Virus record (IMG/VR): IMGVR_UViG_3300028735_000004
Coordinates: 128,001 to 192,000 of that record
DNA length: 64,000 bases
Reading direction: 5' to 3' (one strand)
From: a virus
Taxonomy: Duplodnaviria > Caudoviricetes
The position numbers and the translations under genes are program-made. Of this stretch, positions 1 to 64,000 are shown piece by piece. The notes below the pieces were generated by a model. That model had not been told where the DNA came from. It saw nothing but the letters and a program-made list of their open reading frames with translations, and made no database searches. How positions within the stretch are numbered: position 1 is the stretch's first letter; each line of letters opens with the position of its first letter.

Positions 1-1405
1 ATAATAAAAAACAATAGCGGTATTATTTTCTGGGTTGGCGGGATTTTCTTGAAAGTTTCTGTCTGGATATTCCTGCTGAAACATTCTTTTAATTGTAATT
101 AAATATGATTTTAAATCTATCCCAGCAAATTTTTTATATATAGGATCTAAAGAGGCAATAATAGAATTTATTTCCTGATCTAATTGTAGAAGGTATTTTT
201 CATCATCTTCAAAATGAAATTGATCTAAATCTTTACTTTTTTTATATTTAGGTATGGCTAATATTTTTTTACTTAATTGTTCGGTATCTTTAAATTTTTC
301 TAAATCTAATCTAATTAATTTTAACCTATTAGATATTTTTTCATCTAATATATCATCTGCTTCTTTCCTAAGATTAGTTTCAAGTTTGTCGAGAATATGG
401 TGCTTGACTTTAAAAGTGGCGGCAAGCCCCGCTTTCTCATAAATCTCCTTATATGTTTTAATTTTTTCAATTTCAGATACATCGAAACCTAACCCGCCCC
501 TGACATATCCATTTTCTACATTTTGAATTTTATTTATTATTTCATATACTAATTCGCGTTTTTGATCAGCGGCATTTTCATCCATAAATTTTAAAAATTT
601 TTGATTTTCTTCATCAGATAAAAATTCATCCATTGATTTTTTAATAAATTTTTCTAAATATGGTAATAATTTTTTGCGTTTATCATAATCTTCAATTATA
701 TTATTGAATTGAGAAATTAAATTAGTAATTTTGTTTATTTTTTCATCAAAATTTAAAGCATTAATATTAAATAAAGATAATTTTAAATCAAATCCATAAG
801 TATATGCTTTAGTTCCAAAAAAGTATCCTATTTTTTTAGAAACTGACTTAACAATTAATTCAGCAATATTTTTAAATAACTGTTCATATGTTAAATTATC
901 GTAATTAAAATTAATGTCCGTTGATGCTAATTCGTTTGCTTCTTTATATTTTTGATAGAACACTTTACCAATTTCTTGAAGCTCTTTATATTTATTTATT
1001 ATTTGATCTTTCAGATCATCTGACAAATTTTCATCTATTTTAAGTATGTTTTTATATTTCTCAATTTTTTTTTTGATTATAAGTACTATAATTATAATAA
1101 CTATAATAATTTTGACTATTTCTTATATTTTTTTGATGCTCAATTTCTTCTTGTAATTTTTGTTTTCTTTCTTCTGGTATTTTATTTAATTTTATGTGTT
1201 CTTTCTCAATGTCTGGAAAATTTAAATTTAACTCTTCAGGTTTTTTTGGAAGCTTTTCATATTTTTCATAAGAACTTGGTATTTTACTAACAGTTTGGTT
1301 AGTGTCATAATCTACTTTATCTACAAATAATAAACCTTGCTGACTATTATTATAAGGAGTTAATTTCTCATCTAATTTGGTGTGCTGTGATACTTTTTTA
1401 ATCAT
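1..1405 (-). pseudogene. Hypothetical protein split by a 1-nt frameshift in an A10 run; runs off window start
   Basis: ORF 1405-1061 stops right after a 10-A run (about 1065-1074). Removing one A joins it to a frame (QKKIEKYKNILKIDENLSDD...) that I read as open to base 1. Confidence 0.6.
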
Positions 1406-1907
1406 CTAATCTTTCCATTAAAACTTGTTCTTTGTCTTTTCGCTCTTTACCATTAAATTTGTGATGATCTAATAAATGATCAACATATTTTTGAGCCTCA
1501 TTTTCGCCAAATTGCTCATCAATATATTCTATTTGATGTTTAAATGCTTCTTCTTCATATGGATTATCCAGATAATTACCATCATCTGCACTTTGCGTTG
1601 GTTTATCAGAATAAAGCTGCTGATGATGATGAATTAATTCGTGCTGTAAATAATGTATATCTTTAAAAAAATCACCATCAATTAATAATTTATAATTTAA
1701 GGTAATTACTCCTTTTTCGGTTCTTGCGGAAACCGGCAAATCACCAAACTTTACCGGAACTAAATCAATAAAATCTTCTTCTAAATTATTTTCTTTACAA
1801 AAATCTTTATAACTATCTTGTTTTTTAAGATATTCCTTGGCTCTATTAATTAAAGATAATAAAACCTTTGGCGGCAATTTTTTAACAGTTTCTAAAGATA
1901 ATTTCAT
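1398..1907 (-). CDS. HExxH zinc-metallopeptidase-like protein
   Basis: LQHELIHHHQ motif plus downstream NPYEEEAF; coupled to next gene. Confidence 0.55.
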   Translation of the reverse strand: MKLSLETVKKLPPKVLLSLINRAKEYLKKQDSYKDFCKENNLEEDFIDLVPVKFGDLPVSARTEKGVITLNYKLLIDGDFFKDIHYLQHELIHHHQQLYSDKPTQSADDGNYLDNPYEEEAFKHQIEYIDEQFGENEAQKYVDHLLDHHKFNGKERKDKEQVLMERLDD

Positions 1908-1950
1908 CGCACACTTCTACATATAAATGCGATATTATTAAATGCTTAAA

Positions 1951-2886
1951 TTAAAAATTTATCTTTTTATTTATTTCATTCCAGAAAACTTTAACTGCTT
2001 TTTGATATCTTTCTGGATCGTGATTTTTTAATTTCATAAAAAATGGTCTTATTGAATATACTACCTGAGCTGGTTCTTGTTTTGCGGTATCTAATAAATG
2101 TTGTTTTAACTTATTATACATATTTTCAGAACCTATCCATAATTTAGCTAATTGTTCTTTCATTTTAGGGGTTCTTTCATAATTAGCAAAAAATAAATAA
2201 TCATTAACTTCATCTGTTAAATTGGTATAAAACTCTATATCTCTTAACATATGATGAGTATCTGGCATTGATTTAGTTTTATCTTTTCTTCCGTATAAAT
2301 CAATATCTTTTTTTCTAACATTTTTAGGAGGCAATCCGGCAATATTTTTTTTTCTATCTAATCTTGTTAATTTAGTTAATATAAATTGTAATGCGTGAAT
2401 TAATTCGTGTTTTGCTGTAGTTTGATTTATATGTAATCCATATTTAAATTGGTTTAAATACGCAACATCATATTTATGTATCGCTACTTCCATTATATTG
2501 GTTTCAAAATTATACATTCCAAAAACAGAAGGATCTGCTGATAAAGCATTAATTCTTACCTCAATACTATCTTCGATTAATTCTTCTTTAAACCACTGGT
2601 ATAATAGTTTCTTTTTTTCTGGAGTTAAATATTTCCAATTAGATAATAGAAGCGGCAATCTAAACACTAATGTTTCGCCTTTAGGATCTCTTGGAATACT
2701 GGTATATTTTAAACATTCTTCTATTATTCTATCACTATGGCTTAAATCTTCGCCTTTTTCTGCTCTGCGACGCCTATTTCTTTGATGTAAAAATAACACT
2801 ACTCCTGCATAATATTCAGATACTTTTCTATTCAAAATATCTAACATTTCTTGCGGTGGTTCAAATAATCCAGATATTTTAAGCAT
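1951..2886 (-). CDS. HExxH metallopeptidase-like hypothetical protein
   Basis: AKHELIHALQ motif preceded by FGMYN; downstream RDIEFYTNL. Confidence 0.5.
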   Translation of the reverse strand: MLKISGLFEPPQEMLDILNRKVSEYYAGVVLFLHQRNRRRRAEKGEDLSHSDRIIEECLKYTSIPRDPKGETLVFRLPLLLSNWKYLTPEKKKLLYQWFKEELIEDSIEVRINALSADPSVFGMYNFETNIMEVAIHKYDVAYLNQFKYGLHINQTTAKHELIHALQFILTKLTRLDRKKNIAGLPPKNVRKKDIDLYGRKDKTKSMPDTHHMLRDIEFYTNLTDEVNDYLFFANYERTPKMKEQLAKLWIGSENMYNKLKQHLLDTAKQEPAQVVYSIRPFFMKLKNHDPERYQKAVKVFWNEINKKINF

Positions 2887-2887
2887 A

Positions 2888-3772
2888 TTATCCTATTGAT
2901 TGATAAAACATTATTATTTTATTTATAAAAAGTATATATTTTTTAAATATTTTATCTCGTTGTTCTTTATTATCAGTATCAATATCAAAATATTCTCGAT
3001 TTAATAATTCGTTTTCTTCTTTAAAATAATCAATATTGTTTTTAATTAATGAATAAAATTGTCGTATTTTATTTAATTGTTTTGAATGTTTAGCGTTATC
3101 TAACATCTCATATATGTAATGTATAAATGCATCTAAAACATCTGAAACCTTTATGGGATGAAATTTAAATTGTAAATCAAGCGTATCAAAAGGTTCAGAA
3201 CTATTTAAGGCTTTTTTTAATTCATCTATATATTTATAACAATAATTAATACTTGAAAGCATATCTTTTTTTAATCTGATTTTAGCTAATTCAAAATCTT
3301 TTTCAGATTCAGAATAATATCTTTTATCATTTCTAATTTTAGTAGTCCAATCTTTAAAGCTATGAATATCTCCGCTTTCAGTTAAAATATCTTCTACTTC
3401 TTTATAAACATCAATTGGATCAATAAGTTCTTTTGCATCCATTAATCTTTTAATTTTATTAAATTTGCCTGGTCCAAAAGAACCGGTATGATCTTTTTCA
3501 AATACATTGATAGGTTTTAATGTATATTCAAGTCGTTCTCTGGCGTGTCTTAATTCATTTAAAACCGCTCTAACCCCATACCTGACCAAATCGTCAAGTC
3601 CCTCGGTAGCGGCTTTTAATGCTTTATAATCAACAATTCCTGAAGTATGATATATTTCTGTAGGTATTGCTAAACTTGGAATAATGCTATACATTATTCT
3701 TTTAGCCATCTCGTGCTTAATATCAGCATCACAAAATTTAAAATAATTATCTATATTATAAAATAAATTCAC
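2888..3772 (-). CDS. Hypothetical protein, paralog of 33734-34989
   Basis: Shares KHExAKRIMYSIIPSLA and DPxDVYKExExxLTESGDIHxFKDWTTKIR blocks with the + strand copy. Confidence 0.75.
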   Translation of the reverse strand: MNLFYNIDNYFKFCDADIKHEMAKRIMYSIIPSLAIPTEIYHTSGIVDYKALKAATEGLDDLVRYGVRAVLNELRHARERLEYTLKPINVFEKDHTGSFGPGKFNKIKRLMDAKELIDPIDVYKEVEDILTESGDIHSFKDWTTKIRNDKRYYSESEKDFELAKIRLKKDMLSSINYCYKYIDELKKALNSSEPFDTLDLQFKFHPIKVSDVLDAFIHYIYEMLDNAKHSKQLNKIRQFYSLIKNNIDYFKEENELLNREYFDIDTDNKEQRDKIFKKYILFINKIIMFYQSIG

Positions 3773-3916
3773 ATATATATGCTATTTAATTAGATATTTA
3801 ATTATAAATATTTTCTTTCAAAATAAATTGTAGTATCTTTATATAAGAAATTAACTATATTAGAAAGAACTCTATTGCCACCATATTCTATTATATCAAT
3901 AATTAATATGATATAT

Positions 3917-4813
3917 TTATAAAATTTGTCGTTCTCTAAGAAACCGCAGGCGCATCAAACTTGGAGATGCATTTAGTGGTCTCAAAGTTCCAACGCCAAA
4001 TGGAGCTGGGCGCATATTGTTCTTAATAAACTTCAATTTCTCAAAATAATTATTTAATAAAGTGCTATATTGGGTATTTAACATTTCTGCAATAGACGGT
4101 GGGGTAAAATTAACTCCATTATCTGTAATTTGAAACTCACGACCTCTTTCAATTAGTGCCTTAGATGCTAATGCCATTAATGTTGCGCCTTCTACTAAAA
4201 CATTATGAAACTGATCAATAATAGGAGTATCTTCAAAACTAAAAAATGTAAAAAATGGAATTTCGTTAAAAGCACTTAAAGAATCAGCAAGAAATGTGGT
4301 TAGCATATCTACACTAAAGATATCACAATCAACATAAATAATATTGCCGTAATTATCTTTGCTTTTTGATTTACCGCTGCTATTTAATCTTGCTCGCAAA
4401 GTTTTCATCAATTTATTAATATTAGCAATAGCATTTTGAGAATAATTAAATCCAGGATCATCTCCTAAATGAATATAACCGTCAGTATTTAAAGCTGGAG
4501 TTTGGGTAAAATGTACAACAAAATTAAAACTGGCTTCTATACGAAAACCGTCCATATGTCCAATCCAAGTATCATTCCATACTCCAAATGGACCCTCAAA
4601 ACCTATTGGGAACAAATACTCATATGTACCAGTGCTAATTTGAGATACACCCGAACTTGTAGGACCAGCAACTAATAATCCGCTTGGTTGCCTAATGCTA
4701 ACCTGAGGAAAAGCATCAAGATCTTTTGCTTGACCAAAACCATCTTTAAAAGTAGCTCTTAAAGATACTGTATCTTTTGGCCCAATAAATTCTCCGCGCA
4801 TTTTTACTGTCAT
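3917..4813 (-). CDS. Putative neck/head-tail connector protein with N-terminal Ig-like beta domain
   Basis: 298-aa ORF; beta-rich N-terminus (QISTGTYEY) and helical C-terminal half; function inferred from context. Confidence 0.4.
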   Translation of the reverse strand: MTVKMRGEFIGPKDTVSLRATFKDGFGQAKDLDAFPQVSIRQPSGLLVAGPTSSGVSQISTGTYEYLFPIGFEGPFGVWNDTWIGHMDGFRIEASFNFVVHFTQTPALNTDGYIHLGDDPGFNYSQNAIANINKLMKTLRARLNSSGKSKSKDNYGNIIYVDCDIFSVDMLTTFLADSLSAFNEIPFFTFFSFEDTPIIDQFHNVLVEGATLMALASKALIERGREFQITDNGVNFTPPSIAEMLNTQYSTLLNNYFEKLKFIKNNMRPAPFGVGTLRPLNASPSLMRLRFLRERQIL

Positions 4814-4857
4814 TTAGTTAGTCCTTGTTATATAAATGCGGCAATAATAATATAATA

Positions 4858-5412
4858 TTATTGTGTTTTAGGCTTGCTGTAATATATTTTCTTTATATGA
4901 TCTGGCACATCACCTTCTAATCTTTGCGTAAATTTATTTTCTTTATTGATTTTAGGTGGTGGTTCTGAAGCTGGTTGAATCAAAATCAATTCTTTAATGC
5001 TTTCGTCAGTTAAGAAATCTGTTGCTTTTGCTAAATTTGGAAAAACTTTTGATGTTATTTGTCTGGCGCCTCTTGCTTTATAAATAACTCTATATGGTTG
5101 AGTTTCAGATGCGGTGGCTTGTTTAAATTTAGTTTTTAAATGCTCTGAAATAAGTATGGGTATAACTTTATTAATATCTAATTTTTCTGCTTCAATTGCA
5201 CGACGAAGTTTGGCAAAAGCTTTACCTTCAGCAACATTATGTCCGTAAGGTTTATCATAATATCCCATATGACTTGGATATTTGCTTGATAATTCATTAT
5301 ATTTTCATATAATTTTTTAAATGTTTCCCAAACCTCAGGAGCAATTTAATGGTGCAGCAAATTTTGCAAGATTATAATACAAATAAGATGATTTTAGTAA
5401 ATTAAAATACAT
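4858..5412 (-). pseudogene. Hypothetical protein with two compensating frameshifts in its 5' part
   Basis: ATG at 5412 directly follows the upstream TAA and is in frame with ORF 5268-4858, but TGA/TAA/TGA intervene. MYFNLLKSSYLYYNLAKFAAPL / APEVWETFKKLYE / KYNELSSKYPSHMGY can be read across two shifts. Confidence 0.5.
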
Positions 5413-5748
5413 TTATCCTGGACTAACGCTATACTGACCAAATGGAGCGGAAACAACAATTTGGTATGTTTCAGTTTTAGTATAAGTTCCAGAAGGTTCA
5501 ATATAAGAAACGCTAATTAAATAAGTTCCAACCGCAGATGATCCTGAGGGTAAAATAAATGAATGATAATATAATCCAGTATCGTATTTGGTCATTGATA
5601 TTGGATAAGCCAAAGATAATGATAAATTAGGTAGTATTACTTTATCAACTACAGGAACAGTATATCCATCAGATGCAACTCCATTAGCATCTACTACTTG
5701 TAAATAAAATAAAACAGTTTGTCCAGGACTATAAGATAAAGTAATCAT
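5413..5748 (-). CDS. Small Ig-like putative structural protein
   Basis: Beta-rich; KYDTGLYYHSF...GTY resembles the N-domain of 3917-4813. Confidence 0.5.
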   Translation of the reverse strand: MITLSYSPGQTVLFYLQVVDANGVASDGYTVPVVDKVILPNLSLSLAYPISMTKYDTGLYYHSFILPSGSSAVGTYLISVSYIEPSGTYTKTETYQIVVSAPFGQYSVSPG

Positions 5749-5797
5749 TTTTCTCTAAATTAATGTTAAAATATTAATAAAAGCATATTATATTGTA

Positions 5798-6193
5798 ATG
5801 TATGGTAAAAAATCAAAAGAAGAGTTGTGGGTAAGTAATATATCTAATACAGATGTTAGTTTATCTGATTTAGGTATTACTATTCAAAAATACACAACCG
5901 TTGATTTATTTAATTTTAAAAAATATCCTTTTTTAAATAAACAATTAGTTATCCAATCTATCCAAACCGGCTCAATCTCAAAAAGACCAAATAAATTAAT
6001 CATTAGACTATTACCTCCAGAAAAGAAAAAAATAAAAAATTTACCAGTAAGTGATAAACCTTTAACCGGCTCATTATATCAAAAAAATGCCGTTAAAGTC
6101 GATAAAGAAGTGTTTGAAGAATTAGATTTGCCAGATGAAGTTTATGCAGAAGAAAACGCAGATTTTGCCGAATTTGATAGGAACAAGAAATGA
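5798..6193 (+). CDS. Hypothetical protein
   Basis: 131-aa ORF, first of a three-gene + strand cluster. Confidence 0.75.
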   Translation: MYGKKSKEELWVSNISNTDVSLSDLGITIQKYTTVDLFNFKKYPFLNKQLVIQSIQTGSISKRPNKLIIRLLPPEKKKIKNLPVSDKPLTGSLYQKNAVKVDKEVFEELDLPDEVYAEENADFAEFDRNKK

Positions 6194-6321
6194 AACAACA
6201 AGTAAAAACCGTTAAAAATGTTGAAGAAAAAGATTTACTTCAAGAATATGATGAGTTAGATAAAAAAATAGAAGAAACAATTAAAAAAATAAAAAGTAAA
6301 AAAATAAAAGCAGTAAAATAA
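6190..6321 (+). CDS. Small coiled-coil protein (43 aa, not in ORF track)
   Basis: ATGA overlap with upstream stop; MKQQVKTVKNVEEKDLLQEYDELDKKIEETIKKIKSKKIKAVK. Confidence 0.6.
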   Translation: MKQQVKTVKNVEEKDLLQEYDELDKKIEETIKKIKSKKIKAVK

Positions 6322-6330
6322 AGGTTTAAG

Positions 6331-6789
6331 ATGACCGACAAAAAAGATACCGGAATAACATCTTCCGAATTGCAATATATTTTAGATATTAATAAAAAAG
6401 CAATAGAGATCTATATTGAGGTCGAAAAACAAAATGAAGAAGTGTTGCATAATATCAATGAATTTAAAGAAAAAGTAGAAAATATTACTTTAAATTTAAG
6501 TGATTTAAATCATATTAATGACAAGATAGAAGATAAAATAGAGTTAAATAATAAAAAAATACAAGAAAATGAAGAAAAAATATTAAAAGAATTAGAGGAA
6601 TTTAAAAAAACTACTGTTGAAACTTTAGATAAATTAGATAAAAGTGTATCTGGTATTAAAACAGATACACAAAAACAATTACAAGATTTAGATAAGAATT
6701 TTTTTAGATTACTTATTGTACTTGGAACTATCGGTGGTGGAACTATCCTAACTATAATAAAACAAGTTATAGATATTATTAAACATTAA
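6331..6789 (+). CDS. Coiled-coil protein with C-terminal TM helix (holin-like candidate)
   Basis: Heptad-rich body; hydrophobic FFRLLIVLGTIGGGTILTII near the C-terminus. Confidence 0.45.
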   Translation: MTDKKDTGITSSELQYILDINKKAIEIYIEVEKQNEEVLHNINEFKEKVENITLNLSDLNHINDKIEDKIELNNKKIQENEEKILKELEEFKKTTVETLDKLDKSVSGIKTDTQKQLQDLDKNFFRLLIVLGTIGGGTILTIIKQVIDIIKH

Positions 6790-6800
6790 TTATTTAAATA

Positions 6801-8711
6801 TTAAGTGGCTATAATTTTGGCTGCCATTAACTTAGCTAATAAATTATTAAAATCAGATTTTAAACTATTTAAGTCAACAGCTGTAGAATCAGATTGACTT
6901 TACCCCATAGCAGGCAATGGTTCTAAGAAATTAAGGCTGTATCCCAACACTCCCATAATCCACCATTATCTGAAACTGTGTTTCCTACCACAGTAGGCCA
7001 AGTGGGTTCAATTAATCCGGTGGTTATTTCTTGTTTAGATCTATAAATATAACCATTTGGAGTAGTAGGAATAATGACACTTCCTGTTAAATATGAAATA
7101 GATGCCGTCCAAGTTGTAGGTCTTCCCCCAAGCCCAAGGAATACCTCCTGGCCTAACAACTCTCCATCCCCAATTCAAAATAATCAACCGCTCCGCCCTC
7201 TTGCGTTTTGAATTTTCTAAGAGCAACTGATGCCACTTGTGTCTCTGCTCCTAATTGGATTGGATATTGTGATGGTTATGGTGTTATTACAGTAAATCCA
7301 AAATTAAAAAATGAATTTGAGGTAATTGATTTTGGTTTTATAGCAAATGGATTAGATCAATATGCTCAACAAAATAGTTTTGCGTTAAATACAGTTATGC
7401 AAAAAGTATCTTCTGGTGATATAATTAAATTATCAAGTGGTACGGCAAAAATATCTTCTCAATGGTTGATTGATAAAGGTGTTATAATTGAAGGCTCTGG
7501 CGGATTCGTAGGCAGTACATTAATAGCGATGAGTAATGCTAGTGATTATGGTATAATTATAGATTCAGAGACAATTAAATCTATTATATTATTTATTGGA
7601 GCATATACAGGAGATTATTGTGGATTACCTAATGCTGAAGTCGATTGGGCCAGAATTTCTGATGTACAAGTGCAATCTGGATCTTATCGATCTGGAAATT
7701 TAATTGATGGTATTGCCGTTTTTGGTCATGGTATTAAAATAGATAAATGTCATGTTTACTCTATGGCTCAACACGGAATCAGAGTTGAAGGTCCAGTAAA
7801 TGCTAATGCAAATAATTGTGTTGTATCTGATTGTAGAGTTGCAAATTGTGGTGGAGATGGTATTAGAGTTGGTGGGTATGACGGTAATGCTTGTATTATT
7901 GAAAAATGTGATTGCACAAATAATGGAAATGCTCAATATAGGGATTTTTCTTTTTTAGGAAATACATTTATATCTTGCCACGCCGATGCTGCAACAGGGG
8001 AGTGGGGATATTATGCAAATAGATACGGCTCACCAACAACTTCTGTTTATATAGGATGTTATTCAGAAGCAAATGCGCCAAGTTATTTCTATGGAAGCAT
8101 AGCTATTAGGGGTGGGGCTATAGGAAATGTAACAAGAAACAGTATTTTTGTTGGAGAAACTTATGGTAGAGGTGGATATATGGTATCTAGACCTCAAACT
8201 TTTTCTTCAGATTTTTTAAATAAACAAGAATTATGGAGAAATCATACATATAGCACCAATGATATTATAGGTTATAATGGGTATATATATACTGTTACAG
8301 CCGGTGGTAAAACAGCTGATGTTCAACATAATTTACCAGTAATTAATGGTCAAACAGTTGTTGATGGAACTGCTACTTTAAGATGTGATGGCGCTAATAC
8401 TACGGAAAGAGATCCTACAATTGTTCATGTAGGAGGTATACCAGGTACAGAAAGAATAGGCGTGTTAGCTTTCGCAGGTACTCCTGAACTATTTGAACCT
8501 ACGGCACAAGCATATACATCACCAAGATTAAATGATGATTTAGGTATAATTTCACCAGTAAAATAAACATCTATATTATTTGACGAAGTACTTGGATAAG
8601 AATAAGTATCTGATGACGGATTTATTATAATAAATTAAATTCTTTATTTCTTAAATTTGTAGTAGCTGCAATTAACTGATTATTATTAACTCTAAAAATT
8701 TTTGCCGACAT
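6801..8711 (-). pseudogene. Beta-helix tail spike/fibre gene disrupted by an internal inversion (7222-8470), frameshifts and an in-frame TAA
   Basis: Starts at a TAATG overlap at 8711 (MSAKIFRV). Re-inverting 7222-8470 gives in-frame SSGVPAK|ATDATCVSAPNW and GVLA|LRKFKTQEGG. Distal pieces GWRVVRPGG, TTWTASISY...NGYIY...WEC and SQSDSTAVDLNSLKSDFNNLLAKL lie in different frames. Confidence 0.8.
7208..8566 (+). other. Apparent 452-aa pectate-lyase-like beta-helix ORF; actually the inverted middle of the 6801-8711 gene
   Basis: TTG start with no clear RBS; residues beyond 8470 are the antisense of the true N-terminus; paralogous to 8711-10891. Confidence 0.75.
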
Positions 8712-10891
8712 TATTCAATCCTTATAGCATTAGTGCCATCACTTATAATTTGATATGCTTTACTTCCTGGAACAACTACCCCTGTATCGCCAACAGAAGC
8801 TTTAATTGTAGCAGGATATCCGGTATTATTCCAAAAAACTCTTGTCCAACCATTAACTCCAAATTGCGCTACAACAATAAAAGATGCAACTGGAGAGCCG
8901 GTTAGTTTAATTCTATCATTATTCATCTGATAATCATTTAATGTAATAGTTCCTCCAGCGGTGCAATTTACTGATACAATACCAGAAGATTGTAAGGGTT
9001 CTAGTGCCCACTGATTGGCCGGAACATCTAAATCTAATAAACAACTCCAAGTTAAATGATTATCTACGGTATTATATCCAACAGATGTTCCCCAAGATGG
9101 TTCAGAAGCTCCACTAATTCTGCTAAAAGAATTATCTGGTGCTCCGCTTTCATATCCAGCTAATCTGTAAACATAACCATTTGCTACGGTGGGTTTTATT
9201 AATGTACCTATTGCATAGTGAGTATTTGCTGACCAAGTAGTTGCTAATGCTGCTCTTCCACAAGCGATTTTAACAGTCCATCCTGGCCCACCAGATCTTT
9301 GATAAGGAGATCCTGATTGAGCTCCATTTAATATTAAATCTCCTGGACGATACCAATTGAAGTATCCGGCACGACCAGTAAATGGAGTATCTTGAACTAC
9401 TTGTGCTATTCTTCGCTCATCACCATATGAACCGTGCCAAACATCAGATAACATAATTTGGCCTGGTGCCGGACCAGATTCATATCCGGTTAACCAATAG
9501 CCAAATGTTTGAACACCTCCAGCTAAACCTACCAACCATCTTTCTGTTACACCTGTATATGCGCTTTTTTTAGCCATCCAATAAGGAGGTGTTGCTCCAG
9601 AAGGTTTTTGCCATCCAAGAGACCATCCTTCAGAAGTACCACCTCCTATCGTATGAAAAACCTCTACTGGTTGAGTATAAGTTCCTTCACATCTCCAAAC
9701 TAATCCTTCATATTCTGATACTGTTTGACCAACTACTGTAGGCCATACAGGAGGTAATTCTCCACCGGGATGATATGTTCCATAAGTTCTTCCTGAACTT
9801 AAAGCTTTATAATAATATCCATTATTTGGTTGATAATAATCATTTTGTGCAATAAAAATTCCGTACCCTGCACCTTGTCCAGGATAACCTCTTACTGATG
9901 AATATCTATTTCTAACACTTAATGAAGATGGCCCTGCACTTGCTGGTGCAAAACCCCAAAACGAAGAATCATTATGAATATAAGCTAAATCACCACCAAC
10001 AACTGCTATATTACCTTTAAATATAGATGGTGCATCCTGTTCGGCATAACATCCAAAAAATGAAGAAAATGTAGGAGAAGATATTCGATCACAATCATAA
10101 TTTAATCTTCTATTAGCGGAAGTATGACATCCTACCCATGTACATCCCAAAAAAGAATGATCATAAATGCCAGTATCCCAATTACCAGATGCGTCTATAT
10201 TTATTCCAAGGCATACATTAGAGTCATCTCCTATTAAAGTAATACCATTTCTGCCATTATTACTTAAAACAAGATCTCTAAATTGAGTATTATTTCCATT
10301 TACCTGTGGAGTAAATGTTGGAGGATAACTTGCATATAAGATGATACCATCTCTTGGAAAACCTAATACATGTATTTCTCTAAAAATGGAGCCGTGAGAC
10401 ATAACCCTGATTCCATCCATATTTGCAGGTCCGCCGGGAAAAGTAGGACCTCCGTTTGATTGGCTGTTTTTAAGAAAAAATCCTTCAACCACACACCAAT
10501 CAGCTTTACCTCTTGCAGGGCTCATTGCTTGTCCGATCCAATATCCTGTTACGGCTATAGCGCAATATACAGTTTCTCCACCAACTGTGGGAATGCCGGT
10601 CGCTGTAGTTAAATTAAAATTACCAGTTGCAGTGTCAGCAGTAATAGTGGTATTGCCGTTTGCGAAGCCGGCTCCCCTAAATGTAATACTTTTTGATATA
10701 ACAATTGGTCTTGTTATTCGATAATTTCCGGGAGGTAAAAATACAATCGCCCCATCATTTAAAGGATCATTTGAGTGTGGATTTACTACGGCATCAATTG
10801 CCGCTTGAATAGCATATCCATCATCATTAATTCCGTCGCCTTTTGCACCGAAATCTCTTACATCATAAGTTGGAATTTTTACATAGGATAT
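8711..10891 (-). CDS. Tail spike/fibre with pectate_lyase_3-type right-handed beta-helix and carbohydrate-binding-like modules; ATA start
   Basis: Frame open 366 nt upstream of the track start: (M)SYVKIPTYDVRDFGAKGDGINDD..AIQAAID..VFLPPGNYRI. AGGT RBS-like site precedes ATA at 10891. Confidence 0.8.
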   Translation of the reverse strand: MSYVKIPTYDVRDFGAKGDGINDDGYAIQAAIDAVVNPHSNDPLNDGAIVFLPPGNYRITRPIVISKSITFRGAGFANGNTTITADTATGNFNLTTATGIPTVGGETVYCAIAVTGYWIGQAMSPARGKADWCVVEGFFLKNSQSNGGPTFPGGPANMDGIRVMSHGSIFREIHVLGFPRDGIILYASYPPTFTPQVNGNNTQFRDLVLSNNGRNGITLIGDDSNVCLGINIDASGNWDTGIYDHSFLGCTWVGCHTSANRRLNYDCDRISSPTFSSFFGCYAEQDAPSIFKGNIAVVGGDLAYIHNDSSFWGFAPASAGPSSLSVRNRYSSVRGYPGQGAGYGIFIAQNDYYQPNNGYYYKALSSGRTYGTYHPGGELPPVWPTVVGQTVSEYEGLVWRCEGTYTQPVEVFHTIGGGTSEGWSLGWQKPSGATPPYWMAKKSAYTGVTERWLVGLAGGVQTFGYWLTGYESGPAPGQIMLSDVWHGSYGDERRIAQVVQDTPFTGRAGYFNWYRPGDLILNGAQSGSPYQRSGGPGWTVKIACGRAALATTWSANTHYAIGTLIKPTVANGYVYRLAGYESGAPDNSFSRISGASEPSWGTSVGYNTVDNHLTWSCLLDLDVPANQWALEPLQSSGIVSVNCTAGGTITLNDYQMNNDRIKLTGSPVASFIVVAQFGVNGWTRVFWNNTGYPATIKASVGDTGVVVPGSKAYQIISDGTNAIRIE

Positions 10892-10928
10892 TATTTACCT
10901 AAAATAATATCCTTTTATTAATAAAATA

Positions 10929-11147
10929 TTATTTAATAATTTTTACATTAATGGCTTTAGGATCGCCTTTTATATTTTGGCCGACCTCAAATTCAACTTC
11001 CGCATCTTTTGGTACAGTTTTAAAACCATCAACTAAAATATCTGAATAATGCAAAAATATATCTTTTTGTTGCTTGCCTTCTTGTTCCCAAGAAATAAAA
11101 CCATAACCTTTTTTATTATTAAACCAACAAACTTTACCTTTAAACAT
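10929..11147 (-). CDS. csp: Cold-shock domain protein
   Basis: KGKVCWFNNKKGYGFI (RNP1) and DIFLHYSDI (RNP2). Confidence 0.92.
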   Translation of the reverse strand: MFKGKVCWFNNKKGYGFISWEQEGKQQKDIFLHYSDILVDGFKTVPKDAEVEFEVGQNIKGDPKAINVKIIK

Positions 11148-11158
11148 TCTTTTCTTCC

Positions 11159-11404
11159 TTATTTAATAATCTTACCATTTACCTCTATTGCATCTGCAGC
11201 TCCAAGTAATCTATTAATTTCTTGAGCCCCCATTGCCGCAATAGCTTCTCGTTCTTGTTGATTAGTACAATTTTTTAATAATTTATCATACTTATCGAAT
11301 ATTTTAAGCAAATCACCCTCAAAACCCCAAGCTCGACCGCTCTCTAATAATTTTTTACGAGTTTCTTGCTCATTTAAAAGTTTCTTACCATTAACTCTTT
11401 TCAT
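11159..11404 (-). CDS. Hypothetical protein
   Basis: 81-aa ORF in operon spacing. Confidence 0.7.
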   Translation of the reverse strand: MKRVNGKKLLNEQETRKKLLESGRAWGFEGDLLKIFDKYDKLLKNCTNQQEREAIAAMGAQEINRLLGAADAIEVNGKIIK

Positions 11405-11426
11405 AATTCTTTATATATCAAGCAAA

Positions 11427-11726
11427 TTATTGTTGTGCCCAAGCTTCAACAGAAACAACAGGATTAGTTCCAGATTTTACTCTAAACCATATTAAACATA
11501 TATTTCTATTTACAAAATTTAAAGTAGCTCTATTGGTACCATAATTTAATTCTCCGTGGACGGTTGTTCCATTGAAAGAATACTCTACAACTCCTGTGCC
11601 TTCAATATGAAAAACTGCTCCAGAAGTTTTAAAAGTAATAATCATATCCGGATTTGTACCAAATTGGGTGCTACTTACAGTTGTTTTTTGAAAAAAATTA
11701 AAATCTTGACCTTGGGTTTTAGCCAT
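11427..11726 (-). CDS. Small beta-rich hypothetical protein (possible virion protein)
   Basis: AGGAG RBS; beta-strand-rich sequence. Confidence 0.65.
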   Translation of the reverse strand: MAKTQGQDFNFFQKTTVSSTQFGTNPDMIITFKTSGAVFHIEGTGVVEYSFNGTTVHGELNYGTNRATLNFVNRNICLIWFRVKSGTNPVVSVEAWAQQ

Positions 11727-11755
11727 AATAATCTCCTAAATAATATTCCTAAATA

Positions 11756-12619
11756 TTATATATTAGACATTACTAATTTTGCCTTATTATATCCCAAATC
11801 TATCATATCTCTTATTTTAACTGGATCAAAATCTAAAGAATTAGAAATAAGATTAGTATCTGGTCTAATTATGTTATATGTAATTACTTTTTTATCAGTT
11901 AATCCAGCTGCGGCTAATTTATTATACATTATTAACTTTTCTAAATCATTAGAAAGTATTTTATCAGTTGAAACATCAAAAGATCGGTGTAAAATATTAA
12001 AAACATTTGTCATCTCTATAACAGAATGATTTCTTTCTTCCGGAGAAGTAAAAAGTATATCTATATGAGTTGCACCATTTTCTATAGCGGTAGCAATTGG
12101 AGATAATGTTTTGCTACCACCGTCTGACCACCAAGACCCATCAAAATATATGGGTGATAACATTCCTGGAAATGAGGCGGATGCTATGACTGCATCAACA
12201 AAATTAGATGATGTTTGATCGAACACCATATATTTGCCAGAATTTAAATTAACCGTGCCGACACAAATTTTTTTACCACTTTGTTGAATTTTACCTAAAT
12301 CTAAATTTGATTTTAATAATTGATGTAATGGAGTGCTATCATACACAGAAGGTTTCCATAAAGCGGCCAACATTCCAAAATATTTCCAATTTTTATAAAT
12401 CTTTTTTGTATCTAATCTCAACCACCATTTTTCAAGAGTATCAGATGCTTCCTGTTCAAATCCTTGTTTAAACATTCCTAAAAAAGCAGCATTAATGGCG
12501 CCTACCGAAACTCCACAAATACAATCATAATGTATCTGTAAATCATAAAGAAGATGCTTTAAATTTCCAACACTAAAAGCTCCTCTTGATCCGCCTGCTG
12601 ATAATACTAATGCTCTCAT
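11756..12619 (-). CDS. Patatin-like phospholipase
   Basis: LVLSAGGSRG oxyanion loop, GVSVG (GxSxG), DGG. Confidence 0.92.
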   Translation of the reverse strand: MRALVLSAGGSRGAFSVGNLKHLLYDLQIHYDCICGVSVGAINAAFLGMFKQGFEQEASDTLEKWWLRLDTKKIYKNWKYFGMLAALWKPSVYDSTPLHQLLKSNLDLGKIQQSGKKICVGTVNLNSGKYMVFDQTSSNFVDAVIASASFPGMLSPIYFDGSWWSDGGSKTLSPIATAIENGATHIDILFTSPEERNHSVIEMTNVFNILHRSFDVSTDKILSNDLEKLIMYNKLAAAGLTDKKVITYNIIRPDTNLISNSLDFDPVKIRDMIDLGYNKAKLVMSNI

Positions 12620-12620
12620 T

Positions 12621-13475
12621 TTATTCTTTTAGTCTTTGCTCTATTTCATGTATAATAAACATAACATCATTTGTTAAATCTAATCCTATACGATAATCTT
12701 CTTTTCCATCTATTGCATCAAGGAAAACTTTAATAACATTAAATAATGGAGTTTGCTCATATTTATCTATAACGGGTAATCCATTAAATAATAATTTATT
12801 TTCAGATAAATCATCATAAATAAATGTATCTTTATGAGAAGATACAATAAATTTTCTCATTTTAGTAGGAAATCCATTTCCAAATCCAAGATCTGCTTTA
12901 AGCTCTCCTTTAATATTATCTTTTTCAATATTAAAAAATAAAGAAACATTGAAATTTTCAGCAATTTCTTCATTTAAACTTACTTGTTGTTTTTGAGCAG
13001 TGAACTTCTGTGGTCTACCTCTCATTATATCTAATGTCAAAGCAATATCGTGTGGACCATAATCGTATAATGAAGAGTAATTTCTTATAGGACCATTATT
13101 ATATCCGCAAGAATATAATGCTGTTATTGCGTTGTGATCGCAATTATTTTTTATAAACTGATAATAATCTGAAAATAAATGTATATGATTTACAATTATT
13201 GGTGATTTATATTTATTTAATAACTCTATATCTTCATAATTTAAAGATATAGGTTTTTCAATAATTACTGGTATATTTTTCTCTAAAGCCTCTATTGCAA
13301 TTTCAATATGACTTTCTGGAGGAGTGGAAATTATTATACCATCACATTTTTTATTAATTAAATCTTTCCAATCTTCTTTGCCAGCAACTAATAATTTACA
13401 ATTTTCAAAATTAGCAATTGTATTTATATAATTCCTTCCCCATTTGCCAGCACCGATTAATCCTAAAGTCTTCAT
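12621..13475 (-). CDS. Gfo/Idh/MocA family NAD(P)-dependent oxidoreductase
   Basis: GLIGAGKWG, STPPESH, EKP motifs. Confidence 0.88.
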   Translation of the reverse strand: MKTLGLIGAGKWGRNYINTIANFENCKLLVAGKEDWKDLINKKCDGIIISTPPESHIEIAIEALEKNIPVIIEKPISLNYEDIELLNKYKSPIIVNHIHLFSDYYQFIKNNCDHNAITALYSCGYNNGPIRNYSSLYDYGPHDIALTLDIMRGRPQKFTAQKQQVSLNEEIAENFNVSLFFNIEKDNIKGELKADLGFGNGFPTKMRKFIVSSHKDTFIYDDLSENKLLFNGLPVIDKYEQTPLFNVIKVFLDAIDGKEDYRIGLDLTNDVMFIIHEIEQRLKE

Positions 13476-14428
13476 TTTACATTATAAAACCAAGAATTAT
13501 TTTGATACCAATTAACACATTCTTTTAATCCTTTATCAAAACTAAATGTGGGTTGCCAACCTAATGATTTTATTTTTAAACAATCAACGGAATATCTAAA
13601 ATCATGTCCTGGCCTGTCTTTTACAAAAGATACTAAATCTTTTTTTACTTCAAGTATTTTAGAAATTTTCTCTACGATTTCCAAATTTGTAAATTCTATA
13701 CCTGAGCCTATATTATATACTTCATTTACATTACCTTTTTCCACTACTTTCATAATAGCAGAACAATGATCTTCAACATAAATCCATTCTCTTATTTGAG
13801 TTCCATTTCCGTGAATTGGAATTTTTTGATCATTTAATATACAAGTAATTACTTTAGGTATTAAATTTCTTGGAGGCTGACGCGGACCAAAGTTATTGCA
13901 GCATCTGGTAATGTTATATTTAAGCCCGTGAGTTTGGCTTGCAGCATGTACAATTAATTCACCGGCTGCTTTTGAAGCACTATACGGATTTCTTGGTTTA
14001 ACTACGGCTTCTTCAGTCCAAGATTTATCACCTAAACCAAGCTGACCATATACTTCATCAGTTGAAACATAAACGAATTTTTCTACTCCATATTTTACAG
14101 CCATATCGACCATAACTTGAGTTCCAACAACATTTGAATGTATAAATGGGCCCGCACTTCTAATACTATCATCTACGAAACTTTCTGCAGCTCCGTGAAT
14201 AATAATATCCGGACGTTCAACAGCGAAAACATTTTCCATAAATTGTTCATCAGCAATATCGCCCATATAAAAACTATGATCTTGATTTTCTTTTATATTA
14301 TAACGATTATATGAAGCAAGAACCTTATCAACACTAACAAATCTATAATTTAATTTTTCGCGCATCACTTTACGCATAAAATTTGAAAAAATAAAACCGG
14401 CAGAACCTGTTATCAATATTGTCTTCAT
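13472..14428 (-). CDS. rfbB: dTDP-glucose 4,6-dehydratase
   Basis: TGSAGFI, HGAAESFVD, STDEVYG, PYSASKA, NNFGPRQ, RPGHDFRY. Confidence 0.9.
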   Translation of the reverse strand: MKTILITGSAGFIFSNFMRKVMREKLNYRFVSVDKVLASYNRYNIKENQDHSFYMGDIADEQFMENVFAVERPDIIIHGAAESFVDDSIRSAGPFIHSNVVGTQVMVDMAVKYGVEKFVYVSTDEVYGQLGLGDKSWTEEAVVKPRNPYSASKAAGELIVHAASQTHGLKYNITRCCNNFGPRQPPRNLIPKVITCILNDQKIPIHGNGTQIREWIYVEDHCSAIMKVVEKGNVNEVYNIGSGIEFTNLEIVEKISKILEVKKDLVSFVKDRPGHDFRYSVDCLKIKSLGWQPTFSFDKGLKECVNWYQNNSWFYNVK

Positions 14429-14844
14429 ACTTCCTCTAATTTTAGAATTTTTTTAATTAAATCATCAGCCTTACCTTCTAAAACTGCAGATTTATCAAAA
14501 TGATAATTTGCTCCCTGAATCATCATATTAACATTATTTTGCTCTACATCTGAAAATGTAATAATCGGAATTTTTCTATTATTGGCCTGAATCCACATAA
14601 TTAAATCAGAACCATTACCTTCTGGCATATCGTGATCTAAAATAATTAGATCAATTTTACAATATGTAATAAGTGCAGATGCGGCAAGTGCGCCTGGAAC
14701 AACACTAAATTGAACTATTCCTTGGGGCTCAAATACTTGTAAAAAATGATTTAAAATACCTGATTGATTAGTTAAATCATCTTCACATATTAAAATATGT
14801 TTTTGTGGATATTTTAATCTATTAACATGTCTAAATTGAAACAT
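14425..14844 (-). CDS. Stand-alone response regulator receiver domain
   Basis: ILICEDD, LIILDHDMPEGNG (phospho-Asp), IITFS, FDK. Confidence 0.8.
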   Translation of the reverse strand: MFQFRHVNRLKYPQKHILICEDDLTNQSGILNHFLQVFEPQGIVQFSVVPGALAASALITYCKIDLIILDHDMPEGNGSDLIMWIQANNRKIPIITFSDVEQNNVNMMIQGANYHFDKSAVLEGKADDLIKKILKLEEV

Positions 14845-16064
14845 TATATTTCCTTATATTCTGGAAGCGGAATAATCCAAGTGCCTTTAAAATTAGAATT
14901 ATTTTTAATAATTGAGTCAGAAAAATTCCAAGCTCCAATAAAAATATAATCTACCGGATCTGTATTTATTTTATCTGGAGAAAATATTTGAATATGTTTT
15001 CCTGGCGAATATACATTTTGTTTATCATTAGATTGTTTTAATAATGCATCTTCAATTCCATATTTAATAATATTTTCATCTATATTAAATGTATAAGCAA
15101 GAGTTGTAAATTTTGCAGGTAATCCGTAAATCGCAATTGATTTTCCGGAATTATATATTTGCTGTAATCTACTGGAAATTTTATCTCTTAAGAAGAGAAC
15201 ATTATCACAAAATTGATCTATTTTGGTATTTATATTTTTTTCTAAATTTAAAATATCATATACTGACTGCTTAATTTCCCTTGTTCCAGCTTTACACATA
15301 TATGCCCTAAAGGAACCGCCGTGATTTGGTAATCTTTCTACATCAAAAATATCTAATTTAAATTTCTTAAAATATTTAACCAAAGGATCTATATGAAAAT
15401 GATGCATATGTTCGTGATACACCAAATCCAACAATCCTTTATCTAAAATATCTAATAGATAAGAATTTTCAATTATAAATACTCCATCATCAGATAATAA
15501 TTCTAAAACTCCTTCAACAATAGTATCTAAATCCTCATTATGTGCAAAGCAATTATTACAAGTTATGACTTTAGCTTTTCCATAATTATCAGATATATTT
15601 TTGGCTAAATCTTTATTAAAGAATTCTGGTATAGTAAATACGCCATCATCATTTGCTTGTTTAGCAATATTTTGTGCCGGATCTACCCCTATAACCTTAA
15701 TATTTTGATTTAAAAAGTTCTTAAGAAAACATCCATCGTTTGAAGCAATATCGCAAATAATATCTTTAGATGTTAAATTAAATTCATTTATTATTAAATC
15801 TGCATATGTTTTAAAATGTTCTACATTAACTTTGCTTGTGCTACTTACATAAAAGTAATTTCTATATAATCTTTCTTTACTTACTATACAATCTAATTGT
15901 ATATGATTACAAGATTGACATTGCATTAAATTTAATGGAAATAAATCTTGCTTATCTTTATTATAAATAAATTCATTGGCAAGTGGAGAATTAGCTAAAT
16001 GTAAAATTTCTTTTATACTTCCACCGCATAATAAACATTTATTTATAATTTTATAATCAGTCAT
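14844..16064 (-). CDS. NDP-hexose C-methyltransferase (TylCIII/TcaB9-like)
   Basis: N-terminal CxxC..CxxC Zn site, DIASNDG SAM motif, YHEH, HGGS, YGLPAK. Confidence 0.85.
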   Translation of the reverse strand: MTDYKIINKCLLCGGSIKEILHLANSPLANEFIYNKDKQDLFPLNLMQCQSCNHIQLDCIVSKERLYRNYFYVSSTSKVNVEHFKTYADLIINEFNLTSKDIICDIASNDGCFLKNFLNQNIKVIGVDPAQNIAKQANDDGVFTIPEFFNKDLAKNISDNYGKAKVITCNNCFAHNEDLDTIVEGVLELLSDDGVFIIENSYLLDILDKGLLDLVYHEHMHHFHIDPLVKYFKKFKLDIFDVERLPNHGGSFRAYMCKAGTREIKQSVYDILNLEKNINTKIDQFCDNVLFLRDKISSRLQQIYNSGKSIAIYGLPAKFTTLAYTFNIDENIIKYGIEDALLKQSNDKQNVYSPGKHIQIFSPDKINTDPVDYIFIGAWNFSDSIIKNNSNFKGTWIIPLPEYKEI

Positions 16065-16483
16065 TAAAAATTTACTCTCACTACTGAATTCTCATAATTT
16101 TCGTGATTTTTTTCAATTCCATTAATAGTAATAAATGTAGTATCTTCTAAAAATTCTAATTTATGAACAACATCTGGTTTAGAAAACACCATTTGTCCAG
16201 CAGTAAAAATTTTAGGCTCCTTAACATCTTTACCATCTAAACTTCTTTCATAATATTTTAAAGAGCCAGAAACAATATAACAAGCGTGCCAATCTTGTTT
16301 ATGATAATGATTTGCTCTAACGGATCCGGCTTTACTTGTAATTAAAGTAATACTACCAGATGGTCCGAGCCATAAATTTTGTATTGTTCCACGATCATCA
16401 ATAAAAGGTTTATCTAACGGAACTTCAACATTTTCTGGATATTCTGCATTATTAACTAACTCTACATATTTTTTATTATCCAT
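16064..16483 (-). CDS. Cupin sugar epimerase/ketoisomerase (RmlC/FdtA-like)
   Basis: DDRG, RANHYH..H motifs; operon context. Confidence 0.7.
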   Translation of the reverse strand: MDNKKYVELVNNAEYPENVEVPLDKPFIDDRGTIQNLWLGPSGSITLITSKAGSVRANHYHKQDWHACYIVSGSLKYYERSLDGKDVKEPKIFTAGQMVFSKPDVVHKLEFLEDTTFITINGIEKNHENYENSVVRVNF

Positions 16484-17621
16484 TTTTCTTACCTTTATAT
16501 TCTATAATTTTTTGCTCTAATTTAGAAACTGATTTTTCCCAGCTGTGCTCCAACGCAAATTTTCTACAACGATCTATAACATCATCTGCATATGCTTTAT
16601 CTGTTAGAGATTTTATTATTGAATTAGTATATTCTGGTAAATGGTCTTTGATTGGAGATGGGATTACAATACATCCGGAATCCTTATATATACTTCCTAA
16701 ACAATCTTTATCTGTAATTACTGGAACTGTATAACTTGCATGTGCTTCAAGAGTTGATACGGAAAAACCTTCAGAAAATGATACTGTATCACAAGTATAA
16801 CCAAATACACTGGCTTGACTAAATTCCTCGTTTATTTGTTGCCTACTAACAGAGCCTATATGTTCTACTCCAAAATCTTTTAATTTTTCTATTGCATTCT
16901 TAATATATCTTACTCTTTGACCCATTTCAACTATATGAAAATGATTATTTTTATCGTGAGGTTCGATATTAGGAATTGCTCCATAATTAAAATGATAAAA
17001 AATCTTTAAGGAAGCATAAGGAACTTCTTTTCTAATTTTTGGCCATTGAGATAATAACCAATGCAACCCACGATCTGCACTTGAGCACCAAATAACTCTT
17101 CCCGGAACTCTACGATCTTCATATACCTCTGGAGAGCATCCTAATGGCACCATATCCCATTTATCTGGTCTAATTGACCTTGCTTTTAAAATCTCCATAT
17201 GTTGATGACAAACACCTAAATATAAATCAACAAAGTCATCATAGTTAGGTCCGCAATAACTAAAGTCATTTAACATCTGCCAAACAATTCGTAATGGTTT
17301 GGTAGTAGAGTTAGATAAAAAACTAAAAACCTCCGGTTCATTTAATGAAATAACACAATCAAATGTATCATCGACAACATTTACAAGTTCATCAAAATTA
17401 TATAATTTTGCCCCGGCCCACATTTCCGGCTTATTATGAGGTTGAGCGTGAACCGTAAATAAATGAACTTCGTGTTGTTTTTTTGCAAATTCTTCTGCCA
17501 TTTTAACAAGACACAATTCAGTTCCAGTTAATCCTCTTGAACTAACCAAAATATTACTGTACCAAAAATCTAATGGACGAGAACCGATACTATATGGACC
17601 TAAAACAAGCGCTATTTTCAT
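16476..17621 (-). CDS. GT-B (GT4-like) glycosyltransferase
   Basis: GLTGTE, SSADRGL, SEGFSVSTLEA; start set at ATG 17621 (ATGA overlap). Confidence 0.8.
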   Translation of the reverse strand: MKIALVLGPYSIGSRPLDFWYSNILVSSRGLTGTELCLVKMAEEFAKKQHEVHLFTVHAQPHNKPEMWAGAKLYNFDELVNVVDDTFDCVISLNEPEVFSFLSNSTTKPLRIVWQMLNDFSYCGPNYDDFVDLYLGVCHQHMEILKARSIRPDKWDMVPLGCSPEVYEDRRVPGRVIWCSSADRGLHWLLSQWPKIRKEVPYASLKIFYHFNYGAIPNIEPHDKNNHFHIVEMGQRVRYIKNAIEKLKDFGVEHIGSVSRQQINEEFSQASVFGYTCDTVSFSEGFSVSTLEAHASYTVPVITDKDCLGSIYKDSGCIVIPSPIKDHLPEYTNSIIKSLTDKAYADDVIDRCRKFALEHSWEKSVSKLEQKIIEYKGKKNG

Positions 17622-18030
17622 CAAATACCCTTTGGTGTAATATATAACATCGTGCAAGGATGTCTTTCTATTTCTTCAAAATTACAATCAAAAGATGATG
17701 TAATTAATTGTTTTACTCTATTAGAAATTTGAGGATCTAAAAAGTTATGACATTCTATAATCATATTTGTTTTAAATTTACTAATAGATTTTAATCCGCC
17801 TATAATTGCTTTTTCTTCCGCGCCTTCAACATCGATTTTAATCCAATTAATTTTATTAATTTTATATGTATCAACAACATTATCTAATGTTATCATATCA
17901 TATACTTTAGTTATTGTTTGAGAAGGCCAATGTGGAGCATAACTACTCTATAAAAAGAATATTCTGGATGAGTAGTACCTTTGATTACTTTAAATTCTTT
18001 ATTTTTAAAAGTTTGATTTTTAATTTGCAT
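17621..18030 (-). pseudogene. FkbM-family methyltransferase with internal deletion/frameshift
   Basis: N-stub MQIKNQ...HPEYSFY from ATG 18030 joins out of frame near 17950 to SSYAPHWPS...TLD...IKIDVEGAE..IECH; no DIGA SAM motif remains. Confidence 0.75.
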
Positions 18031-19140
18031 TTAACACCAACCGTTTCCGTTTAAAATTTCAATATATTTATTTACATAAGATTTTGCCATCATTAATTTA
18101 TCAAATCTAATAACAGATTGATTTCTGCATTTTACCAAATCTATATAGTTAATTTTAGACAAAGCCTCTGAAAAATGTTTAATATTATTTTCACAAACAT
18201 ATCCGGTAATACCTTTATCAATTACTTCCGGCACCGATCCATAATTAGTGCCAATTACCGGAGTGCCGCAAGCCATCGCTTCAACTTGAGATAATCCAAA
18301 TGGTTCGTGAAATTGAACACTATATATAAGAGCCTTTGCTTTTCTATATAGATTTCTTTTAGCAATATGATGTTCAGGATCTTTTGGAAGCCACTCAAAA
18401 TGTATATTTGGTATATTTTTAGCATTATAAATCGCTTGTATAGCGCAATTTTTTTGATATTCAAATATTTCATCTTCCGGTCTGGTTCCCGCTATAACGA
18501 AATCATAATTTGGATTTGTTTTAGCCAAGTTAATCGCAAAATAATATCCTTTTGCTTCGTGCCATCGATTCATCCAAAGAAAAAAATTACTTTTTTCATA
18601 TGTTGGAGAATAATAATTAGTATCTATACCACCATAAACAACTTTTGCTTCTTTAACCTTATGCCCATTTGGTCCAGCTAAATCTGGAGTTGGAGTATTT
18701 TCATAATCAGTAGCTCCTCTTAAAACTCTATCTCTATGAGCATTTGACCAAACAATTAAATTATGGGGGCCGTAGTCATGCTTCCAACATCCACCCATTA
18801 AAGTAGAAATAACACTTGTTTTACCTAATTGAAATAAGTGTTCTGCAACCACTTTACATGTACTAAAATCGTGTATAATATCTAAATTTAATAAAATATT
18901 TTTATATTTATTTAAACAATCTAAAGCACAATCTACTGATGTTGGAGATGATTTTCCATATGTTGCCATAGTTGGATGTAAAATAGTTTTTTCAGGAGGA
19001 ACTGTTCCATCTGGAGCGAATAAATGAATTTCATGTCCTAAATCAATTAAAGATGATATTAAATCTAATATTACAACATCACCAGTATGTGTATGGTATG
19101 GTATTGGAAATGACAATGTTGAAACAATTCCTATTCTCAC
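18031..19140 (-). CDS. GT4 glycosyltransferase
   Basis: EPFGLSQVEAMACGTPVIGTNYGSVPEVI. Confidence 0.9.
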   Translation of the reverse strand: MRIGIVSTLSFPIPYHTHTGDVVILDLISSLIDLGHEIHLFAPDGTVPPEKTILHPTMATYGKSSPTSVDCALDCLNKYKNILLNLDIIHDFSTCKVVAEHLFQLGKTSVISTLMGGCWKHDYGPHNLIVWSNAHRDRVLRGATDYENTPTPDLAGPNGHKVKEAKVVYGGIDTNYYSPTYEKSNFFLWMNRWHEAKGYYFAINLAKTNPNYDFVIAGTRPEDEIFEYQKNCAIQAIYNAKNIPNIHFEWLPKDPEHHIAKRNLYRKAKALIYSVQFHEPFGLSQVEAMACGTPVIGTNYGSVPEVIDKGITGYVCENNIKHFSEALSKINYIDLVKCRNQSVIRFDKLMMAKSYVNKYIEILNGNGWC

Positions 19141-19865
19141 TTCACTGCCTCAACTATAAAACTATGTGATAAACCAGTATCAACTGCCTCTTCAGCTAAA
19201 ATTGGATTTACACTTTTATGGGGCTCATAATAAAAATAAACATCTTTAAAACCAGAGTTTAATAAACAATTTCTTATAGAAAATTTATTAAATATAAACA
19301 TATGACCTTCATAATTATTAAATGTGCAATTAGGTCCAGATGCACCAAACATTAGAAAACATAATTTTGAACCAGGATCTGCTAATTTATAAAATTCGGG
19401 TTGTTCAGGAGCAAATTTATCCATATCATTATTAAAATAAGCATTTAATAATAAATCTAAATCTGGAGTAGTAATTCTAATAACTCCACCTGGTTTTAAA
19501 ACTCTAAAGCATTCATTTAATACTTTAGGAACTTGATAAATTATATTTAAATGTTCTATAATTTGACCAAGATAAATAATATCTACGCTATTGTCTTGAT
19601 GTTGAGGTAATCCAGACATTATATCGTGCTTAATTATATTAGCGGAACCTCCATTAATAAAATAATTAACAACATTTCTTTGTTCCTTTGTCATATTATT
19701 AAATACATTTATATAATAAGGATTTGGCGGGTTAGATGTTAATCCTTCAACAACCAATTTAATATAGTAAAAATATTCATTTTGCTCATCGTGATCGTAA
19801 TTAGTCCATCCAGGATATGGGAAAATATTAGGACCGCACCCTATATTTAATTTAACTAAACTCAT
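19137..19865 (-). CDS. Class I SAM-dependent methyltransferase (Methyltransf_11-like)
   Basis: LNIGCG, IIEHL, RVLKPGGVIRITTPD. Confidence 0.85.
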   Translation of the reverse strand: MSLVKLNIGCGPNIFPYPGWTNYDHDEQNEYFYYIKLVVEGLTSNPPNPYYINVFNNMTKEQRNVVNYFINGGSANIIKHDIMSGLPQHQDNSVDIIYLGQIIEHLNIIYQVPKVLNECFRVLKPGGVIRITTPDLDLLLNAYFNNDMDKFAPEQPEFYKLADPGSKLCFLMFGASGPNCTFNNYEGHMFIFNKFSIRNCLLNSGFKDVYFYYEPHKSVNPILAEEAVDTGLSHSFIVEAVK

Positions 19866-20788
19866 ATTTGACTCTTATAATAATTAATAACTTCTTTAAT
19901 TGATTTTGATTTTAAATTATCTAAATTAGCATACAATTGATCTACCCAAATATAAAACTCATCAGCATTTCTATCTAATTTTGCTTTATTACAAATATTG
20001 CAGCACGGAACTATATTTTCAATACTATGAGTACCATCATTATTTAATCTATCGAGCCCATTGTATTTATATGTATATAGATTATTATTTAATCTATTTT
20101 TATAATAATTAATTGCCGTATTAGACTTTTCTTCACCACAATAAAAACACTTTAATTGACTAATTTTTAGAAAATTATTAAAACTTATATCTTTATATAA
20201 CCTCTGCCAGACTCCTTTAGCGGCAGATAATTGATATTTATTAAAAACAATATCAGATTTATTTTCTATATTTTTAGAATTATTATTAAATTTAACTTTA
20301 TAAATCCAATTTATAAAGTCTTCATAAGATTTATTTAATTTTGCAGAATTACAATAACGACAACACGGAATTATATTATCTATAGTATGTCCTAAGTTAT
20401 TATTGACTCTATCTAAACCATTATAAATAAATTCTCCATTTATTTTTGCATCAGTGCTATTGTTATTAGCATAATATATGTGGCAATTCAATTTATTTAA
20501 TGGTTTAGATTTACAGTAATGACAATCCATTTGAGAATATTTTATAAAAACATTAAAATCACAATCCTTATATGTAGACCTCCAAGCTGCTTTTGCAGAA
20601 GTTTCCTTTGGATTATATTTTTGTTTTAAGCATCCACAAGATTTAATTTTATTAGCAATTAAATGATCGTATCTTATTGATTTTAATTTTCCGCATATGC
20701 ATTGACACAAATAATATTTTTTATAATTAGATATTTTATCTAATTTTAATATAGTTAAATTACCTATACTTTTATTAATCAAACTCAT
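19862..20788 (-). CDS. HNH homing endonuclease with duplicated HNH domain
   Basis: Two CxYC...NGLDRxNN..H...N..PCC..CN.AK domains; N-terminal CxCxCG..SCGC. Confidence 0.85.
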   Translation of the reverse strand: MSLINKSIGNLTILKLDKISNYKKYYLCQCICGKLKSIRYDHLIANKIKSCGCLKQKYNPKETSAKAAWRSTYKDCDFNVFIKYSQMDCHYCKSKPLNKLNCHIYYANNNSTDAKINGEFIYNGLDRVNNNLGHTIDNIIPCCRYCNSAKLNKSYEDFINWIYKVKFNNNSKNIENKSDIVFNKYQLSAAKGVWQRLYKDISFNNFLKISQLKCFYCGEEKSNTAINYYKNRLNNNLYTYKYNGLDRLNNDGTHSIENIVPCCNICNKAKLDRNADEFYIWVDQLYANLDNLKSKSIKEVINYYKSQI

Positions 20789-23700
20789 CGATAACTTTCT
20801 GTAGGGTAATATGGGTTAAGTGGATTAATTTTTTTAATTTCTAACAATTGACGAAACATTTGAGACCATTCATTAGCTAAATCATCTAAACCAAAATGAG
20901 ATATTGCATATTGTTGTGATCTTATTCTATCACTATCATCATCATCAGTTAATGCTTTAACTGCTGCTTCAATAAAGGCATTTTTATAACTTTCACTTGT
21001 CCAATCTCCAGGTATCAAAACACCTCTATCACCAACTGTCTCATTAATTGCAGCAATTGAACTTCCAACAAATCGCAAACCTGCTGCTTGAGCTTCCATA
21101 CCACCTATATAACTCGTTTCTGAAAACCAAGTTGGATATAATATAACTCCAGATGATAAAAATTCATCTGCAAGTTGTTTTTGATTTACACGATCGTGAT
21201 AAACAACTCCTTGATTTTGTAATTCAAATATTTTATTTTTTAAATATTGAATTAAATTTTTATGCTCTGGATTAAATTGTGCCGAATATTCCCAATTTTT
21301 AAATCCATAAAACAAATGTAATTCTGCTTCTGGAACGCGCTCTTTTATTTTCGGCCAAATATCTAATAATACCGGCCAAGAACGATCTGGACTGCTGGAG
21401 TTAATTGCTTTAAATTTATTTCTTGGAAGTTTCTTATTAAATCTATTTAAATCAATACCATTTCTTGATACAATAATATGATCTGGATGAACATTATGAA
21501 CATTAATTAGATTTTGTTTATGCCAGTGAGATAGTGCTATAATACGATCTGCTTTTAACAATAATTCATTATTTGCATTTAAAGCAAATACATCGTGAAC
21601 CCAAAGTAATTTTAATTTAGCAGAAATATTATATCGATCTTCAAGCATATTAGCTTGTCTTGAAATAATTAATACATCGCATTCTAAATCTTGAAATTTA
21701 TTAGACTGATAATATTCAACTCCATCATAAATTCCTTCGCCGTGTTCTCCGCAGCTATTATAAAGTCTAACTCTGTGGCCACTTAATGCCAATCTTTTAG
21801 CCATTTCAAGAGCCATTAATTCACTACCACCAATACCAGTATTTCTAACAGTTAATGGGCTCCAAGTTTCCACGCCGTCTCCGCAATAAATAATAATATC
21901 TAATTTATTATTATTTGATGGTGATTGTAAATATCCTTCGGCCAAAATATTACCTTGATTTTCTACATCTTTGGCACCACTTGCTAAAGAAACAAAACTA
22001 TCTTTAACCCAGAATCCGGCTTTTCGCAAATTATCAGCTACCGTCCAAACAGTTGGCGCAACAATACGACTCTTTAAATGAGGAGTTAACCAATTTTTAC
22101 CTTCTTTTTCTAAATTCCAAGGATCGGCGAATTCAACATATTGACCTCGCATCCAAGCCCCATAAGGAGTGCATAATAAAATTTTACCATTAGATTTTAG
22201 CATTTTAGCAGCCGGAACTAACATATCATTAACCGGATCTATTAAATGCTCATATGTATCAGAACTTAAAACATAATCAAATTTATCTTGTATTTTTTGT
22301 TCCATATCTTTAAATAAAGAACATACATAAGTTGCATTTGTATTAAATTCTTCGGCTTTTCTTTTAGCAAGATCAATAGATGTTTGTATTGCATCGACAC
22401 CGACTACTTTATGTCCTAATAAACCGTATCTATTAGTGAAACTACCGTCCATACATCCAAGATCTAATATAAAACTATTTGGCTCTAATCTTGACGCCAT
22501 TATATGAAATCTTTGTCCTTCTTGAGTATCTAAACTTAAAGGAAATGGTAATAAAATTCCAGATTCTACATTTGGATTAATAGGTGTGTTTAAGGAGATA
22601 AATTTATCTTTATCATTATTCCAATCAAGATATTTTTTTGTCATTGATAATGCTTTTATTGTTTCAGCAGTATGTCTAACATAATATGGAGCATTTTCTA
22701 AAAACGAAATAGCAGATAATACCTCATCATTAACTATATATTGCTTCCAAATCATAAGTACAACGGCCTGCAATTGCTCTTTACTTAATTTTAATGGATA
22801 ACTTGAAAAATCATAAACATTAGGTATTTTCCAATCAAATTCAGATTTTCCAACTTTAGCAACTGGAAATTTATTTTCAAAAACAACACCTTCTTCTGGT
22901 AAAGGTTGATTATTAATAGCGGCTAAAATAACATTAATATTTTCTTTATTAATGGTATTATTGCTAACTAATGTATTTAGATTTTTAACAATTTCTTGAC
23001 GAGCCAAAAAATCTTCATAGATTTTTTTATTAGTTAAAAAATAAGGATCTTCTGGTTGAGCCTTCATACCAGTTAAAACACTTTCTAATGCGCCTTTAAC
23101 ATCACCTATTTTATTTAAAGCTAAATTTAAATATTTATGAATTTCGGCATCACGCTCAATTGGATTAATAAATAATAATGTTTTAGTTGGTGGTAATTTT
23201 AATCCAGTTTGAGCAAAATAAGCGCATCGTTCCCAGTTTCTTTGCTCATCATTACCGCCATTTAATGCAAGAAAATAAAAAGCTTTAGCAAGAGCAAAAT
23301 ATCCCTCTGCCCAATTTTCTTTAATTTCAATTGCTTTAAATCCCCATTTAATACATTCGTTATATTTTTTTAAATCAAAATAAATATCAACAAGTTTCAG
23401 ACAAGCCATAACGCGCTCATCTTCCCATCCAGAAACTTCTATATATTTTGTTAAATGTTCGATAGATTCATCAATCATTCCAACATTAGCATATTCTAAA
23501 CCCAAATAATATCTTTGTCTTGCATCAGTATCACCAATTTTTTCAAAATAGGCTTTTAAAATTCGTAAGTTTCTTCCAGATTCAAATGTTTTAGTGCTGT
23601 ATTGACGCTGATGTTTAAATACTAATTCTTCTCGTGGCACTAATGAAATTCTTTTATTATTGTCAGGAACTGCTACTTCGTGAACTGGATTGGTCCATTT

Positions 23701-24156
23701 AAATAAATTTTTATCTGAAAATAATCTTTCTCTGTAATGTTTGCAGGTGCATTGTCCTGCCGCATTATATGAATACTCATACGGAAATAAAAATGCAATT
23801 CCATCTAATTGAAAAACATCTTTATTTTTTTCATATTCTTCAACTATATTTTTTAATTTATCCATACCGTCAATAATATCATCACCATCTAACCACATTA
23901 CCCAAGATTTAGTGGCTAAATCAAATGATCTTTGACGAGCTTGAGAAAAATTTTCAATTAATCCTGTTTCTGGATTATTACAATCAGTATATACTTCAAA
24001 AATATCTGCATATTTTTTAGCTACTTCTTGCGTTCCATCCGTAGACCCGGTATCAACAATAACGATCTCTTCAACATAATCTCTAATTGATTTTAGACAT
24101 TTTTCTAAAAGTGGTTCATTTTTAACAATAATACAAGCTGATACTGGTGCTTTCAT
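20785..24156 (-). CDS. Multidomain GT2 - TPR - SAM methyltransferase - GT4 protein
   Basis: SACIIVKNE/DTGSTDGT/WLDGDD; TPR helices (YYLGLEY, EGYFALAK); ILDLGCMDG; GIGGSE/SSSPDR/ETSYIGGMEAQ. Confidence 0.88.
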   Translation of the reverse strand: MKAPVSACIIVKNEPLLEKCLKSIRDYVEEIVIVDTGSTDGTQEVAKKYADIFEVYTDCNNPETGLIENFSQARQRSFDLATKSWVMWLDGDDIIDGMDKLKNIVEEYEKNKDVFQLDGIAFLFPYEYSYNAAGQCTCKHYRERLFSDKNLFKWTNPVHEVAVPDNNKRISLVPREELVFKHQRQYSTKTFESGRNLRILKAYFEKIGDTDARQRYYLGLEYANVGMIDESIEHLTKYIEVSGWEDERVMACLKLVDIYFDLKKYNECIKWGFKAIEIKENWAEGYFALAKAFYFLALNGGNDEQRNWERCAYFAQTGLKLPPTKTLLFINPIERDAEIHKYLNLALNKIGDVKGALESVLTGMKAQPEDPYFLTNKKIYEDFLARQEIVKNLNTLVSNNTINKENINVILAAINNQPLPEEGVVFENKFPVAKVGKSEFDWKIPNVYDFSSYPLKLSKEQLQAVVLMIWKQYIVNDEVLSAISFLENAPYYVRHTAETIKALSMTKKYLDWNNDKDKFISLNTPINPNVESGILLPFPLSLDTQEGQRFHIMASRLEPNSFILDLGCMDGSFTNRYGLLGHKVVGVDAIQTSIDLAKRKAEEFNTNATYVCSLFKDMEQKIQDKFDYVLSSDTYEHLIDPVNDMLVPAAKMLKSNGKILLCTPYGAWMRGQYVEFADPWNLEKEGKNWLTPHLKSRIVAPTVWTVADNLRKAGFWVKDSFVSLASGAKDVENQGNILAEGYLQSPSNNNKLDIIIYCGDGVETWSPLTVRNTGIGGSELMALEMAKRLALSGHRVRLYNSCGEHGEGIYDGVEYYQSNKFQDLECDVLIISRQANMLEDRYNISAKLKLLWVHDVFALNANNELLLKADRIIALSHWHKQNLINVHNVHPDHIIVSRNGIDLNRFNKKLPRNKFKAINSSSPDRSWPVLLDIWPKIKERVPEAELHLFYGFKNWEYSAQFNPEHKNLIQYLKNKIFELQNQGVVYHDRVNQKQLADEFLSSGVILYPTWFSETSYIGGMEAQAAGLRFVGSSIAAINETVGDRGVLIPGDWTSESYKNAFIEAAVKALTDDDDSDRIRSQQYAISHFGLDDLANEWSQMFRQLLEIKKINPLNPYYPTESYR

Positions 24157-24225
24157 TCTTTAATTCCAATATGTTAAAATCTAACTTGTATATAACAAAA
24201 ACAATTTAGGTAAATTATTTTAATT

Positions 24226-26445
24226 TTAACCAATTAATTTCATATAGAAATAAGTGCCAGTTGGAGAGTAAGCAATGCCAGAACCGCCGCCGCCTTTAAT
24301 TTGTCCAGTAATACCAGGAATATCCAAGAAACGAGTGTAAGTTTCGATGCTGGTACCAGATGGAATATAAACAAGATAGTTTTGTGAAGCGCTTACATTT
24401 CTGGCACCAGTTGCAGCTGATAAATTAACATAAGTTACTGACTGATCAATAGGTGTTCCGCTACCATAACCACGCCTATCGTTTCCTCCAGTTGCACCAA
24501 GGAATTGTTGAATTTCAATGTTTACACCAGATGGTAATCCAGTGAAATTAATTTTTGTGCTAACTTCATAATAACCAGATTTATTAACTTGAATCCAGCC
24601 AGCAGCAGTTCCAACGCTTGTGGCAGATAAAGCGCCTGAACTATAAATTATTCCGTTATTCCATTTTATCATACCGCCAGAAGCACCGCCGGAAATAATG
24701 TTGGCACCAGTGATACCTACTTTAATAAAATGATTAAAATTATTAATGTTAACTGAATTTCCAGGACCAGTTGTGCCTTCTAACGCTCCATTTAAATTAA
24801 TAGTATTAAATGGTCCGAGTGTAAGTCCGTTATTTTGAATCCAAATAGTGCTGGCTCCGTTAACTCCAGCAGGCCCGATACTTCCGGTTGGTCCTACGGT
24901 TCCAGTTGGTCCGGCAGGTCCAGTTGGTCCGGCAGGTCCGGTTGGTCCGGCAGGTCCGGTTGGTCCAGGAGCACCGTTTGGAGCTTCATTCCAATATAAA
25001 TTACCGCTTCCATCAGTTAATAATACTGATCCAGATGCGCCGATATTTCCTGGTAAGCGTAAAGTAAATGATGCGACAGATGATCCTACTTGTAGATACA
25101 TCATACCGCTACCACGCACGGATCTTAATGCTACATATGGTCCGGCATCAACTGGATCTCTTCCGATTTCTGAAATAAATGTTGCAACGCCAGATGCGCT
25201 ATTAAAGAACTGTACTGATCCATAAAGATTTGCCGTTCCTGCTGGAGCTGGAATAGATAAAATAATATCTCCAGGTTGTCTATTATTACCAGTAGCACTT
25301 GCATTTGGTTCTTGGCTTTTAATTTCAATATTCCAGGTTTGAGCGTTTGATTGTACTGCTGATTTTGTAATTAAGAAGTGATTAGATGATACTATACCAT
25401 CGCCCTCACCTAATAATAAAGTATTATTTCCTGGATTTAATTTAATGCTTGCACCGTTATCAATACTTAATACTGTTGAATTAACGTCTTGTACAGCGAA
25501 GTGCCCTCCGAACTCTACCCAGGTTCCAGAAGTATTCGTATTTCCAAGTTTAATAACATCTATTGTAGATTGACGGCCATAACTTAACATTGGCCAAGGA
25601 TTTCCGCTATTATTCAAATAAGTAATAAATGGATATAAAACTTCCTGTTCAGGTCTTGGTAGTCTAATAAATCCAGATGGGGCGGCAGATGCTACGGTAT
25701 TATAGAATACAAGTCCTGCTGAAGGAACTGTAATAGCTCCACTTAATCCACCAAGATTGCTTATTCTTGGAGTCGTAGCGGTTGAGTTTGATCCTTGAAA
25801 ATCTCCATTTAATGCAATTAAGCCTGGAGTTGCGGAAGATGCGAAAGTTGCACCGCCGCCGACGACGCCGGGGCCGGGTGGACCTTGTGGTCCTGTAGCT
25901 CCTTGTGGTCCTGTGGCTCCTGTAACTCCTGGAGATCCCTGGGCTCCTTGAGGACCAGTAACTCCTTGTGGACCTTGAGGACCTGTAGCTCCTGTAACTC
26001 CTGGAGATCCCTGGGCTCCTTGAGGACCTGTAGCTCCTTGTGGACCCTGAGGACCAGTAGCTCCTGTAACTCCCGGAGATCCTTGAACTCCTTGAGGACC
26101 TTGTGGTCCTGTAGCTCCTGTAACTCCTGGGCTACCTTGAATTCCCTGTGGACCCTGAGGGCCAGTAGCTCCTGGAGATCCTTGAGGACCCACACTACCA
26201 GTTGGTCCCGGTGGTCCTCCAGCGGGTCCGGTTGGTCCCATAGGACCAGTTGGACCTACTCCACCAATAATATAAATATCAGCAATTGGACCTGTAGCAG
26301 ATCCGGTAACTCCAGGACCGTGAAAATTTAATCCTGTAAAATATCCTAAATCATAACCATCATTAGAAACAGAAATACCAGATCCTATCACACTACCGGA
26401 ACCTGTCATTACCCCTTTTATTTGTGATGGATTTATTTTACTCAT
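24226..26445 (-). CDS. Collagen-like fibre protein with Thr-rich GXT repeats and C-terminal beta domain
   Basis: Two Gly-X-Y tracts; C-terminal [11 protein letters not shown] resembles C1q/BclA-type domains. Confidence 0.85.
24875..24975. repeat. 18-bp tandem repeat encoding GPTGPA
   Basis: ccggcaggtcc(a/g)gttggt units. Confidence 0.85.
25870..26270. repeat. Imperfect tandem collagen repeat ([18 protein letters not shown] units)
   Basis: Repeated gctcctgtaactcctggagatccctgggctccttgaggacc blocks. Confidence 0.85.
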
Positions 26446-27044
26446 TAGTTTTTAATATAATAATCAGCAGTTATTACATCTACGGGTGATGGTGTTGTTG
26501 ATGGAGGTGTTACCATAATAATTCCAGTATATCCAGTGCCGGGACCTCCGCCCTCAAAAATAAAATAATCATCTAAAAACATTTGCTTTACACCGTTTTT
26601 ATAAACAATTATTTTATGATCAGCATCTTGAACGAAAGTGCCAAAAGGAATTGTAAAAATATTATTTACACCATCTACAACTCCAACCAATTGAACATCT
26701 TCTTTTTTAATATACGATAATTGAGAAGTAGAAACAGTTGTGCCAAAATCAACACCACATGCTTTTAAAAAAGCTTTTTGGTCCTCATTAAATTGTAATA
26801 AATTAATATCACTAAAAACTATAGTAATTTCATTTGCTAATAATTTATTTAAAAGCTCTCCTTTTAATAAAGAAGCTCTTATATCTGATTCACTAACACC
26901 AGGAATTGCCAATAAATCTCTTTCCTTACCAACAGGAATTGGATAATTGAAAATTTTAATTTCTTTATTTGAATTAGAAATAATATTTTTAACTACAAAA
27001 GATGTATTTCTTTTTTGGAAAGGAGCAAATCCATTCATACCCAT
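26445..27044 (-). CDS. Putative structural/fibre-associated protein
   Basis: TAATG-coupled to the collagen gene; [19 protein letters not shown]...DY motif typical of virion appendage domains. Confidence 0.5.
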
Positions 27045-27815
27045 TTAGTACCCCTTTTTAAATCTTTTATTTTTTTTATTTTTTTTCTTTTTATATGGAT
27101 ATGCTGCTTGAACCATTGGCATCATCATTGGCATAGGCATTGGCATCATCATTGGATACCCGTAAGGATGAGAGATATATTCATCTTCGTCATCATCTTC
27201 ATCGTCATCATCTTCAATAATTTTAGAATTAGATTGAAGTTGGATATTTTGATTATCGCTATGCTTGCTTAAATCTTGTTTATTATCGTATTTGCTATAT
27301 ATAGTTAATAACGATAATTTTTCGTCTTTGGATAATATTAAATCTCTAATTTATTTTTCGCTCATTTTTTGAATATCAGATGCAGTTAATCTATATCTTA
27401 AATATAACATTTCTTGCAAATAATTCATCTGTGGTTTAAAATAATCAAAATCTTTTTGATCTATTCTTAAAGTTCTATCCACTGCTGCGCTTAAAGTTCT
27501 ACAATAACTGTCAAGCCATTCTGGAGTACCTAAAAATTGTTCTTTAATATCATCAACAGCGGTTTTAACTTTAAAAAAAGTTTTTATTTGTTCAGATGTA
27601 TCCGTATCAATAAAAGGCTCGGACCTATGATAAAATTGTAAATTTCTTCTCGGATTAAACTCATTTTCTTGATTAATTCTACGAGTATCAAAAGCAACTT
27701 TTATCATTTTATTATTTAAAACAGATGCTCGTAATTCAAATATTTTTTTACGATTATCTATTTTATTTGATAATGAAGAAAGCGTATTATAAATATCTAT
27801 ATAATCAAATATCAT
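27045..27815 (-). pseudogene. 256-codon hypothetical gene with a single in-frame TAA at 27351-27353
   Basis: Frame continues after MSEK* as IRDLILSKDEKL...DDDDEDDDEDE...PMMMPMPMPMMMPM...KKKKNKKNKRFKKGY* and ends flush with the next ATG. Confidence 0.8.
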
Positions 27816-27872
27816 ATAAACCTACAAACTATTATTCTATAATATACTAAAATAATAGTATTATAAATTTAA

Positions 27873-28391
27873 TTAAATATCTAATTTCCAGTCCCAAATG
27901 CTAATTTTTTTAGTTCCAATATTATTTTGATTATAAATCGCCAATATACAGTCTTTTGGATATGGGGTAGTGCAGCCCTCAAAAGTTAATCTGCCTTTTA
28001 AAATTAAAGTATGTGAGAATGGATACACATAATCAATAAACCAATTAGATCCTACTGAAGCTGGAACTAAAAATGCTAAATAACGATCTGGATTTTTAAC
28101 AGCCCACATCGCACATTTATCCGACCAAGCAGATATATTTCCAAATGGAGGGTTTAACCATAAATTGCCGTCCAAATTATTCCAATCATATTCTAAAGAA
28201 TTTACATATAAAGCATTAGGATTGTTGCCAGGTTTAAAAGATAAATATTTATCTGTTTTAGCATTACCATCTTCTGCAGCTAAATCCCAAGATAATTTTC
28301 CAAATTTATTTTCTACGGCTTTAATTAAATCTTTTGGAGTTCCATAATTTTGTTTTGATTGACCTGGTTTTTGAATTGGCATTATTTTCAT
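27873..28391 (-). CDS. Phage N6-adenine DNA methyltransferase (Dam-like)
   Basis: YGTP, WDLAA, LWLNPPFG, LVPA..G..WF, RLTF. Confidence 0.85.
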   Translation of the reverse strand: MKIMPIQKPGQSKQNYGTPKDLIKAVENKFGKLSWDLAAEDGNAKTDKYLSFKPGNNPNALYVNSLEYDWNNLDGNLWLNPPFGNISAWSDKCAMWAVKNPDRYLAFLVPASVGSNWFIDYVYPFSHTLILKGRLTFEGCTTPYPKDCILAIYNQNNIGTKKISIWDWKLDI

Positions 28392-28414
28392 ATAAACTTT
28401 TATATCAATAAAGT

Positions 28415-30529
28415 TTATTTAATATTTTTAAAAATATAGATAGGTTCATATTTTTCTATACCAGCCGATTTATTTAAGTGAGATCTAACGGTTCTTAATT
28501 TAATCGTCTCTACTACCTCTCCAAAATAATCTTTAGTTATGTCTAACATTTTTTTATACTTATTAGTAATATTTAAGCCAAAATATCTGTTAGGTTTTAG
28601 CATATATTTAATATTACTTAATGTATTTTTCCAATAAGTATTATAAAAATAATCTTCTCCTTTATTATAAGCCTGCCTATCATCTTTAGAATAAACTTCT
28701 TGATCAAAATATGGCGGGCTGCTAAAACTGAAATCTATAGAGTTTTCATCTAATTTTACATTTTCAGAACCATCATTAATTAATGTAATATTCTCAAAAT
28801 TAAAATATTCTACTATTTTTTGAAGTTCATCAGTAGTCCAAGGATCGACACCAATATATTTCCTATTACAGCTTGCGGCCCCCAATAATCTGCCACCCCA
28901 TCCAGCCGAATAATCATAAACAATATCGCCCTCATTACTGTATTTCATATACATATATTTTGCTATATTTGGCTTAAATATAGATATACTTGGAACTAGT
29001 CTTGAAGATCTCATACCTTGAATTAACATACGAAAGCATATATTGAAAGTTTCATCATTATCTTCCTTATCCCACCAATCAAAGCCTAGCCTATTAATGA
29101 TTAATCTTTTAAGTTTAGCATCATCTTCAAAAACTTCTTTCATAGTTAATTTATTAAATTCTGTAGCATCGTAAAATTTATGACAAAAATATTTGCATAT
29201 ATCTGTGGCTAAAGAACTATTATTGAATAGTTCATTATTATTTAAATCTGGTTGCCATTGACATAATTTTTTATAACTATTATTGAGTTTTGATGGATTA
29301 TCAGGATATGTCCAGCCCTGCTTTCTAAAATATTCAAAAAGAGGCTCAACCAATGCCATTCTTTCATTATAATCTAATGTTTTAACATATTTAGAAGTTA
29401 TAGGCTTTCCATCAATTACTGCTATTTTTTCAAATAAATATTTACCATCTTTCATAATTTTGACCGCTGTTCTTGGGTAAATTGAATGATTTTTTGCTAT
29501 ATTTATAATGTTTTCATTATTATCAATTTTATTAATAATAATTTTCTTTTCCTCATCAGAAATTTTATATTCTTTTCTTGAAAATTTTCTATTATTTTGC
29601 TGCTCCATAAGATCGAGCATTTTTTGATATTTTCTATCTAATCTGGTATTAATTGTGGATGTATCATATAACCAATGCATTAATTTTAATACTTTTTCAT
29701 TACCATTAGATTCTAACTCATAAGTATTATTATTAGTTTTAGAAATGTAAGATAATCCAATATTAATATTTAATTGTTTAAAAATAATATCCTGTATTAC
29801 TAAACCACATTCTTTTGTAGTTGCTAATGACCATTTCCATTCATTATTTTCTCTTTTACAAATAGATCCATCTCCGTCAAACATACCTCTGATAAACGCA
29901 ATATTTAAATTTGCATCAAGCCATGATGGATATTTAATAATAAAACTTTTTGCTTGATGACAACCTAATTCATCTAATTTAGAAGACAAATGTTTACTAT
30001 ACATTTTAACAGTATAATATTCATATCCTTCTTTATTTTTAGTAAATGTTATCTTACTTTCTGGCAAATCTAAAAATTTAGATATCTTAATTAAATGATT
30101 TAAATCTAATGTTTGTAAAGATAGACTAACCGTATTGGTTTTGACACAATTATAAGCGTCTGCATATAAAAATCCTAACCAATAAGCCTTCTCTTCAGTA
30201 TCTATTTTATCAAATATATGCTGATTAAATTCAGTAAATCTATGAGAATCATTTTTTGATCTTAATTTTCCTGTTTTATCTACCCATTTTTGAATTCTTC
30301 TTTTATCAATTGAAAATTTAATTCCTAAATTTTTAGCCGAAACACCTTTATTATATAATTCACAAATATAATTTATTTTATCTTCATTGAACTCTTCTTT
30401 TAAAATACTCCAGTTATTTTGACCCAATACATCATTTATATATTGTATTGGTATATTTAATATTTTTGATATTCGTCTAATGGCAAAACCACTTTCAATC
30501 ATATGTTTGATTTGTAAATTATCCATCAT
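28415..30529 (-). CDS. LAGLIDADG endonuclease fused to an amino-DNA methyltransferase
   Basis: EKAYWLGFLYAD and FIRGMFDGDG in the N-half; YDYSAGWGGRLLGA and FSSPPYF in the C-half; one unbroken ORF. Confidence 0.8.
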   Translation of the reverse strand: MMDNLQIKHMIESGFAIRRISKILNIPIQYINDVLGQNNWSILKEEFNEDKINYICELYNKGVSAKNLGIKFSIDKRRIQKWVDKTGKLRSKNDSHRFTEFNQHIFDKIDTEEKAYWLGFLYADAYNCVKTNTVSLSLQTLDLNHLIKISKFLDLPESKITFTKNKEGYEYYTVKMYSKHLSSKLDELGCHQAKSFIIKYPSWLDANLNIAFIRGMFDGDGSICKRENNEWKWSLATTKECGLVIQDIIFKQLNINIGLSYISKTNNNTYELESNGNEKVLKLMHWLYDTSTINTRLDRKYQKMLDLMEQQNNRKFSRKEYKISDEEKKIIINKIDNNENIINIAKNHSIYPRTAVKIMKDGKYLFEKIAVIDGKPITSKYVKTLDYNERMALVEPLFEYFRKQGWTYPDNPSKLNNSYKKLCQWQPDLNNNELFNNSSLATDICKYFCHKFYDATEFNKLTMKEVFEDDAKLKRLIINRLGFDWWDKEDNDETFNICFRMLIQGMRSSRLVPSISIFKPNIAKYMYMKYSNEGDIVYDYSAGWGGRLLGAASCNRKYIGVDPWTTDELQKIVEYFNFENITLINDGSENVKLDENSIDFSFSSPPYFDQEVYSKDDRQAYNKGEDYFYNTYWKNTLSNIKYMLKPNRYFGLNITNKYKKMLDITKDYFGEVVETIKLRTVRSHLNKSAGIEKYEPIYIFKNIK

Positions 30530-31110
30530 TCAATATTATTTAATTTTAAATAAACCCTATTAATCCATTCTTTAAATTCTGAAAAACTTCTTTCTCGTTT
30601 AGCATAATTACAATATTTACAACAAGCAACGCAGTTTTCTTTTGAATGATTTTTACTATTATCTATTCTATCTAAACCATTATAGATAAAATCTCCATTT
30701 TGTTTCATATTTTGAGAAGAAAATTTAGTTGAAGCATTTTGAATATTTGCTGGTAAATTTCCGCAATAAAAACAATTATTTTGAGATATTAAATAAAAAT
30801 CTTCAAATGGCATTTCTTTATATCTATTTTTCCATACTTTTCTCGCAGAAGCTTCAGCTGGAGAATATTTAATTTTTTTAGAATACATTTTATCAGCTCT
30901 TAAAGATCTTTGTTTATTATTCAAACAGCCGCAAGACTTGGTTCCAGAGCTTCTTAATTCTTCTGTTTTTATAACTTTAAAGTTACCGCAATCACACTTG
31001 CACAACCAGGCGGATCTTCCATTAATTGGATCTGCATAGTCGATTACAGATAATTGATTATATTTTTGATTAATAAGATTTAATCTCTTCATACAAAGAA
31101 GATATATCAA
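30526..31110 (-). CDS. HNH homing endonuclease
   Basis: WLCKCDCG..SCGC; CFYC...NGLDRIDNSKNHSKENCVACCKYCN. Confidence 0.87.
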   Translation of the reverse strand: MIYLLCMKRLNLINQKYNQLSVIDYADPINGRSAWLCKCDCGNFKVIKTEELRSSGTKSCGCLNNKQRSLRADKMYSKKIKYSPAEASARKVWKNRYKEMPFEDFYLISQNNCFYCGNLPANIQNASTKFSSQNMKQNGDFIYNGLDRIDNSKNHSKENCVACCKYCNYAKRERSFSEFKEWINRVYLKLNNIE

Positions 31111-31148
31111 GCAATTTATTATTTGGGTTCAATAAATTAAAATAAAAG

Positions 31149-31175
31149 AAAAAGGCCGGATAAACCGACCTTTTT
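31149..31175 (-). terminator. Intrinsic terminator after the major capsid gene
   Basis: Minus strand AAAAAGGTCGG-TTTAT-CCGGCCTTTTT hairpin with T tail. Confidence 0.75.
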
Positions 31176-31198
31176 CATATCTTATTAGTTATTTACGC

Positions 31199-32209
31199 TC
31201 AGGCGCCGATAACTACTGATTTATTACCCTTTGCAACTCCGCGTGGATTTACGATGCCAATGCCGATGATTTCATTGACTACCCATCCTAATTTTAATTG
31301 TTTTGGTTCGTCAGCTGGTAATACTTCGATGTCTTGACGAATTGGCATTACGCCTACGAAATCTGGATCTGCAGCGGCATATACTGTTCCTGGTGGAACG
31401 ATTTTGCTTACAAGGATATCTGCGCCCCAGATACGAGCATAAAGACCTGTTTGGAGGATTTCGCGTTGTGTGACTGGATCTACATCGCCGCCACCTACGC
31501 CTTGACCACCACCAGAACCCCATTGGAGAATATCGTTGAATTCATTGATATTCATAAAGAATTTGCTGGTTACTAAGTCCCAACGATCTACTTGGCGTTT
31601 GAGAGCCGCTAAATCGCGTTTTAATAGACCTGAATCAGCAATATCTTGTGCTGTATTTTCGATACCAGCAGCTGCATCAACGGCCGCGAAGACGTTAGCA
31701 TCTTCTTGAGCCATAATTTCTTGACGAGCTTTTTGAACTGCACGGTCGATTACATTGAATCTGCGACGTTTTACTTCTGCTAAACGAACTGTTGGATTTG
31801 AGTAAAGTTCGAATTCTGGAACTGTTACGCGATCACCAAAAACGCGGCTTTCTGGGCCTGAACCGTTTGAGGAAATAACGACGGCAGTTACATCAATATC
31901 GCGATCGTAAACTGGAAGCGCGCCTTGCGCTAATGGATCAACCGTTAACATTTTACGAGCAATTCCATGATAATCTAAGTTTCTACGAATTGGATTTGCC
32001 ATTGCTTGAGCAAGAGCAAGTTTGCCTTCTTGGGTCATGATTGCACGTGCAATTAATTCATCGCGTTTAGCTTCTGGAAGACCTGAAGCAAGACCTGCGT
32101 TTGAAGGTAAATTATCTTGCATTACTGAAGCAAGTTTGGCTAAAGTTTGCATTGCATCTCTTACTGATGAGGCGTTTAATTCGCCTTTTGAGTTAAAAAT
32201 TTCAGACAT
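31199..32209 (-). CDS. Major capsid protein (HK97 fold)
   Basis: LAQAMANPIRRNLDY, PVYDRD, VTVPEFEL, IWGADI, E..GIGIVNP; GGAG RBS; terminator; GC content visibly higher than flanks. Confidence 0.88.
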   Translation of the reverse strand: MSEIFNSKGELNASSVRDAMQTLAKLASVMQDNLPSNAGLASGLPEAKRDELIARAIMTQEGKLALAQAMANPIRRNLDYHGIARKMLTVDPLAQGALPVYDRDIDVTAVVISSNGSGPESRVFGDRVTVPEFELYSNPTVRLAEVKRRRFNVIDRAVQKARQEIMAQEDANVFAAVDAAAGIENTAQDIADSGLLKRDLAALKRQVDRWDLVTSKFFMNINEFNDILQWGSGGGQGVGGGDVDPVTQREILQTGLYARIWGADILVSKIVPPGTVYAAADPDFVGVMPIRQDIEVLPADEPKQLKLGWVVNEIIGIGIVNPRGVAKGNKSVVIGA

Positions 32210-32294
32210 ATATGTTCTCCGTTAATTGAATTTATTTGCCAGTTTCCCAGCGGTATAAAAATACCTACTTTAATATTATATTATTACTATATGT

Positions 32295-33719
32295 TTAAAT
32301 ATTTTTTTCAATTTGTTTTTTAAATTCATGTTTTAATGTATTTAGAACTTCTTCAAAATATTCATTTATTTCTTTATCACTAAGATCCTTTTGATTTAAT
32401 TTGATTTTACCAAATATTAGATCTTTACTTTTATTCATATAGGAAATTATTTTAAATAATACCATCTTCATTAATGCATTATAATCTTTAATATGATTAT
32501 AATTTATATCATACTTAATACTATTAATTACATGCGGTTCAATAAATCTACGATAAAAAATATAATTATCAGTTTTCATTAGATAATAAATTCTTCTACT
32601 TACCTCATTAAATCTTTCATTTTTTGTTAAGTGAGAAAAATCTTCTATGCGTTTTTCTTCGTAGCCTCTGGTTTGAACCGGATTGTCTTGATACGGTAAT
32701 TCTTCTGGCTCGATATCTAATTTTTCCGGAGGTATTCTATAATTGTCTATATTTATTTCATCAATATAATAAACTGGTAAAGAAGTGTGTTTAGATAATT
32801 TTTCTCTAAAAATCTCTAAAATATCATTATTTTCTTCTGGATACATCCTGTTAATTACAATTATAGGCTTTTTGTTTTTCAATCCAGTGATAAACCTAAC
32901 AATTGAACGATAAACCATTTTAGGACCTTTGCCTTTAAAGTCCTTACCGGAAGTTAAATAAATAATACCAACATACTTACTTAATATACTTCCTATTAAA
33001 CTTTTATTATATTCTTCATCTTCCCATTTTTGGCAACTGCTAATTCCTCTCTCTGACATAGTACAAAGATCCCAGGCTCCCTCTTTATCTGCACTGAATA
33101 CAACTTCCATTTTAGAAATAGGTACATTGATTGAACTAAAATTTTTAAACGCTTCTAATTTTTCTATTTGTGGTAAATTGAACATACCAAAACTTTTATA
33201 CAGCATTTCACTTATTTTATTATATACTTTTATTAAACTTTGATCTTTATGGAACACTAATTTTTGATTTATATTATCATATATAGTATCACCTAAAATT
33301 AAGCTCACAGTTCCATCTTCATTTTTTACAATTTGATTCAATGGATTACTTAAAATTACATTGAACTTAAGTAATAAATTATACACTGTTTCTTGTTCAG
33401 GAGAAAATACACGATCCCAAGGTTCAAGATCTTGTTTTTCAACATAAAGTGTTTCCTGATACCTATCAAGATCTTTGCATTTTTCACTAACAATACTTTT
33501 AATTTTAGAAACTAAAGATCTTGCTGATTCTAAAGCATCTAAATTTTCTATATTAGAATCTACCTTTTCTCTAAAATTTTTTAAACCGAAATGTTTGAAT
33601 ACCTTATCTACTTCTTTAATATTTTCAAACGCCTTATGTTCTTTAATCCATTCTGGCATTTCTTTATCTTTGAAAACATCTAATGTTGCCAAAGAATATA
33701 ATAAATAAACATAATTCAT
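32295..33719 (-). CDS. Hypothetical protein
   Basis: 474-aa ORF; DLCTMSERGISSCQ block; no family recognised. Confidence 0.75.
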   Translation of the reverse strand: MNYVYLLYSLATLDVFKDKEMPEWIKEHKAFENIKEVDKVFKHFGLKNFREKVDSNIENLDALESARSLVSKIKSIVSEKCKDLDRYQETLYVEKQDLEPWDRVFSPEQETVYNLLLKFNVILSNPLNQIVKNEDGTVSLILGDTIYDNINQKLVFHKDQSLIKVYNKISEMLYKSFGMFNLPQIEKLEAFKNFSSINVPISKMEVVFSADKEGAWDLCTMSERGISSCQKWEDEEYNKSLIGSILSKYVGIIYLTSGKDFKGKGPKMVYRSIVRFITGLKNKKPIIVINRMYPEENNDILEIFREKLSKHTSLPVYYIDEINIDNYRIPPEKLDIEPEELPYQDNPVQTRGYEEKRIEDFSHLTKNERFNEVSRRIYYLMKTDNYIFYRRFIEPHVINSIKYDINYNHIKDYNALMKMVLFKIISYMNKSKDLIFGKIKLNQKDLSDKEINEYFEEVLNTLKHEFKKQIEKNI

Positions 33720-33733
33720 ATTTATATGCTTAA

Positions 33734-34989
33734 ATATGTAATGCTGGTATTAAGCACGAGATAGCTAAAAGAATAATGTATAGCATTATTCCAAGTTTAG
33801 CAACAACTACCGAAATGTACTTTATCTCTGGAATTGTAGATTATAAAGCGTTAAGAGCTGTGAATTAATTAAATACGGCATTAGAGCAATTTCTAACGAA
33901 TTAGAACATTTTGTTATAACTAAACAATTTAAAGAACCTAAAAATAAAAATTTATATAATGAAACCCAATTATACAAAGAAACAAATATTTTAAAATTTT
34001 TAGAAAATGCTATCAAAATTTTTAATATAAATTGGACCGGTGAAAGAGGTGGTGCCAATTATTCAATGGATATGTTTGGTGGAGAACCTTGGGCAGAAAT
34101 TAGTAAAAGTTTATTTAAAATAGCCAAATTGAATATTGAAGCTAAAAAAATTAAAAAACAACAAAATATGAAACAAGAAATGAACATCTTGCAACAATTA
34201 GTTGTAGAATTAAATATCTTTGATGGTTTAAGTCATAATACTGATAGTATATTAAAAAATATTCTTAATGAAGAATATAAAGATAAAAAAGAATATCCGG
34301 CACCAAATGATTATAAATTACTAAATGAACAAGGATTACATCAATCAAATGAATTTAAAGATTTAAAATATTTGGATTTAAAATATTTGATGGATTTAAA
34401 AGAAATAATGGATCCAGTCGATGTTTATAAAGAAATAGAAAAAACTCTCACTGAAAGTGGAGATATTCATCGTTTTAAAGATTGGACTACTAAAATAAGA
34501 CAACATCCAAAATATCGCGAAAAATCTGATATTGGATATGAATTATTTCTTATTAAGTATCGTAAAGAATTTTTATATTATATTAAGCAGATTAATATGG
34601 CGATAGACTATATAGATGATGTTATTAATTTAATTAAAGATACTGATGAAATTCAAAGTAATGAAAAAGCAATTAATTTAGCAATTCAAAAAGCATCTGT
34701 AATATTTTATCCAACAATTTTTAGATATAGAAAAGATATTGTAGATGAAGTTATACCAAGAACATCAAATCCTAATAAAATTTATGATTTGTTAAAAAAG
34801 ATGGATTTACTTGCTTACGATGAAATGAAAAATAAAGACTCAATTATAAATCAAATATTTAGAAGCCATTCTTTAAGTCCATTTGAATTTAAAACAAAAC
34901 CAAATATTTTAATCCAAGGTCTGATTAATGATTTGGAAAAATTAAAGAGACATTTACAAAAAGTGTCAAATTATTTACAATCTGTGTAA
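33734..34989 (+). pseudogene. Truncated, frameshifted paralog of 2888-3772
   Basis: ICNAGIKHEIAKRIMYSIIPSLA...KALRAV then an out-of-frame join near 33861 to ELIKYGIRAISNEL, continuous with track ORF 34066-34989. Confidence 0.78.
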
Positions 34990-35870
34990 TCGTTTTCCCA
35001 TATCGTAATTAAATTATATCCAGACTTTTTAAGCACAGATTCCTTTTCTAAAGTTTCTTGATATAATTCTCCAAAAGTTTTTTTACTATGCGGATTAATT
35101 TTTTCTGCAGAATATTTTTTAGGATTTCCGTGCCAATAATCTCCATAAAATTCATAAATCGTATTAGTCTCTGGAACATAGGCATCTACTTTAAAAGTTT
35201 TATTATTAATTTTAATTATTTTTTGACGACAATTTTCCGGAATATTTAATGAATTAAGCCAAATTTGTTCTATTTTAGATACATTATATGAACATTTACT
35301 GCAGCCCTGTCCATTAAGATGCTTAATCGCCGATTGTTTAAATTCACCGTGTTTTGGACAAATTATTATTAAATAATCACGAGTATTTTTATATTTAACT
35401 ATTTTATATTCATAATAATTATTATGTATTAATTTACATTTATCTATAACATCTTTTAAAGTAAATGCATATATATTTGATAATTTTTCAAATTTGCAAG
35501 CTGGACATCCTTGTCCTTTTAAATGAGATATTGGGCTTTGTTTAAATTCTCCGTGATTTTTACAAAAAATAATTAATTTATACTTATTATGTTTGTAATC
35601 TGATTTTGAATAATCATATTTATAATTATGAATATTATTAGCCTGATCTATAAATTCTTTTAGTGTTTTTTGCTTATTATTGCTGCAAGCGCTACATCCA
35701 AAGCCACTTAAATGATGATCTGGTCTTTGATAAAAACTTCCGTGAATTAAGCATATTATTTCTATATTAGTTTTTGCATTAATATAATTACATTTAGAAT
35801 AATCATATCTATTATTATGAGCTTGTTTTGCTCTATATATAAACTCATCTGTGGTTAGTTTGTGGCTCAT
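34971..35870 (-). CDS. DUF723-like Zn-ribbon repeat protein with C-terminal PD-(D/E)xK/Vsr-like nuclease
   Basis: Three YDYS..Y......I.C..HG.F.Q....HL.G.GC..C repeats; VDAY..IYEFYGDYWHG. Confidence 0.8.
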   Translation of the reverse strand: MSHKLTTDEFIYRAKQAHNNRYDYSKCNYINAKTNIEIICLIHGSFYQRPDHHLSGFGCSACSNNKQKTLKEFIDQANNIHNYKYDYSKSDYKHNKYKLIIFCKNHGEFKQSPISHLKGQGCPACKFEKLSNIYAFTLKDVIDKCKLIHNNYYEYKIVKYKNTRDYLIIICPKHGEFKQSAIKHLNGQGCSKCSYNVSKIEQIWLNSLNIPENCRQKIIKINNKTFKVDAYVPETNTIYEFYGDYWHGNPKKYSAEKINPHSKKTFGELYQETLEKESVLKKSGYNLITIWENDYTDCK

Positions 35871-35885
35871 AAAATAATATATAAC

Positions 35886-35915
35886 AAAAAAGGAGCCGAT
35901 TTCTCGGCTCCTTTT
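35886..35915 (-). terminator. Intrinsic terminator
   Basis: GGAGCCGA-GAAA-TCGGCTCC perfect stem followed by a T tract. Confidence 0.85.
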
Positions 35916-35935
35916 ACAACCTAATTAATTAAATT

Positions 35936-36601
35936 TTAGGCTAATTTACCGGCCCAAGTGATGACTGCATGTTGAAACTGGCGTTGAAGAGGACCGCCGC
36001 CAGAATTAAGAGCAGCAACGAGGCTGTTTGGTGTACGAACTAAAGAGCCGTTTGTTGCAAATTCTACGAAGCGACCTACTACTGGAGCGCCACCAACTGC
36101 TGCACCAGAGCCAACTGCTGTTAATTTACCAGTAGCTGTATATGTAAGTGATGTACCTACTGCTAATGATGCATTGGTTGGAACAATTGATGCGGTATCA
36201 ACTGCATCGAGCGTAACGCCATAGAGACCTGGTTTGTCCCAGAGCGTAATCTTACCGCTACCGACTGCTGTGTGCGGGCCAAGAGCTGCACCAGTGCTAA
36301 CTACTTGACCTGCAGTGCCACCAACTACTGCACCGAAAAGTGTACCGTAGTAAGCTGTACCATCATCCGCAAGGAATAATGGGGCGCTTGAAGAAGTTAA
36401 GGTGAATGTTACAGCTGGACGAGTTTTACTTGATGTACCAACATAACCGTCAAATGAATCAGCTGACGCTAAATCAGTGCCAGTTGTTGAAACTCCAACA
36501 AAAGTACATACTTCACCGCCTAAAAAGGAGGAAAGTTGTGAATCATAACCGTCAAATTGACCGAGAGGTTGTGTACCTGGATTTAAAAGAATTAATGCCA
36601 T
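35936..36601 (-). CDS. Putative capsid decoration/cement protein
   Basis: Gly/Ala/Thr-rich, own terminator, near MCP; GSGKITLW shared with 42485-43177. Confidence 0.55.
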   Translation of the reverse strand: MALILLNPGTQPLGQFDGYDSQLSSFLGGEVCTFVGVSTTGTDLASADSFDGYVGTSSKTRPAVTFTLTSSSAPLFLADDGTAYYGTLFGAVVGGTAGQVVSTGAALGPHTAVGSGKITLWDKPGLYGVTLDAVDTASIVPTNASLAVGTSLTYTATGKLTAVGSGAAVGGAPVVGRFVEFATNGSLVRTPNSLVAALNSGGGPLQRQFQHAVITWAGKLA

Positions 36602-36682
36602 TGTATTTTCCTTAAAATTTTAAACTTACATCTTGAACTTACTAAAATCTATTTTTATATCTTTTTATTGATATAAATATTA

Positions 36683-37891
36683 TTATTTTTTAAATTTTTC
36701 TAATATATCTTTAACACTTGGATCTAAATCTAAATCTTCATCTTCTTCACTATCGATAGTAGCTGTTTCTGTAGATAGTGTGCTTTTTGGCCCTTTAGAT
36801 GGAGCGGATGGGGCCTTAGCAACTTGTTCGACTTGACTTTCTGCGTGATCTACATAATCAATTAAAGTTTTAATGTGAGATACCATTTCTTTTAAACTAT
36901 CTTTTAGTGTTAAAAGAGCATTATCTACATCTTCAAAATCATCTGAAACCACAGTTCTATATACTTTATATAAATATTGAAGCCAATTTGGAGATCTTTC
37001 GTCAACAGACCTTTTGATGTGATCTATTTGATAAATCCAAACTTGAATAGAACTTTCTATTTTTTCAACTAATTCATTGTGTTTTTTAATAAACTCAATA
37101 TCTGATTGAAATTTTTTATTTTCTTCTGGACTTAATTTTTGAATTTCAGAAATATTAACAAAGTTGATGCTTAATTTGTTAAAAATTCTTGTAGAGTTTA
37201 TTAACTCAGATAAAACCTTTTTAATTGAACTAAGCATAGATCTTGCGTTTGGTTCTTGTTGCACACTATCTTTACTTAATAAATCATCTATTTCCGCATT
37301 AACTTTTTCGGCATCATTCTTGACGCCTTGAGATAATGGCCTGGCGTGATTGATCCAAGCGGCAGCCCCAATAACAGCGGCTACTCCAGCTGCAGCATAC
37401 CAAAACCAAGCTTTTTTCTGAATTTTATATTGATCTAATTCATCGATGCAGCTATCCGCTAATACTCTTAATTCATCATTATCAATCGCATCCATATGAT
37501 TTGCTGTTTTAATTAAATCTAATAACAATTCTTGTTTTGCATACTTATAATGATCTAAATATCCTTTATTTGGTTTTAATGCAACATAAGTCATTACATT
37601 GTGTCGTTCATTATTATTTTCAACCAAACCGTTCATCTTGTCATATGATGGAGCGATAATGACCGCATTAGGATGAGCTTCTTCTATAATATTATATTCG
37701 TATTCTTGACCTTCTGGTTTAACTCCATATAAAGCTTCAATAGTTGAAATATCATCTGAACCAACTCTTGGGTATGGTTCTTGCTTTTTATATTTTTCTA
37801 AATCTTTAGGTTCTGCTTTTTTAATGATACCTTTTTCAACCATTAAATCTGCATAATTTTCAAATATTTCGCTTTTGGGTAATTTTGGCAT
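36683..37891 (-). CDS. Putative internal virion protein
   Basis: IIEEAHP module; one hydrophobic helix (WYAAAGVAAVIGAAAW). Confidence 0.6.
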   Translation of the reverse strand: MPKLPKSEIFENYADLMVEKGIIKKAEPKDLEKYKKQEPYPRVGSDDISTIEALYGVKPEGQEYEYNIIEEAHPNAVIIAPSYDKMNGLVENNNERHNVMTYVALKPNKGYLDHYKYAKQELLLDLIKTANHMDAIDNDELRVLADSCIDELDQYKIQKKAWFWYAAAGVAAVIGAAAWINHARPLSQGVKNDAEKVNAEIDDLLSKDSVQQEPNARSMLSSIKKVLSELINSTRIFNKLSINFVNISEIQKLSPEENKKFQSDIEFIKKHNELVEKIESSIQVWIYQIDHIKRSVDERSPNWLQYLYKVYRTVVSDDFEDVDNALLTLKDSLKEMVSHIKTLIDYVDHAESQVEQVAKAPSAPSKGPKSTLSTETATIDSEEDEDLDLDPSVKDILEKFKK

Positions 37892-37914
37892 TGTTTCCTC
37901 AAATATAATACATT

Positions 37915-38883
37915 TTAAGTGATATTTTTTGCCGCATCATAAGCAAAACTATCAATAATATCTAAAATTGACTCAAATGGTTGCGGTATAACAAGAAAAG
38001 ACGACGATGATTTGTTTGATGATTTTATTAAACTAATTGTATTTCTAAATTTTGAAGATTTATTAATTGCATCATTAGTTAAAAATGGGTAAATGATTTT
38101 TGCCCATTTAATCAACTGTTCCTCTAAATTAGATAAAGTTAATCCTTGTTGTATCCAAATATTACTGTCATCATTTTTGTGATAAGCTGTTAATTCAGAT
38201 GGTATATTAGGAGATTTAACTAATTTTTGAGCAACATTTGGATCTACTTCAATTTTGGTATCTTTATCTTTACCAACTGTTTTAGATATTGCTGCACCTA
38301 CAGCTGAAAATCCTAATGCTTTAAATGCTGTTTTAATAATCCAAGAAAGAGAACTCATTAAGAATTTAAATATTTTATCTTTAAAAGGTCTAATTACACT
38401 TAGTCCAGCTTTACCTAAAGCTCCAGAATTTTTAACAAAAGATGACATTAAATAAACATCCCTGCTGCTTACTTTAACTTGCTCTAATTTTTCTTCGTCT
38501 TCTGCACCAGAAATATTTTGATTAAATGACTGGCTAACAGCATTATCAACTTTGCTAAAATCTACCTGTTTTTCATCTGTATCTACGGCAGATGTTAAAG
38601 AACTTCCTATAGACGCGATAAAACCTTGTGAATCCCACCCTAATGCTTCAGCAATTGTCCAAATTGCTGATAAAGGGAATGGCAGCATTCCTTTTAAAAA
38701 AAAATCTATAATAGTTGCAACTGGATGTTTATGAAAATCTTCCTTGATTTCATTAAAATAATTCATAACAAAATCTTTAATAATAGAAGATAAGCTCGCA
38801 TCAGCTTTTTTATGCAAACAATACTGATTTAATAAAGATACTAATTTTTCTTGATGATAATATTTTACAAGACCTTTACTCAT
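37915..38883 (-). CDS. Putative internal virion protein with amphipathic/hydrophobic helices
   Basis: 322-aa ORF in the head module. Confidence 0.6.
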   Translation of the reverse strand: MSKGLVKYYHQEKLVSLLNQYCLHKKADASLSSIIKDFVMNYFNEIKEDFHKHPVATIIDFFLKGMLPFPLSAIWTIAEALGWDSQGFIASIGSSLTSAVDTDEKQVDFSKVDNAVSQSFNQNISGAEDEEKLEQVKVSSRDVYLMSSFVKNSGALGKAGLSVIRPFKDKIFKFLMSSLSWIIKTAFKALGFSAVGAAISKTVGKDKDTKIEVDPNVAQKLVKSPNIPSELTAYHKNDDSNIWIQQGLTLSNLEEQLIKWAKIIYPFLTNDAINKSSKFRNTISLIKSSNKSSSSFLVIPQPFESILDIIDSFAYDAAKNIT

Positions 38884-40259
38884 CTATACTTCGAGGCAGC
38901 CATTTGAGCTCTGTTCCTCGCTCCAGTTTCCATATCATTAGCAAATCTCATATATTTTTGATATAATGATAATTGACCATCTATTAATTGGCTAATTCTT
39001 GGATTATCCATTCTTTCTTTATATTCTTGAAGATAATAAGAAGTTGTATTTAAAATTTGTTTTAAAATATTTGCTAAAGCTTGAGCATTATCAAAATTCT
39101 TAATATCATAATTTGCTAACAAATTATCAACCGAATCAGAGCTAAAAGATAATTGCGGAATACCATCATCTAATGAATTGCCGACTCTATCAGTCCATTC
39201 TCCACTATATTTTATAAAATTATTATATAATGTGTTTAAAACAGGATTATCTCCCTTTGTTTTTTTCATAAAATCATTTATTCTACTAAACCGCAAACTA
39301 TTAGGTACAAATGGTAAAGATGTAGAGAGAGATTGTAGTTGTTGAACTTCCGCTGAATCCTGAGAACTATCAATTGTTGTTGTAGATGTATCACTATAAG
39401 ATTTTAATAAATCTCTAATTATCTTTAAATAATAATTTTTAATTGCTTCATCTAATTTTGCCAAAGCTCTTTTTTCTAAATATTTTAGGAAATACACAAT
39501 ATTTGGCACTGTATCTAATTTTATCTGATTATCACCTTGTTTTATAGTAATTTGTTTATATAAATTACCTATATTAGATGAACTAAGTGTTTCTGGAGTA
39601 ATTGGTATATTACCTTCTTGTGTGTAATTTACGGTTCCATCCGCAATTATTACTGATGGAATTTTATCTAAAATAGTCTTTGCGTCTAGAGCTGTTTTAC
39701 CAGATATTTCTTGTGGTGTTTTATCGCCATCCAATTCGATAGTTGCTGGTTCTATATTAATATCGTAATCTTTTAGATCTTGATTTGCTTTATTAATTAA
39801 TTTATTCAAAACATCTTGAGTTAATGGATTATTTTTAAATTCTGTTTTTAATTTTTCAATAAAATCAATCAAACCTTCTTTATAAATTCTACAAATGGGC
39901 ATATCATTAATAAATTCAGAAGATCTTTTATATATAAAATATAAATCTTTAGGAAAATTCTTTAATTCTTCGTAGGTTTCTCCGACAGGACCGCTAAGCA
40001 CTATTGGTAAATTATTATATTTTATTTTATTTTGTTCCAAAAATGTTATTAAACTATCTAATGAAGTTAGATCTTTTAAATACATTTCAGCAGAAGTATC
40101 AGAAGAAACATCAACTTGATTTAATAAATTATCAATTAATCTTAGAGCAAGTTGTTGCGTTTCAACTTCTCTTGTTTGAGCTGATTTATACAAAGAATCA
40201 AATAAACCTGATTCAATTATTAATTTACCTAAAACTTCTAGTTCAAAAAGAAAAGACAT
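38880..40259 (-). CDS. Hypothetical (putative virion) protein
   Basis: 459-aa ORF, ATGA-coupled. Confidence 0.65.
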   Translation of the reverse strand: MSFLFELEVLGKLIIESGLFDSLYKSAQTREVETQQLALRLIDNLLNQVDVSSDTSAEMYLKDLTSLDSLITFLEQNKIKYNNLPIVLSGPVGETYEELKNFPKDLYFIYKRSSEFINDMPICRIYKEGLIDFIEKLKTEFKNNPLTQDVLNKLINKANQDLKDYDINIEPATIELDGDKTPQEISGKTALDAKTILDKIPSVIIADGTVNYTQEGNIPITPETLSSSNIGNLYKQITIKQGDNQIKLDTVPNIVYFLKYLEKRALAKLDEAIKNYYLKIIRDLLKSYSDTSTTTIDSSQDSAEVQQLQSLSTSLPFVPNSLRFSRINDFMKKTKGDNPVLNTLYNNFIKYSGEWTDRVGNSLDDGIPQLSFSSDSVDNLLANYDIKNFDNAQALANILKQILNTTSYYLQEYKERMDNPRISQLIDGQLSLYQKYMRFANDMETGARNRAQMAASKYR

Positions 40260-40261
40260 TA

Positions 40262-41269
40262 TTAAAATCCTGGTTCAGATTGAAGAACTGTTTGTGTAGC
40301 ACTTAACTGTTGTTTCATATTTTCTAAAACTTTTTTAATGTTGGCAGGGCTCGTATCTTGCCCTAATACTGCTAAAAATTCTTTAAAATTCTTTAAACTC
40401 ATTAAGTGCTTTATTCTTGGTTGTTCTGGCTTGCCTCCAGATTCTAATCTAACATTTTCAACTATTGCGTTTTGATGTTGTTGGGCATTTGTGAAATCTT
40501 GTTTAGATATTTGATTTTTACCTATAGATAATAATGGTTTTTCTTGACTTATAAGATCTTTGAATTGAGGGTTCTCTAATACATTTTGTTCAAATTCTTT
40601 ATATAAACCTTCTATTTTTTTAATAAATTGTGTTGCTTTAACAATATCACCTAATTTAGAAAAAGATAATGATTGAAATTGAGCTAAGTCAGCATCAGTA
40701 AAAGACTTTGATTCAAGACCCATTGTTTTATTGAAATTAATTATTCCGGATGCAAATCTTAATGCATTAATTAACGCCGTTGCTGTTCTTGCTCCAAATA
40801 ATCCGTCCGGTTTTCTTTCAATTCCTCTTTCACCAGATCCTTTGCCTACGAAACTAATTGCATTAATTAAAGATCTAATATCTAACGCCGGTGTTTCGCT
40901 AACTTGTTTTCTTAAAGGTTGTAATAATGGTTCTTTGGTTTCTAAATGAGTAAAAGTCAAATCTTTTTGAATAAAATTATTTAATAAATAATTATTAAAA
41001 GCATTATGACCATAACTTGTTGGTGTCATAGATGCAAATGTATGACTTGAAATAGTTTTTGCTAAATCAATTAACGCTTGTTGCATATCCATTACGGCCT
41101 GATTAGCTCGCTGTGATACTATGGGAGCCACCTGTTTAGTTGTAGCCGGGACTTCTTGTTTTTGTATGGACGGAGGCGCTTTTTGTTCTACTAAAGTAGA
41201 TTTTATTTTTCCTCCCTGTAATGAAGGAGGTAAATCAAAATAATCTATACTTTGAGATATTTTTTTCAA
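40262..41269 (-). CDS. Hypothetical protein with peptidoglycan-binding-like motif
   Basis: VMDMQQAL ... PDGLFGARTATAL resembles PG_binding_1 with a long insert. Confidence 0.45.
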   Translation of the reverse strand: MKKISQSIDYFDLPPSLQGGKIKSTLVEQKAPPSIQKQEVPATTKQVAPIVSQRANQAVMDMQQALIDLAKTISSHTFASMTPTSYGHNAFNNYLLNNFIQKDLTFTHLETKEPLLQPLRKQVSETPALDIRSLINAISFVGKGSGERGIERKPDGLFGARTATALINALRFASGIINFNKTMGLESKSFTDADLAQFQSLSFSKLGDIVKATQFIKKIEGLYKEFEQNVLENPQFKDLISQEKPLLSIGKNQISKQDFTNAQQHQNAIVENVRLESGGKPEQPRIKHLMSLKNFKEFLAVLGQDTSPANIKKVLENMKQQLSATQTVLQSEPGF

Positions 41270-42426
41270 ACTTCACCTTCTTCAAACCAAGATTTTTTAA
41301 TATTATTTAATATAGATAAAAATCGACTATTTACATCATTATATTGTTTTTCCAATTCTTCCGCTCTATCAAATCCAAAAAGTTCTTTAAATTTTAATTT
41401 ATTAAATCTTAATAATTCTACTTTGTTAGATAGTAAATTTTTAATTATTTCATTAGTATTAATGTAGCTGTTTAATTTTTTATTTAAATCATTTCTTATT
41501 TTAGAAATATAACTTAACGCATCTTTTTCGTTTGATGGTAATTTATTTTCTATATCTGCAAATTCCGTATCATATTTTGATAAATTAGAAATTTGCTTTT
41601 CTACATTAAATTTTACTTTTTTAATCTCATTCAAATAATCCTCTGGAGAAATGGTTTGCGTAGTTATTTGAAAATTTTCAATTATTTTTATAGATTCAAT
41701 ACAGGTTGATTGTAAATTATTAATTTGTGTAGATATCATTTCATAAGATGATGAATTAAGATATTTTTTATTTGATTCTATTTTATTATTATATAATTTA
41801 ATAAAAGCAAGAATATCACTAATATCGGCGGCGACGCCCTCTGCCGATTTAAATTTTTCAACAGCATTACTTAACTGATTAAAAATCTTATTTAAATTAT
41901 AAGTCCATCTATTTAAAATATCGGTTATATTTGGTCCAATAGATAATGTTTGCCCCTTAAACCTAAATCTTTCTATATTTAAAAATTCTCTATGTTCTCT
42001 GGCAGATTTAAGTAATGCTGAATGGGCCGTTTTAAAATCTTCAAATGATGCACTAATATCACCCCTTGCTTGTTGCAAAGCATCATTTATAGTATATGCA
42101 TTAGATGTTTTAAATGATGCAGTTTTATTTACCTTTTTTTTTGGATCTGTTGATACTACATCAACAATTTTTTCGTGTTGAGATAAAATAGTTTCAACAT
42201 CACCGTGATTATCTTTAGCATCAAATAATTTAACATCACCTTTTGGATGCGCCTCATTAATTAAATCTTCACCGGTTTCGTCGATAACATTATATAAAGA
42301 TGTTTCGGCTAATTTAAATGCAGCCAATTTTTGTTCAAGATTGTCAGCATATTTGTCAAAACCTGATTTTCTTAATTTTGAACATAAAACTAATAAATTT
42401 TGATATAACATATTATCTTTAGCCAT
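41266..42426 (-). CDS. Putative internal virion protein
   Basis: DLINEAHPKG...VETILSQHEK module shared with the protease/scaffold. Confidence 0.6.
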   Translation of the reverse strand: MAKDNMLYQNLLVLCSKLRKSGFDKYADNLEQKLAAFKLAETSLYNVIDETGEDLINEAHPKGDVKLFDAKDNHGDVETILSQHEKIVDVVSTDPKKKVNKTASFKTSNAYTINDALQQARGDISASFEDFKTAHSALLKSAREHREFLNIERFRFKGQTLSIGPNITDILNRWTYNLNKIFNQLSNAVEKFKSAEGVAADISDILAFIKLYNNKIESNKKYLNSSSYEMISTQINNLQSTCIESIKIIENFQITTQTISPEDYLNEIKKVKFNVEKQISNLSKYDTEFADIENKLPSNEKDALSYISKIRNDLNKKLNSYINTNEIIKNLLSNKVELLRFNKLKFKELFGFDRAEELEKQYNDVNSRFLSILNNIKKSWFEEGEV

Positions 42427-42484
42427 AATAACCTTTTAAATATAATTCAATATAATGCCAAATTAATAGCATCTGTAGATAAAA

Positions 42485-43177
42485 TTATCGCCAAAGAAAC
42501 TGTAATGATGACATTAATGCATTTGGAGGAGCTACAACAGTTGCTACTGCTGGATAATTTTCTGCAATTTGTCTCGTTGTTAATAGTCCTTCTTCACTGA
42601 CAAATAAGTTGGCATTTAAAGGATAATATTGATTGACTTCAAATTTAGTTGTTTCTCCAATAAATCTTCCATACCATACAGTCATACGACCAGATCCCAT
42701 AGTGCTATCATCACCAATGATATTAGGAACTTGATAAGTATATCTAACAGTGGTTCTTATTGCATTTGGTGTTCCGGTTCCAAGAGTGTCATAATTTAAT
42801 TGTGTGCCAGCTGGAATAATAATTACGCCATTTCTTGGAATTAAGCTAACTTTAATTGGATCGGAAACAAAACTATCTGGAACTATATTTGGATTTTCTA
42901 ATTCGGTTTTAATATCAACTGGAGTAATAATTGTGTTATTTGGGCCAGCAACTCCGGCCGCATTAACAATAATTACTTCATCCCAAGAATTAGCGTGAAT
43001 TGCTTTTGTTCTTATATCATCAATAATTCCTATAGGAGCGGTACCATTGCTAACAGTTGCTACAATTTGATTACCTAAAGATGTTAATTGAGCAACCATT
43101 CCTGGCTCAAATTCAGCTGCCGGATCTACTGGCCAATAATATGGTCTTGCGCTTAATGAATTAATTATTCTTAACAT
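42485..43177 (-). CDS. Putative capsid decoration protein, paralog of 35936-36601
   Basis: GSGRMTVW and LFVSEEGLLT match GSGKITLW and LTYTATGKLT. Confidence 0.5.
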   Translation of the reverse strand: MLRIINSLSARPYYWPVDPAAEFEPGMVAQLTSLGNQIVATVSNGTAPIGIIDDIRTKAIHANSWDEVIIVNAAGVAGPNNTIITPVDIKTELENPNIVPDSFVSDPIKVSLIPRNGVIIIPAGTQLNYDTLGTGTPNAIRTTVRYTYQVPNIIGDDSTMGSGRMTVWYGRFIGETTKFEVNQYYPLNANLFVSEEGLLTTRQIAENYPAVATVVAPPNALMSSLQFLWR

Positions 43178-43203
43178 TTAAACCTCTTAATATAATATAT
43201 CAC

Positions 43204-43231
43204 AAAAAAATAAAGCCACATAAAGTGGCTT
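43204..43231 (-). terminator. Intrinsic terminator after the protease operon
   Basis: AAGCCAC-TTTAT-GTGGCTT followed by a T tract. Confidence 0.7.
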
Positions 43232-43255
43232 ATATTTCGTATATTAATTTTTTTA

Positions 43256-44083
43256 TTATTCTTCATCTTCCCAATCTTTAGTATCTTTTACAAGTTTTTT
43301 TAATAAATCATCAAACTCTTTATCTTGTGCCCAATTATCATCGGCATCATTATCATCAAAGAGATTATCATTATCCTCATCATCACCAAATGGATCATCG
43401 CCTTTGTAAAACATAGCTTTTTCCCATTGTTCTGGCAAATGTTTATCATCTGCACTTACATCTTCTTCAGATAATTGATCTACGCTTTTGTCAAAAATTT
43501 CTACATCTGTATCAAATTTACCATCACTGGCATCATTAGTGTCGTTAAAAACCCAACCTTTTTCTTTAAGGTTTTTTACCATTTTTTCGCTTGTTAATTT
43601 ATCTGTTTTAGATTTGTCTTTTTTGACTACTTTTTTAAGATCTTTTTTGGTTTTAGATTTATCTTCTTTTTTATCTTTTGCTTTTTTCTTTGCCTCAACT
43701 ATTAAAGTATCAGCTAATGTTATTGCGTATGCAGATAATTTATCGAAACCAGCAATATCTAATTCTTCAGAAGCTTTCAATAAAGAATTAAGAGCTACTG
43801 ATACCATATCCGCTTCGGCATTTAAGCCAGGATTACAATCACATCCTTTTTCGCAATCTCCTGGCTGACAAGAACAAGGACCCTCGCTCATTTTAGCAAA
43901 TTTACCATCACAACCTTTACAAACATCGGCTGCAGAGGAGGTTAATTCTTGTTCTACTTCAGATACATTTTCTTCCGATACTTTATTGAAAGCAAGTTTT
44001 TGCAACATTGCTGATTTGGAAAACATATCTTTATTTGCTTCAAAGGCATCTACCATTAAAGAAGCTATATCATATTTTTTCAT
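43256..44083 (-). CDS. Hypothetical acidic/basic low-complexity protein with Cys cluster
   Basis: CKGC..CSC..C..CDC; Lys-rich then Asp-rich tail. Confidence 0.7.
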   Translation of the reverse strand: MKKYDIASLMVDAFEANKDMFSKSAMLQKLAFNKVSEENVSEVEQELTSSAADVCKGCDGKFAKMSEGPCSCQPGDCEKGCDCNPGLNAEADMVSVALNSLLKASEELDIAGFDKLSAYAITLADTLIVEAKKKAKDKKEDKSKTKKDLKKVVKKDKSKTDKLTSEKMVKNLKEKGWVFNDTNDASDGKFDTDVEIFDKSVDQLSEEDVSADDKHLPEQWEKAMFYKGDDPFGDDEDNDNLFDDNDADDNWAQDKEFDDLLKKLVKDTKDWEDEE

Positions 44084-44092
44084 TAAATCCTC

Positions 44093-47000
44093 TTAATATT
44101 TTTTGCTAGAGAAGGCTTTTTCGAGTTGTGAACGAAGGTCTTCTTTTTCTACTGCCGCTGCAAAAGGATCTTCTGAACCTAATTGACCGACTAATGGAAT
44201 TCCTGCTTTTTTGGTCATAGCAGCTTTTGCTGCTATTACTCTTTTGAAACTATCAAAAGCTTCGTCATTCCATTTCATAATATCATCAACTTGTGCAGAG
44301 ATAGCTGAACGATCATTTGCTAATAATCCTTTTGAAACCATATCATACGCTGTTTCATAAGCGCGAGCAATTTTAACACGGTATACTTTCATTTGCTCAT
44401 CAAGTTCGGCTTTAGCGTGTTCTTTAATTAATTCTGTCGCAAATTGAGAACTTTCTTTATCTGCTTCTGCAAAATATTGTTTCCAATATTTGACTGCATC
44501 TGCATCTACGCCGTGTGCAACTAATTCGTCAACACGAGCTGGATCAAGTTTTCCTTCTGATACAAGTTTTTGAATTCTCTCAGCATCTTTACGAACTTTC
44601 ACTGGTGCTTGAGCAACTTCAACTGATTTATCGTGTTGTTCTTTAAGATCTTCTACTTTGCCAAGTTCATCAGATGGTTTTACATCTAATTCGGTTTGTG
44701 TTCCGCCTTTTGGATGAGCTTCATCAAGAACCTGGCTCATTTCAACAGATTTTTGCGCTAATTTAGCACGAGCGGCTGCACGAGCTTCTTTAGAGTCTAA
44801 TGATGCTAATTTAGCTTTTTCCATTACCATTTTTGAAATGTCTGCATCTGGAACTTCTATTTCTAATTTAACATCATTCATATCTTTTTCGGCTACTTCA
44901 TCTTCTACCATATCGCAATCATCTGCTTCTTTTGTATCTTCAACATCTGCCATATCAGCCGCATCTGCCATTTGGGCTTGTTTGAGTAATAAAGCTTCTG
45001 TGCCACGAGCGTATTTAACAAATGCTTTTTTGAGATTACGAGCATCTGCTAATGCTGATTTGGCGTCAGAAATTGCATCTTGAACAACAAAATTAGCATA
45101 TTCTTCGTTAAGATCTAAGGTTTCGTCATCTAACATACTTGCAATTAATTCTAATTCTTTTGTATGTTCTGATAATTCATCAACTGATTTTGATAAACCG
45201 TCAATTAAGCCTTGATTTAAATCTTGGCGCATTTGATGTAATGAAGCTAATTCATCAGAAGCGGTTGCTCCTAAATTAGCCATATCACCCATTTCCGCTT
45301 GTTCTCCAACTAAGGATTTAACAGCTTCATCTAAATCAGATATATCTTCTTTTAATTTTGAAACTAAATCTAATACAGTTTCTTTTACATCACCTGATTT
45401 ATCAGTTGCTTCTGGTTCTTCCGCTGGAGCTTCCATTTGAGGCATTTCTGGCATTTCTGGAGCTGGCATTGCTGCTGCTTCATCACCTACTGATGGAGGA
45501 ACTGGAGCTGCTCCGCCGGCTTCTGCTGGAGCTGCGGGTTGCGCACCCATACCAGAAACTGCTTGTGATTTTTTGTAAAGACTTGCAGCTTTTGCTAAAC
45601 CAACTTCTTTTACTTTAGCTAAAATTTTGCTACCAAATTCTTTAGTTGCAATTGTATCATAGAGAACTTCTGTATTTCCACCAGAAATTTCTTTTACTGT
45701 TGCTGATAATGCTAATTTATCATCAACAAATACCTGCCAGGCGCTATTATCTTTATCTTCTGAACCATCTATATTAGCCGCTTTAACGAAGCGAGCTTTT
45801 AATGGTGTTGCGCGGCTTAACATTTGTTTACGTTTTAATTCATCTTTTTCATCAGCTGATTCTGGACTTGGGTGTAATCCATCTACATCACCAACTTCAG
45901 GAAATGGTTTTTGTCCAACCATTGTTTTATCTTCTTTGCGCGCTTTTTCGGCAAGAGGATCTTTTTCGTATTTTGGTTTACCTGGTGTTGGTTCATTGAC
46001 GCCACCGCCACCTTGGAAATATGCTTGTTTACCTTTCATTACGGTCTCCTTGGCTTTTTCTAAAGCAGCAGCGCGACGAAGTGATCTTTCTTCAGCTTCG
46101 GCACGAGCCAACATTTTTTTACGCTCTAAATCTGATACGCCAGCACTGCCAGGATGCATACCGTCAACTGGGCCTGTATCAAGGTTATTTTGACCTACCA
46201 TCTGTTTGTCTTCAAATCTTGCTTTTTCAGCAAGAGGGTCTTTTTCGTATTTAACTTGACCCGGAGTAGGTTCATTAACGCCGCCGCCACCTTGAAAGTA
46301 TGCTTTTTTATCCATTTTTTCCTTTGTATCAGACATAATTTCCTCTTTTATTTTATATGATAAAACTTTGATATGTTGTTCCATATTATTTAATTTACTT
46401 TCCACAACATCTTTTAAATCAGTAAGTGCTTTAGAAACATTAGAAGCAATTACTTTCTCTGGAAAATCTAAATTAAAACCTTCATTTGGTAAAATTGTTT
46501 CTGACATTTCTTTATCGCCAGTCATACCATATGGAGCTGTTGAAGATTCTTCGGATTCAAGAGAATTTTTAATTTCTGATATTTGATCTGCTATTTTTTG
46601 CACTTCTAATTCTAAATCTTCTAATTTAGAAACATTTTCGTCATTGTCAGCCAAACTAACAAATTCAGATTCTTTTCTTTCAATGTATTTGTTTAAGTTG
46701 TTAGCAGCTGCAAGAATTGTTCTAATTTTTGCTTTAGGATCCGCTCCATTAACAACAATAGATAATTCGATAGGATTTAAATCTACATTTATTTCGCCAT
46801 AACATGATTTAGTTCGCATATGATTACAGAAATCAGCTTCGGAGCGTGCTACCTGACCACAATCAGAACATATGGCTCTACCTACTGCGGTGCCCATAGA
46901 AACACAAGTTGCATAACCAGCCGCTACTTTTTTAGCCAAATCTGGATATGTAATTTTGTCTAAAGCACATAAAGCAACTACTCTTTTAAGAGATCTATCA

Positions 47001-47455
47001 TAGTAAGTATCTAAAATAACACCACGAATAGCATCTACTGAACTTGATTTATGATCAACACAAAGTGGTTTTCCAATCCATTTTTTATGAGCTTTTATTA
47101 ACTCTTCTTCTGGAAAGATATCACCATTAGAGTTCTTATATGGTTTTAAAGAAGGATCGTTTGATTCCCACTTCCAAGTACCACCTTCTTTATTCCAAGA
47201 TGCTTTTACAATTGTGCCATCTGATAATTTCTTAGGAGTTCCATCAGGATTAACTGTGGAAGCTTCAGCAGCGTGCATCATTACTGCCGAAAAATAAAGA
47301 AAATCATTAGCTTTGGGAGCAATTCTTTTAAGCTCACCAGCGAATTTTTGAAATTTTTCGGTAATTTCCTGATCTGACAACACAGATAATACAGATTCTT
47401 GTGTTTGTACATCTGCCGGGGTTAATTCTATTAGTTCGCCAAGTTTAATAAACAT
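44093..47455 (-). CDS. Prohead protease/scaffold polyprotein
   Basis: N-domain NSNGDIFPEEEL..IGKPLCVDH..G.ILD..VSMG..ELSIV..GADPKAKI (HK97/assemblin-like); long acidic coiled coil; upstream of decoration/MCP. Confidence 0.72.
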   Translation of the reverse strand: MFIKLGELIELTPADVQTQESVLSVLSDQEITEKFQKFAGELKRIAPKANDFLYFSAVMMHAAEASTVNPDGTPKKLSDGTIVKASWNKEGGTWKWESNDPSLKPYKNSNGDIFPEEELIKAHKKWIGKPLCVDHKSSSVDAIRGVILDTYYDRSLKRVVALCALDKITYPDLAKKVAAGYATCVSMGTAVGRAICSDCGQVARSEADFCNHMRTKSCYGEINVDLNPIELSIVVNGADPKAKIRTILAAANNLNKYIERKESEFVSLADNDENVSKLEDLELEVQKIADQISEIKNSLESEESSTAPYGMTGDKEMSETILPNEGFNLDFPEKVIASNVSKALTDLKDVVESKLNNMEQHIKVLSYKIKEEIMSDTKEKMDKKAYFQGGGGVNEPTPGQVKYEKDPLAEKARFEDKQMVGQNNLDTGPVDGMHPGSAGVSDLERKKMLARAEAEERSLRRAAALEKAKETVMKGKQAYFQGGGGVNEPTPGKPKYEKDPLAEKARKEDKTMVGQKPFPEVGDVDGLHPSPESADEKDELKRKQMLSRATPLKARFVKAANIDGSEDKDNSAWQVFVDDKLALSATVKEISGGNTEVLYDTIATKEFGSKILAKVKEVGLAKAASLYKKSQAVSGMGAQPAAPAEAGGAAPVPPSVGDEAAAMPAPEMPEMPQMEAPAEEPEATDKSGDVKETVLDLVSKLKEDISDLDEAVKSLVGEQAEMGDMANLGATASDELASLHQMRQDLNQGLIDGLSKSVDELSEHTKELELIASMLDDETLDLNEEYANFVVQDAISDAKSALADARNLKKAFVKYARGTEALLLKQAQMADAADMADVEDTKEADDCDMVEDEVAEKDMNDVKLEIEVPDADISKMVMEKAKLASLDSKEARAAARAKLAQKSVEMSQVLDEAHPKGGTQTELDVKPSDELGKVEDLKEQHDKSVEVAQAPVKVRKDAERIQKLVSEGKLDPARVDELVAHGVDADAVKYWKQYFAEADKESSQFATELIKEHAKAELDEQMKVYRVKIARAYETAYDMVSKGLLANDRSAISAQVDDIMKWNDEAFDSFKRVIAAKAAMTKKAGIPLVGQLGSEDPFAAAVEKEDLRSQLEKAFSSKKY

Positions 47456-47496
47456 TTTTTACCAATTATCTATTATTATGTTCTAATAGTAGTAAT

Positions 47497-47658
47497 TTAT
47501 TTAATATCTTTTTTATTTTTATTATTTTTTTTATCTTCTTGCAATTCATCAGAAATATTTTTTTTAACTTTATCTAAAGCTTTTTTAGTTGATTTTGTAT
47601 CAACATCTACGGGTTCAATAACTGTTATTGGTTGAAGATCGCCTCTTTTAATAAACAT
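47497..47658 (-). CDS. 53-aa hypothetical protein (not in ORF track)
   Basis: AAGG RBS; MFIKRGDLQPITVIEP...; fills the gap before the protease gene. Confidence 0.6.
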   Translation of the reverse strand: MFIKRGDLQPITVIEPVDVDTKSTKKALDKVKKNISDELQEDKKNNKNKKDIK

Positions 47659-47681
47659 ATTTACCTTATCATTATATCTAA

Positions 47682-48308
47682 TTATTGATTTTTATTTAAT
47701 ACTTTATTTTTATACTCTAATAATTGTTGCATTAATGGAGTTTTTTCCTTGATTTTTTCTTGCATCTCATTACCAACTGTATCTACCCAAGTTTTAGCAA
47801 GAATATTATCCTGAAAATATGGAGAAACTCGATTTTCAATTACTTCTTCTATTTGGGCACATTCTTTTTTAATTAATTCAATGCCTTTTAATACAGATGG
47901 AACAAATTCTTTGGAATCTAATTGTGAAAAAAGTTCAGCAAATCTATTTACTTGTTTTTCTAAATCATTAATAGATGAAACAAAAGATTTAACTATCTTT
48001 ACTAATTGAGTATCTGAAACAAATGATTGCATTAATGAGTATGAAATAAATGCTTGTTTTTTAAATAAATTAAATTTTTCTATAATTGTATCTCTATATT
48101 CTCTTAAAGAAACTCTTATTTTAAATATTTCTTCTGGAGTAATATCTGATTTATTTTTAAATGGATTATACATTAAATCTAATGTTTTTTCCGCAGTTTT
48201 TAAATCTTTTAGTAATTTCGAAAATGATTTTAAAATTTTTTCTGCCTGAAGTTTTTCACCTTCAGTAATCTCATAACTCATTTGCATTAAATATGATTTC
48301 TTTTTCAT
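47682..48308 (-). CDS. Helical hypothetical protein
   Basis: ATGA-coupled start at 48308. Confidence 0.7.
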   Translation of the reverse strand: MKKKSYLMQMSYEITEGEKLQAEKILKSFSKLLKDLKTAEKTLDLMYNPFKNKSDITPEEIFKIRVSLREYRDTIIEKFNLFKKQAFISYSLMQSFVSDTQLVKIVKSFVSSINDLEKQVNRFAELFSQLDSKEFVPSVLKGIELIKKECAQIEEVIENRVSPYFQDNILAKTWVDTVGNEMQEKIKEKTPLMQQLLEYKNKVLNKNQ

Positions 48309-49063
48309 ACACACCCTGTACCAACCGATGATGGAGCTAAGCCATTAATACCTTGGTTTTGATCCCAAACTCCAATATTAGGAATTGTATTTTCACTTAT
48401 ATCTATATCCATATTTATTGCATCATCTAATTTATAATTTAATCTATTTTGATATTGATTTGAATAATAATTTTCAGTATTACCATCTGGCCATCTAATT
48501 ATTCTTGCATCTTCAAATGGTGCCCAAGATGGATTCATATTGGTTGGAATGAAATCCCCATACATACCTACTTCATCTTTTACATTGTTAACAATATCAT
48601 ACGCTTCATTTATATCTTCTGAATTACAAAATAATTTGATAAAATTTGTATATAATTTTATTATCTTAGGATCTACTCCTATACCAAAACCTAATTTTTT
48701 AGCTTCTTTAATTGCCTTATCATATGACCAATTTTGATATTTGCATCTATAAATAGCGGATAATAATCCTGTTCTATCTTTTCCGTGCAAACAATGAATG
48801 AAGGTTTTTTTACCCAAAAATAAATCATTTAAATTATATTTTAATAAATTTAATAAGGTAGATTTACGATGAGTACTAAGATCTATTATTATATGCTCTA
48901 ATCCTAAAAGTTTGCAAATTCTATCTATGGCTTTACCTATTTTGGCATCTAAACTTATTATTCTTTCTATCCCAAATTTTTCTTTGAGCAAACGCAAATC
49001 TTTTACAGAGGGTTTTCCGCCTCTATATAGATTTTTATCAATTTTTTTAAATCTACTAATCAT
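48305..49063 (-). CDS. Dual-specificity/tyrosine phosphatase (CX5R) with C-terminal extension
   Basis: LYRGGKP, IISLD, FIHCLHGKDRTG. Confidence 0.88.
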   Translation of the reverse strand: MISRFKKIDKNLYRGGKPSVKDLRLLKEKFGIERIISLDAKIGKAIDRICKLLGLEHIIIDLSTHRKSTLLNLLKYNLNDLFLGKKTFIHCLHGKDRTGLLSAIYRCKYQNWSYDKAIKEAKKLGFGIGVDPKIIKLYTNFIKLFCNSEDINEAYDIVNNVKDEVGMYGDFIPTNMNPSWAPFEDARIIRWPDGNTENYYSNQYQNRLNYKLDDAINMDIDISENTIPNIGVWDQNQGINGLAPSSVGTGCV

Positions 49064-49722
49064 AAAAATTTCACAACATTATTCAATACTTGTCTAATGT
49101 ATTGAGGATGCTGTTCTAATAAAATATTTTTTAATAATGTGATACTTTGTCCTAATGATGAAGATACTGGCATTTTTTTATTGGCTATCTCATATTCATT
49201 TAAATAGTAAATTTTTCTTTTTAAGTTGTTTAGAGATTTTTGTCTATTTTCTGGTGAAATTCTACTTGTAATAAATTTGATTAAATCTGCCAAATATTTC
49301 CCAGCATATTCTGGATTACCCATCTCAATGGCGGATGCGGTTTTTATTTTTAATATCTTCAAACATTCATCGAGAGCAATATCTTCAGGATGTTCTTCGT
49401 TATTTAAATAAGCCTTATCAAACTCTTCTTTATATTTTTCTTTAAATTTTTCTAAAGTATTAATATCGTGATTTTTAAATAATTCTCTAACTATCGAAGA
49501 ATAAGTAATTCCAGATGCTTTTTTATGCTTAAAATATTCTATTTGCTTTAATCTTTTGACAGCCTCATTTTTGGTGTCATAAGATCCGAGCTCTTTACCT
49601 TTTTCTGAAAAAATTTTCCACTTATTTTTTATTTTTTTAATCACAGAAACTTTAGTAAAACCACACACTTCATCATATGCCGATGTTAGAATATTTAAAT
49701 TATTTATTATATTTTTATCCAT
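49060..49722 (-). CDS. Hypothetical protein
   Basis: WKIFSEKGKELGSYDTKNEAVKRLKQIEYFK block; coupled in operon. Confidence 0.7.
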   Translation of the reverse strand: MDKNIINNLNILTSAYDEVCGFTKVSVIKKIKNKWKIFSEKGKELGSYDTKNEAVKRLKQIEYFKHKKASGITYSSIVRELFKNHDINTLEKFKEKYKEEFDKAYLNNEEHPEDIALDECLKILKIKTASAIEMGNPEYAGKYLADLIKFITSRISPENRQKSLNNLKRKIYYLNEYEIANKKMPVSSSLGQSITLLKNILLEQHPQYIRQVLNNVVKFL

Positions 49723-50101
49723 TTAATTTTCTAATTTTGGCAGAGGTGATTGTATTCATAAATACATCTTTTAATTGACCCGTTCCATCTAACTCTGTAA
49801 TAGCCTTTATATTAAAACCATTAACAATTACCATATTATCTTGCATTTTAGTTTCACCATTATCATCAATAAATGCGCAATCTAATATAAGCATATCACC
49901 ATAAGCATCTATTACTTTACCGCATACAACATTATAAATATTTCTAGAGAAGTCAGCTAAAGTTAATTGTTCTGAAACATCTCCAAAATAAATTTCAACA
50001 TATTTATCTTTATATAATAATGAGATGGTTTCAGCAAATGTTTTATGCTTTGGTTCATTTTTTAACTTTTCGATAAGTTTAATAACATCTTTTTTTAACA
50101 T
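49715..50101 (-). CDS. Hypothetical protein
   Basis: 128-aa coupled ORF. Confidence 0.7.
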   Translation of the reverse strand: MLKKDVIKLIEKLKNEPKHKTFAETISLLYKDKYVEIYFGDVSEQLTLADFSRNIYNVVCGKVIDAYGDMLILDCAFIDDNGETKMQDNMVIVNGFNIKAITELDGTGQLKDVFMNTITSAKIRKLNG

Positions 50102-50952
50102 TTGGCCGCCATTTTATACATTATAATTCTTCTATTTGTATTAAGTTTAGTATCGCTTACTTTTTTAAGTGTAGAATTTTTATCACTTAATACTAAAATA
50201 TTTATTTTATTTCCATATTTTTTTAAATTATTTTTAAACTCTAATGCAAGAACATTAGAAAATTCTTTTAATGCTTTTTCAGATAAATCTTTTGGTCCTT
50301 CAAAAGAACATTCTAACTCTATATTGGTACCATCAGAACATATATTAGTTGTTGCGCCCAATTCTTCTTGCAAACCTAAAGATAAAATTCTTGAAAATTC
50401 TAAAGAATTAGAATAATCAGTAGAATTAACTACTATTAAAAAATTATTCATATTATCATTTGCTCCCAAGAAACTTTTTAATTGATTTAAAAAAGCCATC
50501 AATTTATCATATTTTGATACTTGTTTTTGTGGTTCATTTATTTTTTTTCTTTGATCAACATCTTGGGTATCAGCGTATCCCAATAAACTTTCAACTTTAC
50601 CTTTGAAATTTTTAGTGCCCCAAGGACTATCATTAATATATTTTAATGTTAAATTAGGATTTAAAGATTTTTGTAAAGCGTCTCTAATTTTGCTATACAT
50701 TGGATATTTTAATGTTTTAATTGTAGCATCTATTCCTTGTTGCCAATCTTTATATGCCTGTACTCCAGCCTTAAATCCAGGATTATATGATCCTGGCATT
50801 TTTTGTGTTGTATTTAACGGATTAAATTTAGCCGCATTATAGTAATGACCACCTTCAAGTGCTTGCCAAGCGACCAAAGCATTAATATTATTATCCGAAG
50901 TTGGATAACCCATAGTTGTTAGAATTTTTTTGGCAAAATCTCTTGGTGTCAT
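50095..50952 (-). CDS. Lysozyme-like peptidoglycan hydrolase domain protein
   Basis: ALVAWQALEGG..FNPLNTT..GVQAY.DW..GI.AT..L typical of lysozyme-like folds. Confidence 0.55.
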   Translation of the reverse strand: MTPRDFAKKILTTMGYPTSDNNINALVAWQALEGGHYYNAAKFNPLNTTQKMPGSYNPGFKAGVQAYKDWQQGIDATIKTLKYPMYSKIRDALQKSLNPNLTLKYINDSPWGTKNFKGKVESLLGYADTQDVDQRKKINEPQKQVSKYDKLMAFLNQLKSFLGANDNMNNFLIVVNSTDYSNSLEFSRILSLGLQEELGATTNICSDGTNIELECSFEGPKDLSEKALKEFSNVLALEFKNNLKKYGNKINILVLSDKNSTLKKVSDTKLNTNRRIIMYKMAAKC

Positions 50953-52556
50953 CAGTTCCCTATTCTAAAATTCTTTTGCATTGTTTTAACAGTTAATGTT
51001 TTTTGATACGCAGAAAATCTACATACTACTCTAAATGTCGCTTTCTGATTAGGTAATTCTAAATTTATAGATTGTAAATCTAATGATGTTAAAATATCTA
51101 CATATCGATCTTTAGGATTACTATCATCATCAACAGGAGATATTTGTATTACTAAACCTTTTAAAATTGAATTTTTGATAGCAGGAATTAATTTGTTTTT
51201 AAATTCATATGGTAAATCAGATATTTCTATATTAAAATCATCTAATCTTTTGATAAAAATTTGTGCTAAATGATCTTCTGCCGCAGAAGTTATACGAATA
51301 TTTTTAATATCCTTTAAAATTTCAACATCAGATAAAAATTGATTAACTGGACCTATTGGTAATTCAGTTTTTGTCTTTAATTTAGTTTTCGGTTTTTCTT
51401 CAATTACCTCTATGTCCTCAGGATCAATTTCTTGTGGTTTATCTTGATTTTCTACTTTTTTTTTAAGAAAATCAAAAATACCAGCTGTCTTGTTTCTTTC
51501 TTCTAATTTTTTAAGAGCTTCTTCATTAGCTTTTTGATCAGAAACTTCTTCTTGTTTTGAATAATCTTCTAATTGCTCTTGTGTTTCCAAATTTTCCAAA
51601 ACTTGTTTAGATTGTTCAACTAGGCTTTGTTCAGATTTAGGTTGTCTGACAGATAATTCTTTTTCTAATTGTCGTTCCTGAGATAATTTTTGTTCTTTAT
51701 ATTTCTGAGCAGCTTCTTGTTGTTGCCGCTGAATCATTTTTTGATATTCTTCTTCTCGTTTTTTTGCTTCTTCCTGTTTTTGTTTAAATTCTAATTCTTG
51801 TTTTTTAATTTCTTCTTCTAATTTAGCCTGATGTTCTTTTAATGGTATAATATTTTTATTGTAGTATTTTGTAAAACTTTTATTAAAACCACCACATTCT
51901 TTAGATAAATCCATCGATGTTTTCAAATAATTATCAACCTTACGAGTTGCAACATATCTTCCAAGATCTTTTAAATTATCAATTAATGATTTATTTAAAG
52001 ATTTTGCTTGGCTTACCAAATCAATAGTATCTTGTCGTAATTTGCCAATAAAAGAAGATGGAAACCTTTTTTCTAAGGCCTTAATTGCTAAATTATGTGG
52101 AGAGAAAAATCCGGCAAACATATCGCTTAAAGAAGAGAAGAATCCGGCATTTTTAACTAATTCAATTGATAATTCTGATTTTTTAGCTACAGGTTGATAT
52201 TTAAATAGTTCTTCTAAATGCTCTTTTTTTGGTCTGCTTAATAAAATATCATAATTTTTAAAATTTACAATATTTTTTAAAGTATCAAATTTTTCTTTAA
52301 TTGAAGAAACAGCATCATTATATTTAGTTAAATAATAAGCAGTAGTTATGTAATCTCTAAGCCTGCTTGCAGAGACAGCTTTATCTAAATTGATTTCATT
52401 TTTTTCTACAATTTTTCTAATTTCATTATCAGTAGATCTAATAATCTTCATTATTTCTCTAAATTCCGAATCTCTTAATTCTAAGAATTTACCAGAAATA
52501 TTAGATTTTTCTCTAACTTTACTTAAGAAACTTCTTCTTTGAGCGATTTTTTTCAT
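50952..52556 (-). CDS. Putative virion coiled-coil protein
   Basis: 534 aa with Q/E/K-rich central coil; directly downstream of portal. Confidence 0.6.
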   Translation of the reverse strand: MKKIAQRRSFLSKVREKSNISGKFLELRDSEFREIMKIIRSTDNEIRKIVEKNEINLDKAVSASRLRDYITTAYYLTKYNDAVSSIKEKFDTLKNIVNFKNYDILLSRPKKEHLEELFKYQPVAKKSELSIELVKNAGFFSSLSDMFAGFFSPHNLAIKALEKRFPSSFIGKLRQDTIDLVSQAKSLNKSLIDNLKDLGRYVATRKVDNYLKTSMDLSKECGGFNKSFTKYYNKNIIPLKEHQAKLEEEIKKQELEFKQKQEEAKKREEEYQKMIQRQQQEAAQKYKEQKLSQERQLEKELSVRQPKSEQSLVEQSKQVLENLETQEQLEDYSKQEEVSDQKANEEALKKLEERNKTAGIFDFLKKKVENQDKPQEIDPEDIEVIEEKPKTKLKTKTELPIGPVNQFLSDVEILKDIKNIRITSAAEDHLAQIFIKRLDDFNIEISDLPYEFKNKLIPAIKNSILKGLVIQISPVDDDSNPKDRYVDILTSLDLQSINLELPNQKATFRVVCRFSAYQKTLTVKTMQKNFRIGN

Positions 52557-52592
52557 AACACTCCCTATTAATTATATAAAAATATTGATTAA

Positions 52593-54308
52593 TTAAGGAG
52601 CTTTAGGTGATGGAGGTGGAGTTAAATCTGGTGGAATGCCAGAAGTATCAGGAATGCCGGAAGGTTCTCCCCCACCAGATGGACCAGCTTCATAAGGTGA
52701 TTGTCCAGGTAAAGGCGGTTCTAATATTTCTGGAATATCAGCATCATCAGTTAAAGACCTTAATTCATTGAGAGGCATTTGTTTAAGAGATTCTTTCTCT
52801 TTTTCTCTAATTGCTTCTGCAATATCTTCTTTTCTAATCTTTCTTCTTTCTTCTTCCCATTCCAATCCTAAAGATCTATATAAAGTTTGTTGTGAAACTC
52901 GTTTTGGATCTCCGGTTAATTGAATTAAAAAGTTAATATAATCAGCCGCATCAAATAAGCTCATATGATTCCAGTCAATATCTGGAACTATAAGAACTTT
53001 TTTCTTATCTTTAAATTCGTAAAATTCATTGAGTTTAGAAATGGGAGCAAAAATACGACGACGAAGCCAGGTTGTCATCATATTTCTAAACTGCATATAA
53101 CGCTGTCTTAATACATCAAGAGATATACCACCGTTAGCATATGTAATATCTCCACCACCTTCCATAACTACTTGTGGTACCATTAATCCAATATAAATTT
53201 CTTTAATTAATTGCGTAATATCTCCTGAAATATCATAAATACCTTGACCAGAACCTATTCTTTCTATAGATACCTGATCGTGAGTAATGATTTTAAAATC
53301 TTTATCATATTGTGCTTGTTCTATCAATTCTCTCCAAGCTTCAAGATCTGCCGGAGTTGGCTTATATTCAGTACCTGCCCCTCCAACTTTAACAAGAGTT
53401 AAAGGATTAATCATATTAGCGGCTTGTGCAAATTTAGATTCTCTTAATAAATCGAATAACATTAATTGTCTAAATACAGAAACTGGAAGCCCAGTGCCTC
53501 TATGTGCATATGGGCTTATTTTTCTTGCCAAATGTGAAACATAAAAATTATCAAGAGGTATATTTTCGCCTCTTCTTACTCTTTCAATTATTGCCGGATT
53601 TAACTGATTTCTTTGTTCTATGTCGGATGGATTATTTGACATTACTATCTTGCGTAAATTTTCATCCGGTCTTAACATAATTAACGGCTCATTTGCTATA
53701 ACCGTTTTTTTAACAACTATATAATCTGGATTTTGTATTGCTAATCTACTCCATTTTAATGATTTTGAGTCTAACTCCGCATATACAAAAGCTTCACCTA
53801 ACAACCAATATTCTTGAGCAACTTGAACACAAATATTCATTAAATCTATTTCTTCAATCATTTCATTAAAGAAATCTTCTACTTTTTTATTTGGACATTT
53901 AATGTTTAATTTACTAATAGGATATGTGCTATGCAAATTAATAGCGTTTTGTACTATGGGATTTAAGGCATAAAATGATCTGCACCAGGCATTTATTGTA
54001 GCCTGGTCTCTTGGTAAATTAAGATTTGAATTAAGCCATAATGGAGAATAAACTTCAGGCGTTTGTCTTACAGTTCCACCTGAACCTTGCCAAGAAGTTC
54101 CAGAACTACTGCTGGCTAATTGAGCATTTTTAACAATAGTTGAATATGATGCTTGTGTTAATTCATTTTTGTTTTTAAGATTACCAGATCCATCCTTAAA
54201 TAAACCGGCCTCTACCTCTTCTCCAAGTGTTTCTCGCCTATATTGGGAAACGGATTTATACATTAATGGAGTAATTGATGGTACATATTTTTTAGTATTA
54301 TCTGACAA
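52593..54308 (-). CDS. Portal protein
   Basis: Follows TerL; NPIVQNAINLH, EYWLLGEAF, NPDY, HLARK, GTGLP; Pro-rich tail. Confidence 0.78.
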   Translation of the reverse strand: MSDNTKKYVPSITPLMYKSVSQYRRETLGEEVEAGLFKDGSGNLKNKNELTQASYSTIVKNAQLASSSSGTSWQGSGGTVRQTPEVYSPLWLNSNLNLPRDQATINAWCRSFYALNPIVQNAINLHSTYPISKLNIKCPNKKVEDFFNEMIEEIDLMNICVQVAQEYWLLGEAFVYAELDSKSLKWSRLAIQNPDYIVVKKTVIANEPLIMLRPDENLRKIVMSNNPSDIEQRNQLNPAIIERVRRGENIPLDNFYVSHLARKISPYAHRGTGLPVSVFRQLMLFDLLRESKFAQAANMINPLTLVKVGGAGTEYKPTPADLEAWRELIEQAQYDKDFKIITHDQVSIERIGSGQGIYDISGDITQLIKEIYIGLMVPQVVMEGGGDITYANGGISLDVLRQRYMQFRNMMTTWLRRRIFAPISKLNEFYEFKDKKKVLIVPDIDWNHMSLFDAADYINFLIQLTGDPKRVSQQTLYRSLGLEWEEERRKIRKEDIAEAIREKEKESLKQMPLNELRSLTDDADIPEILEPPLPGQSPYEAGPSGGGEPSGIPDTSGIPPDLTPPPSPKAP

Positions 54309-54373
54309 AATTCACCTATATGAATATATATAACTTTATTACTGATTATTTATTAGACAATATTTAGTTAATG

Positions 54374-56215
54374 TTATCTAATTTTAGGAGCATATGCTAA
54401 AACTGCAGGAAGTGTTTTCTTTTCTTCTGTGAAAGAAGTTGGAAGCCCTTGGTTAGTAAAACCTTGAGTTATATAAAATTTATAAGCAATATATGCGTTT
54501 AATAAAGCAACAAAACCATCATTAACCCCAGATTTAATATAGTGAGGTGTAACATCTCCTACTCGCGATATAGAAGGTTTTATTTCCATATTAGTGCAAT
54601 GCTGAATTAACCAGGCAATATGCTCATATGAGCCAAGAGGAAATCTTACCATACCTTTTTTCATTTTTTCATATAAATCAGCAATCCAATAATCTTTTTC
54701 AAACATAATTACTTTAGGAAAAATATCTGAATTATATTTTACTTTATTATTTAACTTACCAGTAGCTTGAGCGCACAAAAATTTTTCACCTAATTCATTT
54801 TGTAATATTTCACTCAAATCGTGCGTGTATCCAAAATCCATCATCGCAAGATTAATAGAATATTTTTGAATAAGCTCTTTGATAAAGGACTTCTTATATT
54901 CAACATTATTTTTTTTAAATTTAGCCGCAAATTCAATTGACATTATACCAGCATTTTTAATAGATATAATTACCGCGGTGCTATAGCTCTGCCCCTGTAT
55001 TTTAAACCTTGGATTATCAACCATTTGTTCGGTGTCTTGTCTGGCGCCTATATCTATTCCTAAGAATTTTAAAGTTTGATCTTCTGGATGAAAATTAGCC
55101 CTAAATTTTCTCTCGTGATCTCCACAAATTTCTCGTATCTGATCTTGAGTAATAATAGAAGTTTCTCCGTGGAAAAATTCTCCAAGAACTTCGTTTTGAT
55201 ATGCTCTTTCACTATTAATTGGACTATTTTCAGGTTTTTCTGCAAGAATTTTTTCTTTAGTAAATTCTGGCATATACAACTGATTAATATGAAATCCTAT
55301 ATATTGACATTCATCTGGATTTCGTAAAGGTACCCATTTACCTCTTTCCGCTGCTTTTCTTTTGTCTTGATCGTGGCCGCAATGAGTACATCTAACAACG
55401 AAGTCATAAATCCAAATATTTTCCCATTCATTGCTTCCAGGAGTATATAATGGAAAATGCTCTCCACATTTTTCACAACCTAAATAAAAATATTGTTGAG
55501 AAGAAGCGTTCCATAATTTATGAAAATTAGAGCCTTTTTGAAGAGGAGTTCCAAAATAAACTTGAACTCCAGAACCAATAGAACCATATCTTGCTTTATT
55601 TAGAATTTTTAAAGTATTAGAAATGGCAGCTGGGCTCATTAATTGACATTCATCAAAAAATATAACATCCGCAGTTTTTCCTCTTAATCTTGAACCATCA
55701 AGGCCAACTGATTCTATCCATAAATGATTACCGCCAACAAATTGCTTAAATTGTAAGCTGTCATTAGTGGCGGTTGTTGCATCAATTAAAGATTGCATAT
55801 GTGATTTAGATTTGCCTTTTTTATCAGGACCGTCCGTTAATACAGAGTTAGATATCATTTCACTTAATTTAGTTTTAGAATACGAAAAGACGTGATCTAA
55901 TTGAGGAAATGCGTGCACAACTCTAATTGGAGGCCTATCTCCAGATCCAAATAATCCAGATCCCATAAAAAACATTTCAAGTACAGAAGCCATAGTAGTG
56001 CCACCGACTTGGCGTGATTTAAGTAATACAATTGGTTTAGAATTATTTTCTAAAGCTTTAACGCCAATGTATCGATAAATTTCAATAAATGGCCTATATC
56101 CATTACTTGTTAAATTAAAAGGCTTACCATCAAGATTTAAATAATTTTCCGCAAAATATACAGGATCTATATTTAATAGTGTTTTCTTTATTTTTTCTAA
56201 AATTTCATCTGACAT
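54374..56215 (-). CDS. terL: Terminase large subunit (gpA-like, with Zn ribbon)
   Basis: LKSRQVGGTT Walker A, IFFDECQ Walker B, CEKC/CTHC, GFHINQLY, LGIDIG nuclease. Confidence 0.9.
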   Translation of the reverse strand: MSDEILEKIKKTLLNIDPVYFAENYLNLDGKPFNLTSNGYRPFIEIYRYIGVKALENNSKPIVLLKSRQVGGTTMASVLEMFFMGSGLFGSGDRPPIRVVHAFPQLDHVFSYSKTKLSEMISNSVLTDGPDKKGKSKSHMQSLIDATTATNDSLQFKQFVGGNHLWIESVGLDGSRLRGKTADVIFFDECQLMSPAAISNTLKILNKARYGSIGSGVQVYFGTPLQKGSNFHKLWNASSQQYFYLGCEKCGEHFPLYTPGSNEWENIWIYDFVVRCTHCGHDQDKRKAAERGKWVPLRNPDECQYIGFHINQLYMPEFTKEKILAEKPENSPINSERAYQNEVLGEFFHGETSIITQDQIREICGDHERKFRANFHPEDQTLKFLGIDIGARQDTEQMVDNPRFKIQGQSYSTAVIISIKNAGIMSIEFAAKFKKNNVEYKKSFIKELIQKYSINLAMMDFGYTHDLSEILQNELGEKFLCAQATGKLNNKVKYNSDIFPKVIMFEKDYWIADLYEKMKKGMVRFPLGSYEHIAWLIQHCTNMEIKPSISRVGDVTPHYIKSGVNDGFVALLNAYIAYKFYITQGFTNQGLPTSFTEEKKTLPAVLAYAPKIR

Positions 56216-56252
56216 ATATTAAATATATATCAATAAATAAATTAAAAATTAC

Positions 56253-56846
56253 TTATTTAGTTGATGGTTCTAATAATTCAAACGGATCGTAATTTTCATC
56301 ACCGTCAGTAGAGGTATCAATTTTTCCTAAATTTAAATTTACTTCTTTATTTTGAGGATTATTTTTTTCTACTTCTATAATTTTATTATTAATATAAACT
56401 CTAACATCATTGGGAACATCAAATTTATTATCTAATTTTTCTTGAATAGATTTGATTTTTAATAAATCTTCAACAACTGCTTCTGGAAATGCGGTTGGTC
56501 TGCTTTCAACATAATTATCTATAAAGATTTTCATTTCAGGTATTCTGCTGAATATTTCTGGCTCTTTATGAGTTAATGATGAAGATGCTTGTTTTTTATT
56601 TAAGAATTCTAATAAACCAGTTCTTTTTTGCATATCTAATACTGCTTCTTCAACACTGGAATATTTTGATTTACGATTACCTAATATTTGATTAATTTCA
56701 TCAAATATGACGGCATCTTGCACTTTTGATTTTACTGCACTTTTCTCTAATTCAGAAATAAAATCATCTAACCATTCTGGCTCGTATTTATTGCCTTCAA
56801 AAGTTATATCATCTCTTGAAAAAATAGAATTATTATATCTGCTCAT
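56253..56846 (-). CDS. Hypothetical protein
   Basis: 197-aa ORF upstream of terL. Confidence 0.7.
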   Translation of the reverse strand: MSRYNNSIFSRDDITFEGNKYEPEWLDDFISELEKSAVKSKVQDAVIFDEINQILGNRKSKYSSVEEAVLDMQKRTGLLEFLNKKQASSSLTHKEPEIFSRIPEMKIFIDNYVESRPTAFPEAVVEDLLKIKSIQEKLDNKFDVPNDVRVYINNKIIEVEKNNPQNKEVNLNLGKIDTSTDGDENYDPFELLEPSTK

Positions 56847-56854
56847 AATTAATA

Positions 56855-57766
56855 TTAGGCCTGATAATTACTTGCCCAATCTCCTTTACCATCACGAGTA
56901 TCTACTTCTTCATCGCGTTTATATAAACGATCAGTTCTTACTGGATAGCCCATATCTTCAAGAAATTGTGATAATTCGGCCTGTTCTCTTTCGTTTAAGG
57001 CATATTTTTTCACTTGGTCTTCGTAAAGATGTTCAATTGAATGACCTGCGGAAACCATTCCGTTTATACAAACTCTTGCAATTCTTGATATTAATAACGG
57101 GACTGTAACTATTATCCCACCAACATATGGGGCTCTACCTTCTTTAACTAAAGATGATTTTTCCTCGGCTTTTTTCTTTTTACCATATTTGCTATCTAAA
57201 ATTTCTTCTCTTCTTTTATCTAATCTAACGATACCTTCATTTATTTCATCTTTAGCTTTTGCGACTTCATCAGCATCAATTACGCCTTCAAAATCTTGTT
57301 GCATCGCTCTGGAAATTTCACTATCTAATCTTTTAAGATAAGCAATAGCTCTTTCTAAACCAGGAATATCTTTACCCGAATGATTAGGAATTTTCTTAAG
57401 CATTTCATCCAACCAAGAAGAAAAATTAGCACAATCTTCCCAATCCCAAATATTTTTAGATTTATCTTTAACTACTTTTTCTTCTTTTTTATCTTCTAAA
57501 TCTTTATCAGAAATCTCTAATACTTGAGCATCATCGGGTGCTCCCGGTATATTGGGGAGTTTAAATTTAAGCTCAACTTCTACTGGAGCCACTTCCTGAG
57601 CTAAATCTTGATGCAATTCAACAACATCTTCCATTTCTGGTTTTTCATCATAAATGACTATTTCTTCATTTGATGGAGCTAATTCTACTTCGACTGGCTC
57701 ATCTACCATATCAATAACTAAATCTTTATTTTCCATTAAATCCTGTGCGCTTTTTAAAAGTGGCAT
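56855..57766 (-). CDS. Acidic hypothetical (putative virion) protein
   Basis: GAGG RBS; 303 aa. Confidence 0.7.
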   Translation of the reverse strand: MPLLKSAQDLMENKDLVIDMVDEPVEVELAPSNEEIVIYDEKPEMEDVVELHQDLAQEVAPVEVELKFKLPNIPGAPDDAQVLEISDKDLEDKKEEKVVKDKSKNIWDWEDCANFSSWLDEMLKKIPNHSGKDIPGLERAIAYLKRLDSEISRAMQQDFEGVIDADEVAKAKDEINEGIVRLDKRREEILDSKYGKKKKAEEKSSLVKEGRAPYVGGIIVTVPLLISRIARVCINGMVSAGHSIEHLYEDQVKKYALNEREQAELSQFLEDMGYPVRTDRLYKRDEEVDTRDGKGDWASNYQA

Positions 57767-57812
57767 AGTTCCCTCGATAAATATTCTTCAATATTATATA
57801 ATAATATACATA

Positions 57813-58250
57813 TTAAAGTTTTTTTGATAATATTTTATTTAATATTTCTGCTCTTTTTTGTAATTTATACATTCTATCTGCGTTTTGAGTAAAACCATAA
57901 TAAAGATTATGATAATAAGTGCTTGTTTGATCGTCCATTGGGACGGTAAATAATCCATTCATTCCGGTATTATCCATAGTATTTGTATAATAATCAGATG
58001 GTTTTAATGTAGGTAATTTACACGTTTCTATAACTTTATTATACAAACAATTAACTTGATGATCAAAAATTTCTCCAGCATACTTACATTGTGTATTTGG
58101 TGATTTTTCTAATAATAATTGTTTATTTTTAGACACATCTGTGGTATCCATTAAATCAACTAAATCACCAGCTTTTTTACAATCTTTTGTAATATCTAAG
58201 CCAAATGGACATTTATTTGCCTGATCTCTTAAAACCGATAATTTTTTCAT
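57813..58250 (-). CDS. Cys-containing hypothetical protein
   Basis: CPFGL..C..C.Y..C spacing. Confidence 0.65.
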   Translation of the reverse strand: MKKLSVLRDQANKCPFGLDITKDCKKAGDLVDLMDTTDVSKNKQLLLEKSPNTQCKYAGEIFDHQVNCLYNKVIETCKLPTLKPSDYYTNTMDNTGMNGLFTVPMDDQTSTYYHNLYYGFTQNADRMYKLQKRAEILNKILSKKL

Positions 58251-59182
58251 TGTGGTTTATTTTTTCTAATTTTATCGATTAATTGTTTTCTTTTGTTTTT
58301 TCTTTTTTTTCTAAATTCAGATAAGCTTTTATTTTTCTTCATATCAGAATATAAACCTAATCCAGGACCTTCTTTATCTTCTATCCCATAATCAAAATTA
58401 CTAAAAAATTGAGCATTTTTAACTGAATTATAAATTACTTTTTTATTATAAAATGGCTGCAAATCTTCATTAATTGGTATATAATTCCAAATATCCATTT
58501 CATTTAATAAATAAACCAATCTATCGGGATTATGATTTAATGCTTTATTTATATTTTTAACTTTATATTGCAATTTGATTTGATTTAAATATTGTTTATT
58601 ATTTTTAATCCAATTAATAATTTTAGGATCTACATCAAAATCTAACTTAGAAGATAAATACAATACCCTAATTATTCTATTTACATTATATTTAAATGTT
58701 AATTCTGGATCCAGGCATGTGCGTATGAATTTATTTTCGATATCATCTATACCTAATTCAGTTAAATCTAATGTTGTTTTTAAATCAAAATTTAATAATA
58801 AAGAATTACAAGTAAAATCTCTACTATAAATTTCTTTTTCAAGTTCAGTTGGTTTTTCTATACCTTTATAATGTAAAATTTTTTCTATATTAGGTATTTT
58901 AAAATTAGAAGAAAAATCTATTTTTAAAGAACCCGTATAAACCGATGTATGACCGTCATCCATTTTTTTAGAAGCAGACGGTAATATTTTTGCTAATTCA
59001 ATAGAAAACTCTTTAGCCAAATAATGTATAGTTTTATCACCATTTGTAATATCTAAATCAGAAATATTATCTAATTTGTCAAGATATTTATCGCGAGGCA
59101 CACCACCACATATAAAAGGTTTAGAAAAACCTTTATTTTCTGCAATATTTTCTATTAGATTTAATAAATCCTTTAGTTTCAT
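58247..59182 (-). CDS. CCA-adding enzyme / poly(A) polymerase family nucleotidyltransferase
   Basis: GGVPRD, DLD, RDFTCNSL, NRIIR motifs. Confidence 0.85.
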   Translation of the reverse strand: MKLKDLLNLIENIAENKGFSKPFICGGVPRDKYLDKLDNISDLDITNGDKTIHYLAKEFSIELAKILPSASKKMDDGHTSVYTGSLKIDFSSNFKIPNIEKILHYKGIEKPTELEKEIYSRDFTCNSLLLNFDLKTTLDLTELGIDDIENKFIRTCLDPELTFKYNVNRIIRVLYLSSKLDFDVDPKIINWIKNNKQYLNQIKLQYKVKNINKALNHNPDRLVYLLNEMDIWNYIPINEDLQPFYNKKVIYNSVKNAQFFSNFDYGIEDKEGPGLGLYSDMKKNKSLSEFRKKRKNKRKQLIDKIRKNKPQ

Positions 59183-59185
59183 TCA

Positions 59186-60781
59186 TTAAACTGCTTTTGT
59201 TGGTACTGGTGCCGAGGTAGGAGGAGCTGGAGCTGGTGTAGGTGTAGGAGCGACTACTTCGGTAGGCTGTTCTGCTAATTCCTGTTGAACATTTTCTACA
59301 GCAGGTTTTTCGCCATCTAATTTATCTACTAACTCTTTATCTCTAACTTTTTTCTTCATATCTTTTAACTTAACTTCTTGTTCTCTTTGTTGTTTGATTT
59401 TATCTCTTAAAGCTTTTTGTTCTGGAGTTAAGTTTAATTCAGTTTTTTCTCCAAGTAAATCAATTTCAGATACACCTATGGAGCCTCTAAGAGAGGATAA
59501 AATACCTTCGATACGACTATTAACATAAGTAGAAGCTTCTAACATTTTATGTTGAGCTTCGGGTAATGACGGGAAGAATGAAGCTAAACCTAATTTATTT
59601 AACATAGCATCAATTATTGCTAATTGTCTGCTTATTTCTCTATTTTTAAATAAAACATTAACTTCTTCTAATTTATCAATTACATCTTGAATTGTAATAT
59701 CAGAGAAAGCGGCATCAATCAATTCATCAAATTTTGACTTAGGTTCCCTTATCCAGCCTTTTTGTTGCTCTTGTTTTTCAGGAGCTACGGCCGGTTCTAA
59801 ATTCTCTTGTGATTTTACCGGAGCACTTTCATTTAATTGTGCTTCTACAAATAATTCATCATCTTTTTCTAAAGGCAATATTTCTTGTTCTAAAATTATT
59901 TCATCTTCTACTGAATTAAGATCGGTAATACCAGATGTTTCTAAATTATCTATAAAACCAGCAATACCTTCAAAAGATTTTTCTTTTTTATCTTTATCTA
60001 AACCTGGTTCAGTTAAATCAGGGGTATTATTTGGTAATGTTCCTTTACCATCTATTTTACTATCTAACGGTAATGGGCCTTGATTTGCGTTAAAATTGCC
60101 GGGGGTATTTTGTGATAATTTATAAACAAAATCTGCAGATTTTATAAATCCTTGATTTTTTAAAATATTTGATTGTCTTATAATTAAATCATTATAAATG
60201 GAATTGGCAAAACTATTTTTATTTACTATTTGTATTTGTTTTTTTAATTCATAAATAGAATTTAATAATTTTTCAAACTCTGAACCAGCAAAAATTTGAC
60301 CATCTTGAGAAGATAATAATTTTTCAGCAGAATGTAATCTTCCTAAAATTTTTCTGCGCTGCTCTTCTATAATTCTTCTTTTTTCTTCTTTATTTAATGC
60401 TTGTTCTTTATTTGAGATTACCGCATTTTTAGCTTCAGTAGAAACATTATTAATATCTTTTAATGGGCTGGGTGGAATAAAAGAAGAAGGTGCAGGATTA
60501 GGTATAAAATAATTAGGTATATCTTCACTTACATAATAATTATTTTGGGCCGTTTTATATTTTAAGTGTTCTTTGCCTTCATAAAATTTCATCCAATTTA
60601 GAAATGCAATTTTCTCTAATTTATCCCAATTTATAGTACATTCATTAACGGCATCATTTTTGGAAGATCCCATATGAATGCGCATATAAACTTGTTTCAT
60701 AACATCTACCCACTTACTTATGTCATAAGCTGGTTTAGATGTTCCTGGATCACTATAGTTTGGATAAGATATTTTATGCAT
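59186..60781 (-). CDS. Large hypothetical coiled-coil protein with Pro-rich tail
   Basis: 531-aa ORF. Confidence 0.7.
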   Translation of the reverse strand: MHKISYPNYSDPGTSKPAYDISKWVDVMKQVYMRIHMGSSKNDAVNECTINWDKLEKIAFLNWMKFYEGKEHLKYKTAQNNYYVSEDIPNYFIPNPAPSSFIPPSPLKDINNVSTEAKNAVISNKEQALNKEEKRRIIEEQRRKILGRLHSAEKLLSSQDGQIFAGSEFEKLLNSIYELKKQIQIVNKNSFANSIYNDLIIRQSNILKNQGFIKSADFVYKLSQNTPGNFNANQGPLPLDSKIDGKGTLPNNTPDLTEPGLDKDKKEKSFEGIAGFIDNLETSGITDLNSVEDEIILEQEILPLEKDDELFVEAQLNESAPVKSQENLEPAVAPEKQEQQKGWIREPKSKFDELIDAAFSDITIQDVIDKLEEVNVLFKNREISRQLAIIDAMLNKLGLASFFPSLPEAQHKMLEASTYVNSRIEGILSSLRGSIGVSEIDLLGEKTELNLTPEQKALRDKIKQQREQEVKLKDMKKKVRDKELVDKLDGEKPAVENVQQELAEQPTEVVAPTPTPAPAPPTSAPVPTKAV

Positions 60782-60809
60782 AGCCTTATAAATATACTAT
60801 AATATTGTA

Positions 60810-61571
60810 TTAATTATCAGTTTTTTCTAAATTACTTAAAATTTGAGTTTCTAACTGTTTAACTTGCTCTAATCTTTCTTCTACTGGTAAGATATTAATT
60901 GGCGTAGATTTAATTTTTTTAATTTTTTCATTAAATAAATCAATAAATAACATAGATGTATTATAATCTAATTTAGCCAAAATTTCTTTAATTATTTCAT
61001 ATACTACACCTATATGCTGGTCTAATATTTGTATGTTAATATTATTATTTTGCTGTTGTAAAATTTGTTCTTGCGGCTTATTAATAATTTTATCATATTT
61101 TTCAAATACATCAGATAAAGTATTAAACCATTCAATTAAGGTTCTATCCATTTTGGTGTTTCTTGGATTTTCTTGAATAGTATCAAACACTTGTTCGGCA
61201 CGATATTGAATGTTAAATATCATTCTTTTTAATCTGGTATGAATATCAATCTCTTGATTTAAATACTCGGTTAATTTATCTTGATAGTCAGAGTTAGATT
61301 TTATTACTTCTTTTATTTCTTGATCTGGAGTATTTTGTTTTTCATATAATTTTATTATATCTTCTTTAATTTGAGTATAGATATCTAAGTACTCATCTTT
61401 AAATATTTCTAAAGATTTTTCAGAAAACACATATTTTTGTTCTTTATCGTATTTGACCGATAGCCATTCATTAATATCAGATAGCGGAAAACCAAGTAAT
61501 AATTTAGAAATAATCTCATCCCTATCAGGATGAGATAACATATTTTGTACTAACTCTTTATTTTTACTCAT
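60810..61571 (-). CDS. Helical protein; weak terminase small subunit candidate
   Basis: N-terminal HTH-like segment plus coiled coil upstream of terL; function is inference only. Confidence 0.3.
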   Translation of the reverse strand: MSKNKELVQNMLSHPDRDEIISKLLLGFPLSDINEWLSVKYDKEQKYVFSEKSLEIFKDEYLDIYTQIKEDIIKLYEKQNTPDQEIKEVIKSNSDYQDKLTEYLNQEIDIHTRLKRMIFNIQYRAEQVFDTIQENPRNTKMDRTLIEWFNTLSDVFEKYDKIINKPQEQILQQQNNNINIQILDQHIGVVYEIIKEILAKLDYNTSMLFIDLFNEKIKKIKSTPINILPVEERLEQVKQLETQILSNLEKTDN

Positions 61572-61584
61572 AGTACAATATATA

Positions 61585-62283
61585 TCATTTATTCATTCTT
61601 GATTCACGGGTGCTAAAAGTCATTTCTGATGGAGTTCTTTTATCCAAAAGACTTTGATTTTCTGTTGCGCCACCTGGTACTTTATTACCTTTTAAAGTGG
61701 TAAATCCAGTTCTAAAATTATAAACTTTATTATCTAAACTGCAACGCCAAACATCTTCCCCTATTCTTTCTACTTGCAATCCTGGGTGATCTGGGCAGGT
61801 TCTTGTAGATAGTGGGGCCTCAAGAGTAATATATTGTTTCCCAGCTTCGCTTTTCTCTATGGCTTCAACGGCTTCAGAAACTTTACTGTCTTGGTGTTGT
61901 CTATCTAAAGTTTGATTATACTTTTTTTTTAATTCTTCTATTTTATCTTCTTCTGCTTTTTTAAATTGAGCAACGGCATCTTTAGGCGCACCTATTGTTA
62001 ATAATATTTCATCTAAAACTGATGCTATTTTTAATAAATCAGGATCTCCACTATTATCAAAAGCGGTGGCAAGTTGAGCAACTTCATCTAAATCTGATGG
62101 AGCAAGCCCTTGTTCCATTTGCTCTAATTCAGAGGCGCCTTTTCTTAATTCTTCAGCCGCTAAAACTAAACTTTCTGCAACTTTATTTAAAACCTGATCA
62201 TTATCTTCAACACTATTTAAAATTTCATTATCAGGATTTTCTAACCAGCTGGCTAATGCTAATAGTTTTTTATAAGATTTCAT
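61585..62283 (-). CDS. Hypothetical protein with CPDH..C Zn-ribbon-like motif
   Basis: RTCPDHPG...WRCSLD. Confidence 0.65.
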   Translation of the reverse strand: MKSYKKLLALASWLENPDNEILNSVEDNDQVLNKVAESLVLAAEELRKGASELEQMEQGLAPSDLDEVAQLATAFDNSGDPDLLKIASVLDEILLTIGAPKDAVAQFKKAEEDKIEELKKKYNQTLDRQHQDSKVSEAVEAIEKSEAGKQYITLEAPLSTRTCPDHPGLQVERIGEDVWRCSLDNKVYNFRTGFTTLKGNKVPGGATENQSLLDKRTPSEMTFSTRESRMNK

Positions 62284-62642
62284 TTTTTACCTAACTGCAA
62301 AGTTGATTTAATAAAAGTGGTATAAGCATCTTGTATTAACTTAATGTCATTTATTAATTGAGATTTTGTATTTAAATATACGCTATTAAAATCAGGACCA
62401 GGAGGAACATCTTTTTGTTTTCTAATGGTGTTAATAAAATTAGTAATAGATTCTTTATCGTTTTGAAGTTGGCTTAATGAATTATAAAAATTATACAATA
62501 TATATGCCATCTCTAATAATTCATTTCTTTTATCTTTTGTATCCTGAAGTATTGCAATTGGAGGAGGACCGCCTTTAACAGGACTCCATTCTTGTTTTTG
62601 AGCAAGTTTTTTTAAAAATATAACTCTATCTTTAATATTCAA
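62280..62642 (-). CDS. Hypothetical protein
   Basis: 120-aa coupled ORF. Confidence 0.65.
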   Translation of the reverse strand: MNIKDRVIFLKKLAQKQEWSPVKGGPPPIAILQDTKDKRNELLEMAYILYNFYNSLSQLQNDKESITNFINTIRKQKDVPPGPDFNSVYLNTKSQLINDIKLIQDAYTTFIKSTLQLGKK

Positions 62643-62649
62643 TTGATCC

Positions 62650-64000
62650 TCAAAAAAGAATTTTGCTTGTCATACTTAATGCGCTTCCAGCATCCTCTAT
62701 ATTCTTTCTGTATAATGGAACACAATTACCATTCTTATCTTGATAAACTTTATTTATAGGTAATCCTGTATGACCACAGATTGTTTGTGTGCTATGCGCG
62801 TGTTTAACTTTCATATTACAAGTATTTTGCGGTTTTTCTTTTTGATTTAAACAATCAATATAAGTAGCAAACGCTGATTTATAAGCGTTTTCATATGCAA
62901 ATTTATCCGGAGTATCTTCTGAGGATTTTGCTAAAATAACATTAAGAGCATCTTCTGCTTTCTTTAAATTACCTTCGGCCATTGATTTTTCAACAATATC
63001 AACTAAAGCCCCAGGGTGTAAGGGATATAATGATGATATCGATGATGCCGCTTTATAATCAAACGATAATGAAGTTGATAATCTTGTTAAACCTTCTTTA
63101 TCAAAAGTTTCAATAGATCCGTTTGATACGATAAATGGAGATAATTCAACATTATTTCCACTTATTTTAACAGGAGTAGTAAAAACAACATTATTTGCTT
63201 TTACTGTAAAAGAAACATCATCATCTCCTACATCTGATAATGACATTTGATAATCTTTTATACCTAATTCATTAAGAGCTGATTTTAGAATTTGAGATGC
63301 TTTATTTAAAGCTTGTTTTCCAAATTTAAATTCTGCTATTCCTGCTTTACTATCAAAATGTTTTGCAAAATTTAATATTTCAGTATCTTCATATTTTGGC
63401 AAATCTAAATCTTTTTGTTCTAATTCCGGGATAGAATTATAAACTACATTATTATCAAATAAACTGCCCGATGTTTCAGCTTGGGCATTTAATTTTGAAA
63501 CCGCTAAATCAACACCACTAATAGTATCTTCTTCAAGTGAAGCTAAAGCGTTTAATACTTTTTGTTCATTTACTTTTAATGATGAACCAGCATTAGATAA
63601 TATATAATTTTTAATACTATCTTCTGTTAGTTCTACCGGACCCTCATTTCCTATAAAAACTGAAGGAAATAATGGAGTTTTACCATTCATTTCTACTGGC
63701 AATAATACATTAGTTAAACCTTTAGGAGTTTCAAAAGAAGCTTTGCATAAAATGAAATGATCTTCTTTTCCTCCAACAATCGATACTTCTTTTGGTGATA
63801 TAAGTAATGAATTTAATGAATTAAAACAAACATCAGCGGCTTTTTTAGCCGTAATTGATGAATAAGCTTCTTTTTTAACGCCAAATGCTAAATTTAAAGA
63901 AGATAATAATACCGGGTCTATTACTTTATCATAAATAGAATCTAATGAAGCATCAGCCGAATCATCACTTCTATCATAGATTTTAACTTGATTTTTATTT
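62650..64000 (-). CDS. Hypothetical protein, 5'-partial, with C-terminal Cys/His motif
   Basis: Frame stays open from 63702 to the window end; C..H..CGH..C tail. Confidence 0.7.
   Translation of the reverse strand, partial: NKNQVKIYDRSDDSADASLDSIYDKVIDPVLLSSLNLAFGVKKEAYSSITAKKAADVCFNSLNSLLISPKEVSIVGGKEDHFILCKASFETPKGLTNVLLPVEMNGKTPLFPSVFIGNEGPVELTEDSIKNYILSNAGSSLKVNEQKVLNALASLEEDTISGVDLAVSKLNAQAETSGSLFDNNVVYNSIPELEQKDLDLPKYEDTEILNFAKHFDSKAGIAEFKFGKQALNKASQILKSALNELGIKDYQMSLSDVGDDDVSFTVKANNVVFTTPVKISGNNVELSPFIVSNGSIETFDKEGLTRLSTSLSFDYKAASSISSLYPLHPGALVDIVEKSMAEGNLKKAEDALNVILAKSSEDTPDKFAYENAYKSAFATYIDCLNQKEKPQNTCNMKVKHAHSTQTICGHTGLPINKVYQDKNGNCVPLYRKNIEDAGSALSMTSKILF

Follow-up and report, generated by a model that had tools for sequence, protein, structure and literature searches.

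Genes and relics at positions 6801–8711

The window analysed is a stretch of 64,000 nucleotides of a Caudoviricetes virus genome; the region described here occupies its positions 6801–8711. Gene callers see one plus-strand open reading frame (ORF) in this region, at 7208..8566, which begins with TTG and encodes 452 aa. An intact minus-strand gene is located next to it at 8711..10894. It has 726 open codons, is assigned to Pect-lyase_RHGA_epim and is about 50% identical to the P0004 and P0005 proteins. The earlier note regarded the rebuilt gene as a paralog of this one (there 8711–10891), and the comparison bears this out, the ORF being a beta-helix paralog of it with 27% identity (E 4e-29). 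The paralog served as the internal reference for the ancestral architecture.

The closest family consists of beta-helix proteins named glycosyl hydrolase family 28-related or right-handed parallel beta-helix proteins; these names are automatic annotations, and none of the proteins is characterised. The family includes metagenomic proteins (P0004–P0007 and P0032–P0034) and proteins of Streptomyces/Kitasatospora (P0008–P0014), which carry an adaptor module at the N-terminus and the tail DFNALLAKL. Common motifs on the start side are ..CAVG.NSSG.P[VI]RATD.TCVSAPNWIG.CD.., followed by the beta-helix, and those on the end side are NGY..W..C units, WRVVRPGGIP and LEPLP..ADSTA..DFNxLLAKL. When the interior of the region is flipped, the rebuilt minus-strand gene shows 27–46% identity with these proteins and agrees with them in domain order and motifs. 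The copy present in the window differs from them in its inverted middle, four frameshifts, one nonsense codon and the loss of about 90 aa.

The right-handed beta-helix body of this family is present in the plus-strand ORF (Pfam Beta_helix, E 3.8e-7; family HMM, 155.7 bits), and its core is modelled confidently by AlphaFold2, whereas pLDDT is below 50 for residues 1–30 and 400–452. A Foldseek comparison of the flipped part indicated the fold of the Sf6 and Det7 tailspikes, K2-2 TSP, RbmB and AlgE4 (tailspike depolymerases and bacterial lyases/epimerases) with E from 1e-6 to 1e-4; however, the identity is only 10–16% and the TM score is about 0.3–0.4, and the enzymatic role of this part is putative. 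PHROGs tail-spike families match only the first beta-helix turns of the paralog. The tail of the rebuilt protein weakly matches the end of Phage_head_fibr. No Pfam family matches the N-terminal module above the threshold; a few homologs have weak Phage_cement_2 matches, and the assignment of the module as a capsid cement domain was rejected, this Pfam result being inconsistent and below the threshold.

A HMMER search among 1.84 billion representative sequences yielded 729 hits to the plus-strand ORF. Residues 4–64 always match internal positions of the homologs (about 85–150 or about 250), and none of the matches goes past residue 422, which leaves the last 30 residues unmatched. Therefore, the ends of the ORF are accidental. 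This agrees with the earlier note, which did not take the ORF for a separate gene, and no database protein has the same ends. The first three codons (TTG AAT TTT) and the last 30 or so (8476–8566) are antisense of the flanks; the start side reads MNFLRATD and the tail GTPELFEPTAQAYTSPR. One candidate homology of this tail was rejected: BLAST stretched the alignment with the paralog to 8518 and paired FAGTP with the GTP motif of the family, but the closer homologs P0032 and P0034 do not have a GTP motif, the other strand of the same bases encodes the conserved NSSGVP, and the HMMER matches stop as described above. According to codon-usage scoring, the frames of both strands score as coding in 8440–8560.

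The inverted segment and its joints

The inverted interior of the minus-strand gene was confirmed by the comparison with intact homologs. In the present DNA, the family profile is matched in pieces on alternating strands: positions 71–107 on minus 8583–8461, positions 104–530 on plus 7220–8338, positions 706–779 on minus 7135–6944, and positions 789–830 on minus 6932–6807. The N-terminal module (..CAVG.NSSG...R-ATD.TCVSAPNW) is joined directly to the body only after flipping, and only in the flipped arrangement do the C-terminal region and the DFNxLLAKL tail follow the body on one strand. Flipping does rebuild the order of the gene, as had been claimed. P0159, which matches two opposite-strand pieces in the present DNA, 7217–7351 (plus) and 8592–8479 (minus), gives one HSP when 7222–8470 is flipped (q36–118, 57% identity over 84 aa, 100 bits, E 6e-28). 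P0004, P0005, P0007 and P0033 likewise fuse into one HSP over the right joint with a gain of 10–13 bits. The family HMM score rises by 15 bits, from 155.7 to 171.0, and the start of the profile match moves from position 104 to position 71. This fusion of matches is far above chance. The restored reading frame at both joints, to which the earlier note drew attention, is real but weak evidence on its own, because it needs only that the flanks share a frame, which has a one in three chance.

The inverted segment occupies 7217..8475 and is 1,249–1,259 bp long, now read on the plus strand. Of the ancestral minus-strand gene, it carries the right-handed beta-helix together with the neck LRATDATCVSAPNWIGYCDGYG and the first of the NGYIY..RCDG units. 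The right break point is placed to about 6 nt (8470..8476). The position of the earlier note was 8470/8471, while 8475/8476 is favoured by the 18 homologs that read G-x-P/A-[VI]-R-ATD, since the joint in the window then reads GVP|LR-ATD. The left break point is also placed to about 6 nt (7216..7222), with the family spacing kept across it: RIGVLA is followed by 11 aa and GGA in the window, compared with RIAVAY..GGV in P0032. The alignment with P0032 extends from VHVGG..RIGVLA across the joint and reaches the final residues, WRVVRPGGIP being identical. The left joint rests on this spacing and a weak similarity; the score gain with P0032 is only about 2 bits, which is not significant. Judging by the homologs, the break points are most likely 7216/7217 and 8475/8476, 5 nt outside the limits of 7222 and 8470 given previously.

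An in-frame deletion has also removed about 90 aa from the segment. It is located at about 8400..8445 on the plus strand, between the TLGG/HVGG motif and ERRIGV, and the missing residues are present in every homolog and in the paralog.

The joints themselves have no repeats. The longest run of inverted complementarity on the break-point antidiagonal is 3 nt, and runs on neighbouring diagonals do not exceed 4 nt; such lengths are expected by chance, and a repeat search revealed no inverted-repeat pair at the joints. The AGC/GCT microhomology proposed earlier as the boundary of the inversion is no better than chance and can be set aside. A search for resolvase and integrase Pfam domains in the genes called from −10 to +10 kb detected none, and a PHROGs search of the neighbouring genes returned nothing.

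Minus-strand flanks and their lesions

The translation start of the minus-strand gene is intact (8709..8723). The ATG at 8711–8709 overlaps the stop codon TAA with which the upstream gene ends (TAATG), as noted before, and the Shine-Dalgarno sequence AAGGA (8723–8719) is located 7 nt upstream of it. The first piece of the N-terminal module (8637..8711, minus strand) reads MSAKIFRVNNNQLIAATTNLRNKEFN, after which the frame meets TAA TAA; its IAATTNL..KEF corresponds to IAAATTNLTTVKF in P0036 and to ATTNLTSTKF in P0159. At 8634..8640, one nucleotide has been lost in an A/T run, and the homology with P0036 and P0159 needs this change of frame. The second piece of the module (8476..8634, minus strand), ending in IDVYFTGEIIPKSSFNLGDVYACAVGSNSSGVP, matches positions 71–107 of the family HMM, and in the present DNA P0159 aligns with it as an HSP of its own on the minus strand (55% identity, E 3e-7).

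On the other side of the segment, the C-terminal relic (6801..7216, minus strand) is spread over three frames and ends with a TAA stop codon at 6803–6801. It begins in frame A (..KFKTQEGGA), continues in frame B at 7172–7137 (WGWRVVRPGGIP) and in frame C at 7126–6944 (GRPTTW..PNGYIYRS..EPTWPTVVGNTVSDNGGLWECW), and returns to frame B at 6944–6804, where GYSLNFLEPLPAMG and SQSDSTAVDLNSLKSDFNNLLAKLMAAKIIAT are separated by a stop codon. The relic at 7216–6804 matches the family with tblastn E values from 1e-9 to 1e-15, and covers HMM positions 706–830. Among the sequences of the window, the flank peptides have no relatives besides the paralog.

Three frameshifts separate these stretches. The A to B shift is located at 7175..7190, where about 12 or more residues are gone compared with P0032 and P0034; the B to C shift at 7117..7127 lies in or beside a G5 run; and the C to B shift at 6944..6947 is just past WECW, where P0032 has WECWGY and the window is one G short. 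A single shift from frame A to frame C was also considered for 7120–7190 and rejected. The WAWRVVRPGGIP of P0032 shows that frame B was used, and therefore two shifts stand in this interval. The in-frame TAA at 6900..6902 interrupts LEPLPAMG–stop–SQSDSTA, where the homologs have LEPLPSRAAAQADSTA. Both flanking frames read as they had been quoted, and the frameshifts reported near 8635, 7170, 7140 and 6940, together with the TAA, hold up and are all placed by homologs. The rebuilt protein, extending from TAATG to a DFNNLLAKL-type tail, has the architecture of its intact homologs, which are collinear with it on both sides and read straight across the flip when aligned.

Direct counterparts of the locus were searched for in several collections. 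No match to 6700–11000 was found by blastn in phage records, and an exact 26-mer beside the right joint is absent from the JGI metagenome contigs and IMG/VR. Queried in IMG/VR, the plus-strand ORF, its paralog and two genes from the neighbourhood gave generic DFGAKGDG-motif matches or nothing, with no un-inverted ortholog in context. The best homologs lie on contigs too short to show the surrounding genes, or in records that contain no DNA.

Origin and fate of the rearranged gene

The region 6801–8711 is probably the wreck of a single minus-strand virion gene of the fibre or tailspike type, in which a one-off illegitimate inversion took place and which was left to decay as a pseudogene. Compared with the intact homologs, its frame is broken once by inversion, four times by frameshift and once by a nonsense codon, and internal stretches are missing. 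The ancestral protein would have consisted of four parts. An adaptor module at the N-terminus would have preceded a pectate-lyase-type right-handed beta-helix, followed by a C-terminal region containing NGY..W..C units and, last, the short helical tail DFNxLLAKL. Its gene would have been translationally coupled to the upstream paralog. A single repeat-independent recombination or template-switch event would then have flipped the interior of about 1.25 kb (most likely 7217–8475), so that the enzyme body was cut off from the start codon and the N-terminal module on one side and from the C-terminal region on the other. We infer that this event became fixed. The decay appears deletion-biased and of the usual sort: the flanks hold the four frameshifts and the nonsense codon, about 90 aa have been deleted in frame, and some 12 aa or more are missing elsewhere. 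Events of this class are well documented and ordinary.

The plus-strand ORF would be a by-product of the inversion. The alignments support its interpretation as the flipped middle of the minus-strand gene and not a gene of its own, probably yielding no useful product. The old reading frame survives whole on the opposite strand, with chance extensions of 3 codons upstream, as far as a TTG, and some 30 codons downstream, as far as a TAA.

It is unlikely, yet conceivable, that the inversion is real and the ORF was retained as a working gene encoding a free polysaccharide-degrading beta-helix enzyme that is not bound to the virion and is expressed by read-through from the plus-strand genes at 5798–6789. 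The distribution of lesions speaks for it: the 416–420 flipped codons (about 1,250 bp) contain no frameshifts or stop codons, whereas five lesions are found in 652 bp of the flanks. If lesions were placed randomly, the chance that all would fall in the flanks is about 0.005 for five and 0.014 for four. The ORF could therefore still be under selection. Three plus-strand ORFs are located upstream, there is no terminator-like site on the plus strand in 6790–7207, and, as mentioned, the beta-helix core is modelled with confidence. However, the unevenness could also be explained by an earlier death of the C-terminal part, and the flipped part is itself deprived of the 90 or so residues conserved in all homologs. 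The product does not have the C-terminal region and tail either, nor do its ends recur in any database protein. Its sole start codon is the TTG at 7208, whose C-rich leader has neither a Shine-Dalgarno sequence nor an A-rich stretch (AAGGA precedes ATG 8711), and the first ATG is codon 64. The open run of 32 codons beyond the joint has a chance probability of about 0.2. A slightly less probable scenario is gene birth by intragenic inversion, in which the body was freed from its virion anchor and trimerising tail, and the ORF, expressed from the opposite strand, was selected as a free polysaccharide-degrading enzyme while the discarded ends are still decaying. If the flipped ORF is indeed expressed, it would illustrate a route from a virion-bound to a soluble depolymerase.

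Very improbably, the present body is a foreign beta-helix cassette that went in the other way round and replaced the deleted body of the minus-strand gene. Phages do exchange spike bodies, and the N-terminal module is paired with unrelated bodies in other proteins, but the junctions here are seamless at the residue level, with exact family spacing (NSSG + 4 + ATD and RIGV + 11 + GG). In addition, the neck ATDATCVSAPNWIGYCDGYG, a companion of the N-terminal module in all homologs, is located on the flipped piece. Insertion and deletion would require two precise events, while one inversion explains everything.

In the Mu G segment (Gin) and the P1 C segment (Cin), DNA inversion alters the product of a phage fibre gene. 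Such segments have inverted recombination sites at their ends, are flipped reversibly by a serine invertase encoded alongside, and give complete fibres both ways. Intragenic invertons, which lie wholly within a coding sequence, as the inversion described here does, are defined and detected by flanking inverted repeats on which site-specific recombinases act, the two states coexisting within a population (Chanin et al., PMC10028968). A reversible element of either kind, providing phase variation of a receptor-binding protein, is scarcely plausible at this locus. The inversion lies in a fibre/spike gene, as is classic for switches, changes what this gene encodes and keeps the frame at both joints; however, inverted repeats are absent at the joints and close to them, no recombinase or invertase was detected within 10 kb on either side, and the restored orientation, with its four frameshifts and TAA, yields no whole protein, so that a usable product is not obtained from each orientation. 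A Logan contig passes both joints unbranched, and the two assemblies, which may share reads, show the same single orientation; a minority un-inverted form may nevertheless be present.

Misassembly is unlikely, and a true genome with the segment in the minus orientation is hardly credible: both contigs come from metagenome assembly, and their 100% identity over 14.9 kb may reflect a common set of reads, but two different assemblers agree on an identical arrangement (an ENA MEGAHIT k141 contig of 243 kb and the Logan contig of 22 kb), the joints offer no repeat at which a de Bruijn graph could go astray, a k=141 contig requires reads spanning each joint, and five further independent lesions leave the gene dead in any case. 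Among the three origins that the earlier note had left side by side, inactivation is supported, though by a repeat-independent event, the relic of a switch finds no support, and misassembly is unlikely.

Phage genomes usually purge dead DNA fast, and such relics are seldom preserved. This uncultured giant phage, with its 243 kb, evidently puts up with about 1.9 kb of dead DNA, and its wrecked gene offers a clean natural case of repeat-independent inversion and deletion-biased decay within a phage structural gene. The main value of the case is in annotation, as the ends of the called 452-aa beta-helix protein are artefacts of rearrangement. Therefore, the operon would have one working copy of this spike/fibre family, the paralog, and not two. 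The 452-aa product is already present in protein databases as a cluster of its own.

A beta-helix ORF between broken minus-strand flanks

The plus-strand ORF at 7208–8566 encodes 452 aa from a TTG start and matches Pfam Beta_helix; its minus-strand neighbour at 8711–10894 is its paralog (27% identity, E 4e-29). On both sides of the ORF, the minus strand reads as gene fragments, which are present in the sequence as the earlier note quoted them. The right flank (8476–8711) reads, from ATG 8711, MSAKIFRVNNNQLIAATTNLRNKEFNLL followed by two stops, and in a second frame ..NPSSDTYSYPSTSSNNIDVYFTGEIIPKSSFNLGDVYACAVGSNSSGVPAK; the left flank (6801–7216) reads in three frames LRKFKTQEGGAVDYF.., ..NWGWRVVRPGGIP.., ..GRPTTWTASISYLTGSVIIPTTPNGYIYRS..EPTWPTVVGNTVSDNGGLWECW.. 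and ..LEPLPAMG, stop, SQSDSTAVDLNSLKSDFNNLLAKLMAAKIIAT, stop. ATG 8711 and the stop codon of the upstream gene overlap (TAATG), and an AAGGA box precedes this ATG by 7 nt.

A word-indexed search with the ORF returned almost no relatives, just the ORF itself and the database protein P0002 (31% identity). The good relatives of the paralog are metagenomic (P0004, 901 aa; P0005, 793 aa; P0006, 656 aa; P0007, 864 aa) or come from Streptomyces/Kitasatospora genomes (P0008–P0014, ~870 aa, named 'glycosyl hydrolase family 28-related'). Their N-terminal module ends ..VDVQ..G..GLG.G..CAVGLNSSGELIRATDPTCVSAPNWIGDCD... and is followed by a beta-helix, two NGY..W..C units, a conserved region and the tail ..LEPLPQRADAHADS....DFNALLAKLRAAGVI. 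When the plus-strand ORF is turned round between its flanks, the window encodes exactly this domain order. Within the paralog, PHROGs tail-spike families match no more than the first turns of the helix. The ancestral protein is of the virion fibre/spike type, and its beta-helix resembles that of pectate lyases; presumably it depolymerised or bound polysaccharide as a trimer held together by its C-terminal part. The DFNxLLAKLxAA tail of four family members, including the relic (6804–6899, minus; C-termini of P0006, P0032 and P0034), gives a below-threshold match (E 1e-4 to 1e-2) to the final ~33 positions of the Pfam family Phage_head_fibr (phi29 head fibre), which may point to a common trimerising end or to attachment at the head.

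Neither end of the plus-strand ORF as it now stands is native. Among 729 HMMER hits, its residues 4–64 align with internal homolog positions in every case: around 250 in P0033 and P0128, and around 85–150 in P0036, P0047, P0056, P0078, P0082, P0159, P0161–P0163 and P0177. The room before these positions equals that of the ~81 codons in the minus flank, and no alignment among the 729 hits goes beyond residue 422. The AlphaFold2 model has a confident beta-helix (residues ~50–310) and pLDDT <50 at 1–30 and 400–452; a Foldseek search with it found phage tailspikes and polysaccharide lyases/epimerases. There is no Shine-Dalgarno sequence in the C-rich stretch upstream of TTG 7208, and the next in-frame start is ATG at codon 64. 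The probability that an antisense frame in this phase runs without a stop is ~0.2 over 32 codons and ~0.5 over 13, so chance extensions of the ORF are unremarkable.

The proteins aligned around positions 85–150 all carry the N-module ..FNLGDGYACAVG.NSSG.PVRATD.TCVSAPNWIGYCDGYGTITV.., as does the window at 8476–8711 plus 7217–7300. This module, common to many beta-helix proteins with otherwise unrelated bodies, matches no Pfam family above threshold and looks like a portable virion adaptor.

Joints and break points

The restored frame at both joints, on which the earlier note relied, is true and is not by itself a test. A clean inversion leaves both joints in frame if the flanks share a frame (1 in 3) and the break-point coordinate sum, freely chosen by the observer, is suitable; the test must therefore come from homologs. 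At the right joint (~8470–8476), the main HSP of P0004, P0005, P0007 and P0033 extends over the joint and gains 10–13 bits after flipping (tblastn, present against flipped DNA). The family HMM scores 155.7 bits on the present plus strand (profile 104–530) and 171.0 bits on the flipped minus strand (profile 71–529), while profile positions 71–107 are matched by the present minus flank alone, at 8583–8461. Closer N-module relatives surfaced in an exhaustive HMMER search with the ORF. P0159 gives two opposite-strand matches on the present DNA (residues 74–118 at 7217–7351, plus, 68.6 bits; residues 36–72 at 8592–8479, minus, E 3e-7) and a single match on the flipped DNA (residues 36–118, 57% identity over 84 aa, 100 bits, E 6e-28). 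These three results prove the right joint at residue resolution. With the homologs collinear with the rebuilt gene and two HSPs merged into one, the view of the ORF as the flipped middle of a minus-strand gene is upheld.

The left flank matches family profile positions 706–779 (at 7135–6944) and 789–830 (at 6932–6807), with E 8e-11 against the paralog and 1e-13 to 1e-15 against P0006 and P0032. In P0032, the closest body homolog (46% identity, partial), WAWRVVRPGGIP corresponds to WGWRVVRPGGIP of the window (7172–7137), and ..WECWGYTTDFLEPLPSRAAAQADSTA..DFNALLAKLRAANVLA to ..WECW/GYSLNFLEPLPAMG, stop, SQSDSTA..DFNNLLAKLMAAKIIAT. Its local alignment with the rebuilt C-terminal part (X at breaks) begins at VHVGGIPGTERIGVLA, crosses the joint and reaches the final residue, and the spacing typical of the family is kept. 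Since the score gain over the left joint (~7216–7222) is small (~2 bits) and no local match there is significant, this joint rests on collinearity and spacing.

For break-point pairs that preserve the frames (antidiagonal with coordinate sum 15692), the only complementarity near the joints is the 3-nt AGC/GCT and one base pair, 7216/8476. The AGC/GCT proposed as boundary is thus present, but no better than chance, since adjacent diagonals have complementary runs of 2–4 nt. A repeat search found no pair of inverted repeats at the joints. The motif NSS-G-x-[P/A/L]-[V/I]-R-ATD is present in eighteen homologs (e.g., GVPVR in P0128 and P0162). An outer right joint gives GVPLR-ATD from GVP (minus flank) and LR (plus strand, 7217–7222), whereas with the joint at 8470 the motif becomes GVPAK-ATD, and K replaces the invariant R. 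For the left joint, P0032 reads AA; the outer position yields FA there, and 7222 yields LR. Judging by these residues, the most likely break points are 7216/7217 and 8475/8476, with an uncertainty of ~6 nt and microhomology of at most 1–3 nt.

An 18-nt inverted repeat (16/18) pairs 8385–8402 in the ORF (..CDGANTT..) with 8725–8742, where the paralog's final codons (..SDGTNAI..) lie. In 2.5 kb of DNA this AT-rich, chance alone would produce about one such pair.

Lesions and competing explanations

Lesions were placed with P0036/P0159 for the N-module and with P0032/P0034 for the C-terminal part, and the frameshifts and TAA listed in the earlier note proved correct. On the minus strand, 1 nt is lost in an A/T run at ~8634–8640 (KEFN / IIINPSS); the frame changes at ~7175–7190, where ~12 or more residues are gone, at ~7117–7127, within or beside a G5 run, and at 6944–6947, where one more G is needed for WECW-GY; and TAA stands at 6900–6902. 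Two internal losses are added to that list: the ~12 or more residues and, in the flipped part (~8400–8445), an in-frame loss of ~90 residues between the TLGG/HVGG motif and ERRIGV, which every homolog and the paralog keep.

All five small lesions lie in 652 bp of flank, with none in ~1,250 bp of flipped DNA (chance ~0.005, or 0.014 with four lesions); stop-creating single substitutions amount to ~4.8% in the flipped part. This clustering of the small lesions is the sole observation favouring continued selection on the plus-strand ORF, which is nevertheless unlikely to be functional: it is without start signals, ~90 residues of its homologs, and the C-terminal region and tail, and no protein sharing its ends was found. 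In a simple alternative history, decay began in the C-terminal part, which holds four of the five lesions, while the N-module and body remained in use until a recent inversion.

An assembly artefact is opposed by the agreement of the ENA MEGAHIT contig with a Logan contig of SRR8554436 (100% identity over 14.9 kb, both joints included), although the two may share reads; also, no repeat is present that might mislead an assembler, and independent lesions occur in the gene. A minority un-inverted form may exist beside the inverted one.

The invertible fibre segments of Mu and P1 require inverted repeats and a site-specific recombinase. Intragenic invertons also depend on inverted repeats recognised by such a recombinase (PMC10028968). 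Unlike in both, no inverted repeats occur here at the joints, no gene from -10 to +10 kb has a recombinase Pfam match, and, with the flanks broken, flipping back would restore no protein; a site-specific switch is very unlikely, and the suggested relic of one is not sustained.

The ~1.25-kb repeat-independent inversion within a decaying fibre/spike pseudogene is real, and the inverted segment is most probably neither a switch nor a stand-alone gene. Homolog collinearity and lesions agree with the main interpretation of the earlier note, a hidden inversion inside a tail spike gene. The case is well documented but remains a curiosity: it corrects an annotation and does not establish a new kind of system.

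Genomic setting

The window belongs to the 243-kb contig k141_354500 (ENA ERZ27247594), from an uncultured giant phage that is AT-rich and has almost all genes on the minus strand. Also located in the window are a glycosylation cluster and genes for a gpA-type large terminase and a collagen-like fibre. Blastn found no nucleotide relatives of the 6700–11000 region among phage records.

The first 122 codons of the intact paralog contain no ATG, GTG or TTG; its frame starts ATA ATA immediately after TAA 10897–10895. The start that gene callers choose, ATG 10525 (604 aa), removes beta-helix turns to which P0006 aligns from residue 1 onwards (MNVYDFGAVGDG). The paralog either has a non-canonical start (ATA/ATT) or has lost its start codon.

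The sole other plus-strand block nearby, 5798–6789, has three small ORFs (131, 43 and 152 aa) that converge on the relic gene and have no match in Pfam or PHROGs; the 152-aa product is a coiled coil whose C-terminus is hydrophobic. A ~130-nt repeat (~86% identity) at 3612–3741 (minus) and 33730–33858 (plus) spans a 5' leader and the first ~30 codons (MYSIIPSLA..GIVDYKAL..). The former copy heads ORF 2888–3772, and the other, 30 kb off in opposite orientation, has just a 30-aa ORF (33776–33868); the repeat represents either a further relic of a gene start or a regulatory/leader module common to both sites.

Follow-up and report, generated by a model that had tools for sequence, protein, structure and literature searches.

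The window analysed here, a 64,000-nucleotide stretch, comes from an uncultured 244-kb phage of a microbial mat that belongs to a jumbo-phage clade. In this clade a variable block runs from the major head protein gene through homing endonucleases, two conserved genes (o154 and o199), the fibre gene or genes and, where present, a sugar operon, to a patatin gene. The features in the window are as follows.

31199..32209, minus strand: major head protein, opening the variable block (phrog_2522, E 1.6e-80)
30526-31110: homing endonuclease, paralogue of 19862-20788
27351..27815, minus strand: o154, conserved protein (traced by tblastn synteny)
26445..27044, minus strand: o199, conserved protein; its stop overlaps the collagen start (junction -1 nt)
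24226..26445, minus strand: collagen-like fibre protein, 739 aa (Pfam Collagen, E 3.7e-21)
20785..24156, minus strand: four-domain fusion GT2-TPR-methyltransferase-GT4, 1123 aa (Pfam and PDB sequence search)
19862..20788, minus strand: HNH homing endonuclease (phrog_1035/2118, E 6.4e-23 and 4.3e-11)
19137..19865, minus strand: class I SAM methyltransferase (Pfam Methyltransf_11, E 9.2e-9)
18031..19140, minus strand: GT4b glycosyltransferase (Pfam Glycos_transf_1, E 1e-22; E-x7-E at 279-287)
17621..17974, minus strand: FkbM-type methyltransferase remnant (Pfam Methyltransf_21, positions 100-171 of 173, E 2.5e-13)
16476..17657, minus strand: GT4c glycosyltransferase (Pfam Glyco_trans_1_4, E 6.1e-8; E-x7-E at 296-304)
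16064..16483, minus strand: cupin, 139 aa (Pfam Polysacc_synt_C / Cupin_2, weak)
14844..16064, minus strand: NDP-hexose 3-C-methyltransferase, TylC3/TcaB9/MtmC type (PF08421, E 2.2e-12; PF08484, E 9.3e-27)
14425..14844, minus strand: stand-alone response-regulator receiver (Pfam Response_reg, E 1e-11)
13472..14428, minus strand: dTDP-glucose 4,6-dehydratase, RmlB-like (TIGR01181, E 6.2e-109)
12621..13475, minus strand: Gfo/Idh/MocA NAD(P)-dependent oxidoreductase (Pfam GFO_IDH_MocA, E 5.3e-12)
11756..12619, minus strand: patatin-like phospholipase (Pfam Patatin, E 1.8e-24)

The operon consists of 10 minus-strand genes whose junctions measure -8 to +1 nt, the exceptions being the 69-nt gap from the end of the collagen gene to the fusion gene and the 134 nt between GT4 and the FkbM remnant. 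A preliminary description had placed the collagen gene 70 bp upstream of a tightly coupled operon, and the junctions confirm this. Every gene that it named is present on the minus strand where it had been placed, and the Pfam profile searches returned the same glycosyltransferase, methyltransferase and sugar-enzyme families; the HNH endonuclease and the receiver gene, however, had been overlooked. No membrane segment was found in any operon protein, all of which are predicted to be soluble, and the operon encodes no flippase, lipid-carrier transferase or ligase. The collagen gene lies about 5 kb downstream of the head protein gene, and the operon about 7 kb from it.

The genes on either side are shared with relatives of a different fibre type. 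In the clade o154, which has no match in Pfam or PHROG, always stands 5' of o199 and the fibre genes, be the fibre collagen or non-collagen (tblastn synteny in L002, L003, L036, L037, L043, L057, L064, L067, L086, L094, L105 and L113). The o199 gene is likewise kept 5' of both fibre types; its Atlas leads are weak (DUF4183, the T7 tail-fibre N-terminus, every one below 0.85), and it is part of the fibre module, perhaps as an anchor or assembly factor, with no specific tie to glycosylation. The patatin-like gene flanks the glycosylation module and is outside it, as it is also found beside the head genes in L035, L038, L090 and L094, all of them without collagen and operon.

The fibre protein starts with an N-terminal part (residues 1-58), continues with Gly-X-Y runs at 61-78 and 80-193, a non-collagen middle domain (~197-485) and a second Gly-X-Y run (491-532), and ends in a C1q/TNF-like jelly-roll head (533-739). 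An AF2 model of the head (528-739; pLDDT 72, pTM 0.67) matched TNF-family ligands in Foldseek (E ~1e-6, TM by target 0.65-0.75) as well as viral C1q-domain and collagen-like proteins. Domains of the C1q/TNF-like type are common to many viral fibre and collagen-like proteins. Because of this head and the position of the gene in the structural block, we propose that the product is a virion component, for which attachment to the head or to the tail would both be possible. At the Y position, the main run of 38 triplets has 17 Gln, 13 Thr and 6 Pro, and the 14-triplet run has 5 Thr and 4 Ala. The gene had been characterized as a Thr-rich GXT collagen; it is a collagen by Pfam, but it is rich in both Thr and Gln and not simply GXT. 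Gln exceeds Thr in the main run, which counts against the fibre glycosylation proposed below.

The fusion opens with a GT2 (GT-A) domain (~3-205; Pfam GT2 E 2.5e-17) carrying D90-x-D92-D93, which is followed by a TPR region (~205-430; a weak Pfam TPR match, and a consensus TPR in the PDB at 1.6e-5), a SAM methyltransferase domain (~545-690; Pfam E 2.5e-11) and a GT4 domain (Glyco_trans_1_4, ~750-1123) with an E-x7-E motif at 1013-1021. The invariant residues were confirmed across 12 homologues, and at least 721 homologues at E <= 1e-10 were found among the 8,000 candidates scored. In the PDB sequence search the GT2 domain best matched GmaR (E 1.5e-18, residues 3-201) and then SunS (5.5e-8); ThuS, a peptide glycosyltransferase like SunS, is related to it as well. 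From this domain content we propose that the fusion is an initiating protein O-glycosyltransferase that would also transfer a second sugar and carry out O-methylation.

Several of the genes that follow vary among relatives. The HNH endonuclease at 19862-20788 is an insertion in the operon with no pathway role, and it is missing from this position in L002, L003 and L029-L033. The SAM methyltransferase at 19137-19865, probably responsible for sugar O-methylation, is accessory, with homologues in L002, L003 and L033 and none in L029-L031, and GT4b is accessory by its distribution across relatives. The FkbM gene had been called broken, and rightly so: the C-terminal ~115 residues are left, the SAM-binding N-terminal half is gone, and in tblastn the remnant matches residues 478-592 alone of a 593-aa GT4-FkbM ORF in L002. 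Relatives have full-length versions, among them an intact 225-aa gene in L033. The receiver, with an apparently intact acidic pocket (E21-D22-D23), D70, T/S and K, is an accessory gene with homologues in L001/L007 and L002/L005 only. GT4c is a core gene, kept in L001-L006, L029-L034 and L060.

The sugar-pathway genes are core genes as well. The C-methyltransferase matches MtmC (4rv9, 1.9e-66), TcaB9 (3.4e-54) and 5t64 (4.5e-51) over its full length, and has a Cys4 zinc site formed by CxxC motifs (C10, C13, C49, C52). MtmC and TcaB9, its nearest homologues of solved structure, are enzymes of antibiotic-sugar pathways; 5t64, deposited under the title 'Sugar 3-C-methyl transferase', we take to be KijD1. 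The RmlB-like protein, with intact T-D-E and Y149-x3-K153 motifs, scores 364.0 bits against TIGR01181, about 1 bit short of the 365.1 cut-off, versus only 97.7 bits against the CDP-type model. The cupin, a proposed NDP-4-keto-sugar epimerase or isomerase, has a weak PDB match to the CapF cupin domain (E 0.014), and the Gfo/Idh/MocA protein, a proposed ketoreductase that would finish the sugar, matches 3c1a (E 6.5e-20); both are present in every operon examined, the latter as the last gene of the module. The matches behind these two assignments are weak or generic. As had been stated before, the operon has no RmlA, and PF00483 was not found in five related phage records, including a 472,749-bp record rated 100% complete.

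How far the collagen gene and the operon travel together was followed through relatives of the head protein in IMG/VR (n=292), 80 of which, at 75-83% identity, were kept. In the window, L001/L007, L002/L005, L003, L029, L030, L031, L032, L033, L116, L196 and the P0127 contig, the collagen gene is the immediate upstream neighbour of the fusion, is found within 3.2 kb of it, or is set apart from it by nothing but a homing endonuclease; the G+C contents are 29-47% and the fusion identities 47-66%, where measured. In L035, L038 and L090, whose head protein is ~80% identical, the head gene block is followed immediately by patatin, and other relatives with ~80% head identity have o154-o199 and non-collagen Thr/Ala-rich proteins, with the operon absent; in L094 this layout is covered by sequence through to patatin. 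The near-complete genomes G003, G011 and G014 have no collagen and no C-methyltransferase. The two states are scattered over the head-protein tree, where branches with strong support require a minimum of three changes. Collagen and operon have been gained or lost jointly across the jumbo-phage clade at least three times, and, since the two are physically linked, this could reflect the exchange of one variable DNA block instead of a common function.

The collagen-glycosyltransferase synteny seen at this locus is kept in many relatives, but it has exceptions. In L004, L006 and L034, three phages at a greater distance, no collagen gene adjoins the operon, the adjacency being absent in L006 and L034 (G+C 62-67%) and loose in L004; L004 and L006 have giant collagen genes elsewhere in the genome. 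The complete genome G012 contains a single collagen ORF, of 246 aa, and lacks the operon, and the collagen gene of P0143, on an 8.6-kb contig, has no GT cluster within 4.4 kb downstream. Immediately upstream of its fusion gene, L004 encodes Ser/Thr/Asp repeat proteins. In MW202524, an unrelated 42.5-kb podovirus, a GT2-TPR-GT4 homologue lies 580 nt past the major capsid gene, in a cluster that encloses a 599-aa Ser/Thr/Gly-rich repeat protein. These two cases suggest that the partners are, again, extended repeat proteins.

A similar pairing is found in bacteria. Around the best 80 bacterial GT2-TPR loci a collagen-like ORF lies within 8 kb in 20 and is directly adjacent in 13, and most of these collagen neighbours have Thr at Y. 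The pairs span Cyanobacteria, Actinomycetota, Acidobacteriota and Chloroflexota, and Pfam confirmed Collagen beside GT2+TPR proteins of 366-383 aa.

We consider it probable, judging from gene content and gene neighbourhood, that the locus encodes a protein O-glycosylation system that works in the cytoplasm and modifies the collagen-like fibre of the phage itself. A collagen gene beside soluble rare-sugar enzymes that resemble the enzymes glycosylating spore collagens points to a fibre that is most probably sugar-coated. Since RmlA was not found, as shown for the relatives, the pathway would start from host dTDP-glucose, which the RmlB-like dehydratase, active as its family suggests, would convert to dTDP-4-keto-6-deoxyglucose. 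The TylC3/MtmC-type enzyme would then methylate C-3 with SAM as the donor, the cupin would epimerise or isomerise, and the Gfo/Idh/MocA protein would reduce the keto group, giving a dTDP-3-C-methyl-6-deoxyhexose by a presumed order of steps and with a presumed stereochemistry. The TPR of the fusion may grip the unfolded or folding collagen chain while the GT2 module attaches the initial sugar to a Thr, or a Ser, of Gly-X-Thr, in the manner of SgtA with BclA3 and of GmaR with flagellin. A short oligosaccharide that includes the branched sugar would next be built by GT4c, the accessory GT4b and the GT4 portion of the fusion, and it would be O-methylated by the fusion's own methyltransferase domain together with the SAM methyltransferase at 19137-19865. 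The glycosylated fibre, in which the middle domain separates a collagen stalk from a further collagen stretch and a trimeric C1q/TNF-like head closes the chain, would then enter virion assembly. The core of the preliminary description, a methyl-branched sugar made from host dTDP-glucose and laid on the fibre, gains from the enzyme families, their solubility, the lack of RmlA, the joint presence and absence and the bacterial pairs; the glycan, its linkage and its acceptor residues we infer. The purpose put forward there, shielding or receptor mimicry, gains no support from these results. Such a coat might stabilize a triple helix free of hydroxyproline, confer protease resistance and alter the adhesion of the fibre.

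The operon could instead modify a host protein or surface in infection (flagellin, pilin, S-layer or a host collagen-like protein), so as to block superinfection or alter host behaviour, with the fibre gene a mere co-tenant of a hypervariable region. Among solved relatives the closest is GmaR, whose substrate is flagellin, and the target could by this token be a host protein; the block between head gene and patatin is prone to swaps and rich in homing endonucleases, and reviews interpret jumbo-phage sugar clusters as modifying host polysaccharides (PMC7824862 section 3.4.10; PMC7029224). We nevertheless think host modification unlikely: the operon is accompanied by collagen even in L004 and L006, in which they are not neighbours, it is missing where the fibre module is non-collagen, and its bacterial GT2-TPR homologues adjoin collagen genes in four phyla. 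A route to cell-surface polysaccharide is also unlikely because such a route would need membrane, lipid-carrier, flippase or ligase components, none of which is present.

A role in glycosylating further virion proteins (the major head protein or decoration proteins, for example), either in place of the fibre or alongside it, would suit the ~7 kb between operon and head gene, the place of the MW202524 homologue so close to a capsid gene, and the glycosylated capsid and tail-tube subunits of mycobacteriophages (as cited in PMC12619734). It is quite unlikely, however, as relatives with a ~80% identical head protein do without the operon, which the head protein therefore does not need, and the repeat proteins of MW202524 and L004 favour extended repeat partners. 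The kinship with MtmC and TcaB9, known from antibiotic sugars, could hint at a glycosylated small molecule. Hypermodification of phage DNA bases would fit the DNA methyltransferase genes 1.4-4 kb upstream, and hydroxymethylated bases are frequent targets of phage glycosyltransferases (bioRxiv 10.1101/2023.12.21.572611). Both are very improbable: no hydroxymethylase, TET-like or aglycone-synthesis gene lies in or next to the operon, the initiating enzyme falls in the protein- or peptide-directed GT2-TPR group, and the operon co-varies with collagen genes.

Glycosylation of the collagen-like fibre, which we propose, has its nearest parallel in Clostridioides difficile, where SgtA adds beta-O-GlcNAc to Thr in the collagen repeats of BclA3 and sgtA adjoins bclA3 (PMC7157674). 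Compared by domain layout rather than alignment, both enzymes are soluble and begin with a GT-A/GT2 domain, behind which come the TPR repeats; in both cases the enzyme gene adjoins a gene for a collagen-like protein with a globular terminal head, and the acceptor proposed for the phage is the same Thr of Gly-X-Thr. SgtA, on the other hand, is a stand-alone protein of 358 aa in a spore coat setting, whereas in the phage a methyltransferase and a GT4 are joined to the enzyme, which heads a 10-gene operon and sits in a structural module with the collagen gene first.

Bacillus BclA, an exosporium glycoprotein that is served by rhamnose, anthrose or cereose genes, shares with the phage fibre a collagen stalk with a trimeric C1q/TNF-like head, methyltransferases and several glycosyltransferases, and, as predicted for the phage, a glycan capped by a rare modified 6-deoxysugar. 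Cereose was reportedly identified in 2017 by Li et al. as a 3-C-methyl-6-deoxyhexose. The collagen region of BclA carries short O-glycans that end in anthrose or cereose (PMC12357932, PMC10050317), and cereose and cillose are CDP-linked (PMC7725333), in contrast to the dTDP-based phage pathway (TIGR01181). The phage fibre also differs in having no exosporium-targeting N-terminus and in its mixture of Gln and Thr at Y, which is mostly Thr in BclA.

The Listeria monocytogenes flagellin O-GlcNAc transferase GmaR (PDB 22ao), whose TPR has been proposed to recognize the substrate (PMC9638930), has a GT domain followed by TPR like the fusion, and a filament protein is glycosylated in the cytoplasm ahead of assembly. 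It differs in its C-terminal anti-repressor domain, its flagellin acceptor, its single GlcNAc and the lack of a dedicated sugar pathway.

Among viruses, mycobacteriophage glycosyltransferases decorate the phages' own structural proteins (Freeman et al. 2023, as cited in PMC12619734); the citing passage names capsid and tail-tube subunits, at their C-termini, as acceptors and mentions no collagen-like acceptor or nucleotide-sugar pathway. Giant viruses come closer in encoding collagen-like proteins, their glycosylating enzyme (Mimivirus L230) and gene clusters for fibril glycans (PMC9614988), with rare-sugar pathways coating the surface fibrils. L230, however, hydroxylates Lys and adds glucose to the hydroxylysine, an animal-type chemistry carried out by unrelated enzymes in a eukaryotic host, whereas the phage linkage is predicted to be on Thr and to be made by a GT2-TPR enzyme.

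Every gene that the preliminary description had listed for the sugar operon and the collagen-like gene beside it was found in the window. The tight coupling it had reported was also borne out: from the fusion gene through the Gfo/Idh/MocA gene the junctions measure -8 to +1 nt, the sole exception being a 134-nt gap before the FkbM remnant. The FkbM gene is indeed broken, with the last ~115 residues of the domain surviving, and relatives carry either the full gene or a GT4-FkbM fusion. Two genes had been overlooked, an HNH homing endonuclease and an open reading frame for a receiver domain. The features discussed in this work are:

11756-12619, minus strand: patatin-like phospholipase
12621-13475, minus strand: Gfo/Idh/MocA protein, last gene of the operon
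14425-14844, minus strand: stand-alone CheY-like receiver, inside the operon
16476-17657, minus strand: glycosyltransferase GT4c, a core operon gene
18031-19140, minus strand: glycosyltransferase GT4b, accessory
19862-20788, minus strand: HNH homing endonuclease inside the operon, paralogue of 30526-31110
20785-24156, minus strand: 1123-aa fusion, first gene of the operon
24226-26445, minus strand: collagen-like protein, 739 aa
26445-27044, minus strand: o199, conserved gene preceding the fibre genes
27351-27815, minus strand: o154, conserved gene preceding the fibre genes
28415-30529, minus strand: 704-aa protein combining an endonuclease (phrog_4645) with a LAGLIDADG-like part and a tail resembling a DNA methyltransferase
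30526-31110, minus strand: HNH gene, paralogue of 19862-20788
31199-32209: major head protein

The record that holds the window is 243,941 bp long and comes from an uncultured phage of low G+C content (about 29%), which carries genes for a portal, a large terminase, a prohead-protease fusion and the major head protein. No close phage relative was found when 10.8 kb of the head module was compared by megablast with 50,697 phage records, and no cultured relative when the terminase was compared by tblastn with the same collection, the best matches being Bacillus phages at about 24% identity. The full-length stretch is present in one sequencing run only, a microbial-mat metagenome, and hot-spring and mat samples gave partial matches. 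A tRNA scan of the window found none. In this AT-rich DNA the promoter-like sites are near the shuffled level (136 against 110.9 ± 10.3 in shuffled sequence), and the same scan found no terminator between the collagen and fusion genes. Homing endonucleases are concentrated in the stretch from the head protein gene to the sugar operon; the HNH gene within the operon is absent in relatives, and the same block in the relatives L033 and L196 (L-numbers denote collected phage or bacterial loci) has HNH, LAGLIDADG or GIY-YIG genes in different positions. At the far end, the patatin-like phospholipase is a fixed neighbour of the head/fibre block throughout the clade, with or without the operon. It was considered as a member of the glycosylation module and rejected, because the relatives that lack the operon retain it. 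The receiver, whose acidic pocket (E21-D22-D23), D70, T/S and K are apparently intact, was seen only in the window phage, L001/L007 and L002/L005; a phospho-regulated glycosylation step has no obvious explanation.

Within the structural block, the collagen-like gene follows the head protein gene at a distance of about 5 kb and is separated by 69 nt from the fusion gene; its product may be placed on the virion as a fibre. For o199, the Atlas leads were DUF4183 and a T7 tail-fibre N-terminus, all under 0.85. The collagen-like protein has 58 Gly-X-Y triplets in three runs, with Thr (20) and Gln (17) at the Y position. The label of a GXT-type collagen that it had been given holds in part: Thr is frequent at Y, but in the main run of 38 triplets Gln exceeds Thr (17 against 13, with 6 Pro). 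In the second run Y is Thr five times and Ala four times, and in the collagens of the relatives Thr is the commonest Y residue. No second collagen-like ORF was found within the window. An AlphaFold2 monomer model of residues 528-739, built from 22 homologues gathered by an exhaustive search, reached a pLDDT of 72 and a pTM of 0.67. In Foldseek this head matched PDB structures of TNF-family jelly rolls (E ~1e-6, TM by target 0.65-0.75). Numerous viral proteins labelled "C1q domain" or "collagen-like" were matched as well, among them proteins of giant viruses and an L-shaped tail fibre of a phage. Because of these matches, the predicted plan of the fibre is a stalk, a middle domain, a short second stalk and a C1q/TNF-like head, which would be expected to trimerise.

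The fusion joins a GT2 domain, TPR repeats, a class-I SAM methyltransferase and a GT4 domain. Its GT2 part (Pfam Glycos_transf_2, E 2.5e-17) finds its best solved relative in GmaR, the Listeria flagellin O-GlcNAc transferase (E 1.5e-18), followed by the peptide S-glycosyltransferases SunS and ThuS; all three are GT-A enzymes with proteins or peptides as their direct acceptors. The residues D90, D92 and D93 of the DXD motif are invariant among 12 homologues. After the GT domain come TPR_11 at 257-294 (E 7.5e-4) and TPR_1, each below the Pfam cut-offs, a match of residues 211-295 to the consensus TPR protein 8bu0 (E 1.6e-5) and a MamA-type TPR at 189-292. The fusion family is large: of the 8,000 candidates scored, 721 proteins have E <= 1e-10, and many of these come from contigs of 200-480 kb. 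Several homologues (P0096, P0102, P0105 and P0122) are about 300 aa longer and appear to contain inteins, as they have Hint/intein and LAGLIDADG Pfam domains. Inteins usually reside in conserved, important proteins. A predicted complex of fusion residues 1-440 (GT2-TPR) with collagen residues 40-200 scored 0.00, which is neither support nor counter-evidence. GmaR, too, carries TPR repeats after its GT domain (PMC9638930). In SgtA of C. difficile, an enzyme of 358 aa, a GT-A domain (1-260) is followed by TPR_11-type repeats (262-358); the enzyme adds beta-O-GlcNAc in vitro to Thr of the BclA3 collagen repeats, and its gene abuts bclA3 (PMC7157674).

The remaining enzymes point to a branched deoxysugar. 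The C-methyltransferase aligns end to end with MtmC (4rv9), TcaB9 (3ndi) and 5t64 (E 1e-51 to 1e-66), has the three-part architecture of the TylC3/TcaB9/MtmC type (PF08421, Methyltransf_23/12, PF08484) and keeps the zinc cysteines Cys10, 13, 49 and 52. The entry 5t64, which we take to be KijD1, is deposited as a sugar 3-C-methyl transferase. The RmlB-like dehydratase scores 364.0 bits on TIGR01181, whose curated cut-off is 365.1, and far lower, 97.7 bits, on the CDP-type model; its catalytic T-D-E and YxxxK are present. The cupin weakly resembles the CapF cupin domain. The Gfo/Idh/MocA protein gave a generic match, and the final keto-reduction can be assigned to it by elimination. The three GT4 units of the operon keep their E-x7-E motifs. 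The reported lack of RmlA was upheld beyond the window, since none of five related phage records contains PF00483, including one of 472,749 bp that is rated complete; without nucleotidyltransferases of this type, the starting nucleotide sugar would have to be host-derived.

The adjacency of collagen and glycosyltransferase genes, from which the preliminary description had reasoned, proved to be repeated but not universal. A GT2-TPR gene stands beside a collagen gene in at least 12 phage contigs and 13 bacterial loci. Among the phages, the collagen gene is directly upstream of the fusion, at most 3.2 kb away, or parted from it only by a homing endonuclease. This holds in the window and in L001/L007, L002/L005, L003, L029, L030, L031, L032, L033, L116, L196 and the contig of the homologous protein P0127. 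Where measured, the G+C content of the paired loci is 29-47% and the fusion identity 47-66%. The core kept everywhere consists of the fusion, GT4c, cupin, C-methyltransferase, dehydratase and Gfo/Idh/MocA genes; the MTase/GT4b/FkbM cassette, the receiver domain and the methyltransferase insert of the fusion are accessory. The exceptions are L004, L006 and L034. In L004, whose genome is 241 kb, the fusion homologue is directly preceded by two genes (6761-9943; P0002 and P0003) for Ser/Asp/Thr-rich repeat proteins with repeats of about 15 residues (Ser/Asp/Thr/Val, 'SDxxxVTD'). Farther upstream on that strand, about 12 kb from the fusion homologue and ~2 kb beyond the two genes, is a 3965-residue open frame with collagen repeats. 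The nearest collagen gene of L006 (G+C 67%) is about 12 kb from the operon, and L034 (G+C 62%) has none within 10 kb. On an 8.6-kb contig, a related collagen gene is followed by 4.4 kb that contain no GT cluster.

A different arrangement is seen in the unrelated podovirus L115 (MW202524.1; 42.5 kb, Manatee Spring). Within 1656-11978 it has a GT2-TPR-GT4 homologue 580 nt after the major capsid gene and, behind it, two more glycosyltransferases, a Ser/Thr/Gly/Asn repeat protein of 599 aa, two methyltransferases and a gene like that of hyaluronan synthase. The cluster is possibly a second, independent virion-glycosylation cassette. Judging from the collagen neighbours and this 599-aa protein, enzymes of the GT2-TPR family recurrently pair with an extended repeat protein, in most cases a Thr-rich collagen.

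Closer to the window phage, 80 loci were kept around head-protein genes 75-83% identical to its own (of 292 relatives). The block from the head gene to the patatin gene occurs in three states: o154-o199 followed by collagen gene(s) and the sugar operon; o154-o199 followed by non-collagen Thr/Ala/Ser-rich proteins without the operon, readable through to the patatin gene in L094; and a block with neither fibre module nor operon (L035, L038, L090). In L036, L043, L057, L064, L067, L094, L105 and L113 the o199 homologue is followed by a conserved ~500-aa Thr-rich protein without collagen, whose common N-terminus reads roughly '...NALDQALDIAGSL...', with more Thr/Ala/Ser-rich proteins behind; these make up the alternative fibre cassette of the non-collagen relatives. 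The N-terminus of the collagen-like protein has no similarity to these ~500-aa proteins, and no shared attachment domain was found between them. As this N-terminus is unlike theirs, and Collagen is the only Pfam family in the protein, we read it as working like BclA rather than as a member of the BclA family.

The two modules come and go together. Searches of whole phage records found neither collagen repeats nor the C-methyltransferase in G011 (95% complete), G014 (100%), G003 (97%) and G016 (76%), and found both, about 8 kb apart on one strand, in G015 (100%, terminal repeats). The sole mismatch is G012 (100%), where a single collagen ORF of 246 aa occurs without the operon. In a maximum-likelihood phylogeny of the head protein the states with and without the pair are interspersed, and well-supported branches force at least three changes. 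Such co-variation is expected of a functional couple and, because the genes are neighbours, equally of block exchange.

Owing to this ambiguity the search was extended outside phages. A profile of the first 430 residues of the fusion found 526 relatives among one genome per prokaryotic species. In the best 80 of these loci, a collagen-like ORF lies within 8 kb in 20 and directly abuts the GT gene in 13. The loci with a collagen-like ORF come from Amycolatopsis isolates, Actinokineospora terrae DSM 44260, Pseudonocardiaceae, Mycobacteriales, Pyrinomonadaceae (Acidobacteriota), Chloroflexota and a cyanobacterial MAG. In most of the bacterial collagens the Y position is occupied most often by Thr. 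Pfam recognised Collagen repeats in seven of the bacterial neighbours, and GT2 with TPR in two transferases of 366-383 aa.

Several of these loci are laid out as compact two-gene units, a collagen-repeat gene and then a GT2+TPR enzyme of 366-383 aa: L131 (5962-9101), L163 (5968-~9030) and L125 (6001-9101), the collagen protein of the last also bearing EF-hand motifs. The same unit is found in L123, L124, L135, L144 and L151; cultured Amycolatopsis sp. and Actinokineospora terrae DSM 44260 are among its carriers, as are MAGs of Cyanobacteria, Acidobacteriota and Chloroflexota. Two of the top hits, L116 (CAZGHY010000001.1, Gammaproteobacteria MAG, also with a 1061-aa collagen gene) and L117 (DATBQC010000343.1, Methylobacter MAG), encode fusion homologues 52-54% identical to that of the window; both have the appearance of phage contigs placed in bacterial bins, and the binning might be a hint to the host.

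Enzyme families, intact motifs, solubility, gene order, a conserved core and co-variation with collagen can all be read at the sequence level, and on this comparative genomic footing the interpretation that the operon would glycosylate the fibre is well supported. Sugar clusters in large phages are usually read as modifying the host (PMC7824862, PMC7029224). That this operon acts on a host protein or the host surface is unlikely in our view, and stays in play mainly because GmaR acts on flagellin. A lipid-carrier route to a surface polysaccharide finds evidence against it in the operon itself, since all its proteins are without a membrane segment: no 19-residue segment of the glycosyltransferases or sugar enzymes has TM-like hydrophobicity, and 11159-27815 holds no TM segment and no Pfam family of a phosphoglycosyl transferase, flippase/ABC transporter or polymerase/ligase. 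That the system glycosylates other virion proteins we hold to be quite improbable, and DNA hypermodification or a small-molecule product very improbable indeed.

If the operon does glycosylate the fibre, host dTDP-glucose would be the starting substrate, to be processed by dehydration, 3-C-methylation, epimerisation and reduction in that order. The GT2-TPR part would start the chain on Thr, the GT4 units would extend it and the methyltransferases would cap it; any benefit of glycosylating the fibre is something we infer. Work on Riftia cuticle collagen reportedly found that glycosylated Thr at Y stabilises hydroxyproline-free triple helices, and one may speculate that such stabilisation would suit a phage from microbial mats and hot springs. 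Mimicry of a host spore nap was also considered and dropped, the source being a microbial mat. The fullest form of the proposal is possible rather than probable when all its parts are taken jointly. It holds that a large, world-wide clade of 200-480-kb phages has autonomous collagen O-glycosylation, in which GT2-TPR loads the Thr of Gly-X-Thr, a virus-made 3-C-methyl-6-deoxyhexose forms the cap, the glycan replaces hydroxyproline as helix stabiliser and the virion is glycan-coated and 'hairy', the same collagen-plus-transferase unit being widespread and unstudied in Actinomycetota, Cyanobacteria, Acidobacteriota and Chloroflexota.

The literature searched held no published description of a phage-encoded collagen glycosylation system or of a phage 3-C-methyl-sugar pathway. 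Were the proposal true, a phage would make a rare branched sugar and glycosylate its own collagen-like surface fibres without membrane machinery, and tailed phages would share an ability thought special to giant viruses and spore-forming bacteria. A new reading would follow for the many "auxiliary" sugar clusters of huge phages, to which a role in modifying the host surface is usually attributed. The proposal would also supply a compact set of soluble enzymes for the glycosylation of collagen-like peptides and the synthesis of dTDP-3-C-methyl-6-deoxyhexoses, and a minimal collagen-plus-transferase pair testable in cultured actinomycetes (Amycolatopsis, Actinokineospora terrae DSM 44260). Glycan coats on fibres would bear on adsorption, on stability in hot or protease-rich mats and on immune recognition of therapeutic phages.

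Among known systems, SgtA has the same GT-A-then-TPR plan as the N-terminal part of the phage fusion, a likeness of published architecture and not of alignment, and resembles the 366-383-aa bacterial GT2+TPR transferases in size and plan. The collagen-stalk-plus-head plan of the phage fibre protein is that of BclA, C1q and many viral fibres. The known analogues of the proposed collagen glycosylation are SgtA-BclA3 and the BclA glycans (PMC7157674, PMC12357932, PMC10050317), GmaR (PMC9638930), mycobacteriophage virion glycosylation (as cited in PMC12619734) and Mimivirus L230 with the fibril glycan clusters (PMC9614988); a glycan-coated phage virion would be the bacterial-virus counterpart of the Mimivirus fibril layer.
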